Below are positions 1 through 64,000 of a stretch of DNA of 64,000 nucleotides, piece by piece (positions within the stretch are counted from its first letter, which is position 1; every line of letters begins with the position of its first letter). Both the position numbers and the translations under genes were made by a program. The notes below the pieces were generated by a model. The model did no database searches, had not been told where the DNA came from, and saw only the letters and a list, made by a program, of their open reading frames with translations. Where the stretch lies: positions 2,790,001 to 2,854,000 of the forward strand of contig JAUPSS010000001.1 in assembly GCA_040285825.1 (NCBI GenBank). The letters run 5' to 3'. This DNA is from Eukaryota sp. TZLM1-RC (lineage: Eukaryota > Protista > Metamonada: BaSk clade).

Positions 1-1542
1 CCGGTGGAGTAATCAATCATCTAAGGTAAAACATAAACAAAACAAACTTGATCCGAGTTGCCATGGTCAGCAGTGATTAAAGCCTCACCACCATAATCAG
101 TCATCCAAAAGTTAACCAATTTGCCGACACATTCATCAACAATGCCACAGGCTGTCTTGGCAGCATCAAAATTACCAGTGTGTCCAACCATACTGTGGTG
201 AAAGATGACAAAATGCATACTCTGCGTTAGCATAGTTCACAACAACAAATTTGTAGTCCTTATCCTTGGATAACCTCTTGATGAGTTCTTCAGTGATGTT
301 ATAGGCCTCCATTTCTGGATGAGAGGCAAAAGAAGAAGCATCAAACCTAGAAGGAACCTCTACTTGGTCTTCAAGAGGGTATGGAGTGGTACTCTTTCCA
401 TTAAAGAAAGAAGTGACATGCCTGAACTTTTGGGTCTCGGATAATCTTAATTGCTTCAATCCGGCATTTGAAATAACTTCACCTAAAAGATTAGACATAC
501 CAGAACCTTCAGTCATTGGGGCGATAAGGTAGTCAGCAAATTCGCTGTAATACTGAGTGAATCCAAGGTATGTAACCATGGGAGTTTCCACTTTTCCACC
601 ATATTTTGAGCGGTCAACAAAAGCATAAGTCAGCTGGATAGCCCTATCTTGGCGGTAGTTAGTATGAATGAAGCAATCACCATTCTTTACTCCTTCGTAT
701 CCTTGCAAAACATAAGGAGGAATGTACTCATCGGTCATCGGAGTATTGTCTGGTGTTTTGTCTTGTTCGTAGCTTTCTTCAACGGCTTCGGTTGGTTTGC
801 TGGCCTGACGTCCATTTGCATTGACGATACAGTCCAGGGCAATGTCAGTGAGATCCCAGTTCTTTGAGCGGTCCATTGCGTAGTAACGGCCCATAAATGT
901 ACCAATGGAGGTGTTACCAACCTCAGTCATGACTTGTTCCAGTTCTGGGGTTAATTTGAGAGAAGTAACCAACGTGCAATGTACTCCAAGGTAGATCGTG
1001 GTGGTGTATCACGACCGTCTAAGAAGGGATGAATAATCATCTTACCTTCAGGGTTCTCTTCCCTAGCACGGCGCATCATTTTGAACAGGTGATCACAATG
1101 TGCATGGACACCTTCGTCTTGCAACAATCCACACAAATGGAGAGTAGATCCATTCTTTTTCCAGTCTTCGATCATGGAATTCCACTTAGGTTGAGACCAT
1201 AGTTCGCCAGATGCACACATGTCGTCAATACGTTTAAGTTCTTGTACAACACTAGAATGAGGAAACAATGGATGATACTTACACTCTCTAAGATGAGTGA
1301 AAAGAGACAAAAGATACTCCAGCACCGATATTTAAGTGACCGGTTTCAGAACTACCTTGGAAGCCAGCAGGTAAACCGACATATTCACCATCAGTACGAA
1401 TGGTAGTCCATGGGTAAGACTGTTTCCATAAGTTGTTATTGGGAGTTTTTCCCTCAGTTGAGGCAGCAGCGATGGCATTACCACGATTCTCATCGTTGGA
1501 TCCCCAACCATCTCTAATGACAAGAAGTACCGGCTTAGACAT
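1..1542 (-). CDS. gpmI: 2,3-bisphosphoglycerate-independent phosphoglycerate mutase (iPGM); spliced, 3' end runs off the window
   Basis: Motifs [56 protein letters not shown] and TADHGN. GT-AG introns at 1288-1317, 1252-1282, 945-973, 193-220 and 21-47 join the ORF fragments in frame. Confidence 0.95.
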
Positions 1543-1649
1543 CGATCAATAAATGTAGAGTAGAGGTTTGGATAATTTTGGAAGTCTTCTACGGTGAATT
1601 TCACTAATCATGCATTCCCCTGTGAAATTCACTCCTGTTTTCAACTCCC

Positions 1650-1860
1650 TCAGTGTCTACTCACAGGCTGTAAGAGACATGTAGCATCATTTGACAAAGA
1701 CAATCATGATCTTCATCAATGGGCTACCTCACTTAAATACACCTACTGCTTTCACAGAACAAAGCCTCGCGACTTGATGTATCTAAGTGGATCTACCAAA
1801 TGCTACTAGGGCATTTGTAGATCGGTCTCAAAAGTTTTTGTTTCTGTATGCTCAGGTTCG
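1650..1860 (-). ncRNA. Candidate Fanzor omegaRNA scaffold; ends uncertain
   Basis: Directly 3' of the Fanzor stop. Series of hairpins with G-U pairs that work only on the minus strand, plus two GNRA tetraloops (GCGA, GAAA). Confidence 0.75.
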
Positions 1861-1864
1861 CCAT

Positions 1865-3820
1865 TCATCTTCTCAACAGAGCATCTGGGCAAATGTATCT
1901 TTCAGGCCACAATTCCGCTTTCTTCTTAATTTGAATATTTTTTGCAGCGGAAATATCTCTGTCATATACTATTTGACACTCAGTACAAATACGCATCTGC
2001 CATGATCCTGCTTGAATATTCTCGGCCATGCAACAACTTGACATTTTGCTTGTATTAAATTCACTGGTTGACAAGTGCTTCACGTCCTTTTGATAACACA
2101 ACCATTTTCTGAAAGCCCTTGCTGATCCATATCGATTGACTTTTCGGCAATGAGAAGGGAAATTAGCAGAACCCACAGCAAGATAGAGTTTTTCAGGATG
2201 TCCAGCCAGCCTTTGAAATTTGTTGAGACTCTCTCTGAACCGTCTTTCTTTTCGTCTGCGGTTATCAAATTTAATTATTTTCCATTTCTGGCGATTACTT
2301 TCCAAATACACTTTCCTCCTGACCAAATTCCAATGGTTCAAATATTGGTTGAAATTTTGAACGGAATATTGGTTGGGAGAGTGTTTACTGGGTGTAGGTT
2401 TTGTCATGTATCTTCTGCCAGTTGGACAAGGGATAACTCCACATTGATTATCATTTAAGAAGTAACCACATAATCTTGATTGGCCAAGATCAACGCCGAT
2501 AAGGGGGCTTTCAGGTAAAATTTCGACTGGATGTCTACGTCTTCGACGGGGCATTTTTTTAGTACCCTTCAACTGTGTTTCTCTGGTTTTGTTGGCATCA
2601 GGGTCACTTTTCATTTCATTTTTTGATCTTCTTTTCTTTTTCCGTGGTTCATCCAGCTCATCTGTGTTTTCTGAGTCATTATTTTTACCTTCAAAGGTCA
2701 AAAGCAGTTCATTACCATTAGTTTTCAATAAAATTTTGTTAAATCTATTTTTCAAACTTTTTCTGTTGATATTGAATTTTTGGTAAGGACATTGTTTGAA
2801 TACTCGTTTCAGACATGTATTTTTGATAAACTTTGTTTTGGAAGATGATCCTTCAATAATTGGAAATTTTTTCACAGAGTGGAAAATTTGTGAAGGTACC
2901 TCAATAAATTTAGAACCTTTATGAGAAGCTAAAGGTATTATTCTAAATTTCTTCCAGCAATGCATATGAGAAAAGAAAGTGAGTAAGTATTGTGAAATTT
3001 TAAGATTGAAGAGAAAAAGCTCACTAATTTCCTTTGGTGAAAAAGTGATTTTATCATGTGAGGACAGTAGGGAGGCAGTGGCAGGAAATCTTTGGAGGAG
3101 ATTCAAGATAAACCTACATGCATTCAATAAAAAAAATCTTTCTCTTGAATTATTCAAATTGAAATTGATGAGGTATTCAAGAACAGAATCAACTACTACT
3201 TCCTCGGGTTGGGCTAGTAGTTCATCTGGCAAAAGTGAAAGAATATTATTTGCAAAGACATTTGTTTTATTCAGGGCTCTACAATGAGCACGAATAAAGT
3301 TTTTTGTCCAGGATTGACAAATTTTGGGTAAACTTGTCTTCACGTTGGAGGCCAATTGACGAGCCCGACAAGCAAGGTAAGGAGAAAGCCCTTTTCTATT
3401 GAGAAAATTACAGTTCTGGGACTGCAGCCAATCATTGAGGAAAAGATTGAATGAATTTCTGTAGGGCACTAAAGAATTTTCCCACACAGAAACAAGAGAC
3501 CTGTCTTGGGGGCATTCAGGAAGAAATCCATTGTAAAAGATATGGAGTAATTGGCGTTGGCCTTTAGATGTGGAAGGCTTAGGAAAAGAACCAGTGGTGA
3601 TGACGGTCATAAACAGATACCATACATCCTGTTCCACTAAAGCTCTAGATGCCAACGGAAAATTTAGAAGAAAAGATTGAAGTAATAAAGAAGCTTCATG
3701 ACAAATCTCGGTGACCACTGGAAGGTCAGTCCGAATTTGTTGCACCGCTGCAGGGGTCAGCAGCGAGTTAAGTGCACAAGACCGAGTGAATACACGTGAT
3801 ACAGAGGGGGTGTCTGACAT
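1865..3820 (-). CDS. Fanzor (Fanzor1-like eukaryotic TnpB homologue), RNA-guided endonuclease, 651 aa, intact
   Basis: RuvC-I GVDLG, LAVGSANF, RuvC-II SEFNTSK, zinc finger CC...CTEC and RuvC-III DRDISAAKNI. Intronless. Confidence 0.88.
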   Translation of the reverse strand: MSDTPSVSRVFTRSCALNSLLTPAAVQQIRTDLPVVTEICHEASLLLQSFLLNFPLASRALVEQDVWYLFMTVITTGSFPKPSTSKGQRQLLHIFYNGFLPECPQDRSLVSVWENSLVPYRNSFNLFLNDWLQSQNCNFLNRKGLSPYLACRARQLASNVKTSLPKICQSWTKNFIRAHCRALNKTNVFANNILSLLPDELLAQPEEVVVDSVLEYLINFNLNNSRERFFLLNACRFILNLLQRFPATASLLSSHDKITFSPKEISELFLFNLKISQYLLTFFSHMHCWKKFRIIPLASHKGSKFIEVPSQIFHSVKKFPIIEGSSSKTKFIKNTCLKRVFKQCPYQKFNINRKSLKNRFNKILLKTNGNELLLTFEGKNNDSENTDELDEPRKKKRRSKNEMKSDPDANKTRETQLKGTKKMPRRRRRHPVEILPESPLIGVDLGQSRLCGYFLNDNQCGVIPCPTGRRYMTKPTPSKHSPNQYSVQNFNQYLNHWNLVRRKVYLESNRQKWKIIKFDNRRRKERRFRESLNKFQRLAGHPEKLYLAVGSANFPSHCRKVNRYGSARAFRKWLCYQKDVKHLSTSEFNTSKMSSCCMAENIQAGSWQMRICTECQIVYDRDISAAKNIQIKKKAELWPERYICPDALLRR

Positions 3821-4015
3821 GTAGTGAGAATAAAGAGCTCATCTATCAAATTTTACACTTGTCACCCATTTTCGACTTCTGGTTGCCTATTCTGGGAGGT
3901 TTTTAACCCTCAACTTGGTTTTGGGAGGTTTTCACTATTCCCACACTTTCCCCTCACTTCATAAACTAGGTTCATAAACTAGGTATCCTTTGTAAAAGTT
4001 GCACTGGAGTAGTCA

Positions 4016-4420
4016 ATGACATCCATATACGACCACCTACTACCATGCTTTCTATCTGAGTTCTCTGCTTGTCACATGAACTGCTTTTATCACAAGCCTC
4101 CCCTTCTTGCTCAATTTACAGACCACCGATCTTCGTTTATCAATATTACACTGAAGCACCTCCTCACCTCAGTAATCCGCTCTCTTAAACTCAAAGATCC
4201 ATCCATAACAATATACTCTTCCTACTCTGTCTTTCACTCACATTTACCCCTCCTCTCCTTATCCCAGCGAAAGACACTTTGTGAGATCATCTTCTCTACT
4301 CTTTCGCCCTTCCATCCTTCTTCTTCACCATTAGATCCTCATACTCCATTTTTCTCTCCTGATTCTCTTCATCACCTCACGCACCTTACCACTACCCTAC
4401 TCCAACAAGAGGAACATTAA
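4016..4420 (+). CDS. Hypothetical protein, 134 aa, divergent from the Fanzor
   Basis: ATG-initiated ORF followed by an AT-rich tail with AATAAA. No recognisable motif. Confidence 0.3.
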   Translation: MTSIYDHLLPCFLSEFSACHMNCFYHKPPLLAQFTDHRSSFINITLKHLLTSVIRSLKLKDPSITIYSSYSVFHSHLPLLSLSQRKTLCEIIFSTLSPFHPSSSPLDPHTPFFSPDSLHHLTHLTTTLLQQEEH

Positions 4421-4727
4421 TGTAATGTAAGATGCTTTTGTTAAATTAATTAATAATAAATCTAATATTCCCTTCGTTTACCATTGTTAGGCCTGGTGGA
4501 CAGTGTTAGGCCTGTTGGAGCGGTAACAGTCTTCTAATAATAGTTTTTACTAATCAATGCCAAATCAGTTCAGGAGCTTCTTAGCATAATAACGTGCCAA
4601 TAATGGTCAAATAAACAACAAAAAACATCAACTATTTATTTGTCAATTAACTTACTTTATTACAGATTGTCTAAATGTACAGAGATATCTTCAACAGTAT
4701 TGAAAAGGGCTTCCAGCTCTCGTTCGT

Positions 4728-6720
4728 CTAGCTGAATGTTAACATAAAAAAATTATTTTTGTCAATTTTGGCTTTTTCGGAAACAGTTAAGGGGTCCCTA
4801 TATTTTGATTGAGCCATTGGAATAAAAGAATCATTACAGACATCATTGGATCTCACATCTGTAATAATGGTAGTACCTTCAAGACCTTCAAGCATTAAAT
4901 CAGCTCTATTTTGACCAAAAGAATTCAAAGTTTCTTCATCAACCTAACGAGAAAGCAATGGTTCTAAATAAAAACTTTATAAGTGTGACTTTAACATGCA
5001 ATGATGCCGTAGGTTGGAAAAGTTGGTTAAGATAAAGGCAATAAGGAAAAGTGAATGATGAAAAGGTTGATTTATTTTCTCATCATAACATATAAGCCTT
5101 AGGGCGCCAACACTGCTTCTTCCCTTTTTCAAAATAAATCAGCTTATATGAATATGAAGCAAAACTATAACAAATTATTAAATAACTATAAAAACGAAGA
5201 ACTAAATACTGAATTCTACTGTTTTCTATTGTCTACAATTATCTTTGTAGTGATTGGGATTCACACAAACACTGGTTTCACATTTTTAAGATCGACAATT
5301 GATGTACTATGACTCTCCTACAATAATGTTAGTATAAGGTAGTAAGTAATAACTGAAAAGGGCCTCGTTCCAAGATCTGTGTGTTTGAATACTTTGTTGT
5401 GTATGTTTTAATCGCTACATAAAGAAGCTGTGCTTCTTTCCTTTTTTCTAAACGAGAAACGTGGTAGTGTCGTTTAGTAAAGGTATCATGGAATCGAAGA
5501 ATGGATTCGCTGATGATCATGCAGGGTCTATGTTAGATCAAAAACAACAGTAAGCAAAGTAACAAACCTCAGAAACGTGAAGGCGGCGTCTGTTGTTGTT
5601 AAAGTTCGGGCTTTTTGACTAAAAATATCAGAGGAGCAAGGACCGTATCTTTGCATTGTAATACAATATTAGTGGAGGTGGAATCTCTATTCGTCACCTC
5701 GTATGTAGTCGATTTTTATTGTGTTTGGCTCCCTAAGTCCCCTTTGCAACCCAAAGTTTGAAGCCCAACCTTTTTTCCTCTCTTTGGGGTCTGCTTCCAT
5801 AAAGGAGGGAGCTGCTCAAACAAACAGTAATTTGTAGGTTCGGGATGAGCTTCCGCGTCCTTCATAATTTGTTGGCGAAGTCCTTTCTCTTCGTCATCCA
5901 GTTCGTCTAAAACGGACTGAAGTTCTTCATATCCTTAAAGGACTGTCGAGTTTTCAGAACTTGAACCAACATTTGCGTTTTTTGGTGAGGAGGGGGGTGG
6001 TCCCGTTCCTGAACCTTTTTGTGGCATTAAGTTGGACTTGGAAGAGGCGGGAGTTGGTTCCGTGCCTGTTTCCATCGGTTTTCCTTGAGGAGGGGCGGAG
6101 AATGGTCTCGAGCCCGAGTCCTCTACTATACTAGTCTCTGCTACTTCTCTTACTACTCCTTCTGTTGACTGTATGCTAAATGCATCTCTTTCATGTTCCT
6201 GCATGTTAATTTTGATGGTGTCAGTGTTTTGGCTGGAAGGGACTGACATGATATCTGCTAAAGATATCCTCTGTAAAGAATGCTGGGTGTTGTCAAAGTG
6301 GTATACCGTATACCTATTTACCTATATGGCCAATAATTATTGATGCCGTAGGTTGGAAAAGTGGGTTGAGATAAAGGCAATAAGGAAAAGTGAATGAGGA
6401 AAAGGTTGATTTATTTTCTAATCATAACATATAAGCCTTAGGGCGCCAACAGCAATAGAGTTGATCTCTCACTGCATCATGAACTTTTGATCGGAAAGTA
6501 ATAAAATACTTACATTTAAGCAAATGATTTGGAGTAATAGTCAATCCACATTTACAGCGCAATTATGAGCCACGTCGTAAAGGCAAATATAACATCGGTA
6601 ACGCATTGTACAAGAAAAAGTGGTATAATCTCAAACTAAAGCATAGATTTAAGGAATATGAGTGATCAAACACAAAGAAGCAATTTTTTGGGCGTGTAAC
6701 AAAAATTAAACCGAATGTCT
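4728..6720 (-). pseudogene. CRE/SLACS-like non-LTR retrotransposon remnant (CCHC/RLE region), interrupted by LTR element C
   Basis: RSKVHDAVRDQLYCM and RADLMLEG..IITDVRS..EKAKIDK match the copies at 36462-37294 and 44681-46114. Confidence 0.75.
5002..6451 (-). mobile_element. Element C: non-autonomous (TRIM-like) LTR retrotransposon, 1450 bp, with 111-bp LTRs at 5002-5112 and 6341-6451
   Basis: TG...CA direct repeats, GCAA TSD (4998-5001 and 6452-6455), PPT complement at 5113-5130. Interior is related to the elements at 16848 and 25061. Confidence 0.9.
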
Positions 6721-7426
6721 ATGAACGTGTGTACTTGTGTGCTATCAATGTACATAAAATTTACAAAACAAAAACAACTTCAGCAAAACATTTTATTACT
6801 TATTGAGGGGACATATAGATCTATTGTGTCCTTCCTGGACACAAATACCACACATACGCCTTCTTGTTCTTCTTGCAGCAACTGAGGATGAAGCTTGTCA
6901 ACAGTGAACTGTTGTTGTACTGTTGATAAACCTCGGTCTGCTTCAATTGAACAGATTTTAGTGTAATAGATTTACAACTTGATCATGAAGCTAAGAAATC
7001 ATCTTGCAATATGATAATGTTTCCACTTCAACTTTGCAGACTAAGTATATCATCACCAGAGTTAGCGTTAATCTTCTATATGATTGATTTCTAGTAGAGT
7101 CCTTCACACAGCTTAAATCAAATACAGATTTTGCATATTTGATTGATAGAATTTTTGTAATCAATTCATCAATCACCAATTTCTGTTATCAAACTGGGAA
7201 CAACAAATTTTGATTCCACAACAACAACACTGAAAAATACAAAATAATCAGAGATAAACAATATTGTGATATATAAAATTACTCTGAAAGTTCATTGGTG
7301 TTGAGAAACCCCATTATACTAGAGGAAAACAATAGTAAAATAATTGCAACAAATCTAAATGATCAAACGAAACAAAAGTTCCCGGAGAACCTTACTTTTT
7401 GCAATTTACAACAAATACAAACACAA

Positions 7427-7972
7427 TCAGTCCTGCTTGGCTTTGCAAACACTGGTAAGGCGACTCAACTTTAAAATCACCAGGGTAATATCAAGAAACA
7501 ACCCAAACAGGAAGAAACCTAGACCAACGGCCAAGCGTAGTTTAAAAGATAAGGATTTACTGACAATGAAAAATCCCAAACAGAAAAGAGCAACAGGGGT
7601 AATCAAAAGGTTTACAAAAAATCCAACAGAAAAATTGTCATTAATGTCTGATGTGTTCATGTTCCATACATCAGGGTCTATATCCTTGACAAGGTCCTGG
7701 TACTGCATTCTATTTAAGGTTTCAGTATTGCAAAAATGGGAGTCATCAACTTGAGCTGACGAATCGTCAAATAAAACAGTAGAATGTAGTAGAATGTTGG
7801 ACAGACGGTTTTCGGATGGATTCAGAAACCCATCAATCCACAGTAGGTCATTTATAGAAAACTTATGAGCCTTGGAAAGGTGTTTCAGACGTTTCAAAGA
7901 AGCCTCATTATTACAGTTAAGTAAAGCGGCATGTACTAATGACCGAAAATCAGGAGTAGATTGGTAGTGCAT
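7427..7972 (-). CDS. TMEM199/Vma12-like V-ATPase assembly factor
   Basis: About 180 aa with YQDLVKDI followed by two C-terminal TM helices, as in Vma12/TMEM199. Confidence 0.55.
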   Translation of the reverse strand: MHYQSTPDFRSLVHAALLNCNNEASLKRLKHLSKAHKFSINDLLWIDGFLNPSENRLSNILLHSTVLFDDSSAQVDDSHFCNTETLNRMQYQDLVKDIDPDVWNMNTSDINDNFSVGFFVNLLITPVALFCLGFFIVSKSLSFKLRLAVGLGFFLFGLFLDITLVILKLSRLTSVCKAKQD

Positions 7973-8027
7973 ATGTTGGGTTTAATAAACCAAGATTTAT
8001 TTCCTTTTCGCATTTCAAATCAAATCA

Positions 8028-9680
8028 ATGTCTCAGACCGCTCCTTCTGTATCGTTGTACGTCGGTGATTTACATCCCAGAACTACCGAGGAAGAACTCC
8101 GTGAAACCTTCGGCAAGGTAGGAACCGTGTCTGGTGTTTTGGTCCTCAAGAATATGTATAACTCCAAGCCACTCGGTTATGCCTACATTAACTTCGCGAC
8201 GACAGAAGATGCCCAAAAAGCGTTGGACCAACTCAATTACACCAAGTTTCACGGAAAACCATGCCGCCTCATGTTTTCGGACCGCAATCCTGAAAAGAGA
8301 AAGAGTGGTGTAGGTAATCTCTTCGTCAAGAACATTCATCCTGACATTGATGTTGCCCGCCTCCGTGATGTGTTTTCCCAGTTTGGTGCTATCCTTTCGG
8401 CCAAGATTTCCACAGACGAGGAAGGTCGCAGCCTTGGTTACGGGTATGTACAGTTCCAGGACTCGTTATCTGCTGAAAATGCCCTCAAGGAGTTGAATGG
8501 AAAGGAAATCTCCGCTAGAGATGATGCCGAAGCCAAGAGTGTTATCACTGTTCAAAAGTTTATTCCTGCCACTCAACGCTATAAGATTGTTGGGGGTGTC
8601 AAAATCACCACAAACACTTTCTACAAAAACCTTCCACCGACACTGACTGAAGAAGAATTCAAAAAGCTCGTTACTGCTGACGGTAAGCGTGAGCTCAAGG
8701 CTTATCGCTTAACACTCAAGACAGAAGTTGGTCGTAAAATTGCTTTTGCTGATTTTGCCACAGTAGAACAGGCTCAGGAAGCTGTAGAAGAAATTCAAGG
8801 CCAGAAGATTGATGAATACGAAATTTATGCAAACTTCTTCCAACCTAAGAAGATCCGTGCCAGAATCCTTGAAAAGAATTATTACAGAACGTTATCTGAA
8901 CTGAAACAAGCATCCAAGGACAGAAATCTCTGGGTAGGTAATCTTCCACAAGATTATACGGACGACCAATTCATGAAGCTGTTCGCTCCATTCGGAAAAA
9001 TAACGTCCGCAACTATTATGAAGACCCCTGGTGGAGTTTCGCGACAATTTGGTTTTGTTTGTTTTGAATCCACAGAAGAAGCTAAAAATGCTATCTCTAA
9101 TTTAAATGGAAAGATCCCTGATCAAGCTCTTCAACCTCTCAAAATCTGTTTCTTTAAGCCCCAAAAGGAACGTATACAATTGAAAAAACAAGAAGCCGCA
9201 GTTCGTACCTACACTGGTCCAATGACGCGTTTTAATCCCCATCATGCTTATCGCTCTGGCAAAGCTAGACCAGGTTTACCTGGTGCAAGACCAACCCAAG
9301 AAGTTTACACTAAGGGTGCACGTAACGTCATGCCAGCTGTAACCTCACAAGAAGTTCCTCAAGTTAGTGTCCCTCCAGTTGCTGGTTCAGTCTCTGTAAC
9401 CCAACCCTCAGTTCCTGCTGTTGAAACTGGAGCTGAACCTTTGGACGAAAAACAACGTTTTATTGAATTGTTGAAGAATGAAGATGATGAAGCTGCCAGA
9501 CGCGAAGCTCTTGGTGACCGTTTGTACCCTCTTGTCGAGGCCAAAAATGCTGAACTAGCATCCAAGATTACTGGTATGATTTTAGCTTTGGAATGGGAAG
9601 AAATTGAAAAGGCTTATTTGGACGAAGATTATCTTAACGATACAGTGAATGAAGCTGTTCAAATCTTGAACAGTAAATAG
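8028..9680 (+). CDS. PABPC1: Cytoplasmic poly(A)-binding protein (4 RRM + MLLE/PABC)
   Basis: SLYVGDL, LGYAYINF, RKSGVGNLFVKNI, RQFGFVCF and C-terminal LGDRLYPLV...ASKITGMIL. Confidence 0.95.
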   Translation: MSQTAPSVSLYVGDLHPRTTEEELRETFGKVGTVSGVLVLKNMYNSKPLGYAYINFATTEDAQKALDQLNYTKFHGKPCRLMFSDRNPEKRKSGVGNLFVKNIHPDIDVARLRDVFSQFGAILSAKISTDEEGRSLGYGYVQFQDSLSAENALKELNGKEISARDDAEAKSVITVQKFIPATQRYKIVGGVKITTNTFYKNLPPTLTEEEFKKLVTADGKRELKAYRLTLKTEVGRKIAFADFATVEQAQEAVEEIQGQKIDEYEIYANFFQPKKIRARILEKNYYRTLSELKQASKDRNLWVGNLPQDYTDDQFMKLFAPFGKITSATIMKTPGGVSRQFGFVCFESTEEAKNAISNLNGKIPDQALQPLKICFFKPQKERIQLKKQEAAVRTYTGPMTRFNPHHAYRSGKARPGLPGARPTQEVYTKGARNVMPAVTSQEVPQVSVPPVAGSVSVTQPSVPAVETGAEPLDEKQRFIELLKNEDDEAARREALGDRLYPLVEAKNAELASKITGMILALEWEEIEKAYLDEDYLNDTVNEAVQILNSK

Positions 9681-9932
9681 TTTTTTAGTTTGTGATTGCT
9701 TTGTCATAACTTCATAAAAGAAAAATTTTCTACAATTTAGTTCTTGCCCGCGTGACATGGGCTATTTTAATTTTCACAATTAAAAGATTGCCAGTCAAAA
9801 TAACAATAAAAACAGACTGAAGCAGTTCATTCAATCCTTAAATAAAGTTGACGAATTAATTATGAATTGTGCCACAATTTTTTTTAAAATTCCAAAATCT
9901 TCAATTTATTTCTCCCCAAACATATTTCTCCA

Positions 9933-10730
9933 ATGCCTGCACGATTGTCACGTCAACAACAGTTTGCTTTAACCCACTTTTTGGATGTCACCCAGTCTGA
10001 TAGTACAACAGCTTTGTCGATCCTCCGACAGCACAACTTTAATGTAGAGACTGCACTTAATGATTTCTTTACCAGATCTCCAGTTCCTATGGAGGATATG
10101 TCACAAATGGAATCTGTCTTTCATAAATACGCAACAGATATTGAAGGTACAAAAACCATTCTTTTCGAAGGTTTCTCGCAACTTGCAGAAGATGTTGGAA
10201 TAGACCCTGGTAACATCAGGTGGTTGGTGTTTCTCTGGAAATCCGAGGCGGCCATCATGGGAGAAATCACAGAAGAAGAGTTTATTCGAGGATGTCGCAA
10301 AGTGGGTGCTCTCAACCTTCCCCATTTCTCCCAGAAACTTGCTGATATGCTTCACTACATAGAAGATAACAGATCTTTTAAACAGTTTTATAAGTGGTTA
10401 TTTGGTTTGAATTTTACATTTTTTCATCACAGATTACTTAAAGGTTGATCCTGAGCACAAGTCAGTTAGTATGTAAACTTCTTTGTTCTCATTTCAGCTG
10501 TTGATAATGCTGTCCATGCCTGGCGTTTGGTCTTGACTGATCGGTGGTCCTTGACTGAAGATTGGTGCAACTTTGTGTCTCAACAGTCAAAACTCAAGGT
10601 TGTAACCCGTGATTTGTGGAATGAACTGCTTTCTTTTATTGAAACAGTGGGTAATGACCTTACTAAGTGGTCTGCTGATGATGCTTGGCCATCAGCAATT
10701 GATCAATTTTGTGAGTTAAAATTGGTCTAG
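9933..10730 (+). CDS. DCN1: DCN1-like cullin neddylation E3 (UBA-like + PONY domain)
   Basis: N-terminal UBA-like FNVETALNDFF, MGEITEEEF, DLWNELLSF and C-terminal DAWPSAIDQF. Introns at 10405-10432 and 10469-10497 restore the frame. Confidence 0.88.
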
Positions 10731-10993
10731 AACTTGGGTTTTATTTGCAATTTTTAGGTCTGTGCGTGTCTTGTATTTATGTTTTTGTACTTCCTTTTCT
10801 TACAATAAATGGTTATTCAACAAATGGTTATTGCTGAAATTAAATTTTATATATTGAATCTTCATTGATTGGGGAAGTGTAAAATTGAAATTTATTAATC
10901 AATTATGTCAATTTGACTGGTTTTGACCTCCCTTGACTATCACATTCTCTCTCAACTTTGCTTGTCTCATCTTTTGGGAGTTAACTTTTTCCC

Positions 10994-12117
10994 ATGTCAG
11001 GTATCACCGTTAGTAACCCTCTTCATGGTACTGTTTATCCTCAAGTCACTGTAGTTCCTACCTCCGACATCAATAGACCTGATTACTCCTCACAGTCCAA
11101 GGAAAACAATGTCAAAGAAATTGTTCGATATGCCCTAATTGCTTTTATTGCTGTCGCTGTGTTAGGTGTTGTTGTTGTTCTATCTATTCTTTTTATTCAG
11201 AATGGTGGCAACAGTTCTGCCGATGAACCTCCTACTCCTGATGATGAAGGGCCCTACATGCAACATCGATTTTCAGCTGATGTGTTACAGATTGATGAAT
11301 GGGGAGAAACACCTATGGGGAAAGTCTATGTAGATTTTTCCACAAGCTCTCTCTTGTTGAACTCTGAGCTTTGCGCCAACGATATCGAGGTCAACACGGA
11401 TTCTTGTCTTTCAATGGAATCAAATTGTGGATCTTCTGGAAAAGTCAATGATTTGAAAGTGCACAGTTCTGCTACATTTTCTGAAGAAAAAGAAGTTAAC
11501 GGTGTAACATGCAAGGTCTATTCTAGGTCATCTTGGGTAACTCAGTCATGGTGCATTACTGATGAAGGCTGGTTGTTGGAATATATTGCAGATTTTATCG
11601 GCTTGTCATCCACTATACGCTTAAAAAATCACAAACAAATCAATGATGATGAGCCCAAGTTGTCAATGTCATATTATTGTTCATCTGCTCCAGTTGCAAC
11701 CATGCCAGCCACTTGGTCTGCCGAAGCCGAAAGTGGTGCTATTCATGCTTATGATTATTTGTCTCATGCAGTATTACGTTCCAAAGAATTTCTTTTGTTT
11801 CTTGGGAGAAGTATGATTTAACTCCAGGTTCAGATTGTCAGATCGAAGAAACCTCATGTCTGCAATATTTGTATAACATGCATGATTTAATAGATGCAGA
11901 TGTCAAAGAACAACTTACTCTAGATGATGGAACTCAGTGCATTGAGCTTGAACTTTCTTCTTCTTGGCCACCCAAAAAATATTGTGTTGATAAGGATACT
12001 GGTTTTGTTCACCAGATCTGTCCTGATGATGAGTCTTGCATTCGTTATTTCAACCATCAGACTGTGTCTCCGTCATCCAACTATTTTCACGCTCATCACC
12101 AATGTAGTTTAGTTTAG
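10994..12117 (+). CDS. Type II membrane protein with two tandem Cys-containing ectodomain repeats (ependymin/LolA-like fold suspected); frame break near 11800
   Basis: N-terminal TM helix. Internal repeat GVTCKVY..WCITDEG..IRLKNH..YYCS versus GTQCIEL..YCVDKDTG..IRYFNH..HQCS. Confidence 0.5.
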
Positions 12118-12799
12118 GTGATAATTGTTTAGATAATTGTTTTTTTTGTAAAATCGTCTTTTATCAACTTTAGATCTTTAAGATGTGTCAGTTCCATTGA
12201 ACAACAATTGAATGAAGCAAAGATGATCCGGAATGATGTACACCACAATGATTCAGTAAATCAGAAAGTACCCTGTCATTTGGTATTTCGTTCTCCTTTA
12301 TTGATCTACTCTCAGTTAATCAAAATTATGAAGTGAATTGTTTTTCAAAACTAAATAACCGTCTTAGATCTAAAATAAAGATGATATGATGCATTTTATG
12401 GATTATGTTATTATTATAGATTTCTTTACAGACATATTTATTCACTACAGTTAACTGAATGAAAGTGAGTTTTTAATCTCATCTTCTCTTTCACTCCAGT
12501 ATTTAACAACACATTTGTTGAGAGTCAATATCAAGAGCCCATAGAGCCGTCAATTTCATTGCTATCAATTGTTTTCAACTGGTTACCACCCAGTGAATGT
12601 ATTTTAGAGGTTGAAAATTCCAGAGCATGGATGAGAGAGAAGTATCCTATTGTGAATTGATAAGATGCCAGTGTGATGTTTGTAGAGAAGATTGTCACGG
12701 AAATGGAATCGTAAAAAGTTAGCATGTATCAACATCCAGGCGGTTGTAGATTATTTTGTAGAAGATAATGATGGCGAATGACCTCCATTTTTATTTATT

Positions 12800-14390
12800 A
12801 GAAAACTTATAAATCAACATCTAAATAATCCATCTCTCCCAAAACAAAACAACTAGATGCAACTCTCTCATAGTGAGATACAAGAGAAAGTAATGCATCA
12901 GAAAGCATCTTCAACATCCCCTTAAAATTAGAAAACGCAATTCGATTTTGCCAAAACAATCTGTTGAAATTTTTCTTAGTTCTATTCTTTACAATCATTT
13001 CAAAATCTGCCAAAAACGTATACCTCCATTTTTGGTTTTGTTTTAATTTAAGTAGTTCTATTACATATTAGTACATGAAATCTGTAGTATTTTTGCATTT
13101 TTTAGATTTGACAGAAAAAGAATCGGTTACTAAATATCATGGACTATTCGCTTGTAGTAATGGGTGATGTAGAGTCAATAGTTCGACAAAGCTTTTGGAT
13201 AGAGATAAGCTGTCATGCCAATTGCTGAACCCAAAATTAGTGGTAATTCCTTCAGCTCCGAAGCGTAATTGTATTTGCTTCTTAAGGAATTTCGAAAACT
13301 TTCAGCTAGTTTTTAGTTATCTTATGGGAAAAATTCAAAATTTAATTTTTGACTCCTCTACTCTTGAATCTCCTTCTAGTGTAATACAGGGCGACCATCT
13401 TGATCCTTTACTTTTTGGTTTGGATATTCGCAATATTATTGAATCTACGAAGAAACTTTTCCTGCATACGTATTGTGGCTTACATAGATAATATTTCATT
13501 AATCGGTTCTTTTTGAAAGCATTTGTAATGTTTCTGAACGTATTACCGACAAACTCAAAGAAATTGGATTAGCTTTGAAATTTCTGGTTTGCTGGCTTGG
13601 TAAGTTGGATGAAATTGATTCCCAATTAAACAAATTATATGAGAATTTTGATAAGGATCTAAGTTTGATTGCTGATTGAGTTATGTAAAAACATATCAAA
13701 TTAGTTATTCCGGAAAATTTACTCACATTTTAAGCCATAGTTCCGCCGCGACGTCTCTTAATTTTTGCAGATCTTTCAACAAAGTTCGGGTCAAATTCTG
13801 TTCTCCTTTACTAGAAGTCAATTAATCTATCATTCCTAAGCATCTTTTTTATTTTGTTGAAATGGGTATATTTGACTTTACAAAATCTTCTTTTGTGTAA
13901 AACAGCATTTTTAGGACAGGAAAAATATTTTTTTAATTTTTCCAATTGTTCCCTTCTGATGTTGATCTCATCAATAGTGAAACTAATTTTTACTTGAATC
14001 ATTACCAATCAGAATTAGATAATATGCTAGGTGATATTTGGAATCAGTGTTTTTCCAAAATGTTCAAGAAATTTCCAATCGAACACTCCCCAATTTACAT
14101 CTGCTTGAAAAAAGCTTCAGTGTTATCTTTTAAAATTGTCTGAAAGCTTGGATTATGAAGAATGACTTGGCTTGACCTTCAGTAAAAATCCCGCTTTTGG
14201 AAATAAAATTAAAAATATTTGAAATATTTCTGCTGCTGCTTTAGTTACCTAAATTTCATCTACTTATTCGCTTCTCTCAAGGGGCAATGAATGGCTTTTC
14301 AACATACGTTTTCATTGCTTTTTGTGGTCATACAATTTGCCTCGTCTTAGTGGGGAAAATTCCAAATTGTTAAATAGGCGAAACCTTTTT
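12800..14390. pseudogene. Degenerate CRE-like non-LTR fragments (minus strand 12800-13020, plus strand about 13150-14390)
   Basis: FNRLFWQNRI...DVDL terminus, IQGDHLDPLLF RT motif and similarity to 44681-46541. Confidence 0.7.
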
Positions 14391-15394
14391 CTTCTGTTAA
14401 TAAAATTTCTAATACCCATTATATTCTATATCCCTTTGTTTTTTCTTTGCTTGGTTCTTCAGGCAAGGATGCATTGGTATTCCTTAAAAATACAATACGT
14501 TCTGCGTAGTTGTAAAGGAAAGTAGTGGAAGAATTTTGAATCATGTTTATTGGCAAAATAGAATTGTGTTTTCAATAATTGAATGGAAAAATTGATTCCT
14601 GATTCACTATCTTCATTTGGTTGATTTTCAGAATCTTTAGCAATCAACTGTTTCGATATTGGAGGGACAGGTTTTGAAGACGCGGAGATGTGGTTGTGCG
14701 CATTTGGTATTTATAATTCTACTCGTTGTACATTAAAAGAATTAGAACAAAAAGTGGTAATGAAAGACCTCAGTATCTGTAGAGTAGATGGTATTTTCAA
14801 CTATTCCGTTCGAAATTGATCGTGTATTTTAAAGGAATTTCCCCAAGTATAAGCGAAAGTGTGGGATTGTTTAGAAGAGTTTAATGAAGGTTATCCTTAA
14901 GGTATCAGTATCAAAAAAGATAGCATTATGTATATCGAAATATATGGGAACCAGTTAATCTAGCTTTCGAGCTTGAACAAAACCATTAACCAAAAGTAAA
15001 GTCACTTCGCACCCTTTTAGTAGGTTTTGATCGAGTTCCTAACTGAAATCTGCGAACAACATAATAATAGTTGCTGCTGCTTCGCAATTGCAAATGCCTT
15101 CCAACATTAATAAGCAAACGCGCCTTTACCAGTCTGGGCAATTTTTGCCCACTCAAGCACGAGAAGAGACTCACTTAGATCGTGTTCCAAAGGGAAAGAA
15201 CATTGTATGTGATTATTCAGGTCATGTTCTGGGTGAATTCCAAAGAGAAGACAACAAGGACAAGGTCACACAAAAACAACTTCGACCAAAGTACAAAACA
15301 AGGCAAGCTACAAGAAGATCCGCCTTGTAGATTTAATTAACAAATCAAAAAACTTTTTATTTCAATAAACAAAGCTGTACAAATATGGCAATAA

Positions 15395-16318
15395 TTATGC
15401 TAAACCACTACAATCTTGAACTGTACCATCCTCATCATTACCTCTTGTCTTATTTAGCAACCCATTTGCATCAGCAAATTGCTGAAAGTTCTTGAGAAAA
15501 GGAAAGGCCTGGTGAGAAAGAGCTGTATCAGGCTGTGCAGGTTCCGTTTGAATAAAAGCCATCAATTGTGCGTGGTACTTATCCTCCACGTGGGCTAGAG
15601 GAGATTGTTCGTAAGCAACATTGAGAGTTTCAGCCATTTCAGCAGGCTGCAAAACCTCACCAACGAGTTCGATAATGTTATTCCTAAACGATGTTGAAAC
15701 AGTTGGTTCTATGCAACACTGAGCCAGAGCAGCTCCTACATCATTGATGGAAACCCAGGGTACATTAGTGTGTGGATGGAATGGTAAAGATAACTTGTTG
15801 TGAGAAAGAGTGGTATCTAACAACAAATGGTCGAAAAAAACGGCTGGCCGCAAAAGACAACAACGTTCAAACTTCAACTTTTTTGTGCGTAGGCAATCCT
15901 CTAGGTTGTATTTAGTTTTGAGAGGAAGGACACCTTTAGCAGCTCCTGCACTGATCCAAGAAGAGAACACAAAGTTCTTGATATTACTGGAATTGGTAGC
16001 TAGATTGATAATCTCTTGTCCAATCTCGTTCTCTTTTGCACATCCATCTTCAATGGTTTCACCGTAGTGAAGAGGATTTTGGATTAAAACAACAGTGTCC
16101 ATGTCATTCATTGCGTTACGCAGTGCAGAGGGGTCCGTGATATCAGCAACATAACACTCTATTTTGTCTTTATGGTGCTGTTGAATTTCGTGTAGGATTG
16201 GAGTAACAACTGAGCAGTATGCTCTAACTTTTGCGACTCTTTCTCCACAGTTCAGCAAACATCTGACACAGGAAGTGCCTTGGCGACCAGTTGAACCAAA
16301 TACAAGAATTCGTGACAT
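15395..16318 (-). CDS. NmrA-like NAD(P)-binding Rossmann protein
   Basis: ILVFGSTGRQG, FVFSS, LRPAVFFD, WVSINDVG. Confidence 0.85.
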   Translation of the reverse strand: MSRILVFGSTGRQGTSCVRCLLNCGERVAKVRAYCSVVTPILHEIQQHHKDKIECYVADITDPSALRNAMNDMDTVVLIQNPLHYGETIEDGCAKENEIGQEIINLATNSSNIKNFVFSSWISAGAAKGVLPLKTKYNLEDCLRTKKLKFERCCLLRPAVFFDHLLLDTTLSHNKLSLPFHPHTNVPWVSINDVGAALAQCCIEPTVSTSFRNNIIELVGEVLQPAEMAETLNVAYEQSPLAHVEDKYHAQLMAFIQTEPAQPDTALSHQAFPFLKNFQQFADANGLLNKTRGNDEDGTVQDCSGLA

Positions 16319-16539
16319 GTGAGAACAGACAGGGAGTATATAAGAGTTTAAGTCATCCCCAGTTTACAGTCAATCATTGACAAACTAATAACGAGGTGAC
16401 ATCTCATCACCTTTGATTTATCAAACAGTTGCAGCATCTACTCAAACAGACCTCCAACTTCTTTCAACTGCCACCATTGATGTTGGTGAGGACAGATTGT
16501 GAGAAATGCGGTTTTTGTCTTAACTTCAGAACTCATAAC

Positions 16540-16847
16540 TAATGAGACTACATTCATTGAACCAAGATTTCCTCTACAAAATCTTGATCTGCTTGTTGTC
16601 TAGCTAAAGCTTCTCTAATTCGATTGAAAAACCGAGCCATCATTTTTTAGGAATGAAACATTGCTTCGATTTGTGATAAAATTGGATGAATGGCCAGACA
16701 AAACAAACGAGGTCCCAAGGGATCTCCTTGCTTAACACCACATGATGATTTCAAAATAGAATCAGCAAAAAGCAAATCAGAATTTGTAAAACATGTTGTT
16801 TGAAAATAGGGCAACAATTCTGGCAAGTAATTCTACAAAGCGCCATG
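16540..16847 (-). pseudogene. CRE-like RT remnant split by LTR element A; continues at 24037 to about 24500
   Basis: GVKQGDPLGPRLFCLAIH on the left flank. Joined flanks align with 58430-58660. Confidence 0.75.
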
Positions 16848-17003
16848 TGTTGGCGCCCTAAGGCTTATATAATATGAATAGAAAATAAATCAGACTTTTC
16901 TTTACTACAATAGACTTTAGGCAACAATAATTATTGGCCATTTTAAAGTCAAAAGGTATACCATAACTTCAGCATTAGCGAACATCTTCAGACACTTTAC
17001 AGC

Positions 17004-18329
17004 ATGTCAGACATCTCCCAACCAGATATCTCTGACTCTAATCCACCACTTAATATGCAGCAGGTACCAGCATCACATACACATGATATAGAGGGCAACG
17101 AGGCAACGGACCCGGATCCCACCTCCCCCTCCCTTAATGTAGAAGAAGATGAAAGAGTGGACGAGGTCCCTCCATCTTCAACAACAGAAGAGGTAACGAG
17201 AACGGACCCGGCTCCCTCTCCCCTCAGGAAAAAAGTAACAGATGAGGTTACGAGAACGGACCCGGCTCCCTCTCCCCTCAGGAAAAAAGTAACAGATGAG
17301 GTTACGAGAACGGACCCGGCTCCCTCTCCCCTCAAAGAAATGGAAGAGGCAACGAGAACGGACCCGGCTCCCTCTCCCCTCCCAATTCTAGAACCTGTCT
17401 CAAAGGGAACGGATGGAGATCCCACCTTAGACACGTCTTCCCCATTAGGAGAATATGAAGAAATTCAATCTCAACTAGATGAAATGGAGGGAGAAGACGA
17501 CTCTTCTGAGGGGTTCTACAAGTTATTAAGAGAGGACGCGGAGGCTTACCTCGAACCAACAGATTTCTGTCTGTTCGAGCAACTTCCCCCTTTATGGAGT
17601 TACGTTCAAAAAAGAGGCAGAAACGTTGATTTCCAGACCCTCGGAATGATTGGGGATACCCAAAAGGTATTGGAAATTCCCCTCAATGAAAGGAATGAAC
17701 TCATAAAGGCACTCGATAAATTGAGTAGAGAGACATTCGGGCGTAACGCAGAACGCCGCCCCAGAATCTCTGGAATGGACAAGAGAATCAATGAATTGAT
17801 GTCTCTTCCCATCAAAGATAGATTGGATTGGAAGGCCTCCTTCCTAGATCAATACGGCAGGAGAATAAGGTTTCTCTCCATCGAACAGAGAAGTAGGACC
17901 GACTCGGAAGACATCCTACAATCCAAATTGCCTGCCTGGTTTGATCCTAACTTTGATACGGAAATCCATAATTACACGGAGCTGACAGAGGGTGCTCCCA
18001 CATATTTTAGGGAATTTATGGAGCAGGAGGATAGTAGTGAACAAGACAAGCTTGAACCAGTAACCCCCTGGTTTGATGCAGACGCTCTAAATAACATTCA
18101 TACGGAACGATCAGCTGTATCCACGTATAGGAGCCGTCCTAACAACTACACCCAACAACATGGTAACTCGTTCACAAAACAACGAGAGTTTAGACAATGG
18201 GTAACGGGAGATCCATCCACATCTCTCCACCTTCCCAAACTGCCTGTTGTAGCCCCTATAATTTCTGAAAAAGCCAACCAATACAGGTCTGCTCTATCGA
18301 CAGCATACCCGATCATGTTCCAACAGTGA
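17004..18329 (+). CDS. Element A ORF1: acidic/Pro-rich protein upstream of gag, function unknown
   Basis: 441-aa ORF starting 77 nt after the 5' LTR. Homologous fragments occur in elements B and C. Confidence 0.75.
   Translation: MSDISQPDISDSNPPLNMQQVPASHTHDIEGNEATDPDPTSPSLNVEEDERVDEVPPSSTTEEVTRTDPAPSPLRKKVTDEVTRTDPAPSPLRKKVTDEVTRTDPAPSPLKEMEEATRTDPAPSPLPILEPVSKGTDGDPTLDTSSPLGEYEEIQSQLDEMEGEDDSSEGFYKLLREDAEAYLEPTDFCLFEQLPPLWSYVQKRGRNVDFQTLGMIGDTQKVLEIPLNERNELIKALDKLSRETFGRNAERRPRISGMDKRINELMSLPIKDRLDWKASFLDQYGRRIRFLSIEQRSRTDSEDILQSKLPAWFDPNFDTEIHNYTELTEGAPTYFREFMEQEDSSEQDKLEPVTPWFDADALNNIHTERSAVSTYRSRPNNYTQQHGNSFTKQREFRQWVTGDPSTSLHLPKLPVVAPIISEKANQYRSALSTAYPIMFQQ
17189..17385 (+). repeat. 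Coding tandem repeat, about 54-bp unit (EVTRTDPAPSPLRKKVTD), 4 copies
   Basis: Repeated acgagaacggacccggctccctctcccctc. Related units at 33350-33590 on the minus strand. Confidence 0.9.
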
Positions 18330-20167
18330 ACGTCCCGGAACCTGTAACAAGACAAGACGTTGCACCTCAGGAAGAACCAACTTCCTCTCAACCCATGGAA
18401 AGTGAAATTGGAGAAGACATTGAGTTGAACGGGCCAGTCGTTGGAGAAACGGCTCCTCCTCAACCCTCAGTAAGAGACTCTTCTTCCGATAGACCTATGC
18501 GTATTGAGGACCTACAATCCTCAAGAAGAGCTATTGACATGAGCATAGCTAGTAGCCTTCATAGACAGATTGATCCACGGTCTAAGGATATCGACTATAA
18601 AAGACCTCGATTATCCGCTGATGACCCTATTAACAAAATGTCTATCATAGCTTTTCTTTTAAAATATCAAACTTGGGATAAATACGGGCGAAAGATAGCT
18701 AATAGAAGCTTCGAAGCCCCAGGTCAATCAGATTGGACCAGAGCCTTTATGATAGCTACCCAGCTATTTGGAGAAGGCCAAGCAGAAATAACCCAAGATA
18801 GGATTAAAGATCTCCCCAAACATATACGCGACGAGATCACCAGGGATACAACACAGCCTTTGGTAAGGATTGATCCAGCTATAACAGATAAGCTCGGACC
18901 CCCAATCCACCATTATGATTTATTTAGGAGCATGATGATGAGCACTTGCCCCACAGGAATATCCAGCATGATCGACCCTAGCCTTCTATCTAGATGGCAG
19001 AGTCAAGGTTTACTCGGTGTTGATTATACCGACGCCGACGTCATGGTATTTCTGTTAAAAAGAACGCAATTCACATCATATCATGAGGCTTGTACAGCTC
19101 TAATGAAGCCTAGAATAAATTGGAGGAAAATCCACAATAGGCATGAGGCTGACAACGAGTTTGGTCGTTATGTAGAAGATTTTGGAGACGTCTTGAGAAT
19201 GACCACCTACATGACCGACCTAACCATCCCCGATTTAATTAGAGGAAGCAGTGGGTTGATAACCATATCTCCCGCTCTAATAGCCGAGTACTTCCTTATG
19301 GGTCTGGATAACTTTGCTATATCAAGCGAACTCCTCCCAGTATGGACTAGGGAATCCTTGTGGGACTCACCGAACAAAACAACTCTACTCGATTTGATAT
19401 CGACAACGAGAAGACATTTCCTCGCTTGGTGTTACACAGCAGGAAACAAGCCCACAATGGATGTACTAAGGAACAGGGCTAACGAAGAAGATATTCCTTT
19501 GGGACTCACGGCAATGAGAACTTACTCAAGAGGAGTAACACCATCAGCCCAGGCTCCAACAAAACGAGCAAGACGATCAGGTGGAAAGTCAAGAGGAACC
19601 CCTCAACACAAATACATCCCTGAAAAGCATGAACGAGAAGGGTCAAAATTCTGTACATTCTGCAGCAACGTCGAAGGTAACAATCCTGTTGGCCACACTG
19701 TATTCGAATGCAAAGATCCTCGTTGTGCTAGAAGCAGAGTTCCCAAAGAAGAAAGATTCAGATTAGGAGAACAGGAGGCGCCTGCTAGTAGAGGCAGTGT
19801 AGAAAGGGGCCGAGGTGGCCGTGGTAGACGTGTACATAGATTCAAATTTAGAGGCCGTGGAGGCCGTTATAGAGGTCATAAAGGAAGAGGTCAGTACAGA
19901 CCTATACATAACATAAACACAACAGAGGACATATCATCAAACGCATCCCCTACTGAGTCAAAACCGACCCGTTCGAGTACGGTTCCTCACAGACGGATCA
20001 ACAACAGCAACCGGAACAGCAGGACAGGCAACTTTCCTAATCGGGTACATATCAACGCAATCAATCACAACCAATCAACAACCGATTTAGGAAACCCAGT
20101 CAACAACTTTCCAACAGCTCAACAAAATCTTTTTAATTCCTCTACAAATTCACCAAACCAGCTCTGA
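18326..20167 (+). CDS. gag: Element A gag-like ORF
   Basis: Zinc-knuckle-like CTFC..GH..EC..C followed by an RG-rich nucleocapsid tail. Start codon uncertain (GTG 18326 or ATG 18395). Confidence 0.75.
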   Translation: MNVPEPVTRQDVAPQEEPTSSQPMESEIGEDIELNGPVVGETAPPQPSVRDSSSDRPMRIEDLQSSRRAIDMSIASSLHRQIDPRSKDIDYKRPRLSADDPINKMSIIAFLLKYQTWDKYGRKIANRSFEAPGQSDWTRAFMIATQLFGEGQAEITQDRIKDLPKHIRDEITRDTTQPLVRIDPAITDKLGPPIHHYDLFRSMMMSTCPTGISSMIDPSLLSRWQSQGLLGVDYTDADVMVFLLKRTQFTSYHEACTALMKPRINWRKIHNRHEADNEFGRYVEDFGDVLRMTTYMTDLTIPDLIRGSSGLITISPALIAEYFLMGLDNFAISSELLPVWTRESLWDSPNKTTLLDLISTTRRHFLAWCYTAGNKPTMDVLRNRANEEDIPLGLTAMRTYSRGVTPSAQAPTKRARRSGGKSRGTPQHKYIPEKHEREGSKFCTFCSNVEGNNPVGHTVFECKDPRCARSRVPKEERFRLGEQEAPASRGSVERGRGGRGRRVHRFKFRGRGGRYRGHKGRGQYRPIHNINTTEDISSNASPTESKPTRSSTVPHRRINNSNRNSRTGNFPNRVHINAINHNQSTTDLGNPVNNFPTAQQNLFNSSTNSPNQL

Positions 20168-20270
20168 TATCAATAGCATTTTTGATATTAATTCTACGGT
20201 TAGTGAAAACCACGTCAGGTCCCAGCGTTCTCCATTTCTAAGACTGGAGATATCAATAAATGATATTAAA

Positions 20271-23200
20271 ATGATTGCGACTATAGATTCGGCTGCGTTT
20301 TGTTCAGTTATTACTGCAGATTTAGCTGAACAATGCCATATGTCAATCAATAGCAAGGATACTATTAAGTTCTTACCAGCTAATAACGTATCCACAAAAT
20401 CGCTAGGGAGTGCAACTGGTATTCTGTCGTTCAACGTAGGAAGCATTGCGCAACAAGTTCACTATAAACATACTCTTCCCATAATCCCGGGTTCGAACAA
20501 ATTATTAATAGGGACAGACATGTTAAAAGCACTTGGGCTTCAGACGGATGATGGTCTTTTCATTAGATTAGACAAAGAACACCGCACTTTGCTAAATGCA
20601 GAATCAGAATTCGACTCTAGGATCGCTCAACATTCGATTGGGAACTTAGATAACCAATCACCAAGTCCTTCTGATTTTGAGGAGCAATTAGCAAGATCTG
20701 GATGTGAGATAAATTTAGATGATAGTAATAATAAATTAAAATTAACGAGTCTACTAAAATTATTCAGCGATGTTTTTAGTGAAACTCCTAATAGAAAAGG
20801 AATCGATTGTAATCCTCTAACAATCCCCTTTAGAGATGAGAATGCTATAGTACATAAACCTGCTAGACGGTTAAATCCCAGCAAAATGGAAATAGCAAAC
20901 AAAATATTTGATGAACTGATCGAAATGGGCTATGCAGTTGAATCTAATTATAAATTCAGCTCTCCTATTGTCTTAGTTATATACTTTGACGGCAAAAAAC
21001 CCAGGTTAACTGGAGACTTTAGTGGTAAAGATGGAGTTAATGCCCATACGATTTCAGTAGAGCCTAATCTACCTAGGATTAGTGATATTTTAGAGTTTTT
21101 AAGTAGAGCAGATTACATAGCCACGCTTGATTTACCAAAAGCTTTCTGGCAGATGAATGTAGCTGAAAAGGACATTGAGAAAACATCAATCTCAATCCCT
21201 GGAAGGTCAATTATGTTTAAAAGAGCTTGCTTCGGATTAAAGAATATCCCAGCAGTTTTTCAAAACGTAATGATGGAAATATTCCAAATTGATGGCGTTT
21301 TCATATACATTGACGATATCATAATAGTTGGAACGACATTCGAAGAATTTTATAAGAGATTACAAAGAGTCCTCCAATGCGCCAGAAATAGACGTGTAAA
21401 TATAGGCTTACGTAAATGTAAATTCGTAACATCAAAACACCCTATCGACATTTTAGGAAGTACCTTCCAGGATAAAACTAGATTTATAAGTAAGAAAAAA
21501 ATCGAAGCCTTGATGAGAATCCCTAGACCAAAAACAGTGAAAGAAGTTCGCTCATTGGTAGGATCCATAAATTACATTAGAGATTGGCTTCCAGGTATTT
21601 CTGAATTAATTGCTCCAATTAACGAGCTAATTAAAGGAAAACCCAGAATAATTAAATGGACTAGCAAGCATGACGATTACTTAAAACAAATAAAAGACTT
21701 AATAGTAAACCACATGCCCCTTGAATTACCAGCTCCGGGCAAGCGAGTATTGATAAGTACTGACGCTTCAGATGTAGCAGTAGGAGGTGTTATTTGGCAA
21801 GAAATTGAACCCTACTCCCCTGCAGGAACCCCGCTAAATAAAAGGAAAGTAAAACCTTTGTCATTCTATAGTAGATTACTTACAGAAACACAAAGAAAAT
21901 GGTCCACCTTACAAAAAGAATTATATGCAATACTTTTGATTTTAACTGAAAGTTGTTTAGAAAGCTACCTGTTAACTAGACATTTAACAATTTTCACAGA
22001 TCATAAAAACATTGCATTCCTGGCAACAGCCCCAGAGAAAAATAGAATTGTAAAGAGATGGCTGCCGATACTATCTGAATTCAACTTTGACATAGTCCAC
22101 GAACCTGGTGAAGACAACCATTGGGCAGATATGTTATCGAGGAATATTGATTTGGATCAAAATGAGGAAGCTCCTTCTATTTGTAGTATAAATATACCAG
22201 ATACTTTACTTTCAAATTACGAGATACCTCCACTAGACGATGATTCTGATTCGGACCTTGAAGACATCCCATCAATCTCATCTCTAAGTAGACACCAAGA
22301 CCTACCTATCTTTTCTTCTTGGTTCTCTAAGATAAGATCTGAACAACAAATAGCCAAAAATAACAACGACTCGTTATTTGAAAATGCAATTCTAGATGAA
22401 AATACTCAAATTTGGAAAAATAATAAAAACAAAATTTTGATTCCAAAGAGCCTCAAAAAACAGGCACTTCTATTAATACATGGTTTGGTTCAATCTGGCC
22501 ACCCTAGCAAAAACGATAGTTTACACAAACTATCCAAAAGCGATTTTTACTGGCCCAATATGAGAAAGGACCTTATTAATCATGTCAAAAGATGCCCAAC
22601 TTGTCAAAAAACGGCTCCAGTTAAAAGATCAAAAACACCTTCCACAGGATCTTTATGGGCAGATCGTCCTTTTGCCAGATTAAATGTCGATACAATTGGA
22701 CCCCTAAATTCTGACAACGAAGGAAATAAATATCTATTAGTATTTGTAGACTCTTTTACTGGATATACAATTTTAGTCCCTCTAAAAGAACTCAATGCCT
22801 TAGAAACCGCAGATGCCTTGATTTGGAATGTTTGCGCTATCTTCGGCATACCTATGTTAATTCATAGTGATAATGGACCTGAGTTCGCCAATGAGACTTT
22901 CAAAATAGTGTGTAACAGATTAGCGATTGAGATGAGTAACTCAATTCCCCACTATTCAGAAAGTAATGGACTTGTAGAACGTAAACATAGAGACGTTCTT
23001 CAATGCTTAAGGAAACTATTAATAGATTTCAATGATTACGGAAATTGGTCTACATACGTACCTATATCCCAACTATTAATAAATTCTACTAAAAGCAGAA
23101 AAACTGGTTTTACCCCATACGAACTCATGTTCGGTTCTTCGATTAGTCCAAGAACAGACCCTGCTAATATATTAGGAAATTTATCCAAATTTGAAACTAA

Positions 23201-23809
23201 TATCCCTTTATTAGATGACATCAAAATGAAAAACACTCGTCTACAAGAAAAAGGGAAGAAGCAGAGCGTCACCAAACATTAAATACTCCGTCTTCAGTAG
23301 ATAATACTAATTCGTGTTTTATAGTATTTAATATTGGTGACTACGTCTTACGTAAAACCAAGCAAAATAATAAATTGCATGGATCTTGGAATGGACCATT
23401 TTTAGTTATTGACCTTCCTTCCAAATCCACTTTATTATTGAAGAATCTTACTACTGGCACAGAATTAAAAGCTGCCAAGAAAGATTGCAAAATCTATAAC
23501 GCAGAAAATCCACAGGACATTGAATTCCTCAAGGCAGTCGCTGCGGGCGATTCCGAAAAACACGTTATAGAGAAAATCCTCTCAGAATACCACTCTGATT
23601 CAGGTAGTTTCTGTACTGTTCAGTGGTTTGGCGGTGAGACAACAGAAGAGCCACTCCATTCGGTTAGACACTCAGAAGCTTATAAGTTATTTAGTAAGGA
23701 AAACAAGAAAATTGGAAAACGTACCATTAGTCGACGACAAGGTACCTCCAATGAGTCTACGCCTTCTAAGAAGCCTAGACGCAGTAATAGAATTAGGAAG
23801 AGGAGCTAA
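20271..23809 (+). CDS. pol: Element A pol (PR-RT-RNase H-IN-GPF-chromodomain), with a 1-nt frame break near 23250
   Basis: IDSAA protease, LDLPKAFWQ and YIDD RT, TDASD RNase H, HHCC + D,D35E integrase, WNGPF, and VIEKIL..VQWFG..TEEP chromodomain-like tail. Confidence 0.92.
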
Positions 23810-25429
23810 TTCTTAGTTTATATCGATTATTTATATTATATTATATTATTTATATTATATCGATTATATGTATTTATTATAGTTGTTTTGTTAATTGTAT
23901 ATAGTTTTTATTTCATATTCATATAAGCTGATTTATTTTGAAAAAGGGAAGAAGCAGTGTTGGCGCCCTAAGGCTTATATAATATGAATAGAAAATAAAT
24001 CAGACTTTTCTTTACTACAATAGACTTTAGGCAACACATGAATATTTCCCCTATTAATTGAATTGAACGCATTACTAAAATACAACAACATACATTGGAT
24101 TCATTTTGATGAAATAGAACATCTGTAGCAAAGACAGCTGAAGAACTCCATCAGTGGTATTTATACCGTATTGGAACGTTAACAATCTTTTTTGCTTTTT
24201 TATTGAATCTACTTAAACAGCAAGCTGAAAAATTTTGAGCAAAGTTTCAGAAATTGCAATTGGACGAACAGCCATTTTGAAGTTTTTGACAAGTTCAGTC
24301 AAACGTGAACATCATAATTCTTCAAGATATTTGAGCTGGCCAGATAAAACTCTATTAAAAAATTTTGTTATTATAATTAGACAATCTTCTAGAGGAATAA
24401 CCGCAGCTTTGGTATGAACTCTATATAGATTTAGAAATACCTGCAGACTTTTCAAGTTTCATAAAAGTATTAATAATACATGTTAAAATAGAATCGTCCA
24501 ATGGTTGGATTAATTTTGTGTGCAATCTATTGGTGCGATTATTGAGACTAACTGACGATTCATCGAGGAATATAGTAGCACCTACATTGGATGAATTACA
24601 AAGTGCTTATGATACAAATTTGACTGATATTCTAATAAAAATTCTTGAGACGTGTTTGTTCTGGGGCTTGATGGATCACTGATTGTTACTGATGTCAGAT
24701 CCACTGATGTTGTAAAAAGTTCAATGAAAATTTGCACTTTTATTGAAATCATGATTACCAGGAGCTGAGGAGCCCAAATTATACTGAAAAAAATCAACTT
24801 ACACACCTACTACCTAATACCTGCTTTGTCATTTTGCCTTCTTCTTATGTGGAACTTTGAGTGAAGCTGTTTCATCGTTTTTAGATGATTTTTTTCAATT
24901 CGTCAAAAATAAAACTGGAAGAATTTTTTCACCGAACTGTAATATCTTGTCCAAAAAACCAACATCTTGTGCTTAAAGATTTTCCTTCCATCATCAATTT
25001 TGCTGTACATTTGACAATTTACAGATTTGTGGATGTGAATAGGAGCCTCCAACAACTCTCTGTTGCCTAAAGTCTATTGTAGTAAAGAGAAGTCAATGAG
25101 GAAAAGTTGATTTGTTTTTTAATCATATTATATAAGCCTTAGGGCGCCAACACTGCTTCTTCCCTTTTTCAAAATAAATCACCTTATACGAATATGAAAC
25201 TAAAAATATGAACAAATAACTAAATAACTCCAACTACTAAGAACTAAATACCAAATTCTGATGTTTTCTATTGTCTACTATTGATGGTCTTGGCTGTTGG
25301 TTATTGTCTGACATACAATGTAGAGTAACAGAAGTGTAATTTATTACGAAGAGGAATTGTATTCTCTCTTCTTAAGCTAACAGGCGGAATACTAATAACT
25401 AAACTATTAACTATAAATACTATTCAAGA

Positions 25430-28400
25430 CTAACACTGCCTTTTCCTCTCTTTCGAGCGACGAGCCCTGGAAGCTCTAGTCACAGGAGGTGAACTAATGG
25501 AAATATGACGCTTCTTGGGAGGAGCGGATTTAGTACGGCGACGTGCTTTTGAAGTCTTGATAAAGTCTTTATACACGGCAGTATTTTGGACTGTAGACAC
25601 ATGTTCGGTGGTGATCTCTTTTCCAGGCCATTGCACTTGGCAAAAGTCACCATCCTGACTGAGCACTTCTTCAATGATGTGTTCTTCGACATCACCTGCA
25701 GCGACCCAGGAGTGGAACTCATCGTTGGTGGGCAAGCTGGAGTGCCAGGGTGCTAAATGTTTGACGCTAGCTTGGACAATCGTACCTGTGCAGAGATTCT
25801 TAATATTCACAGACGAATTGGATACGATTTCAGTAATTAGGAAGGGTCCTAAATAGTCTCCATGAAGCTTAGCGGAAGAGCCAGATGCTCTCAATACCAA
25901 TTGACCAACTTCAAAAGGGTTTGGAGTTGACGATCTAGTTAGCTTGGAAGCTTTGGAAGCTTGATGGTGTGCTGCCTTTTCCTGTTTCTCTTTCAATCTT
26001 CGAAATTTAGATTGAATTTCTTGAATAAAAGATGACTCAGACGTCGAGCTTTCAATGATTTCAAGAATTTTGCCAGGGTCTGATCTGGGGGACACATCTG
26101 AGCCAAAGATCACTTGGTATGGGGTGTGGTTGGTTATTGAGCTCTTGGAAGAGTTGATCAATAATTGCACATAAGGCAAGTATTCAGACCACACATCGTA
26201 GGCATTGAAGTCTACGAGCAATTTCCGTAGGTTTTGCAGGATGTCTCTGTGTCGGCGTTCTACCAGGCCGTTGGACGGAGAAAACCTAGGTATTGACTTT
26301 GACACCTCTATGCCCAAAAATTTGCTTAATTCGTCAAAGACAGCCTTGGAAAATTCGGGTCCATTATCGCTGTGGATTTGAAATGGAATACCAAAGATGG
26401 CACAGACTTTCCAAATTAATGCATCTGCAGTAAGATTGGCATTTATCTCTTTTAAAGGCACGATGATCGTGAACCTAGAGAAGCTGTCAATAAATACGAG
26501 GATGTATTTGTAGCCTTCTTGATCTTCTGGAAGAGGACCAATGACGTCGGCGTTGACGCGAGCAAAAGGTCTGTCAGCCCACAATGAACCGGTTGGGGGA
26601 ACATGCAGTTTGGGAACTGGCTTTGTTTTCTGACAGGAGGGGCATTCTTGGACGTGCTTATTCATGTCGGTGAGCATGTTTGGCCACCAATAATCGCTGT
26701 TTCTGAGCTTGTTCAGGCTTTCAGCTTTGCTTGGATGACCTCCTTGCAGAAGTCCATGCAACAAGTTAAGGGTGTCCTTAATGAGTGATTTGGGAATCAC
26801 TATCTTGTTGTCGTGAGTCATATATAAATCAAGATGATTGTTATGAACACAGTTGTTGAAAGAGGGGTCTTTGGATGCTATGGCAAGCTTCTGTTCGGAC
26901 CTAATCCTACAGAGCCATGGCTCGAAAATAGGCAGGTCGTTGGAACATCGTTCTCTGATGACCATGATACGTTCGAAGTTGTTTAAGTCTTCGATGTAGT
27001 ATCTTTCATTTTCTGTTCCATCAATTTTATCAATGTAAAATATTGGATGAAAATTTGGAGGCATTTGATGGGACAAATGATTGATCTCTTGATGGTCTAT
27101 AGGCGGAACTATTCGAGACAACATATCAGCCCAGAAGTTATCTTCCCCTTTGGTATGTACCAAATCAAAGCAGAATTCAGAGAATATGGGTAACCATCTT
27201 GTTACAATTCTGTTCTTCTCAGGAGCCGTGAACATGTAGGTAAGGTTTTGATGGTCTGTGAATATAACCAGTTTCCTTCCTTTCAAGTAGTTTTCAAAAC
27301 CACTTTGAGTTAACATGAGTAGGATAGCATAGAGTTCCTTTTGGTTTGTCGGCCAGTTCTTTTGCGAGTTGGTTAACAACCGGCTGAAGAAGCTGATAGG
27401 CCTACATTTCCTGTTGATCAGGGGGGTACCGGGGTCGTCGACTTGTTCGATTTGTTCCCATATGACGCCGCCTACAGCAATGTCGGATGCGTCGCAACTA
27501 ATTAAAATTTGGTTTTCCAGCGGAGGTAAGCTGAGCGGCATGTGCTTCGCTATCAGTTGTTTGATCTTTTGAAGGAGTTCGTCGTGCATGTCGGTCCATT
27601 GAAGGCGTTGCGCGCGGGGTTTGGGTTTAACTTTGGAGTTATTTCCATCCTTCTTAGTCAATCTGATGATAGGAGCGATGAGCTCAGATACCTGAGGAAG
27701 CCATTTTCTAATGAAGTTGATTGATCCTACGAGGCTGCGGACGTCTTTGATTGTCTTTGGTCTAGGTAGATTCAGCAAAGATTCAACGCGAGTGGGATCG
27801 ATAGTCCGTTGTTTGTTTTGGAAAACACTGCCCAGTATCTTGATTGGGTGTCTGGAAGACACGAAATGGCACTTTGGAAGTCCCAAGGAAACTCTTTTGC
27901 ATCTGGCTTGATCAAGGACGCGACGGAGGCGTTCAATGAATTCGTCAAAGGTTGAACCTATGATTATGATGTCATCTATGTAAATGAAGACACCGTCTCC
28001 CGAGAAGATGTCAGCCATGACGTTTTGGAAAACGGCTGGGACATTCTTTAGGCCAAAAGCTGGACGTTTGAACATGATGCTTTTGCCAGGAATGCTCAGG
28101 GCTGTTTTCTGCCAATCCTTTTCGGCAATCTTGAGTTGCCAAAAGGCTTTGGGGAGGTCAAGGGTGCCTATGTAGTTCGCTTGGGAGGGAAATACCAGCA
28201 CATCGGAGATCCTTGGAAGGTTGGGCTCAACAGGAATGGTGTTGGCGTTGACTCCGTCTTTGCCACTATAGTCACCGGTAAGGCGGGGCTTACGGTGATC
28301 TGGGTAGACCACTAGACAGACAGGGGAGCTGAACTCATGGTTCGATGGGACAGCAAATCCTGAGTCTACGAGTTCGTCGAAAATTTGGTTAGCGACCTCT

Positions 28401-30667
28401 AGCCTGGCTGGATTCAGAGTCCTGGGGGGTCTTCTAACTCTGACGTCTTCGTTGTAGAAGTTTATTTCCATGGGAGGGCAATCAATACCTTCAGCATGAG
28501 GCTTGAGGGTAAATACGTCTTCGAACTCCTTCAAAGTTTGAAGTAGGGACTTCTTGAAATGGTCGTTGTCGAGGTTGATGGTACAACCAGATGAGTTGAT
28601 GTGTTCCAACCAACGTGTGGAAACGTTGACGACTTCCGAAGCTTGTGATATTCGATGATCGAATTCAGCTTCAGGTAATAGTAATGTGCGACAGGCGTCG
28701 TCCATTCTAATATAAATGCCCTTGTTGTTCATCAGTCCAAGGTGACTCAGCAAGTCGGCACCAATGAGAATGGTCTCGTGTCCAGGAACGATGCTGAACT
28801 TGTGTTTCACATGTACAATCTGGGTAACACAGCCTAGTCTAATACTAAGGGTTCCAGAGGCAGTACCGAGGGACTGTGAGGTGGATCCATCAGCAATCTT
28901 GTAGGATATGGTTTCGTTGGAACGTGCCATGTTACAATTGCTGATGACGTCTTCCGTGACTACTGAGCATGTTGCGCCAGAGTCGATTATGCCTTTAACC
29001 TCGACATTGTTGATCGAGAAGTTTAATTGAAGGCAGTTGGTTGTGGATTTTATGGATTGTACCATAAATATTGTATCAGAATCATATTCAGCTTGTTCTG
29101 AGAAGAAATTAGCTTGAATGTTATGTGTCTTGGTGTGTTCCAAGTTGGCCAAAGGATTGATTAGGGAATCTTTCCATGTTGTGTTTTCTGTGTGGGAATG
29201 TGTTGTAGTTGTAGGGGGTATGGTTTCAAAACTGTGTAAATAGTGACGGGAACGTTTATTATATGATGAAGAGCCCTTGCCTCTGCCGCGAGTGCCTCTT
29301 CGACTACGGAAACCAGAACCTCTAGAACCTCTGCTTCGAGCTTTGAGTTGAGCTTGTTGCTCTCTCCACTTTTTGCTTCTTTGGCAGTCCTCACTAGGGC
29401 ACCTTTCAGTCGGATGACCCATTTGTTTACAGAAATTGCATTGGACGTTGGGATCAGACTGAGTGGAAGACGGTTGAGTAGAGATTCCTTCTCGTCTTTG
29501 TTGTTTTGGGCGCCTGCCAGAGCTGGAACCTCTTGGTTTGGGGATAGCAGGGGGGGAAGGTACCGTCTGTCTGCGACGGTTCTCAGTCTGAAACGAGATT
29601 CTATTCTGATACAAGAAGTCCACGTGATTGATCTGCTCCTTGAAAGATCTAGCATTACAGAAATTTTCGTATTCTATTTGGAGAACACTGAAAAATTCTC
29701 CTAGGGTGTGGCCATCTGAGTAGTAATGGGAGGGATTGGACCAGATCCTGAGGAGTCTGTCCCTGATGATGGTAATACCGATGCTTTCAATGACGTGAGA
29801 AGCAATTTCTTATTCGGGGAGTCGGTCGACGGGGTTTCCGTGGATGGTGATGTTTCTCATTTGATGAGTCAGACCACGAACGTCTTGGATAGCGGTGGAA
29901 CGCGTTAAGACTCTGCCTATGTTAAGCATGAAGTCTATCCATCTGTTACCATAATCTCTCTCAGACCAATCCATGTGTACAGCATGAAGTGCGTCCAGCG
30001 CTTGATCCAGTCTACTGAATTGGGTTCTCCTTAGGATCTGTTCCCAAATGTTGCGTTCGTCTCTGCTGGTTGGGACCATGGCGGAGGAAATTGAAAGGCC
30101 AGTGCCTTGATACCTTAAAGCGTTGAGAGCTTCAGGTGTAACGCATTCAGCTAAGCCTCTAGGACTAATGCGCATGGCAGATCTGAAAAGATCCCATTCA
30201 TGAATTGGTTCACTGTCGAACCGTTGGTCAGATGCCAGTTCTGCTGATCTAGCTCGTTCAAGTTCTTCACGAAGTCTAGCAACTTCGCTGGCTAAAGCAA
30301 CTTGGGCAGGATCCTCGATGTTGCCTCGAGCCTCGTCTACAATTCTATCTGTACGACTCCAGAGGATAAACTTGTTAACAAACTTGAGGAGTTTATCAAC
30401 ATCTCTTAAATCAGTCGCGTCGAGAGTTGGACGTTTGGGGCGGTCTCTGCGTCTGTTGTCTCTATCTCTTGATCCCACCATGGAAGATAGGAGAAGGTTA
30501 CTATCGTAAGTACCTGAGAAAGTAGAACGTGAAGAACTAACCGTAGAAGGTGTTGGTTGAGCCGTGTGTTGTGAACTTGTTGAGCCTGTGGAAGAAGGTG
30601 TGGGTGGAACCACTGATTGTTCCATAGGCTGTGCAGGTGCTGGAGTTTGTTCCATTGGTGCTAGCAC
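25430..30667 (-). CDS. pol: Element D gag-pol in one frame, with one in-frame TAA at 29810-29812
   Basis: CNFCKQMGHPTERC knuckle, IDSGA protease, YIDD, CDASD, HHCC, DDE, YLGPF and chromodomain-like tail. The frame reads on past the TAA into the 1397-aa ORF. Confidence 0.9.
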
Positions 30668-32520
30668 AGTTGAATTGAGTCTGGAGTTGGGGACTCATCA
30701 CTGACTTCTACTACAACATCCTCTTCAGTTTGTTCCATGGGAGAATTATGCGAGGGTTCTGTAGAAGTTTCCACAGGTTGATCTGTGGAAGGTGGAACTT
30801 CGCGTTGGTGAGGTTCAGGAGAAGGTTCTATCTCTTCAATCTGGGCTGGAACCTGGTAAGAAGAGATCGCTGGTTGAACCAAGCGTGTTTTCTCTATACG
30901 ACCTTCTACCATTACCCACTTTAACATCCTGGATTCTATACATCCAGGGAAAATGGTGACGATCTGGAGGGCTCTTTGAAGATTGCCTGATCTTCTGTGG
31001 TCAGGACCACAATATGAAGCTATATGGTCAGGACGTCTGTCGTAAAGAAAGAGTCTTTCACCATGTGTGGTTTCGGTAAACCACCACCCTGTTCTTTAAT
31101 CTCTGTCGATAAGGATATCGAGAGATGCGTTGTACCCAGGGCTGAACCTAGGGTATGGGCAAGGGTTGTGAACATTTAAGAAGAGGTTGTGTTCATCTCC
31201 AGCGAAGCGTCTGAATACTCCTTCTCGAGTAGTTCTCATGAACCTAACTCCGGGTCTTGGTTCGTGAGTTGGTTCTGGGTCATTCCTGGAGGTTTCTGGG
31301 GTGATCCTTTCATCGGTAAGAAATGGACCTATTCTGGGAGAGATCCATAATCCTAAGTCGTTCTCGACTTTGGGACCGTAGAAAGGAGGCCGTTTGTTGC
31401 TCATCTCCGTGGGAGGGATGGCTTCTGGATCCTCTGGAATGACTCGTGTGTCCCTATATCTAGCGTAAGGGTTGTGCTGACGGGAAGCACCATGATGAAC
31501 ACTCGAGCTAGCGTAGCAGCTAGTTTGAGAAGGGGTAGGTTGAGCATGTATAGAGGATGTTCCTCTTCTAGCTTCAATCTCTCTATCCAGTCTTTTTTTG
31601 TGTTCCCAGTTACGTTCTTCTTGAAGAAAACGCTCTACATATTCTTTAGAGACCTCACCAGGAATTCTGTCAAATTCAGATGGAGGTGCCATGGAAGGGA
31701 CCTGATGTTGAGGTAGAGGGGAGAATTCCTTGGGAGGTTCCTCGTACTCTACCAAATCTGAAAAGATTTGTTCGTACCTTTTCCTTTTCTCTTCAGAAAA
31801 ATATGAAGGAAGGTTCGAAGGGCCAGGAATGGAATCACTAGCCTGGTGAGGGGAAACAGACAGATTATTAACTACACTAACTGTTGAAGTTAGAGGAGAT
31901 CCTGAAGTTGGAACAGCAGGATTTTGAATATTCCTCCTAACAGTTGGAACTGGAGGGAGGAGCTGTTGAGGATGAGAGGGTGCAACCTCAGAACTGGATG
32001 AAAGGGATGAAGATGGTACTTCAATGGCCTTTGTAGAGGAGGAAGAGGGTTGATCTTCTAATCCTTCCTTTGACGCGAGAGAAGGTTGAACAGTCTCTCT
32101 GTTCTGAGTAGAAGGTGAAGATGGTACTTCAGAACTTCTTTCAGGGAGGGGAGAAGATGGGACTTCAGATACCCTCAGTTGCGAAGGAGGGAGAGGAGCA
32201 ACGGAATCCTCAGCATCTTCATCGTCGTAGGAGACTAATGAAGGGCTTCTTCCTTCCGAAGGAATAGAATCCTTAGGAGGGTTGTCTCCTTCCACAGAAA
32301 CGGAATCCAGAGGAGGGGAACTATTTTCCTTTGGGGTGGAACCCTCAGGAAGAGTTGCTTCAGAAAGCGCAGAAGCTTCAACCGAAGAAGGAGGCACGGA
32401 AGCAGGGTCTGTGGTTAGTGATGAGGAAGAGGGACCAGTCTCTTCCTCAAGGATCCTACGCTGAGCCGGGGACGACCCAATACGTATTGATGGTCTTGGC
32501 TGTTGGATATTGTCTGACAT
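30661..32520 (-). CDS. Element D ORF1 (Ser/Pro/Glu-rich); starts inside the 5' LTR; one in-frame TAA at 31096-31098
   Basis: ATG at 32520 lies within LTR 32488-32641. The frame continues past the TAA into ORF 30661-30927. Confidence 0.7.
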
Positions 32521-33899
32521 ACAATGTAGAGTAACAGAAGTGTAATTTATTACGAAGAGGAATTGTATTCTCTCTTCTTAAGCTAACAGGCGGAATACTA
32601 ATAACTAAACTATTAACTATAAATACTATTCAAGACTAACACTATTATCTTTGTAGTGATGGAGATTCACACAAACACTGGTTTCACATTTTCAAGATCG
32701 ACAATTGATGTACTATGACTCTCCTACAATAATGTTAGTATAAGGTAGTAAGCAATAACTGAAAAGGGCCTCGTTCCAAGATCTGTATGTTTGAATACTT
32801 TGTTGTGTATGTTTTAATCGCTACATAAAGCGCTCCACTTTTTCCCTTTTTCGTAAACGAGTAACGTGGTAGTGTCGTTTAGTAAAGGTATCATGGAATC
32901 GAAGAATGGATTCGCTAATGATCATGCAGGGTTTATGTTGGATTAACAACAACAGTAAACAAAGTAACAAACCTCAGAGACCTGAAGGTGGCGTCTTTTG
33001 TTGTTAAAGTACGGGCTTTACGACTAAAAATATCAGAGGAGCAAGGACCGCATCTTTGCATTGTAGTACAATAATAGTGAAGGTGGAGTTTCTACTCGTA
33101 ACCTCGTATTTGGTCGACTTTTCTCGTGTTTGGCTCCGTAAGGAAGGGAGCTGCTCGAATGGATAAAAGCCCATTGATTCGAGGTAAAGCTTCGTGTCCT
33201 TGTGAGGAGTTTGTAGAATCCATCACTGGAGTCATCTTCTCCTTCCATCTTATCTAATTGGGATTGAATTTCTTCATACTTTCCTAGTGGGGAAGACGTG
33301 TCTAAGGTGGGATTTCCATCCGTTCCCTTTGAGACAAATTTTATATTTGGGAGATGAGAGGGAGCCGGGTCCGTTCTCGTTACCGCCGTGGTCAATCCTA
33401 TATTCCTGAGGGGAGAGGGATTCAAGTCCGTTCTCGTAACCTCCATAGAGGAATCCTTTTCCTTGAGGGGAGAGAGAGCCGGGTCCGTTCTCGTAACCTC
33501 TTTTATAATTGAAGAAGGAGGGACCTCGTCCGCTCTTTCATCTTTAACTTTTGGGGAGGGGGAGGTGGGATCCGGGTCCGTTACCTCGTTACCCTCTTTA
33601 TCATATGTATGTATGTCCTGTTGTTGTTCCTGTTGCTGCATGTTAGGTAATGAACGAGTAAGGTCACAGTTTTCCTGGAAGATGTCTGACATAATGAAAT
33701 ATCTGGTTAGCTGGTTTCATGTTGAGTACTGAGGTTATTTGCGGTATACCTTTGACTTTAAAATGGCCAATAATTATTGTTGCCTAAATTCTATTGTAGT
33801 AAAGAGAAGTCAATGAGGAAAAGTTGATATATTTTCTAATCATATTATATAAGCCTTAGGGCGCCAACATCTCTACAATTTGACTTGAATGAGAGCACA

Positions 33900-34800
33900 T
33901 AAAACCATTTATCATCAATTTGAACCATAGATTTGCTTTAAACATACTGTTACTCCCATGACTAGGAACTACTGATCAGCTAAGAGACATTTAGATGGAT
34001 TCAAAGCTACTCCAATTTCTTTGTTCTTCGCGACAATGCCTTCAGAAACCCCAAATGCTTTCATAAGAACTGATAATAGAAAGATCATCCATATAAGCAA
34101 CAATACGCAATTCAGGGAATTCTTTTTGGGTCACTTCAATAATATTATGGATAGCCAAACAAAAAACAATCACCACAAGGGTCACGTTGTTTCACACCAG
34201 CAGAAGATTCAAGGGTAAATGTGTCAAAAATCAAGTCTGACTTTTTTCCGTAAAATAAATAAAAATAAGCTGAAAGTTCAGGAAAATCTTGAAGATCGAC
34301 ATCATAAATACAGATCTTCTTTTGATATTCTGTACTTTTCATTGGAATTTCAATTTTGTTTGGATTCAACAACAACAAATTATACAATCCAGTTTCTTTT
34401 GGATATGTTGAAATCAATTCTCTGTGAATTCTTAATCCAAGTGTATCTGAAAATTATTGAATATATGGTTCGAGATTTTCAGAAACCACGGTTTCATTAT
34501 ATTTGGGTTCTGTTGTTTTTTTTTGTTATAATGTAATTATTGAAATATAATTTCAGTAATGGTAATAATACCAATCCATTTAAATTCCATTTAATTTTAT
34601 CATTTTCATATGTCAATATTACAGTATCAATAAATCTTGGATCCAAATCCTTTAATTGTAATTTTGTTTGACTTACAACTGAAATCAAAGCACCTTTAAT
34701 TGATTGGAATAAAATTTCCAAAGAAATAAGATGTTCTCTGATTTAACCTTCAACCTCCAACAGCACAACACCCTTTGATTATTTGTATATCAATCTCTGA
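33900..34800 (-). pseudogene. Degenerate CRE-like RT fragment
   Basis: FYGKKSDLIF..SSAGVKQRDP resembles 46059-46541. Confidence 0.65.
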
Positions 34801-35203
34801 ACTGCTATCCCTCGCTTAATAATCCATTACAAATCATTACACAAATCCTTGTATAGTCTCCTTTGTCCATTTGTCCTTACATCTCGACATGTCAAGACTT
34901 GTCCTGACATGTTTACAGTGTCAGTCATCTTCTCGTGATACCTTATGCCTTCTATTATTTTGCACTAATTCTGGATCTACTATACAACTGCATGAATAGA
35001 TCAAATGATTTCCATTCACGTAAGCGTGCTGGAGTCCTTCTGATAGGTTCTCGTGAAGATCTACAATCCATACAAACTGTTTCAAATTTTAGTAGACGGT
35101 TCTTTCTTAAGGTTGTCAGATTTCTTCGCCAAACTTACTTAAGCGGTATTACAATTCATTACAACCTAAAATACGGTCTTTCTATCAAAGTTGTAATAAA
35201 TCC

Positions 35204-35830
35204 TTGGATCCTATCCAAAACCTCGATCTGTTGTACAATTCTTTAACTGATGAGGAAAGAAGTCTTTATGCAAGAGTTGAAGCAGTCAGGACAATTACAA
35301 TACCATTTTCTGAAATCGACTCCATGGAGAGCTTTGTGAAGACCCCTGATGTGGTTTCTGCCATTGAAACTTATATGTTAGGAGAGGGAACCAGTGATTT
35401 TTCCTCTCGTGATCCCGATGGGAAGCCGTGCGTGCAAGTATTTTCTCGGCTGCATAGAGCACTGTCTCTTCTCAGGAAGGATCAACCAGAGATTTTTGAA
35501 TCTGACCTCTGTTTCCTTGCTACTATCAATGCTCTATCTGTTAAGGCGGTTCTTAAACGATACACAAAGTCCGTCTTGATTGATATTGGTGGTGCCGCCG
35601 ATAAGAACATCTCTTTCTTAGAAACGGCACATCAAGAATGTAAAGAAGAACTTGCCCTCTCTTCTTTGCCTCCTTCGTGGTTTGACAAGAAGTCCCAAAG
35701 GGCTTTACGTCAATTGCAGAATCTGAAGCGTATTCCTCTTTGGAAAATGGTAAACTTCAATTATAGAAGTTATTTTTCTTTGGTTGATAACTTTTCTATG
35801 GAGTATGAGGTGAAAATAGCCAGTGACTAG
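35204..35830 (+). CDS. Hypothetical protein; 5' end uncertain, possibly a pseudogene
   Basis: 208-aa ORF with protein-like composition and no recognised motif. Confidence 0.4.
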   Translation: MDPIQNLDLLYNSLTDEERSLYARVEAVRTITIPFSEIDSMESFVKTPDVVSAIETYMLGEGTSDFSSRDPDGKPCVQVFSRLHRALSLLRKDQPEIFESDLCFLATINALSVKAVLKRYTKSVLIDIGGAADKNISFLETAHQECKEELALSSLPPSWFDKKSQRALRQLQNLKRIPLWKMVNFNYRSYFSLVDNFSMEYEVKIASD

Positions 35831-36299
35831 TGATTTTTGAAAGATTTCTACTCACTTTGTGCATTGTAAATATAATTACTAATGGTGTTTTATTTTGTCT
35901 CTCATTGTTACTTATCTTTGACGTTACACAAATTTCAACTTTTAATTTAACAATTTACTAGTTACTTTTGATTCCAGACACAAAGAGTAATGCAATTCAT
36001 AGTTGACTACTATTGATCTACTCAGAACAAAAGTGGATTTTCATAACATTTTTTGAACAATAATAGTTTGCAACCAAAGATAATTAGAATAGAATTTAAA
36101 CGAATAGAATTCAGAAGTGCAGATATTGTGGAGATATCTTTTGTTGTGTCAAGCCAAATTTTGTAAGTCTTTCTTGTTTGGACTAATGGATTTTTCAATG
36201 GATTGGTCCCATTAACTCCTGTTAAATCATATATTATACTGCCTCTCCAACATCGAAACAGTTGATTACTAACGACTCAGAAAATTGACAGAAGGATGA

Positions 36300-37300
36300 T
36301 TGTGAATCAGAAATAAATTTAACCATTCTCTTATTGAAAACACAATTCTATTTTGCCAATAAACATGATTCAAAATTTTTCCAAACCTTTCGCTTACAAC
36401 TTTTTTTGATATATTTTTATTTATTCCAATAAAAAACAAACTATACGACAAGGTTAAACTTCTATGTCTTCATAACCCAAATCGGCCAGGAAGAATAGAC
36501 TCGAGATTTTTCTTTTATAAAAGTGTCCAAGAGATAACAAAGCTGGAAATAATAAGGGAACAACACCTTGGAAAATTGAAAATACAATTCTGTTTTGCCA
36601 AAAATTCTTCCAGTACGTTGTTTCACAATTTCCACAAAATCATCCAGAAAAGATAAAGCAAAAGGTCCAAGCGTACCATGAAGGGAAACTGCAAATGGAC
36701 AGAGGACATAATGAGTATGCGATTCTGCATTCAAGGATAATAATTTTGCTTTATGTTTGTCAATTTTGGCCTTTTCGGAAACAGTTAAGGGGTCCCTATA
36801 TTTTGATTGAGCCATTGGAATAAAAGAATCATTACAGACTTCAGTGGATCTCACATCTGTAATAATGGTAGTACTTTCAAGACCTTCAAGCATCAAATCA
36901 CCTCTATTTCGACCAAACGAATTCAAAGTATCTGTATCAACCAAACGGGAAAGTAATGGTTCCAAATAGGAAACAATTCTATCTGATTTGACATACAATA
37001 GAGTTGATCTTTTACTGCATCATGAACTTTTGATCGGAAAATAATAAAATGTTTACGATTGAATAAATGATTTGGAGAAATTTTTGATCCACATTTACAA
37101 ATCAAATTATGAGGCACGTTATCAGGCCAAATGCAACAACGAAGGCGCATTGTACAAGAAAATTCTGTATCATTTAAAAGAAGACCATAAATTTGAGGAA
37201 TCTGAATAACTAAACACGAAGAGGAACTGTTTTGAGCATCTAACAAAAAATTTGCGAAAGCGGGATTCTTTTGCAACTGCACTAAACTCTTCATGGAATG
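36300..37300 (-). pseudogene. CRE-like non-LTR 3' remnant (CCHC + restriction-like endonuclease)
   Basis: CKC..HLFN..RSKVHDAV, RGDLMLEG..TDV..EKAKIDKH, with frameshifts. Confidence 0.8.
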
Positions 37301-37521
37301 CCAAAGCAGCCATAACTCTAAAGTGATTTCGCATAGGTTATAAAATCGTTCATATAGTCTCTACCGACAACAACAAGGTCAAGAGGGTGACAGAGATTCA
37401 GTTGGATGCCGATATAGAATAAGGAAACGCGGGAGATAACGTGATCAGATTGAAATCGAGGCAGCGTCTTTTGTTTCATTCATCCGCTTAATCAAAAACA
37501 CACTTTTTGTATTATCAACAG

Positions 37522-37980
37522 ATGTCCGGACCCCCACCTCGAAAGCTTGATATTTCCTTTATTGAAGACAAAGCCCGGCGGCATATATGCTTCTCGAAGA
37601 GACGCTCTGGTCTTTTCAAGAAAGCACATGAGTTATCTGTCCTAACAGGGACACAAGTACTACTTACTGTTATCAGTGAGGCTGGTAATGTCAACACCTT
37701 TGCAACTGACCGACTTCAACCGTTAGCTCGCTCCAAGGAGTTGCATCAGATGCTACATACTGTACTCGTTCAACCCCAGCATGTTTCACATCCTCTCGAA
37801 TTTGACGGGGAGGTGGACGGCGTGGTTGAAGAAGACGGATATTGTTCATCTTCCGATAACAATGAGCTTGACTCTCCCAAGTTTTCTTCAGAAACAACTG
37901 TTTGCTCAAGCGAACTGATGTCAGCGCCTTCAGGATTAGCACAGTCATTTGCAGCCTCAGACTGTCCTGTTCAGGAATAG
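37522..37980 (+). CDS. MADS-box transcription factor, SRF/MCM1 type
   Basis: FIEDKARRHICFSKRRSGLFKKAHELSVLTGTQVLL..SEAGNVNTFAT. Confidence 0.92.
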   Translation: MSGPPPRKLDISFIEDKARRHICFSKRRSGLFKKAHELSVLTGTQVLLTVISEAGNVNTFATDRLQPLARSKELHQMLHTVLVQPQHVSHPLEFDGEVDGVVEEDGYCSSSDNNELDSPKFSSETTVCSSELMSAPSGLAQSFAASDCPVQE

Positions 37981-39299
37981 TTTGTTTCCTGTTTTGTTTT
38001 TATGTATTTATTTTATTTTATTTTTTATTATGTGCAGTGATTCTTACATTTTAAATCAGTTTTTAGCAAGTTGTTTGTCTGTTGGTTTTTGGGTAGACGG
38101 TTTTGCTCGTTTTGCATGATTTTTAATTTGGTAAGCGGTTTGTCAATGGTTATTAAACAGATTAATTTGTACCGCAACAAACACAGACGTGCCAAACACT
38201 TCTTTTGCTTAACGGAAACTACAGAAATAAATAATGACACTAATTTAAGTTTACAAATCTGATATGTTGTAAATCTCAAACTGTAAAATGTGAAAGAGCA
38301 CAACAAGCAATCGTTTCAGTTTGGTAAATAAAAATGACCAATTCCAAAATGTCATAGCATGACTTGCATCAATTTTGATGATAAGGCTTAAACAAATTGC
38401 GGATTGTTTGCCCCTGCTTCAACATCAATTCTGCACCTGTTGCTTGTGTTTTCTGTCCTTTTCAGTGTTCAAGAAAACCATTCTCGACTTCTAATTCCCT
38501 GCTTTGGCAGGTATTTAACCCTCAATTCTGGGAACTTTTTTACTTTTTACACTTTTCATATTATTATTAATACTTTGTGGACTTCCTTACTGATTGTTTA
38601 TCTCTATTTAATTATTTTATTATACTACAACTAAAAATTCTTTCTAATGAAAATCACAGTAGATGTTATTGATGAAGATTTTTGTTTCCTTTGTGAGAGT
38701 ACAAAGCTGCTCCGCTTAAATGGGCAACCAACATTGAAGAATAACTGTTGCCAATATGCTATAGTTAGTGTCGGGCACATGATGATAGAGAGAGACATTT
38801 ATTACGATGGGAATAGGAGCTGATTGAACTCGTGTTAGAATTCAGTTCCATAATTATTAACAAATTTTTGAGATTGAACAGTACTATTCAATGGACAGAA
38901 ATGGCTTTTCATCACCTGCTTGTGGTGACCTTGCAACAATATCTCCAAACGAAAACAATTCTGCTTGATCAAATTTATTTTTGCATTAATTCTTAATTCA
39001 TTCAATAGTTTATAATTTCTTATAATATATACTATATTCAGTTTCATTATGATCTGGTAAAATTGGAAACAATCCTCTGACAATTTCATCATGTGTTGTT
39101 TCTACTACACTGTTCAATAAAATGCAAATAAGACCATTTTGGTGCATTTCATATAGATAATAAATATTTGCACAATATGATAATTCTTCATAGATCTTTA
39201 AATACAGTTACGCTTCACTGAATTAAAAACATTTTTAAAATTCAAATTGAAAATATATTGATGTTAATGACCTTGTCTTTTCAATCGAATTAGAGAAGA

Positions 39300-39990
39300 T
39301 TTAGCTAGTCAACCAGTAGATCAAGATTTTGTAGAGGAAATCTTGGTTCAATGATTTTCGTCCTATTGGTTATGAATTAATTTTTATTAAGTGTGCATGT
39401 TCAATAAATATAATACTAATTTGTTGGTGACTATTGAAAAAACATCTGAAGTCATTGAAGCAACAGAAGCACCTTCAATAGTTTTAATATTAAACCAGAA
39501 AGGCTTCAACTAATCACTCGCTGCAGTAGAAATTCTGCTAAAAATAAGCGAAGAAAGCAATCTGGTTAAGGACTCTTCAATAGCAATGGGTCTAACTCCA
39601 TCTGTTTCGTTACTTGTTTCAGGTTTGACGAAAGCAACTAAACATGCAGCACTCAATTGAGGCGGAGGAACATTATTCAAACACATTAAATTTTGAAAAT
39701 AACTGACAAGATCCTCAGAAATTTTAGGAGCATTCTTACAAACAGTTTTTGACAAATCAAAAGAGGTGCTTTAAGGACCAGCATCACCTCTATTGTTCTT
39801 ATGAAAATCATCTTCAGTATCAAACAGATATGACAACAGAGTTTCCAAAATGGATTCAATTCTATAAGACTTACATATACAATATAATTGGTCTCTTACA
39901 ATATCGTGAACCTTGCTTCTAAAAGTAATAATATGTTTACAATTTAACCAATGAGTAATTGTAATTTTCCGAGAACATTTACAAAAATCC
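39300..39990. pseudogene. Mixed CRE-like non-LTR fragments
   Basis: LVAFVKP..GVRPIAIEESLTRL (RT N-terminal motif) and HWLNCKHIITFRSKVHD. Confidence 0.7.
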
Positions 39991-40047
39991 AAATCAATTG
40001 AAAATCACTTCAATTTAACATCCCATTACACAAACCTATCTGTGTCA

Positions 40048-41128
40048 ATGGCATCATTTGTCTTGCAGGATCCTTGGGCAATCTATGTAAACTTTAGAAC
40101 TCGCAGCAACACTTACACCAATTCACTGAAGTGTATTGGGCGTTTCTCATCTATTGAGTCGTTTTGGCAGCATATTAACTCCATTTCTGTCTTGAGTCTT
40201 CCACCAAACACTAATGTCAGAATTTTTAAACGTAACATCCGGCCTGAGTATGAATAATCCTTTTCATACTTATCCCAGATATGAAGCTGAAGAGAATCGC
40301 TTTGGAGGACGGATCTGTTTCAATATTGGCCAATCAGATGTACTTGTTACCGTCTGGGAATCTCTCTTGACAGAGGTTTGTGGCCGGTTATGGAAATATT
40401 ACAGTCATATTAATGGAGTTTGTCTCTGTGTCAAGGACCACCGTTGCTCTATACAAATATGGGTAAGGAATGCTGCTGACACCAAGGCCATTAAACACCT
40501 CCAGGATTCCATTAAATCTGCTTGCGGTTCATTCAAACCCAAATTAGACTTTTTCAAGTTCTTTCACAGTGAATCCCACCATGATCAACTTGCTGAGTCT
40601 TGCTCAGATCAACATTCCTCTCTTGATCTGCCGTCTCGGCCGTCTACCGCAGTGAAAACTCCTACCCCACCCATCTCTATGGAAGCCACTGGAAGTGAAG
40701 TGTCGTCCATTTCCAGATCTTCTTCGTCATCCACAGTTTCTGCTCTATCCAAGCCGACCATCAGTTCATTTATATCAGAGAATAGAAACAGTACTCGTAA
40801 AAGGATTGAGAAGAAGCAGGGCAAAACAAGGTCAACTGCACCTGAAAAGGTACGACCAAAGCCCCCCACCAGTAAAAAACTCCATACGCCCAACTTGTAT
40901 GGTTCTCTTGCTCCAGAGTCACCTACATCAGGTACGCCCGTCTCTATCTGTGCTACTTCAAAAAGGCAAAGTACTGTTAGTTCCAAAAAGCGTAAGGTAA
41001 AAGTACAACCCAAACGACAAGACCATTTTATCCTCAAAGAGTATCCCTATTATTTAAGGTTTGTTCTTTTGATCATGATTGCTGTGTTGTGTCTAATGTT
41101 TTCAATTAAAGTTTTGATTGCTTCCTGA
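40048..41128 (+). CDS. eIF4E-family cap-binding protein with a Ser/Lys-rich linker and C-terminal transmembrane helix
   Basis: WAIY, FSSIESFW, FKRNIRPEYEAEENRFGGR, INGVCL, IQIWV. Intron at 40248-40278. Ends FVLLIMIAVLCLMFSIKVLIAS. Confidence 0.82.
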
Positions 41129-41449
41129 GTGACGGTTTGTAGATTTGTAAATAATTCGTTGTAAATGACAGTGGAAAATAAAATTCAAGTTTTATTACTG
41201 TAATTAATATGTGTTATAATTTTATTTAATTTAATTTCTGTAGCTGTTTTTTCAAATCAGGAACGAATGTATATTTTCTAAATACCAACGAATGCTTGGT
41301 GAATAGGACACACAGCATCTGCCAATGCACACAGTCCAGAGGCCTGGACTCCAGAGGGCAAAAGTTGATAGATAACGGGTACCATAATAGGATCACAAAT
41401 AACAAAAGTGAAAACTGGGTATGTCTTAAATAATGTTTTTTGAATATAT

Positions 41450-42422
41450 CTATTTATTAGAAAACTTATAAATCAACCTCTGATTAATCCATCTCTCCCA
41501 AAATCAAACAACTAGATGCAACTCTCTCATAGTGAGATTCAAGAGAAAGCAAAGCATCAGAAACCATCTTCAACATCCCCTTAGAAATAGAAAACACAAT
41601 ACTGTTTTGCCAAAACAATCTATTGAAATTCCCGTTAGTTCTGTTCTTCTTTTTACAATAATTTCAAAATCTGCTAAAAAACGTATAACCGTGGGAGAAA
41701 GTGAATTAAATAGAGAAAATACAAATGGATACAAATTGTATTTTGCATGCTATTCGCTGGACAATTTGGATAAATTTCTATTCAATTCCATTGTACAGTA
41801 CATTTTCTCCTTACATGCCTTTTTTTTAAAATTTAATTTTATTCTAAACCTATAAATCAACATCTAAAAAATCCATCTCTCCCAAAACAAAAACACTAGA
41901 TGCAACTCTCTCATAGTGAGATCCAAGAGAAAGCAAAGCATCAGAAACCATCTTCAACATCTCCTTAAAAATAGAAAACACAATTCTATTTTGCCAAAAC
42001 AATCTGTTGAAATTTCTGCCAGTTCTTCTCTTTACAATCATTTCAAAATCATCCAAAAAACGTAAAGCAGTTGGTGCAAGTGAACCAAAAAGGGAAAATA
42101 CAAATGGATACAAATTGTATTTTGCATGCTGTAGACTGGCCAATTTGGACAAAGGTTCATTGTATTTTTTGAATTTAAAATTTTCAGCATTTGAAAGGGG
42201 ATAATGAATTTCAGAATTAGCAAGCTTTTCATTTGAGGCATTACAAGGATCAACAGACATTACATCCAATAAAATGAAGGTTCCGTCTAATTCAGGTAAA
42301 ATGACATCACCTCTATTATTCTTATGAAAATCATCTTCAATAACAAACAGATTTGATAACAGAGGTTCCAAAAAGGATTCAATTCTAAGAGACTTACACA
42401 TACAATCTAATTGGTGTCTCAA
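41450..42422 (-). pseudogene. Two tandem 5'-truncated CRE-like 3' ends
   Basis: 41775-42420 is nearly identical to 44606-45250. 41450-41770 is a more diverged copy. Confidence 0.85.
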
Positions 42423-43441
42423 AATATATTTAAATTATTATGTGTTTGAGGGTAGATTTAACTAAAGTGTTAAATAAGACTACCTGAATAGCTTGTCTTA
42501 ATATCCTAAATACTCCACCTCAATAAGATTGTTCGAAATGGAAAAAACAACGTTCATTCTGAGCAAAGACTATTATTTATTGTTTCAGAAAGAGGTGGGT
42601 CTTTCCAACATAATCCCAATTTTATTTTTGTCATCATTTTTCTGGTTCCACAAGATGAAAGACAATGTAATCTGAAGCCCCAAATTCATTTGTCCCTTTC
42701 TTGATGTTCTTCAATGTTTCACATTGACCTCTTTTCTTGAATGAAGGTGCTTTCTATTTATTGGCTTGAAAACTCCATGGGCATTCTTTTGACTAACTAC
42801 CGTCTGGGGTCGATAATCAACAGCACAGGCAGAAAAACATTGAAACGCTTTTGGAAGAAATCTCAATTGTATTTTTGTCCTACTTTTTCAAGCAATCTTC
42901 CTTTTAACACGTTACCGTGTTCGAGGGAAAATTGGGTACAAATAAATGTGGTATGTTCTGACAAATATCCCATTACTGTTTTTCCATCTGTGAATTTGAA
43001 CTCAAAGGGATTTATTTTTTGCATTCAAATGTCAAAGTGGAACACATCCACCAGTAATTAAACAACTGTAATAAATTAATTAATACTCTATATGTTTTGC
43101 ATAATTATACCAACAAATAAACCAACAAGAACCTTAGTCAACCTTAACATACCACCCACGCCTTATGTCATCACAAGAACCACCAAAAAAACGTCAACGT
43201 TTATTATACGACTACTTCACTCCATCCAAATCAACAAATCTTAACAAAAAACCCTTAACCAAAAAGCTCTTAACAAGAAACCGTAGGATTTTGACGTTGA
43301 AATTAATGATTCAGTTTTTTAATAAATAGTTAATTTACATATGCTGGTATTTGCAGGTACGGGAAAAACAGAGGCACAAATAGAATTGGGAAAATCCCAC
43401 TGTTTTTCCACCCCATCTTTCCTCGAACAGCATAAACAATT

Positions 43442-43513
43442 GGGAGCATGGTCCAATGGTAGGGCATCAGCCTCCAGAGCTGCAAGATCGGGGTTCGATT
43501 CCTCGTGCTCCCA
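43442..43513 (+). tRNA. trnW-CCA: tRNA-Trp(CCA) with a 4-bp anticodon stem (U27:C43 mismatch)
   Basis: Acceptor GGGAGCA/TGCTCCC, D stem GTCC/GGGC, anticodon loop CT-CCA-GA, T arm CGGGG-TTCGATT-CCTCG. Confidence 0.92.
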
Positions 43514-43719
43514 AAATTTTGCACTTTGGTAAATCTTTATAAATTCAAATGACAACTTCCACTTTAGTCGCAACTTTTCCTCAAGTTTATGGTACTCTCT
43601 TAACTGATTCTGACTGAACTTTGAAGATGAGACTTCGTTCCCTTATCTGACCTGATAATTAGACTCATGATGTAATTTGTAGACTAACAATAACAATTAC
43701 TGCTTTGTTAAAATGTAAA

Positions 43720-44090
43720 AATTGTATTTACTTTTTTACTTCAGAAGCAAGGTTCATAATTTTGTGAGAATTTCATTATCTTCTCAAATGATGATAATTT
43801 TGAAATCAAAAAGCGTAGTGAACCTTTGTCCAATTTGACTATTCAACAGCATGCAAAAAACAATTAATTTCTACTTGTAGTTCGCAATTTGGTCCACGTG
43901 CTCCCACCGCCCTATGATTTCTGTCAGAAAAATACAATGTTGACAGATTATTTTGAATAGGTTTTTCGATTTTTAATAAGATGTTGAAGATGGTTTCTGA
44001 TGCACTGCATTCTCTTGAATCTCACTATGGGAGAGTTGCATCTAGTTTTGTTTCAAGAGAGTGGTCTATTTAGATGTTGATTGATAAATT
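43720..44090 (+). pseudogene. Degenerate CRE-like 3' end
   Basis: Reverse-complement similarity to 44681-45050. Confidence 0.6.
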
Positions 44091-44202
44091 GTTATATATA
44101 TATCTATTAAGGTAAGGCGATGACAACTGAAGGTCATGAATTGAAAATTACAAAAAAATCATTTAAGAAAAAACCTTAAATATGACGAAAATTATTAAGA
44201 TT

Positions 44203-44282
44203 TGACAACGGTGGGACTCGAACCCACGCGGTTTCCCACTGCCGCCTTAAGACAGCGCCTTAGACCACTCGGCCACGTTGCC
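44203..44282 (-). tRNA. trnL-AAG: tRNA-Leu(AAG)
   Basis: GGCAACG/CGTTGTC acceptor, TGGCCGAGTGGTCTAAGGC D arm, CTGTC-TTAAGGC-GGCAG anticodon arm, long variable arm, GGTTCGAGTCC. Confidence 0.93.
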
Positions 44283-44323
44283 CATGAAATATTACTAGCT
44301 CCCATGTGTTACGCCCATGGCTA

Positions 44324-44504
44324 CCGTGCCCTCTAAAATTTTACGTCTATTAATTGGAGAATTTTTTTCTGATCACCCAATTTGATTTTTGGGGACAATG
44401 GTCAGAGCCGTGACGAAAAAATTGGACACCTATTAATTGGGTGATTTTCATCTGACGGCGCAAATGGCCCAATCAATAGGCGTCCAAAATTTTAAGAAAC
44501 CCGG
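44324..44504. mobile_element. MITE-like element (Tc1/mariner/pogo type), about 181 bp
   Basis: TA|CCG...CGG|TA ends, imperfect ~35-bp TIRs (TAAAATTTT..CTATTaATTGG versus CCAATcAATAG..AAAATTTTA) and an internal copy of the TIR motif. Confidence 0.55.
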
Positions 44505-44579
44505 TAGGGTAAATTGAACATAAAATTTTGTTTCACTTTGTTCCAATCTAGTCTGCCAAAATTGGTTGTAATAAATAAA

Positions 44580-46545
44580 CTTTAGTAGTATAATTAAAAG
44601 CATGCTTTCTATTCAATTCCATTGTACAGTACATTTTCTCCTTACATGCCTTTTTTTTAAAATTTAATTTTATTCTAAACCTATAAATCAACATCTAAAA
44701 AATCCATCTCTCCCAAAACAAAAACACTAGATGCAACTCTCTCATAGTGAGATCCAAGAGAAAGCAAAGCATCAGAAACCATCTTCAACATTCCCTTAAA
44801 AATAGAAAACACAATTCTATTTTGCCAAAACAATCTGTTGAAATTTCTGCCAGTTCTTCTCTTTACAAGCATTTCAAAATCATCCAAAAAACGTAAAGCA
44901 GTTGGTGCAAGTGAACCAAAAAGGGAAAATACAAATGGATACAAATTGTATTTTGCATGCTGTAGACTGGCCAATTTGGACAAAGGTTCATTGTATTTTT
45001 TGAATTTAAAATTTTCAGCATTTGAAAGGGGATTATGAATTTCAGAATTAACAAGCCTTTCATTTGAGGCATTACAAGGATCAACAGACATTACATCCAA
45101 TAAAATGAAGCTTCCATCTAATCCAGGTAATATGACATCACCTCTATTATTCTTATGAAAATCATTTTCAGCATCAAACAGATTTGACAACAAAGGTTCC
45201 AAGAAGGATTCAATTCTATGAGATTTACACATACAATATAACTGGTCTCTTACAGCATCATGAACCTTGCTTCTAAAAGTAATAAAATGTTTACAATTTA
45301 ACAAATGAGTAGTTGTAATTTCTCGAGAACATTTACAAATTAAATTATGAGGTAAATTATCAGGCCAGATAAAGGAACGAAATCTCATATTCAGAGTCCA
45401 AGCAGAATCGGATAAGAGAGTACCATAAACTTGTGGAATTGTTGTTACTAAGGCAGAAGAAGTACTGTCACACATATCTTGTAAAAGATTTGCAAAAGCG
45501 GGATTCTTTTTCTTGGCCAAGCCAAGTCTAACATCAAAATCCAAGCTTTCAAAAATCTTTGACAATTTTTGTTGAAGCTTTTTACAGCAAAACTGTAAAT
45601 TAAATAGAGATCGGTTTGGAATTTCTTGAATTGATTGAGGAAAACATTTGGTCCAAATTTGTGGCGGTAATTTTTCAAGTTCACAAGATAACTCATACAA
45701 ATAGGGACTACAATTGGGGACTAACAGATGAGAATCATCAGGAAATCTACGAGAAAATTCATAAATAAAATTTTTGCCACCACCCAAGAATGCTGATTGA
45801 CACAAAATTGAAGATTTAGTAAAACCAATACCACCCAAATTTGCTGAAGAAAATAAATGGCTTTTCAACATTCCTGGTTCTACATCCAATAAATCAGCAA
45901 AAAATTCTGTTCTCAATGAATTAAAAGAACGACAAAAATCTAATGCTATGGAAGGAGCACAAGATCTCAAAATGTGGGTTATTCTCCCAGTGTAGCAAAT
46001 TTTAAGCATGAAAAATTTAATATGCTTTTCTATATCTAAAGAAGAAATTGAATCAAGTTCAATTTTCATTTTTTTCCAAAATAACTTGCAATTCATTCTG
46101 AATTTGAGGCACATTTCCTAACCAACAACCAAGGAACTTAAAAGCATCACTACTATAATTAGTAAAAGGGACAATAGAATCGTTTATCACGAGGTCTTGA
46201 GCAGAAGAGCCAATCAGAAGGCATTTGCTGGCATTAAGATGAAGCCCAATATTTTCATATGAATCGGCAATTTCTTGAGCAACCAATTCTAGTAAATCAA
46301 ATGAACCAATCAAGGATATATCATCCATATAAGCAACTATTTTTATAGAAGGGTATTTTTGCTTAATGATATTTAAAGTTTTGTGAATAGCTAAACAAAA
46401 CAATAATGGGCCTAAAGGATCTCCTTGCTTCACTCCAGAAGATGATTTAAGACCAAATGAATTAAAAATTAAATCTGATTCTTTCCCATAAAAATGGTAG
46501 AACATTACATGCCTGATACTAGTTTCTTGAGCTAATGTCAATCTT
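44580..46545 (-). mobile_element. 5'-truncated CRE/SLACS-clade non-LTR retrotransposon (RT C-half, CCHC, RLE)
   Basis: GVKQGDPLGPLLF, AYMDD, CKC..HLLNC, RGD..LDV..AENFKFKKY. One frameshift near 46075. Confidence 0.88.
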
Positions 46546-47068
46546 TTTTTGGCGACAAGATATTTTTTTGGCGAAGAATGGTGTTGCGTCAGCGGTGAGC
46601 CTAGTCAACGTAAAATTGGTTCTGATATAGATTGGCAACCAAATCTAATCCAACATGTGTACACGCAAAATGGGTGGAAAATAGCAGATGCAAGTGTTGA
46701 TAATTTCTATGTCTTTTGTTTATTATCTTATGAATAGTTAAATAGAAACACATTATTTATTTATTCACAGAAACAGTTCCAAAGGAGCGAAGCATCTAAT
46801 CCAATATTTCCAATATGGATGGTCAACTGAGACCCAATATCAACATGATGCAGAACAGTGTGTTTTGAGGATTGTCAATCTGATGAACTTAAAAAAATGC
46901 TATTTTCTCAATTAATGATTGGAATTGACAGAGAACAATGTAGTAAAACAACCAGATGACTTTCACAGAAACAGAAATTGATTGCACTTCAAACTTTAAA
47001 CTCAAGAAAATTTAGGCAGAAACAGCAGAAACACTGAATAAAATACAATTTATCTACATAAAATGAAA

Positions 47069-48953
47069 CTAACGTAAACTCTTGACCACTTGTCCTGCTC
47101 TTTCATTCACTTCTCCATCTTCAAAAGCTACCTTACCATTAACCAAAACTTTCCACATGCCCAAACTAGGTTCTAATACATGATTAAAAGAAGCTATCTG
47201 GCGCATATCTTCTGGTCTGAATATAGCAAGATCAGCCTTAAAACCTGCTTTGATAAAACCTCTATTGGCAAGTTTATAGTTAGTTGCAACGAATCCAGTC
47301 ATTTTGTGAATAGCAGATTCAACTGAAAGTAATTGTCTTTTGAAAACGTAATGTTCAAAGATTCTTGCATAAGAACCTGCATATCTGGGATGAGGAAATG
47401 TCAGACCACCATCAGTTGAGAAACCAACTCTAGGGCTCTGAATGAAGACATCCAAAACATCATCAGTCATTTCAGTGACACTGACATAATATGGGGCTCT
47501 TTGAAACTCTTCAAGATAAAGGACAATAAGCAAATCAATATGATCAAAAGAACTTTCGTTTTTTGTATCCCATAATTCAGGCCACAAAGATTCTTCATAA
47601 AACAACGCACTAGCTTCCAAGAGATTTAACCCCTTAATGGTTTTGATGGAATCTGGGTTCCCTTCAGGCACAGGAGGATAGTCAAACATGAAAACAACCT
47701 TTTCTGGATCATAGATTAAAGACTTAATGTCAAGATAGGCTCGGTCGTAACGTTCTTGGTTATAAGGTAAACTTTCGATATAATCAGGTGCTCTGTCCGT
47801 GAATTGATTAAAGAAATAGCCGACAGAGAAAGCAGACTTGATCCAAGGGTAGACCATCGCAAAGGATCTTTCCAACCCAGGATGATTTCTTAGTGACTGT
47901 TCGTGAATGGAGAGGAGATCATCAGCTTCAGACGGACCATGCTGAGGGTTTTTGACTTTGATATGTGCGTGATAATAAGAAACTCCATTACGACCGGCGT
48001 GATCAGCAATGGAACGTGCTGCATCCATCACAGGTCCAGAATTCTCGTTTTGGACATGAAACGAGGCTATTTTGCCGGCAGAGGCTCTGTGGTAAGCAAA
48101 ACTAAAAACAAAACAACATACACAAGGGGTAACAGTTCATTCATCTCATAAGAATCTGTTACGTCTCCGGGACCATCTTCAAGATTGAAGGAGAGGCCAA
48201 GAATACGTTCATCAGACATCAAGTCTTGGAGTGATGATTTGATTTTGCTCTGTTCCTCCTCACTAAGACCATCCCAAGGCTCCTTTGGCTCCTCAGCCAA
48301 AGCGATTCTGAGAGAAGAGTGTCCAACGAACATTCCAATGTTGGTCCCTAGTTTAGAGTCTCTTTCAATGCCATCAAGAAAGCGGTCAAGGTCAAGTGAG
48401 TCTGAAATGGTAGAATCCTCATCAGGAGAATAGCCATTTTGCCCATAAATCCGCGTTGTAACACCTTCTGCAAGTGGATGGTACTGGTCCAAATCTTCCT
48501 GGTTGTCTGGATTCCCAAAGAAATGTGCATGTCCATCTGTGATTAGTTAAAGACAGGTGACATACCAATAAAGCCAGGAGTAACTATGCGGGTTTGGGCA
48601 TCAATCACTGTTTTAGATGATAGCGAGGATCGCTCTGACGGATGAACGACACTGTCGATTATGTCGCCATTGATGCAAATGTCCCAGTGACTACCGGGGC
48701 TTAGGCTTCCGTCATAGACTAAACCGTTGATGATCAAGATATCACAATCGAATAAAGGATTTTGTACTCTGTAAATGTAGAAAAACACAAGAGCAAGGAC
48801 CATCAAGGCGAGGACGATCAACAAAGTAATGATAAGACGAACTTTGGATTTGGGCTTATATGGTTCATTAATCGTGGTTTGGGAAGAAGGAGTGGGAGTA
48901 CTGGACGACTTATTGGGACCGTCAAACAACGGATTGAGGGAAAGAGTCGTCAT
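47069..48953 (-). CDS. N-acyl-D-amino-acid deacylase (D-aminoacylase)-like amidohydrolase with an N-terminal membrane anchor
   Basis: VTPGFIDGHAH, GVTT..GQNG, STDGG..HPRYAGSYAR, NRGFIKAGFKADLAIF. Introns at 48537-48565 and 48087-48121. Confidence 0.85.
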
Positions 48954-49206
48954 TGCAACCCAATTGGAAGATACTTGTCTTGGAATTGAAAAAGGAAGGG
49001 GGAAATGAGGAAGATATTTTTTTCAAAATAAAAAAAATAAAAAAACCATGACCATGTCGCATGCTGAGTGACGCATATTAAGCTGTTGCAAGTCCCAAAG
49101 GCGTGGATATTTATTAATGTTAATTAATTAACAAAACATCTAAAAGTACCAATGACCAATTTAACCAATTTAATTTGGTAATTTAATCAAGATCAACAAC
49201 TAGTAG

Positions 49207-49674
49207 TTAATCCTTCGGTGTTACAGAGAAATACTCGCTCAATTGCTTGTTTAGATCATTAACCGATCCCTGTGGTTTTTTGGATCTTCTGTGTGAGTAC
49301 ACAGCATCATAGTGATCTCTCCTATTCAACGAGGGTTTGACCTCTGATCTAACAGGAGCGGGACTTGATGAGAACTTAAGCTTCATCGTTCTGCTTAAAT
49401 AATTGGAATCATGAAGTTCCCGCTGCGCACGTTCAGCATCTGAAAGGCGGAGGAATTCAACAAAGCCGGTTCCTGTACTTTTACCATCAGCAGTTCTGTT
49501 GATAATAAGCTTTTTTGTAGGGCCATATACCTGAAACAAATCGCTCAGTTCCTCTTCAGTTGCACTAAAGTTAACATTTGAAAAAGACAATCGAGGTGAA
49601 AGTGAACCCCGAGGTTTTCGTGGACTATAAGTATCAAGATGTCGCCTATGTCTCACGGGCTGTCTTCTTGACAT
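49207..49674 (-). CDS. ALYREF: ALYREF/Yra1-like RRM mRNA export adaptor
   Basis: Single RRM (SNVNF..GKSTGTGFVEF) and C-terminal DLNKQLSEYF (REF-C-like motif). Likely ATG at 49674. Confidence 0.65.
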   Translation of the reverse strand: MSRRQPVRHRRHLDTYSPRKPRGSLSPRLSFSNVNFSATEEELSDLFQVYGPTKKLIINRTADGKSTGTGFVEFLRLSDAERAQRELHDSNYLSRTMKLKFSSSPAPVRSEVKPSLNRRDHYDAVYSHRRSKKPQGSVNDLNKQLSEYFSVTPKD

Positions 49675-49755
49675 TCGGAGAACAACAGATGAAGCTAGTA
49701 AATATAAAAGATATCCGCACTTCTTGAACACAAACTGTAAATAAGTAAGCAATCA

Positions 49756-50475
49756 ATGCATTTACTACCAATAGTACTAGTACTTTTACTGACTTGTGAA
49801 GCCCAATGCTACCATCTCAAGGGATGTGGATCTGATGAAAGAGAATCCCTAACTCTTTTCAACAAAGCACTAAAGGGAAAGGGTTGGAATCACTTATGGC
49901 CGATCAACGATCCCAAGAGACACCACTGTGACTGGTATGGTGTAACTTGTAATCAGAACAAACGCGTAACCAAGATCGATCTTCAGCTAAACAATTTGAA
50001 AGGTAGACTACCAAGATCCACTTATTGCTTCCCTCATCTACAAACGCTCTATTTGCAAAACAATTACATATCGGGAACAATCTACGACAAACCAGATGCA
50101 GGAATATCAAAGTTAAAGAGTCTCAAATACTTGGATCTTCGAAACAACATGATTACCGGGAATATTCCCACAGGAATGTGTAAACTCAAAGCTTCACTCA
50201 TGTATCTGAACATTCAACACAACGTTTTCTCTGGGTCAATTCCAGATTGTTTTGATGTTCGTTTTCAGAAAAGCCTTCGTGGATTTGCTGCTCATTGCAA
50301 TAAACTGTCAGGTAGGATACCTGAAGGATTCAAAGACATGAAGTTTCTTGAGAGCCTTCACATTCATTGCCAACATTTAGGATTTCATCCCTCACAGTGT
50401 CCTACCTTTAAACTTCCAGACAGTGTTGATGTGAAATGTGGAAAAGTAGGTTGTAAGGATATATGTAGAAGATAA
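49756..50475 (+). CDS. Secreted leucine-rich repeat protein (plant-specific-type LRRs)
   Basis: Signal peptide, CDWYGVTC N-cap and LxxLxLxxNxLxGxIP repeats. Confidence 0.88.
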   Translation: MHLLPIVLVLLLTCEAQCYHLKGCGSDERESLTLFNKALKGKGWNHLWPINDPKRHHCDWYGVTCNQNKRVTKIDLQLNNLKGRLPRSTYCFPHLQTLYLQNNYISGTIYDKPDAGISKLKSLKYLDLRNNMITGNIPTGMCKLKASLMYLNIQHNVFSGSIPDCFDVRFQKSLRGFAAHCNKLSGRIPEGFKDMKFLESLHIHCQHLGFHPSQCPTFKLPDSVDVKCGKVGCKDICRR

Positions 50476-50576
50476 AGAGATGTCGTATTGTCAAACATTT
50501 CAAACAGTGCTACCGAATGTGACAATTTATACCATCAAACATATTGAGCAACACTAATTTCAAATCAACTCATTGT

Positions 50577-51692
50577 TTACCTTCTAAACTTTTTATTCTC
50601 AAGCATCCAAGACCCCATAACACCAAGATATCCTTCATGTTTTAAGAAATAAGAACGAACTTGTCCTGCTGACCAGAAATGAACCCCTCTACTGACAGAT
50701 GCCATGCTAATCTTGTCATGACGAAAGAAGTGTCCAGCAAAAAGAATTCTTTTGATACCATATTTCGATGCATTAAGATACGCTATATGTGCAATATTCC
50801 CCGTAATCATCATCAACGTTGCCCTCACCAAGTCCTCCTTCTCAACAACTTTCATGTACTGATTATTCAATAGTTTTCCAAAGAAAGCAGCTGTAACATC
50901 CGAGGAAAGACCTATCGTACTGTAGTTTGATCCATAAATATCCCCAACCAACATGTCCACTTTCCTGCTATCCCCCTTTCTGGCCATGGAAAGCAGTGTG
51001 TCATAGGAGCAATCCTCTTGCAATAAAAGCTTTGCAATGGCAAAGAAAGTGGCTCCACCAAGACCACTACCAGACACCCTAGCGTACTCATTTTCCCCGT
51101 CCACTTTCAGAATGGAGACACCAGATCCTACATTGACTAAAAGGTAAGGAAAGAGTTTGGAGGGGTGGGAATCATCTTTGGACTTCTGATCAGGCACAAA
51201 CTTGACGTCATCTGCCACAGGAAAGTACTGGAACAACTCTTTATAATCTTCATTCAAGAAAAAGTTCAACCCTGCAACAAGAGAGTCCATTTCATCGTGA
51301 ATAGTTACCGGAACAGTTAATTCCTTGGTGATTAGGTCGTTAAACTTGTGGGCGCCTCCGCCAGTGGCTGGTATTGAGTGTAGGAGGGAGTGTAGTGAAT
51401 TTGTTTTAATAAAGTTAATGATTTGAGTAATTTCAGAAGTAGAAATGTTGAAAAAATGGAATTTTCCACCAAAAGTTCGACTCATTACGCTTAATTGAGG
51501 TTTGAAATCAAATTTAGATGATAAGGATAGTTCAGCAAGTTCTAATGGTTCAAAGTAAAGGAATTTAAGTAGAGAACCACCAATGTCGAGTGAGACAGTA
51601 CAAGACATACTAGGACTACAAACTGCTCCTATAGGGACAAGTGGAGAGCTGGTTGAGTCAGTAGTCTCATCGATTGAGTCAAATGCTGACAT
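50577..51692 (-). CDS. PANK: Type II pantothenate kinase (fumble family)
   Basis: LDIGGSLLK, ATGGGAHKF, PYLLVNVGSGVSILKV, GLGGATF, VDMLVGDIYG, HEGYLG. Likely start at 51692. Confidence 0.93.
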   Translation of the reverse strand: MSAFDSIDETTDSTSSPLVPIGAVCSPSMSCTVSLDIGGSLLKFLYFEPLELAELSLSSKFDFKPQLSVMSRTFGGKFHFFNISTSEITQIINFIKTNSLHSLLHSIPATGGGAHKFNDLITKELTVPVTIHDEMDSLVAGLNFFLNEDYKELFQYFPVADDVKFVPDQKSKDDSHPSKLFPYLLVNVGSGVSILKVDGENEYARVSGSGLGGATFFAIAKLLLQEDCSYDTLLSMARKGDSRKVDMLVGDIYGSNYSTIGLSSDVTAAFFGKLLNNQYMKVVEKEDLVRATLMMITGNIAHIAYLNASKYGIKRILFAGHFFRHDKISMASVSRGVHFWSAGQVRSYFLKHEGYLGVMGSWMLENKKFRR

Positions 51693-51870
51693 ACAAAACA
51701 ACTCGGAAGACCGACGCAGTTTCGACAGCACTGAAGAAGGAGCTTCAGGTGGAGAATCGGTAAGAAAAACTCTTCCATTTAGTTTGAGTACATAAGAAGA
51801 AATGAAGGACAGTAGTAAGTGGAGCATTTTGTCAAATTTCACGTTCAAATCCCCTAATCAACAGGTCCAA

Positions 51871-52485
51871 ATGCAATTGCTCCTTGTTGTCCTTGTTTTG
51901 GTGACTGTGGCTCATTGTGAGATACCTGTTAGTTACGGGAGCATCATAAAACTCAGACATAAAACAAACTTCTACCTACATTCACATGAAGTCAAGTATG
52001 GAACTGGAAGTCACCAGCAGTCTGTAACTTGTTTTCCAGAACCAACAGATCCCAACTCATATTGGCTTGTTGAAGCTGGTTACACTTCTGAACCATTTCC
52101 CACCTCTACCGTTGTTAGATGTGGTTCTCCAATACGGCTTAAACATGTCAATACTGGCAAGAGGCTGCATTCTCACCACTTCACTTCACCACTTTCCCAC
52201 CAACAAGAGGTTTCTGCTTTTGATGGGGACGATTCTGGCGACAATTGGATAATAGAATGCGATTCAAAGTCCAATGGGGTCTGGTGGAGAGAGAAACCAA
52301 TAAGATTACGTCATGAAGACACAGGACATTGGCTTCATTCCCATGATGTTGGTTATAACGCCCCTATCCAAGGCCAAAGGGAAGTAACTTGTTTTAATAA
52401 CAAGAAAGATGCAAACAACTTATGGAGAGCTGAAGAGGGAATTTATTTTGGCAATATTGACGATGAATTTGATGATGAATTATAA
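51871..52485 (+). CDS. SDF2: SDF2-like ER protein (3 MIR domains)
   Basis: Signal peptide, LHSHEVKYGTGSHQQSVT, LHSHHFTSPLSHQQEVSAF and C-terminal DDEL. Confidence 0.92.
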   Translation: MQLLLVVLVLVTVAHCEIPVSYGSIIKLRHKTNFYLHSHEVKYGTGSHQQSVTCFPEPTDPNSYWLVEAGYTSEPFPTSTVVRCGSPIRLKHVNTGKRLHSHHFTSPLSHQQEVSAFDGDDSGDNWIIECDSKSNGVWWREKPIRLRHEDTGHWLHSHDVGYNAPIQGQREVTCFNNKKDANNLWRAEEGIYFGNIDDEFDDEL

Positions 52486-52547
52486 AATAATAATAAATAA
52501 ATAATATGGCGGGTATTTACAAGCAGATTAAACAAACTATTCAAGAA

Positions 52548-55319
52548 TTAATTCTTCAATAAAGTTTCAATTTCTTCATTTAAGCATTGTAAATCTATTC
52601 GTTTTAAAAAAGAAAACAGTTCTACTAAATCACTATTCTCGACACAATCAACTTCAATCACTTTCTGACAGACAGTTACAATCAAATCATCAGTTTGATT
52701 GATCTCTGATAGACTAATCACATGTGGAATACACGTTAATATGATTCTGATGAATTCCCTTAAAGTTTCAATACCAAGATTAATTAAGTTTGAAAGTTCA
52801 TTTAACGATTGGCTCAGAGAACTTTGTACGGACAGATCAGTACAAAAGGTCATAAATGCACGTGATTCAGGGTCAACAACAAGAAATCTAAAGACTTCTA
52901 ATTCAATGAAGGGCTTGAGATTAGGGAAAAACTCTGTCAGGTAATTGTTCATTGAAAAACTTGAATTAATTGTTACAGTGCCGAGATAATATTCAATAAA
53001 TGCATTAGCAACGTAAAAAGTGAGTTCTGAAAGAGAGAATCTATTCAATAGTTCAGTAATCAAAATTTGATGGATTTCATTTGATTGATAATCAAAAAGA
53101 AAGGCAAAAACTCCAAGTTTACGTGTAGGCTCATGAAAACCACAGAAAAATGTTAAATCAATCACATCCAGACCAATCAAATTGATTGATTGATCAAGAT
53201 AACCACTGACATTCAACGCAACTCCTGGAAAAAAGTCCATTTCTTGGTGATTGACTAAGTAGTCCTCCAGTCTAGGTAAGGATATGCAATGAACAAAGGA
53301 GTTTCCGCTAAATACGACAAGAGAGTGATCAAAAAGTGGATCATTATTAGTAAGAAAATCAAAGAATTGATTATTCATTTTGACTAATTGTGAATGTTCA
53401 TTTGAATAAGTATTGTAAACTGCGCCAAAAAGCTCACCATTTACAGTTCTTACAATCAAAATGATTGAATGTGGATCAATTGAAGGCCATATTTTATACT
53501 TATCAACAAAATTTAAGGGAAATGGAAAAGTGGAGCAATAAAACTGACTAACTGCCCAATCAACCCGTTGACTTTGATTGACTTCCAAAATCAAAAATGA
53601 TTGATTAGTGTGAAGACCAGCCAGGAAGGCCTTATTTTTAGAAAGATCTTTCGACAAACAACTTGAAAGAAAAGATAGTTTGGGTCCAAAGATAGACACT
53701 CTTAGAAGAAGGGTAAATGAATCAATCAGACTTCCAAAGAAAATGACCTGCTGACGTGGATCATTCTTGACTGGAGAAGACCATGATAAAAATGAGTGAC
53801 CTTGATTACGATGGATTAATGTGCTAATAGTTGGTGGATTAGAAGGTTTTGAACCTCTTCTGATGTAATCAATCGCAATCGATTGATTATTTGATTGAAA
53901 CATAAATTTACCAGTATCTTTCATTAAAATGAGTATTTCATTTCTATTACACCCTAATATTTGGGATTCGGGAGATAGTTTACCCTCAAAATTATCAAAA
54001 GAAGAGATCAAATCTCCAACAATGAATGGTTCAAAATTTAAACATTTTGACCTTGGTAGTAGTAGTGATGACGTGATGCGCTCATAAATGTGGAAAATTT
54101 CCACAAAATTCTCATTCACAGTGTATATTCTATCAATTGACTCAACCAAATGTTCTGGTGAGTCTACCTTGAAATTAGTTGAAATAATATTAAAAGAATC
54201 ATTTGAAACAAATACCAGAAAAAGCATTTGGTTTTGGATCAAATAAATTGATTGTAATCCAAAAAATAGCTCAAAATCAGTGATTGATTGATTGTGAATT
54301 TGATTGAGAGAGGCATCAAACAAGTGAAGACCACTCTTTGAAGTTCCAAGAACAAAGAACTTGTCTAAAAGACAAATTCCAAAAATTTCACTTAATTCTT
54401 CATCGGTATGAACGATCTGTTCCGAAAAGGGCAAAGACATATGTAAAGGGGTTTCTGACCGAGATGAAGCAATCAAAATTTCATTTGTTTCCTTTTTCAA
54501 AATAAACATCTTTTCTGCAGTGTACACAACAGAGACGTCATGATTACAATCAACGACATCATCAACAGGTAAAAACTCTTGACCACCAATCAATTCCTCA
54601 GACAAAACACAGCTACCTTCCTCAAACTCATCATCGGCGGAATAATTGCAATGTGTTGGTTGTCCCTTCTGAAAGAAGTGATCTAATGTGAATGAAACGT
54701 ATTTGATTGGCGGTGGTTGTGGGAGTAGTATTGACCCCCTATGACGGGATGAGAGTTTGATGGAAGCCGGAGGTTCAATATCATGACGTGGTTGTTTCTT
54801 TTTGAACCTTTTGAAACGTGATGGTTTTGAAAAAACAAGACCATCACCATAACTCAATTTAAAACAACTTGTCCTGAACCTACCCAACTCGTACCCTTGC
54901 CAATTGAAAAAGTAAATATTAAGGATGTTAAATGGACAAATGCCTGCAATACAGAAACCTTTTCCATCAGAGCGGGAGGTCAGGGTAAGCGTCTTGGTCG
55001 TTGATGAAGTAGGCGAGACAGGGAGAGACCAGTAAAGAGAGGGTGTGTGGGATTGTTTGATGGTTTGATTCTTGGAAATAAAGAACAAATGAAAGTCAAC
55101 TGTGACAGTGACAATAATGGACGCGGAGGGGTCCATGATTGCAGAGCAGAGAGGAGCATAGCCTATGGGTAGAATCCAATCACTACATGAATTACTGTTC
55201 AATGAATGAAAGCAGATTGACTTGGGATAAAGAATTGCTGTTAAACATGATGAAGGAGATGTGAGGAGCTTTAAGGGTGACTGGGGAAGGCGCAGAGTCT
55301 GTTCCGGTAGATAGAACAT
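52548..55319 (-). CDS. Large hypothetical protein, 923 aa; N-terminal beta-propeller-like region, helical C-terminus
   Basis: Long uninterrupted ORF. Family not confidently recognised. Confidence 0.7.
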   Translation of the reverse strand: MFYLPEQTLRLPQSPLKLLTSPSSCLTAILYPKSICFHSLNSNSCSDWILPIGYAPLCSAIMDPSASIIVTVTVDFHLFFISKNQTIKQSHTPSLYWSLPVSPTSSTTKTLTLTSRSDGKGFCIAGICPFNILNIYFFNWQGYELGRFRTSCFKLSYGDGLVFSKPSRFKRFKKKQPRHDIEPPASIKLSSRHRGSILLPQPPPIKYVSFTLDHFFQKGQPTHCNYSADDEFEEGSCVLSEELIGGQEFLPVDDVVDCNHDVSVVYTAEKMFILKKETNEILIASSRSETPLHMSLPFSEQIVHTDEELSEIFGICLLDKFFVLGTSKSGLHLFDASLNQIHNQSITDFELFFGLQSIYLIQNQMLFLVFVSNDSFNIISTNFKVDSPEHLVESIDRIYTVNENFVEIFHIYERITSSLLLPRSKCLNFEPFIVGDLISSFDNFEGKLSPESQILGCNRNEILILMKDTGKFMFQSNNQSIAIDYIRRGSKPSNPPTISTLIHRNQGHSFLSWSSPVKNDPRQQVIFFGSLIDSFTLLLRVSIFGPKLSFLSSCLSKDLSKNKAFLAGLHTNQSFLILEVNQSQRVDWAVSQFYCSTFPFPLNFVDKYKIWPSIDPHSIILIVRTVNGELFGAVYNTYSNEHSQLVKMNNQFFDFLTNNDPLFDHSLVVFSGNSFVHCISLPRLEDYLVNHQEMDFFPGVALNVSGYLDQSINLIGLDVIDLTFFCGFHEPTRKLGVFAFLFDYQSNEIHQILITELLNRFSLSELTFYVANAFIEYYLGTVTINSSFSMNNYLTEFFPNLKPFIELEVFRFLVVDPESRAFMTFCTDLSVQSSLSQSLNELSNLINLGIETLREFIRIILTCIPHVISLSEINQTDDLIVTVCQKVIEVDCVENSDLVELFSFLKRIDLQCLNEEIETLLKN

Positions 55320-55482
55320 TGATTGATACCCTTTGTCGTTGTTTCAGAAACAATGAAAGTACCTTTACACCGACGTTGAAGCACTTAGTTTTTTTGGAAG
55401 TGGAAGAAACCTTTTTGGACAGTTTTTTTGACCTCCATATTGATTCCGGAACTCTTTGTAGATATACTGGTTTATCTTTTAT

Positions 55483-55646
55483 CAGACCTAAAGGATGTTG
55501 CTGCCAAGGATATTTTAAATTGCGATAACAAATCTGTTAGGCAACGGGGATTGAGAAATTCAAAGGTTGATTATTTAAATCCTATCGTAGATCACGCTAC
55601 TTCCAGAAATGAAACACTAGGGCTGTATGCTATTCAAAAAAAGTAG
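55483..55646 (+). pseudogene. Duplicated 3' fragment of the photolyase gene
   Basis: DLKDVAAKDILNCDNK...LYAIQKK is nearly identical to 61354-61517. Confidence 0.9.
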
Positions 55647-55649
55647 GTT

Positions 55650-58600
55650 TTTTTATTTATTTCACTTGTCAATTAGCCAATTTGAAACTTAATCTATCTA
55701 ATGTGTAAACTCTTTTCGTCATTTCTTCTTTGGTTTTTCTACATAACGGCATCATTGATGAAATTCTATCACCAACACTTTAAAGAAAAACTTGTTGCAA
55801 AAGTTTTATCAAAAAAAGGAATCAGTAAAATTTTGTATTACACAATTGACAAACTGATTTCGAATTTCTAAAATGACATCCAAGAGCATTACATTGATTA
55901 CTTGGATCGATGTTTTTATGTTTTCTATGATGTTAAGAGCAACAACAACGTCCTGAAACAACAGGATAAGAAAAACTTCTCATCATTCATCAACAAAGTT
56001 AAATCTCTCCTTCTAGAAGGATATAGAGCTATTGAAGGCGAAACTTTTACAATGAGAAACAAATTGTCTTCAATTACTTCGCTTTTTATTAATGACCGGA
56101 TTCCTCATTTTCTTCCGAGTAATTCCAAAAGAAAAAATTCCTCAAAGTTTGAATTTTCGTCAAAATTTAATTTGTTTTTTAAAATGTTTTTTATTAATAA
56201 TTATTTAGAGGATGAGGAGAGTAAACTCTTCCATGCTCTGCCTTAGAAGAATTCTTGTATTCCACGCTTTATCAGAATTGACAAGACAAGTTGATTGGAC
56301 TTGTTCTTTGCATAGACATTAATCTATTGAACTTGCACACTCAACAAATTGAATTCATAACTAATGGGACTCAATTCATTGAACCACGATTTCCTCTACA
56401 AAAGCTTGATTTGCTTGCTGTCTAGCTAAATCTTTTCTAATTCGATTGAAAAACCCGGACAATCTATTAATAATGGCAAATTGGATTCGAGAGCATCATA
56501 AAAAGATATCAAATCTTTTCATTGTTTTTTCTTGAACCATTTTTTTTTGGATCATCTTTATTGAATTTGCACACTTGATTAAATTAAATCATAACTAATG
56601 GGACGACTATCATTAAACCAAGATTTCCTCTACAAAATCTTGATTTGCTTGCTGTCTAGCTAAAGCTTCTCTAATTCGATTGAAAAACCGCGGTAATCTA
56701 TTAATAATGGCAAATTGAATCCGTGAACGCCATAAAAAAATATCAAATCTTTTCATTGTTTTTTCTTTCACCATTTTTTGGAAGTCATCCAAAAAAGTTT
56801 CTGCTTCAACTGATAATCTTCCATTTATCGAAAATGGGAAAGCAATAAAAACCAGCTGTGTATTTCTATCGACATTTGCATCTTCAATTTCTTTATCATA
56901 TTTTCTATGTTTTTCTTTTGCTTTAAAATCCAGAGCAGCCACAGGATTAAGTTTTCTTCTGTGAACCAAAGTATCGTTTGCAACATTACATGAGACAAAG
57001 TCAACAATAGCTTCAGAATTATCAATCCAATCACAGTATACATCACCTCTATCATCAGAACCAAAAATTATTCAGAGAAAGTGTTTCCTTCAGCAGGGGC
57101 TCTTTGATACACGATAACCTTGCAGTTTGTGCCATATTGAAAACAGTGTCTCTAACAGCATCATGTAATGAAGAACGATAAGTTATCAATTTAGAGCAAT
57201 TTAGAGCATGGCGCAAAGTGAGTTGAGGTGAATTCGAACAAATACATTTTTCTTTTGATAATAATTGGTTAATGGGGATGTTCAAATATAATCTCATTTT
57301 TGTTACAAATGCTTCATTAGTGGCACACAATCCAAATCTTCGTGGTACAATGGTTACAAAAAGTGAAGAATCTGACGCCTTGTTTTCACAAACACCCTTT
57401 TCCAATAACAATGAGTGAAGATCTTGATTTAAAACAGCCGAGCTGCAAATATTATTATAAAGATCTTTTTCATACATTCCAGTCAATCTTTTCTGTAATG
57501 TTCGAAGAGTGTACTTCAAATTTAAAACATTTTTTTCTGGAATATTGCCATTGAATGATTGGGGAAAACATCGACCCCATTTTTCTACATCAATTCTTGA
57601 AATTTCTTCATTTAATGCAAAAACAGTGGAACTTTGCGTTGTCATCAATAAATCTTCCCAATCTGCAAATCTTTCGGAAAACTCAAAGATTGCATTTCTG
57701 CATCCACCAACAAAAAGCACACGAGGTAAGAATAGAAGCCTTCGTCCACCCTAAACCACCATAATGTGGACTAAGGTAAGCATGATCTGGAATTTGAAAC
57801 ATTTTACATCCCAGTAATTGAGACAGAACTTTTGCACGTAACTCATTAAACTTTTGAGCCAAAGGTCTAGTGACGAGAGGATTTGTAGATCGAAATATAT
57901 GATTAAAATTGGAACTAAAACACAGTCTTATAATGGTAAATTTGATGTGTTTTTTTATATCTAAATTCATCATTCGGTCAATTTTGTCAGAAATTGAGTT
58001 CAACTTTTCAAACAATTTTTTGGTAATTTCATCATTATTTCCTAAAAACGAACCCAAATGACGAATAGCATCAATTGAATATAATTTGGCTTGAATTTCA
58101 ATATCATCAATTATTGTGGAAACTGGAGAATTCGATAACAAAACACATTTAAGTAAATTAAGTCGGAGACCAATTTTGGTAAATAATTCTTTAAAACATA
58201 CAGTTGCTTTTTTCACAATATTTAAATCACCAATAAGCACAACATCATCCATATATGCAATCATTTTTAGTGAAGGAAACATCTCTTGAATTTGCAGTAG
58301 AATAGGATGAATGGCCAAACAAAACAAAAGAGGTCCTAACGGATCTCCTTGCTTTACGCCACTTGATGAACTCAAAATGTTGTTACCAAAATGTAAATTA
58401 GAATATGTGCAATATGTTGATTGAAAATATGGTATTAATTCCGGCATATATTGCAATAGAGGACCATGGATACTGCGACGACTTAGTGAATTGAAAGCAT
58501 TACTAAAATCCAATGACATGCAAACATTGGATTCATTTTGACGAAATAAGACATCAGTAGCAAAAATCGCTGAAGAGACTCCATCTGTAGTATTTATACC

Positions 58601-60083
58601 ATATTGAAAGGGTAATAAAATCTTTTTAGCTTTTTCATTGAACCTGCTTAAGCAACACCATTTTTTGGAAATCATTCAAAAAAGTGTTCTTTGTCGAACA
58701 CAAGGACCTTCTTGGTCCAAAATCGTTCTACCAATGTAATAATCAAGCTGCTCTTTTGGTTTTAGGGAACATCAATTTGAAAATGGACGAGATAAAAAAC
58801 ACAAAACTTTATTTAGAAAGTTCACAGTACATCATGTCCAGCATCGAGACTGATGGAGTAGCAGTATCATTCATTCAATCTAGAATGAACTTGAAAAAAT
58901 ACAAGGTAACTGCAAAAGAATTGAAAAATAAAGAAAAATATATTGATGACTCCAGCATCAATCCTTCTGAATTTCAAGATAAGACCCTTGCTGCTGCTGA
59001 TCGAGGTAAATCTGATCTGCTCTATCTTTCTGCCAATTCAGCTATTGAAATGACTCATTCAAAAATCATAAGAAAGACACAGATGTTCATTCCAGGTACA
59101 CTCAAAATCAACGAAAATTTGAGTCGAAAAGTTCCAAATTCAAATGAATAAGAGACAGCATACGGGATGACATTCTTATCACACTAAGTAACTCTACTGG
59201 TAGAGTGATTGATCTATCCAATTATGAACCATCTGAAGACTAACAACAAAGGATGGATTTAAACAGCAGTATAATTAATCAAATGACTGAAAGAACAATT
59301 AGTTTATTAAGAGGAAAAGTACCTCAAGAAATCAATATTCCCCACGAAATTGATGACTCATTCAATTTGAGAAACAATGAACAAAAAACTAAATCTGTAG
59401 CCGAATGGGAAGCAACTTTATCCCCATTCAATTCCAAAAGCTGCATGTTTGATAGATTTATGGCATATATTAAACAAAAGAATTTTGTGAATAGTATTGT
59501 TGGTGAAGTCTATCATCAAAAAATATTGAGGAAACTAAGATGGTGGGCTGAGATTAATCACACAAGATCTGAGGCAAAGATGATTCAGAGCTTCAAATCA
59601 GTAATTGTTGATACCAGCCAAGTAGTTATCGGAATTGGGGACTGGGAACAACAAAAACACATGAAATTCAAAGAACCTACAAAAGGAAAAGGTTTGAGAA
59701 CTCTATTTAAAAAGGCTGGTTATAAGGTCTTTTTGATTAATAAGTTTTGAACCAGTTGCTGTTGTTTCAACTGTAAGAAAGCGGCGAAAACAATTAAAAC
59801 ATTCCGATGGTGCAGAAATCCTAGGCCATGGAAGAGGCATGAGATGTCTATTCGTCGAGGGCTTACCATGGGTAAATCATGCGAAGATCGAAATGCTTCG
59901 CTGAATATTGTGACAGTGATAAAGGCACATGTAAATGGTGGAGAAAGACCAGGATACCTACATAGAGTCAGGTTCTGGATGGTTCAAAGAAAAAGGTATT
60001 ATGGTGAAAATCTCAAAAACTCAGTCCCTCTTGTATCAGTGTAAAAAGGACACTTATTTCATTGTTATAGACATCATCTGTAA
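55650..60083 (+). pseudogene. Decayed Fanzor1 (family 2), interrupted by a non-LTR insertion (about 56310-58680)
   Basis: N-part: NDIQEHYIDY..KLFHALP*KNSCIPRFIRID. C-part: IETDGVAVS, RuvC-I AADRGKSDLLY, GIGDWEQ..KEPTKGKGLR, TSCCCFNC, RuvC-III DRNASLNI. Contains stops and frameshifts. Confidence 0.82.
56310..58680 (-). mobile_element. CRE-clade non-LTR retrotransposon (second family, 5'-truncated) plus a diverged 3' fragment, inserted into the Fanzor
   Basis: QYG, LDFSNAFN, GVKQGDPLGP, YMDD, CIC..HALNC, KAKEKHRKY. Confidence 0.85.
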
Positions 60084-60092
60084 TAAAGAATA

Positions 60093-61517
60093 ATGACAGC
60101 TGTCTTCATTTTTAGACGTGATTTTCGTCTATATGACAACCTAGCGTGGAATGCATGTGTTCAATATTGTAAGAGGCACTCAGTTCCGCTACTCCCAATC
60201 TTCTGCTTCAATGATTTACAACTTGATCCACAGCACAATCCTTATCATTCCCCTGCAGGTGTTAACTTCATGATTCAAAGCATTTTGGACCTACAGAAGT
60301 ACCTCAGTTCGCTCTGTATTCTCCATGGTGCAAACATCTCTATTTTGGAATCAATCAATTTATGCCATTCGATAGATGCAATCTTCTTCAACAAAGATAT
60401 TACTCCTTATGCTAAGCAAAGGGATTCTGAGATTAAATCTTGGTGTGAGTCCAACAACATTAAATGTTTTGGAGATTTTGAGGATTACACTATTTTTTCA
60501 CTTTTCAAGGTGGTTAAGGCCGATGCAACACCATATAAAGTTTATACCCCCTTCTACAAAAACATTTGCCGAAAAGAGCTTCCATTACCACAACAGGAAG
60601 TCTCTTTGGAGGGTATTACTTTTGTTGACTATGAATCATTGGAATTAAGCAAATTTAAACCACAATCTCTCCCAGAAAAGCTTTTCTTGGTTGGTGGGAG
60701 ATGTCATGCACTGAAGCTCTTGCAAAATGTTGTTACCAATTATAGCTCATACGACAATACAAGAAACGACGTCACTAATGAATCTGGAACAACGCATCTG
60801 TCAAGTTTCCTCAAATTTGGCTGTCTCAGCATAAGAGAAGTAGCCAAAGCAGTGGAGGTCTCTTATGGAAAAGACTGTGTATTGTTGAAACAACTCATCT
60901 GGCGAGAGTTTTACTATTCTATAACTTATTATTTTCCCCATATTTTACAACCACCTCCAATACCCAATAAAGCTCTCAAAGAAGAGTACAGTGATATTAC
61001 CTGGCGTTCTGCACAGGAAGAACCTGAACGCTGGGAAGCATGGTGCGCAGGACGCACAGGAGTTCCATTTGTTGATGCTGGAATGAGACAGTTAGTCGAA
61101 ACTGGATATATGCACAATAGATTAAGAATGGTCACTTCTCAATTTTTGATCAAAAACCTGCATATTGATTGGAGGGATGGAGAACGGTTTTTTGCCAACT
61201 GTTTAGTTGATTATGACCCTTCATTGAATTCTGGTGGTTGGCAGTGGAGTGCAAGTACTGGAGCGGACAGTGTTCCTTATTTTAGAATATTTAATCCCTT
61301 CCTACAACAACGAAAATTTGATCCTAATGCATTGTACACAAAGCGTTGGTTGCCAGACTTAAAGGATGTTGCCCCCAAGGATATTTTAAATTGGGATAAC
61401 AAATCTGTTAGGCAACGGGTATTGAGAAATTCAAAGGTTGATTATTTAAATCCTATTGTAGATCACGCTTCTTCTAGAAAAGAAACACTAGAGCTGTATG
61501 CTATTCAAAAAAAGTAG
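60093..61517 (+). CDS. phr: Class I-type CPD DNA photolyase / cryptochrome-photolyase family protein, intronless
   Basis: FRRDFRLYDN, TTHLSSFLKFGCLSIRE, LIWREFY, GRTGVPFVDAGMRQL..TGYMHNRLRM, DYD..N.GGWQW, FRIFNP. Confidence 0.95.
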   Translation: MTAVFIFRRDFRLYDNLAWNACVQYCKRHSVPLLPIFCFNDLQLDPQHNPYHSPAGVNFMIQSILDLQKYLSSLCILHGANISILESINLCHSIDAIFFNKDITPYAKQRDSEIKSWCESNNIKCFGDFEDYTIFSLFKVVKADATPYKVYTPFYKNICRKELPLPQQEVSLEGITFVDYESLELSKFKPQSLPEKLFLVGGRCHALKLLQNVVTNYSSYDNTRNDVTNESGTTHLSSFLKFGCLSIREVAKAVEVSYGKDCVLLKQLIWREFYYSITYYFPHILQPPPIPNKALKEEYSDITWRSAQEEPERWEAWCAGRTGVPFVDAGMRQLVETGYMHNRLRMVTSQFLIKNLHIDWRDGERFFANCLVDYDPSLNSGGWQWSASTGADSVPYFRIFNPFLQQRKFDPNALYTKRWLPDLKDVAPKDILNWDNKSVRQRVLRNSKVDYLNPIVDHASSRKETLELYAIQKK

Positions 61518-61519
61518 GT

Positions 61520-62358
61520 TTTTTTATTTATTTCACTTGTCAATTAGCCAATTCAAAACTTGATCTATCAAATATGTACACTCTTTTCTTCATTTCTTTT
61601 TTGGTTTTTCTACCTAACGGCATCATAGTTGCAATTCTATCACCAACACTTTAAATAAAAACTTGTTCCAAAAGTTTTGTCAAAAAAGGAATCAGTAAAA
61701 TTTTGTATTACACAATTGGCAAACTGATTGTGAATTTCAAAAATGACATCCAAGAGCATTACATTGATTACTTGGATCGATGTGTTTATGTTTTCTATGA
61801 TGTTAAGAGAAACAACAACGTCCTGAAAAAACAGGATAAGAAAAACTTCTCATCATTCATCAACCAAGTTAAATCTCTCCTTCTAGGATGTAGAGATGTT
61901 GATGGCGAAACTTTTACAATGAGAAACAAATTGTCTTCAATTACTTCGCTTTTATTAATGACCGGATCCCTCATTTTTTTCCGATTAATTCCAAAAGAAA
62001 AAATTACTCAAAGTTTGACTTTTCGTCAAAATTTAATTTGTATTTGAGGGCAATGTTTTATATAAATAATAGATTAGAGGATGAGGAGAGTAAAATCTTT
62101 TATTCTCTGCCTTTGAAGAATTCTACATCATGTGAAAGTTTGTGGAATAGAGATCGAAATACTTCGCTGAATATGTTGGCAGTGATGGAAGCACATGTAA
62201 ATGATGGAGATAGACCAGGATAACTGCAGAGAGTAAAGGATGATGAAGGTTCAAAGAAATAGGTTTCAAGGAGAAAATCTTCCACTTCTCAAAAACTCAG
62301 TCCCTCTCCATTGGTGTAAAAAGGACACTTATTTCATTGTTATAGACATCATCTGTAA
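61520..62358 (+). pseudogene. Internally deleted second copy of Fanzor family 2
   Basis: 61520-62124 aligns to 55650-56255, then jumps to CESLWNRDRNTSLNM and the 3' tail matching 59880-60083. Confidence 0.82.
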
Positions 62359-62360
62359 CA

Positions 62361-63275
62361 ATGAGCCATCCTAATCCTACATTTGAGCTTAAATGTTATC
62401 ATCATTGTGGGCCAATATCCACTATTGATACTATATGTGATCTCATTGGTTTTGCTGATGATTACACAATCTCCATATCATCAAATTTCACAACTTCTGA
62501 AACTCTTCCGATAACATCCTCTGTTGCACTAGGTGTATCAAGTAAATCTATATCTTTTGCCCCAGGATCGACCCCTTCTTTCATTTCCATTGCTTCTGCT
62601 GACAACTCTCTACGTGTAGCCTCTATTGATGCATCTTCGTTTGCTCTCACTCCGTCTATCGTTCATCCTGTATTTCCTTCTTCATCACTACCTTCCGATA
62701 CTCTCACTGATATTGATACTTCAGCGAACAACCTCCTAGCCATCTCAAACTCATCTGGCATTCCCTTCTTGTTTGATCTGTCTTCAAGTACTCCTCTCTC
62801 AGAACTTGTACCGTCTACTCTTTCTCATGGAACTTGCCTCTCGTTTAAACCAAATGAAGCACATCTTTTACTACAGGGCCACGCTAATGGTCAGGTTTCA
62901 TTAATAGATATAAGGAGCAATGAGTTTGTTCTAACAACTTTTGTTGATGGACCAGTAAAATCTCTTGATTGGATTGGTGATGTAAAGTTTGTTGTTTCAG
63001 ACCAAAGTGGAGGTTTGACATCGTTTGACTTATCAAATATTCATGTTCCCAAATTTTTCATGGCACACAAAGGAGCTTGTCTGGTTAAAAGGTATCGGAA
63101 TTTGGTTGTGTCAAAAGGAATTGACTGTCAATTAAATTTGTTTAATTCCAATTTGGAACCTCTGAGCCACATTGAAACTAAAGGAAATGATCTTAATCTG
63201 TGTTGTTCAGATGCAAAAATTTTTACTAGTAATTGTTATGAGTTGAATCAATATGAAGTTTTTTTAAATCAATAG
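62361..63275 (+). CDS. WD40/beta-propeller protein (weakly NUP37-like)
   Basis: Repeated beta-strand blades ending FD/ID; GTCLSFKPNEAHLLL..NGQVSLIDI..VKSLDW. Confidence 0.6.
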   Translation: MSHPNPTFELKCYHHCGPISTIDTICDLIGFADDYTISISSNFTTSETLPITSSVALGVSSKSISFAPGSTPSFISIASADNSLRVASIDASSFALTPSIVHPVFPSSSLPSDTLTDIDTSANNLLAISNSSGIPFLFDLSSSTPLSELVPSTLSHGTCLSFKPNEAHLLLQGHANGQVSLIDIRSNEFVLTTFVDGPVKSLDWIGDVKFVVSDQSGGLTSFDLSNIHVPKFFMAHKGACLVKRYRNLVVSKGIDCQLNLFNSNLEPLSHIETKGNDLNLCCSDAKIFTSNCYELNQYEVFLNQ

Positions 63276-63847
63276 TAGTGTTTATTGTTTTGAATTTAGA
63301 ACATGAGATGATTTTTTTAATTTTGTCTAATTTGATGTGGTGACTTTAGTACTGCTGTCAATTTTATTTTATATCAAATACGTTTTATCAATAAAAAACA
63401 ATTTTTCCTATTAACAATGAACGTGAAATACTGTATCCACCACTTAAGGTGTGTTTCTATCATTCTATTCCATCAGACAACCTTGCACGAGATTCTATTG
63501 CAGAAAGGATGTGGTACGAGCAATCGAGAGCCTGAAATGCCTATTCTTTACATTTGGTTCTCATTGTAGACTTTGGAATTAGTAATCATTTCATCAATGA
63601 AATGCAGTTATTCCTCTTGCTGAAACTTCAAAAGGAAATGTTTCAACCAAAAAATCTAAATTTGACAATAACTATTCGATATTTCGTGTTGATTGTGATG
63701 ATAGCATCTAAACATTGTTCCACCCGTGAGGTCAACTCACAAATCAAGACTGTCTCCCTTCTTGATTCATCATTATTTTCAAAGATAAGATTTAGGTCAG
63801 GTTTTAACTCAGTCACAGCTGAAGGATAATTGAAAAAAATCATTTGT

Positions 63848-64000
63848 TGTTGCCTAAAGTCTATTGTAATTAAAGGAAAGATGATTTATTTTCCCATTCA
63901 TAATATATAGGTAGTATTGTGCCAACACTGCTTCTTCCCTTTTTCAAGATAAATCAGCTTATTTAAAAATGAAACTTAACTATAAACAAATAACTACATA
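63848..64000 (-). mobile_element. 3' LTR (63848-63927, 80 bp) and PPT of another A/B-family LTR element running off the window
   Basis: tgttgcctaaagtctattgt...gccaaca followed by ctgcttcttccctttttc, as at 25061-25170. Confidence 0.85.

Follow-up and report, generated by a model that had tools for sequence, protein, structure and literature searches.

The window, by which we mean the whole 64,000-nucleotide stretch of DNA analysed here, carries genes for a poly(A)-binding protein, a pantothenate kinase and a DNA photolyase, together with two tRNA genes, a separate RVT_1 open reading frame, and four copies of LTR retrotransposons that we call A, B, C, and D (Table 1). A further 651-aa open reading frame, at 1865-3820 on the minus strand, has a C-terminal Cas12f1-like TNB domain (Pfam E = 2.2e-06), and its product would fit a Fanzor/TnpB-type nuclease. 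Also present is a repeat pair (41775-42419 and 44606-45250) beside the palindrome AAAGCATGCTTT, which we rejected as LTRs because it is a duplication whose end is the 3' part of an open reading frame.

The LTR ends of the four elements were set by comparing the 5' and 3' copies, in combination with 4-bp target-site duplications (TSDs). A sequence-only reading of the window had described four complete elements; of these, only A and D are autonomous, whereas B and C are non-autonomous copies of ~1.45 kb, and B is interrupted by D. At all four junctions, an 8-nt self-complementary spacer separates the terminal CA of the LTR from a TG. The palindromes had been located exactly in that reading, with CAATAATTATTG at 6331, 16925, and 33768 (three matches in the window, against 0.02 expected) and CAATACGTATTG at 32478 (one match, against 0.00 expected), each running from the terminal CA of the 5' LTR. 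The 5' LTR of element A contains both a TATA-like TATATAA and an AATAAA. In the same element, the extended imperfect palindrome around the junction is computed either to form a hairpin in cis or to form a 20-bp primer:template duplex in trans (−15.9 kcal/mol).

Table 1. Coordinates of the retrotransposon features and other genes; positions refer to the window unless a locus is named.
Feature	Position	Strand	Details
Element A	16848-24036	+	TSD CATG at 16844-16847 and 24037-24040
A, 5' LTR	16848-16926	+	79 bp, TGTTGG...GGCAACA; 100% identical to 23958-24036
A, palindrome	16925-16936	+	CA-ATAATTAT-TG, 12 nt, from the LTR terminal CA; candidate primer-binding site
A, extended imperfect palindrome	16913-16950	+	GACTTTA-GGC-[AA]-core-GCC-[ATTT]-TAAAGTC; from folding
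A, second palindrome	16954-16961	+
A, coding region	17004-23282	+	ORF1 17004-18329; ORF2 18326-20167; pol 20271-23282 (RT, RNase H, integrase)
A, polypurine tract	23941-23957	+	aaaaagggaagaagcag, abutting the 3' LTR
A, 3' LTR	23958-24036	+
Element B	33869-25061	-	TSD GAGA; A-like, non-autonomous, ~1.45 kb minus the D insertion
B, 5' LTR	33778-33869	-	92 bp; LTR pair, TSD GAGA
B, palindrome	33768-33779	-	CAATAATTATTG
B, second palindrome	33743-33736	-
B, 3' LTR	25061-25152	-
Element C	6451-5002	-	TSD TTGC; non-autonomous, 1.45 kb
C, 5' LTR	6341-6451	-	111 bp; TSD TTGC
C, palindrome	6331-6342	-	CAATAATTATTG; arms ACCTA-C-GGC-[AT]-core-GCC-ATA-TAGGT
C, second palindrome	6312-6305	-
C, 3' LTR	5002-5112	-
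Element D	32641-25282	-	TSD ATAG; nested in element B
D, 5' LTR	32488-32641	-	154 bp, TGTTAGTC...GACCATCA; TSD ATAG; gag ATG at 32520 inside
D, palindrome	32478-32489	-	CA-ATACGTAT-TG; gag ORF reads through (S-I-R-I-G)
D family, second palindrome	32458-32451	-
D, pol ORF	25430-29623	-	Protease, RT, RNase H, integrase
D, 3' LTR	25282-25435	-	Preceded by polypurine tract gaaagagaggaaaaggcag
gag ATG in 5' LTR, D	32520	-
gag ATG in 5' LTR, other loci	L002 ~8174; L005 ~7023; L006 ~9141; L010 ~9137
L004, LTRs	L004:9895-9985 and 15286-15376		100% identical; TSD AATG
L007c	L007:18040-18840	-	~0.8-kb miniature LTR element with its own LTR pair, TRIM-like; CAATAATTATTG junction
Poly(A)-binding protein gene	8028-9680	+	4 RRM + MLLE
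tRNA-Trp and tRNA-Leu genes	43441-43514, 44203-44282
Pantothenate kinase (Fumble) gene	50577-51848	-
Separate RVT_1 ORF	57683-58675	-
DNA photolyase gene	60093-61517	+

The domain order of pol is that of Ty3/gypsy elements: Pfam identified protease, RT, RNase H, and integrase in D, as well as RT, RNase H, and integrase in A, and detected no chromodomain. The integrase lies after RT-RNase H, which places the elements outside Ty1/copia. Moreover, they possess (i) direct LTRs, (ii) TG...CA termini, except in L004, which ends in TA, (iii) short TSDs, being 4 bp in A-D, L002, L004-L006, L009a, and L010a, and (iv) polypurine tracts adjoining the 3' LTRs. Element D had been regarded as unrelated to the others, a view that does not hold, as its pol is 56% identical to that of A in a multiple alignment and falls into the same clade of the pol tree. 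The closest proteins are hypothetical ones annotated as 'Eukaryota sp. TZLM1-RC' (90-100% identity), followed by those of GEM-RC1 and TZLM3-RCL (50-60%). TZLM1-RC corresponds to Skoliomonas litria, an anaerobic, free-living soda-lake metamonad, and GEM-RC1 and TZLM3-RCL are further Skoliomonas isolates (PMC11603281); the text of the Skoliomonas genome paper nowhere mentions retrotransposons or transposable elements. The LTR pairs of A, L003-L007, and L010 are 100% identical, indicating that the system works today. Taken at the level of sequence, these are active-looking, probably young Ty3/gypsy LTR retrotransposons that appear to lack a tRNA primer-binding site. In the A, B, and C families, the LTRs start with TGTTGGCGCCC (16848-16858 in A), just past the polypurine tract, and this motif resembles the tRNA-type TGGCGCCC; the likeness is probably coincidental, and other families do not have it.

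For comparison, ten loci were fetched from three Skoliomonas assemblies (GCA_040285825.1, GCA_040285855.1, and GCA_040285805.1), and LTR pairs were sought by self-alignment, which is blind to palindromes. The survey comprised 16 junctions in about 300 kb. Twelve elements (A, B, C, D, L002, L003, L004, L005, L006, L007a, L009a, and L010a) came from the self-alignment, whereas the other four junctions (L007b, L007c, L009b, and L010b) came from a palindrome search and are thus ascertained. A perfect 12-nt palindrome starts from the LTR terminal dinucleotide in 12/12 of the self-alignment elements, across three Skoliomonas species, and at all 16 junctions the LTR is directly followed by a palindrome that takes in its final A and has an 8-nt palindromic core. 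The spacer occurs in six forms (ATAATTAT, ATACGTAT, ATGATCAT, GTAATTAC, ATTATAAT, and TTAATTAA), each of them 8 nt long and palindromic, and these forms differ from one another solely by matched double changes. While CA is a near-universal LTR end, the LTR of L004 ends in TA, and the bases after its spacer are TA in place of TG, so that the 12-nt palindrome is kept; its LTRs are identical, and the element therefore appears to have been recently active. The palindrome is also retained in the non-autonomous copies B, C, and L007c, as expected of a cis-acting replication signal. The palindrome at the LTR end is a real feature of these elements, with strong comparative support.

Three of the surveyed loci have unusual structures. 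L001 and L008 contain only 3' LTRs, their elements being 5'-truncated or interrupted, and in L001, from Skoliomonas sp. GEM-RC1, a 6.8-kb duplicate (2975-9792 and 14097-20913; 99.6% identity) flanks the 5'-truncated gypsy element. The 3' LTR of the L009 element (9859-10030 compared with 17012-17096) has an internal deletion of ~90 bp relative to the 5' LTR, the remainder being identical, and the TSD ATTC confirms its ends.

The sequence-only reading had noted a compensatory change in the palindrome of D, and a covariation test upheld such changes. We compared 13 distinct rows over the six pairs of the core and found that 78/78 cells are paired and that four of the six pairs include changes on both sides; the observed pairing and covariation scores were reached by none of 500 shuffles, and the covariation signal was lost when the partner was slid by 1-3 columns. 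The two innermost pairs also covary, the central tetramers being AATT, ACGT, GATC, and TATA. A hairpin requires at least three unpaired bases in its loop, so these innermost positions are unable to pair within one strand. Given their strict self-complementarity, the sequence must pair with a second copy of itself, unless it is instead recognised as a symmetric site in duplex DNA. Covariation of the central bases thus points to two-copy pairing and argues for pairing between molecules, as had been suggested when a symmetric annealing of two RNAs was put forward. Furthermore, the six sequences are alike only in their self-complementarity, which favours nucleic-acid pairing over recognition by a sequence-specific protein. 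In a quick version of the pol tree, sister elements carry unlike spacers (ATACGTAT in L002 and GTAATTAC in L006; ATAATTAT in L004 and ATGATCAT in L005), and an identical spacer reappears in lineages that are not sisters; together, these two observations indicate that the double changes arose several times.

Beyond the core, all families share a common architecture, comprising (i) the palindrome of 12-14 nt, (ii) a small bulge or internal loop (1-4 nt), and (iii) two to four G+C-rich pairs, which read GGC/GCC, GACC/GGTC, GTC/GAC, CC/GG, AGG/CCT, or ACAG/CTGT. In some families, an additional outer helix lies beyond these pairs. Of the arms previously described for A, C, and D, all are present; only about half of the families have strong long outer arms. 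The earlier proposal that each leader matches its own U5 was borne out: the U5-leader arms have a mean of −6.8 kcal/mol with their own partners, against −4.8 kcal/mol with those of other families (permutation p = 0.0004). A 12-bp A+U-rich duplex would by itself be weak. When the U5 end and the leader are included, the modelled primer:template duplex extends to 13-20 bp with energies of −9.7 to −21.9 kcal/mol (mean −14.9 with own partners, −8.4 across families), and in this model it would be comparable to the 11-nt site of Tf1 or to an 18-nt tRNA site, thereby giving the covarying arms a role. Folding energies of dimer and monomer are uninformative in this regard, since any palindrome computes lower as a dimer than as two hairpins.

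Protein coding does not account for the palindrome. In D, L002, L003, L005, L006, L007a, L009a, and L010a, the gag ATG lies within U5 and the open reading frame continues through the palindrome; hence, in most families the coding sequence spans the end of the LTR as well as the palindrome and the leader arm. The palindrome is read in two frames, giving S-I-R-I-G in D and N-N-D-H-C in L005, and it is non-coding in A, B, C, and L004, in which the start codon is shifted downstream. That it is kept across two frames and in non-coding leaders indicates that the constraint is not one on protein.

To our knowledge, all well-studied LTR retroelements prime from host tRNAs, except for the Tf1 group, in which the 5' end of the element RNA serves as primer. 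The end of U5 is defined by the first base that is copied into minus-strand DNA. An LTR that ends at CA without long trimming therefore requires a primer whose 3' end pairs with the first base of the spacer. The spacer has no complement other than itself and is unable to self-pair in cis, so that the natural primer would be another copy of the RNA that has been cut past base 8. We accordingly favour, with a probability of roughly 45%, the reading that the palindrome is a primer-binding site for a primer derived from the element's own RNA and acting in trans, that is, a site for self-priming. Two co-packaged genomic RNAs would pair via the palindrome, and the U5 end of one would pair with the leader of the other, to give 13-20 bp in total. 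An RNase H-type cut past spacer base 8 of one RNA would leave a 3'-OH, which reverse transcriptase would extend, copying the partner's terminal CA first and so producing the observed LTR boundary. The last ~10 nt of the primer would be copied during plus-strand synthesis, which would regenerate the spacer and TG in each cycle, and such renewal would account for the TA/TA variant of L004. The expected primer would be an element RNA ending in ...AUAAUUAU or ...AUACGUAU and joined to DNA that starts with TG.

We consider it unlikely that the palindrome is solely a dimer-linkage or packaging signal, similar to a retroviral dimer initiation site, with some other element supplying the minus-strand primer. 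Covariation of the central bases does imply the two-copy pairing that a dimerisation site needs. Further, a second 8-nt palindrome lies 18-23 nt past the main one (GGTATACC in elements A, B, and C, occurring twice in C; AGGATCCT in the D family) and could be an accessory dimerisation site; it is absent from the other families, and 8-nt palindromes are frequent by chance. Dimerisation by itself, however, gives no reason for the exact register with the last two bases of the LTR in 12/12 elements or for the palindrome's tracking of the change from CA to TA. In addition, retroviral sites place the palindrome in a loop with a separate primer site alongside, whereas here the stem has the palindrome as its apex, and the search for a separate primer site, either as a common downstream motif or as a complement of the LTR, yielded none.

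We see even less chance that a host RNA, such as the 3' end or a fragment of a tRNA, primes at the TG(G) eight bases past the LTR, with integrase trimming the tail and the U5-leader pairing acting as a cis helper stem of the kind found in avian retroviruses (U5-leader or U5-IR stems). TGG does follow the spacer in 8/13 families, the U5-leader arms do fold in cis, and Tf1 integrase reportedly removes primer remnants; trimming of an 8-nt tail by integrase could occur here too and would void the argument based on the LTR boundary. In the remaining 5/13 families, however, TGC, TGT, or TAT stands in place of TGG, and the sequence after TGG varies among close relatives while tracking each element's own U5. 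Within 150 nt downstream in the 13 families, no TGG-initiated 10-mer is common to any two, and no 9-mer is common to three or more. Five host tRNAs from the window and the fetched loci (Trp, Leu, two Pro, and His) gave only chance 6-7-mers at the post-LTR sites, so that none of the five matches; among them, we found no TGG with an 8-18-nt complement near a 5' LTR of the kind that marks tRNA-primed elements. These results are in line with the earlier suggestion that a tRNA site is missing. A cis stem would also leave the covariation of the central four bases unexplained.

It is improbable, more so than priming by a host RNA, that the palindrome is a symmetric double-stranded DNA site for a dimeric protein (integrase or a host factor) or a promoter element. 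Dimeric DNA-binding proteins typically use palindromes, and this one lies just past the presumed promoter. Against this, six sequences that keep their self-complementarity without a motif show the pattern characteristic of nucleic-acid pairing; in cDNA that has yet to integrate, the palindrome's right half lies away from the LTR end, on which integrase acts; and covariation of the arms around a bulge or internal loop would be meaningless in duplex DNA. Least probable of all is cis self-priming in the manner of Tf1/sushi, in which the first ~11 nt of the transcript would fold onto the post-LTR site and be cut off as primer, since these elements, while gypsy-type and devoid of a tRNA site like the Tf1 group, (i) have no LTR complement of at least 7 nt to the first ~30 nt past the LTR in any of 12/12 elements (LTR taken without its last 6 nt), as the sequence-only reading required, and thus no post-LTR site complementary to an ~11-nt transcript 5' end within the 5' LTR, (ii) place the gag ATG upstream of the U5 arm in the eight elements named above, so that the transcript does not begin at that arm, and (iii) have no detected chromodomain.

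Self-priming in trans through the palindrome can be set beside several known systems. The sequence-only reading knew of no described case, which was an overstatement, because a palindrome with the same architecture has been published, and left unexplained, in the fungal Ty1/copia element GalEa (Donnart et al. 2017, PMC5445492). In GalEa, a 'Conserved Hairpin Site' abuts the LTR in the absence of a tRNA primer site; its sequence is CA-CTGATCAG-T or CA-CTAATTAG-T, variation falling on the third and sixth positions, which are paired, and according to its authors it fits no known model (PMC5445492). A second, nearly complementary copy, CHSeq2, lies 6-41 nt downstream and has a fixed A/A mismatch (PMC5445492). 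The GalEa and Skoliomonas elements are alike in having the LTR-terminal A, an 8-nt palindrome, and T, as well as in having no tRNA site. They differ in that GalEa is copia-type, fungal, and equipped with CHSeq2, whereas the Skoliomonas elements are gypsy-type and have no CHSeq2-like second copy, the best candidate within 150 nt having 2-5 mismatches in 10; moreover, the Skoliomonas palindrome spans 12-14 nt with CA/TG included and, unlike that of GalEa, is partnered by the U5 end and the leader. An Rfam search returned no match for the A junction and, for the D junction, a single chance match to a human lncRNA (E = 0.22, far under the gathering score).

Tf1, Tf2, and Tj1, of the sushi group, are Ty3/gypsy-type elements that are tRNA-free and take the primer from their own RNA (PMC4600332). 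The Tf1 site, which is non-palindromic, complements the first 11 nt of the mRNA, whereas the Skoliomonas site complements only itself. By the title of a 1996 paper, Levin is said to have described RNase H cutting an RNA duplex in Tf1, and by that of a 2000 paper, Haag et al. reportedly described trans priming between co-packaged Tf1 RNAs; on these titles, Tf1 would be a precedent for both of the unusual steps, namely cleavage of an RNA duplex and priming in trans. Retroviral dimer initiation sites and U5-leader or U5-IR stems likewise involve self-complementary RNA pairing near the primer site and pairing of U5 with the leader; retroviruses differ in having a separate 18-nt tRNA site and a palindrome that sits in a hairpin loop, out of register with the LTR end. 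In dictyostelids, Skipper elements (PMC5006619) differ as well, with a polypyrimidine stretch and no palindrome.

As a control outside Skoliomonas, a JGI metagenome scan yielded 80 gypsy loci at 22-32% identity, of which 10 had both LTR ends resolved. TGG lies 0-5 nt from the LTR end in 8/10 of these, some of them with classic tRNA-type sites, and a palindrome starting from the LTR end is absent from all 10 resolved environmental gypsy loci. The best match from outside Skoliomonas is L011, an environmental chromovirus on a telomere-bearing contig that ends in TTAGGG repeats. Its junction (5826-5995) reads ...ATCACA-GTATTAATAC-TCTG, with an LTR of 158 bp and no TGG, and a 12-nt palindrome, AGTATTAATACT, begins at the final A of the LTR. 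The trait may thus exist beyond Skoliomonas, and L011 is a possible independent case of a palindrome at the LTR end. More tentatively than for the Skoliomonas elements themselves, we raise a wider proposal that we hold to be possible but doubtful: that there is a third mode of minus-strand priming, in which two co-packaged RNAs would pair via a palindrome straddling the end of U5, one or both would be cut within the duplex, and each would prime the other, with copying of the primer restoring the palindrome in each cycle and with GalEa and at least one environmental chromovirus (L011) having arrived at this mode independently.

In summary, our comparative analyses describe a new form of the putative tRNA-independent priming site, from a new host lineage and a superfamily other than that of the published GalEa precedent. 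LTR annotation that expects a tRNA-complementary site would find none here, which could leave such elements unrecognised or unclassified. The Skoliomonas families provide natural compensatory variants, along with apparently active copies that have identical LTRs, and they make the question of priming directly testable. If self-priming in trans is true, reliance on a site that pairs only with another copy of itself would couple priming to genome dimerisation and make the element independent of host tRNAs, and a hitherto unexplained feature of fungal copia elements would be accounted for.
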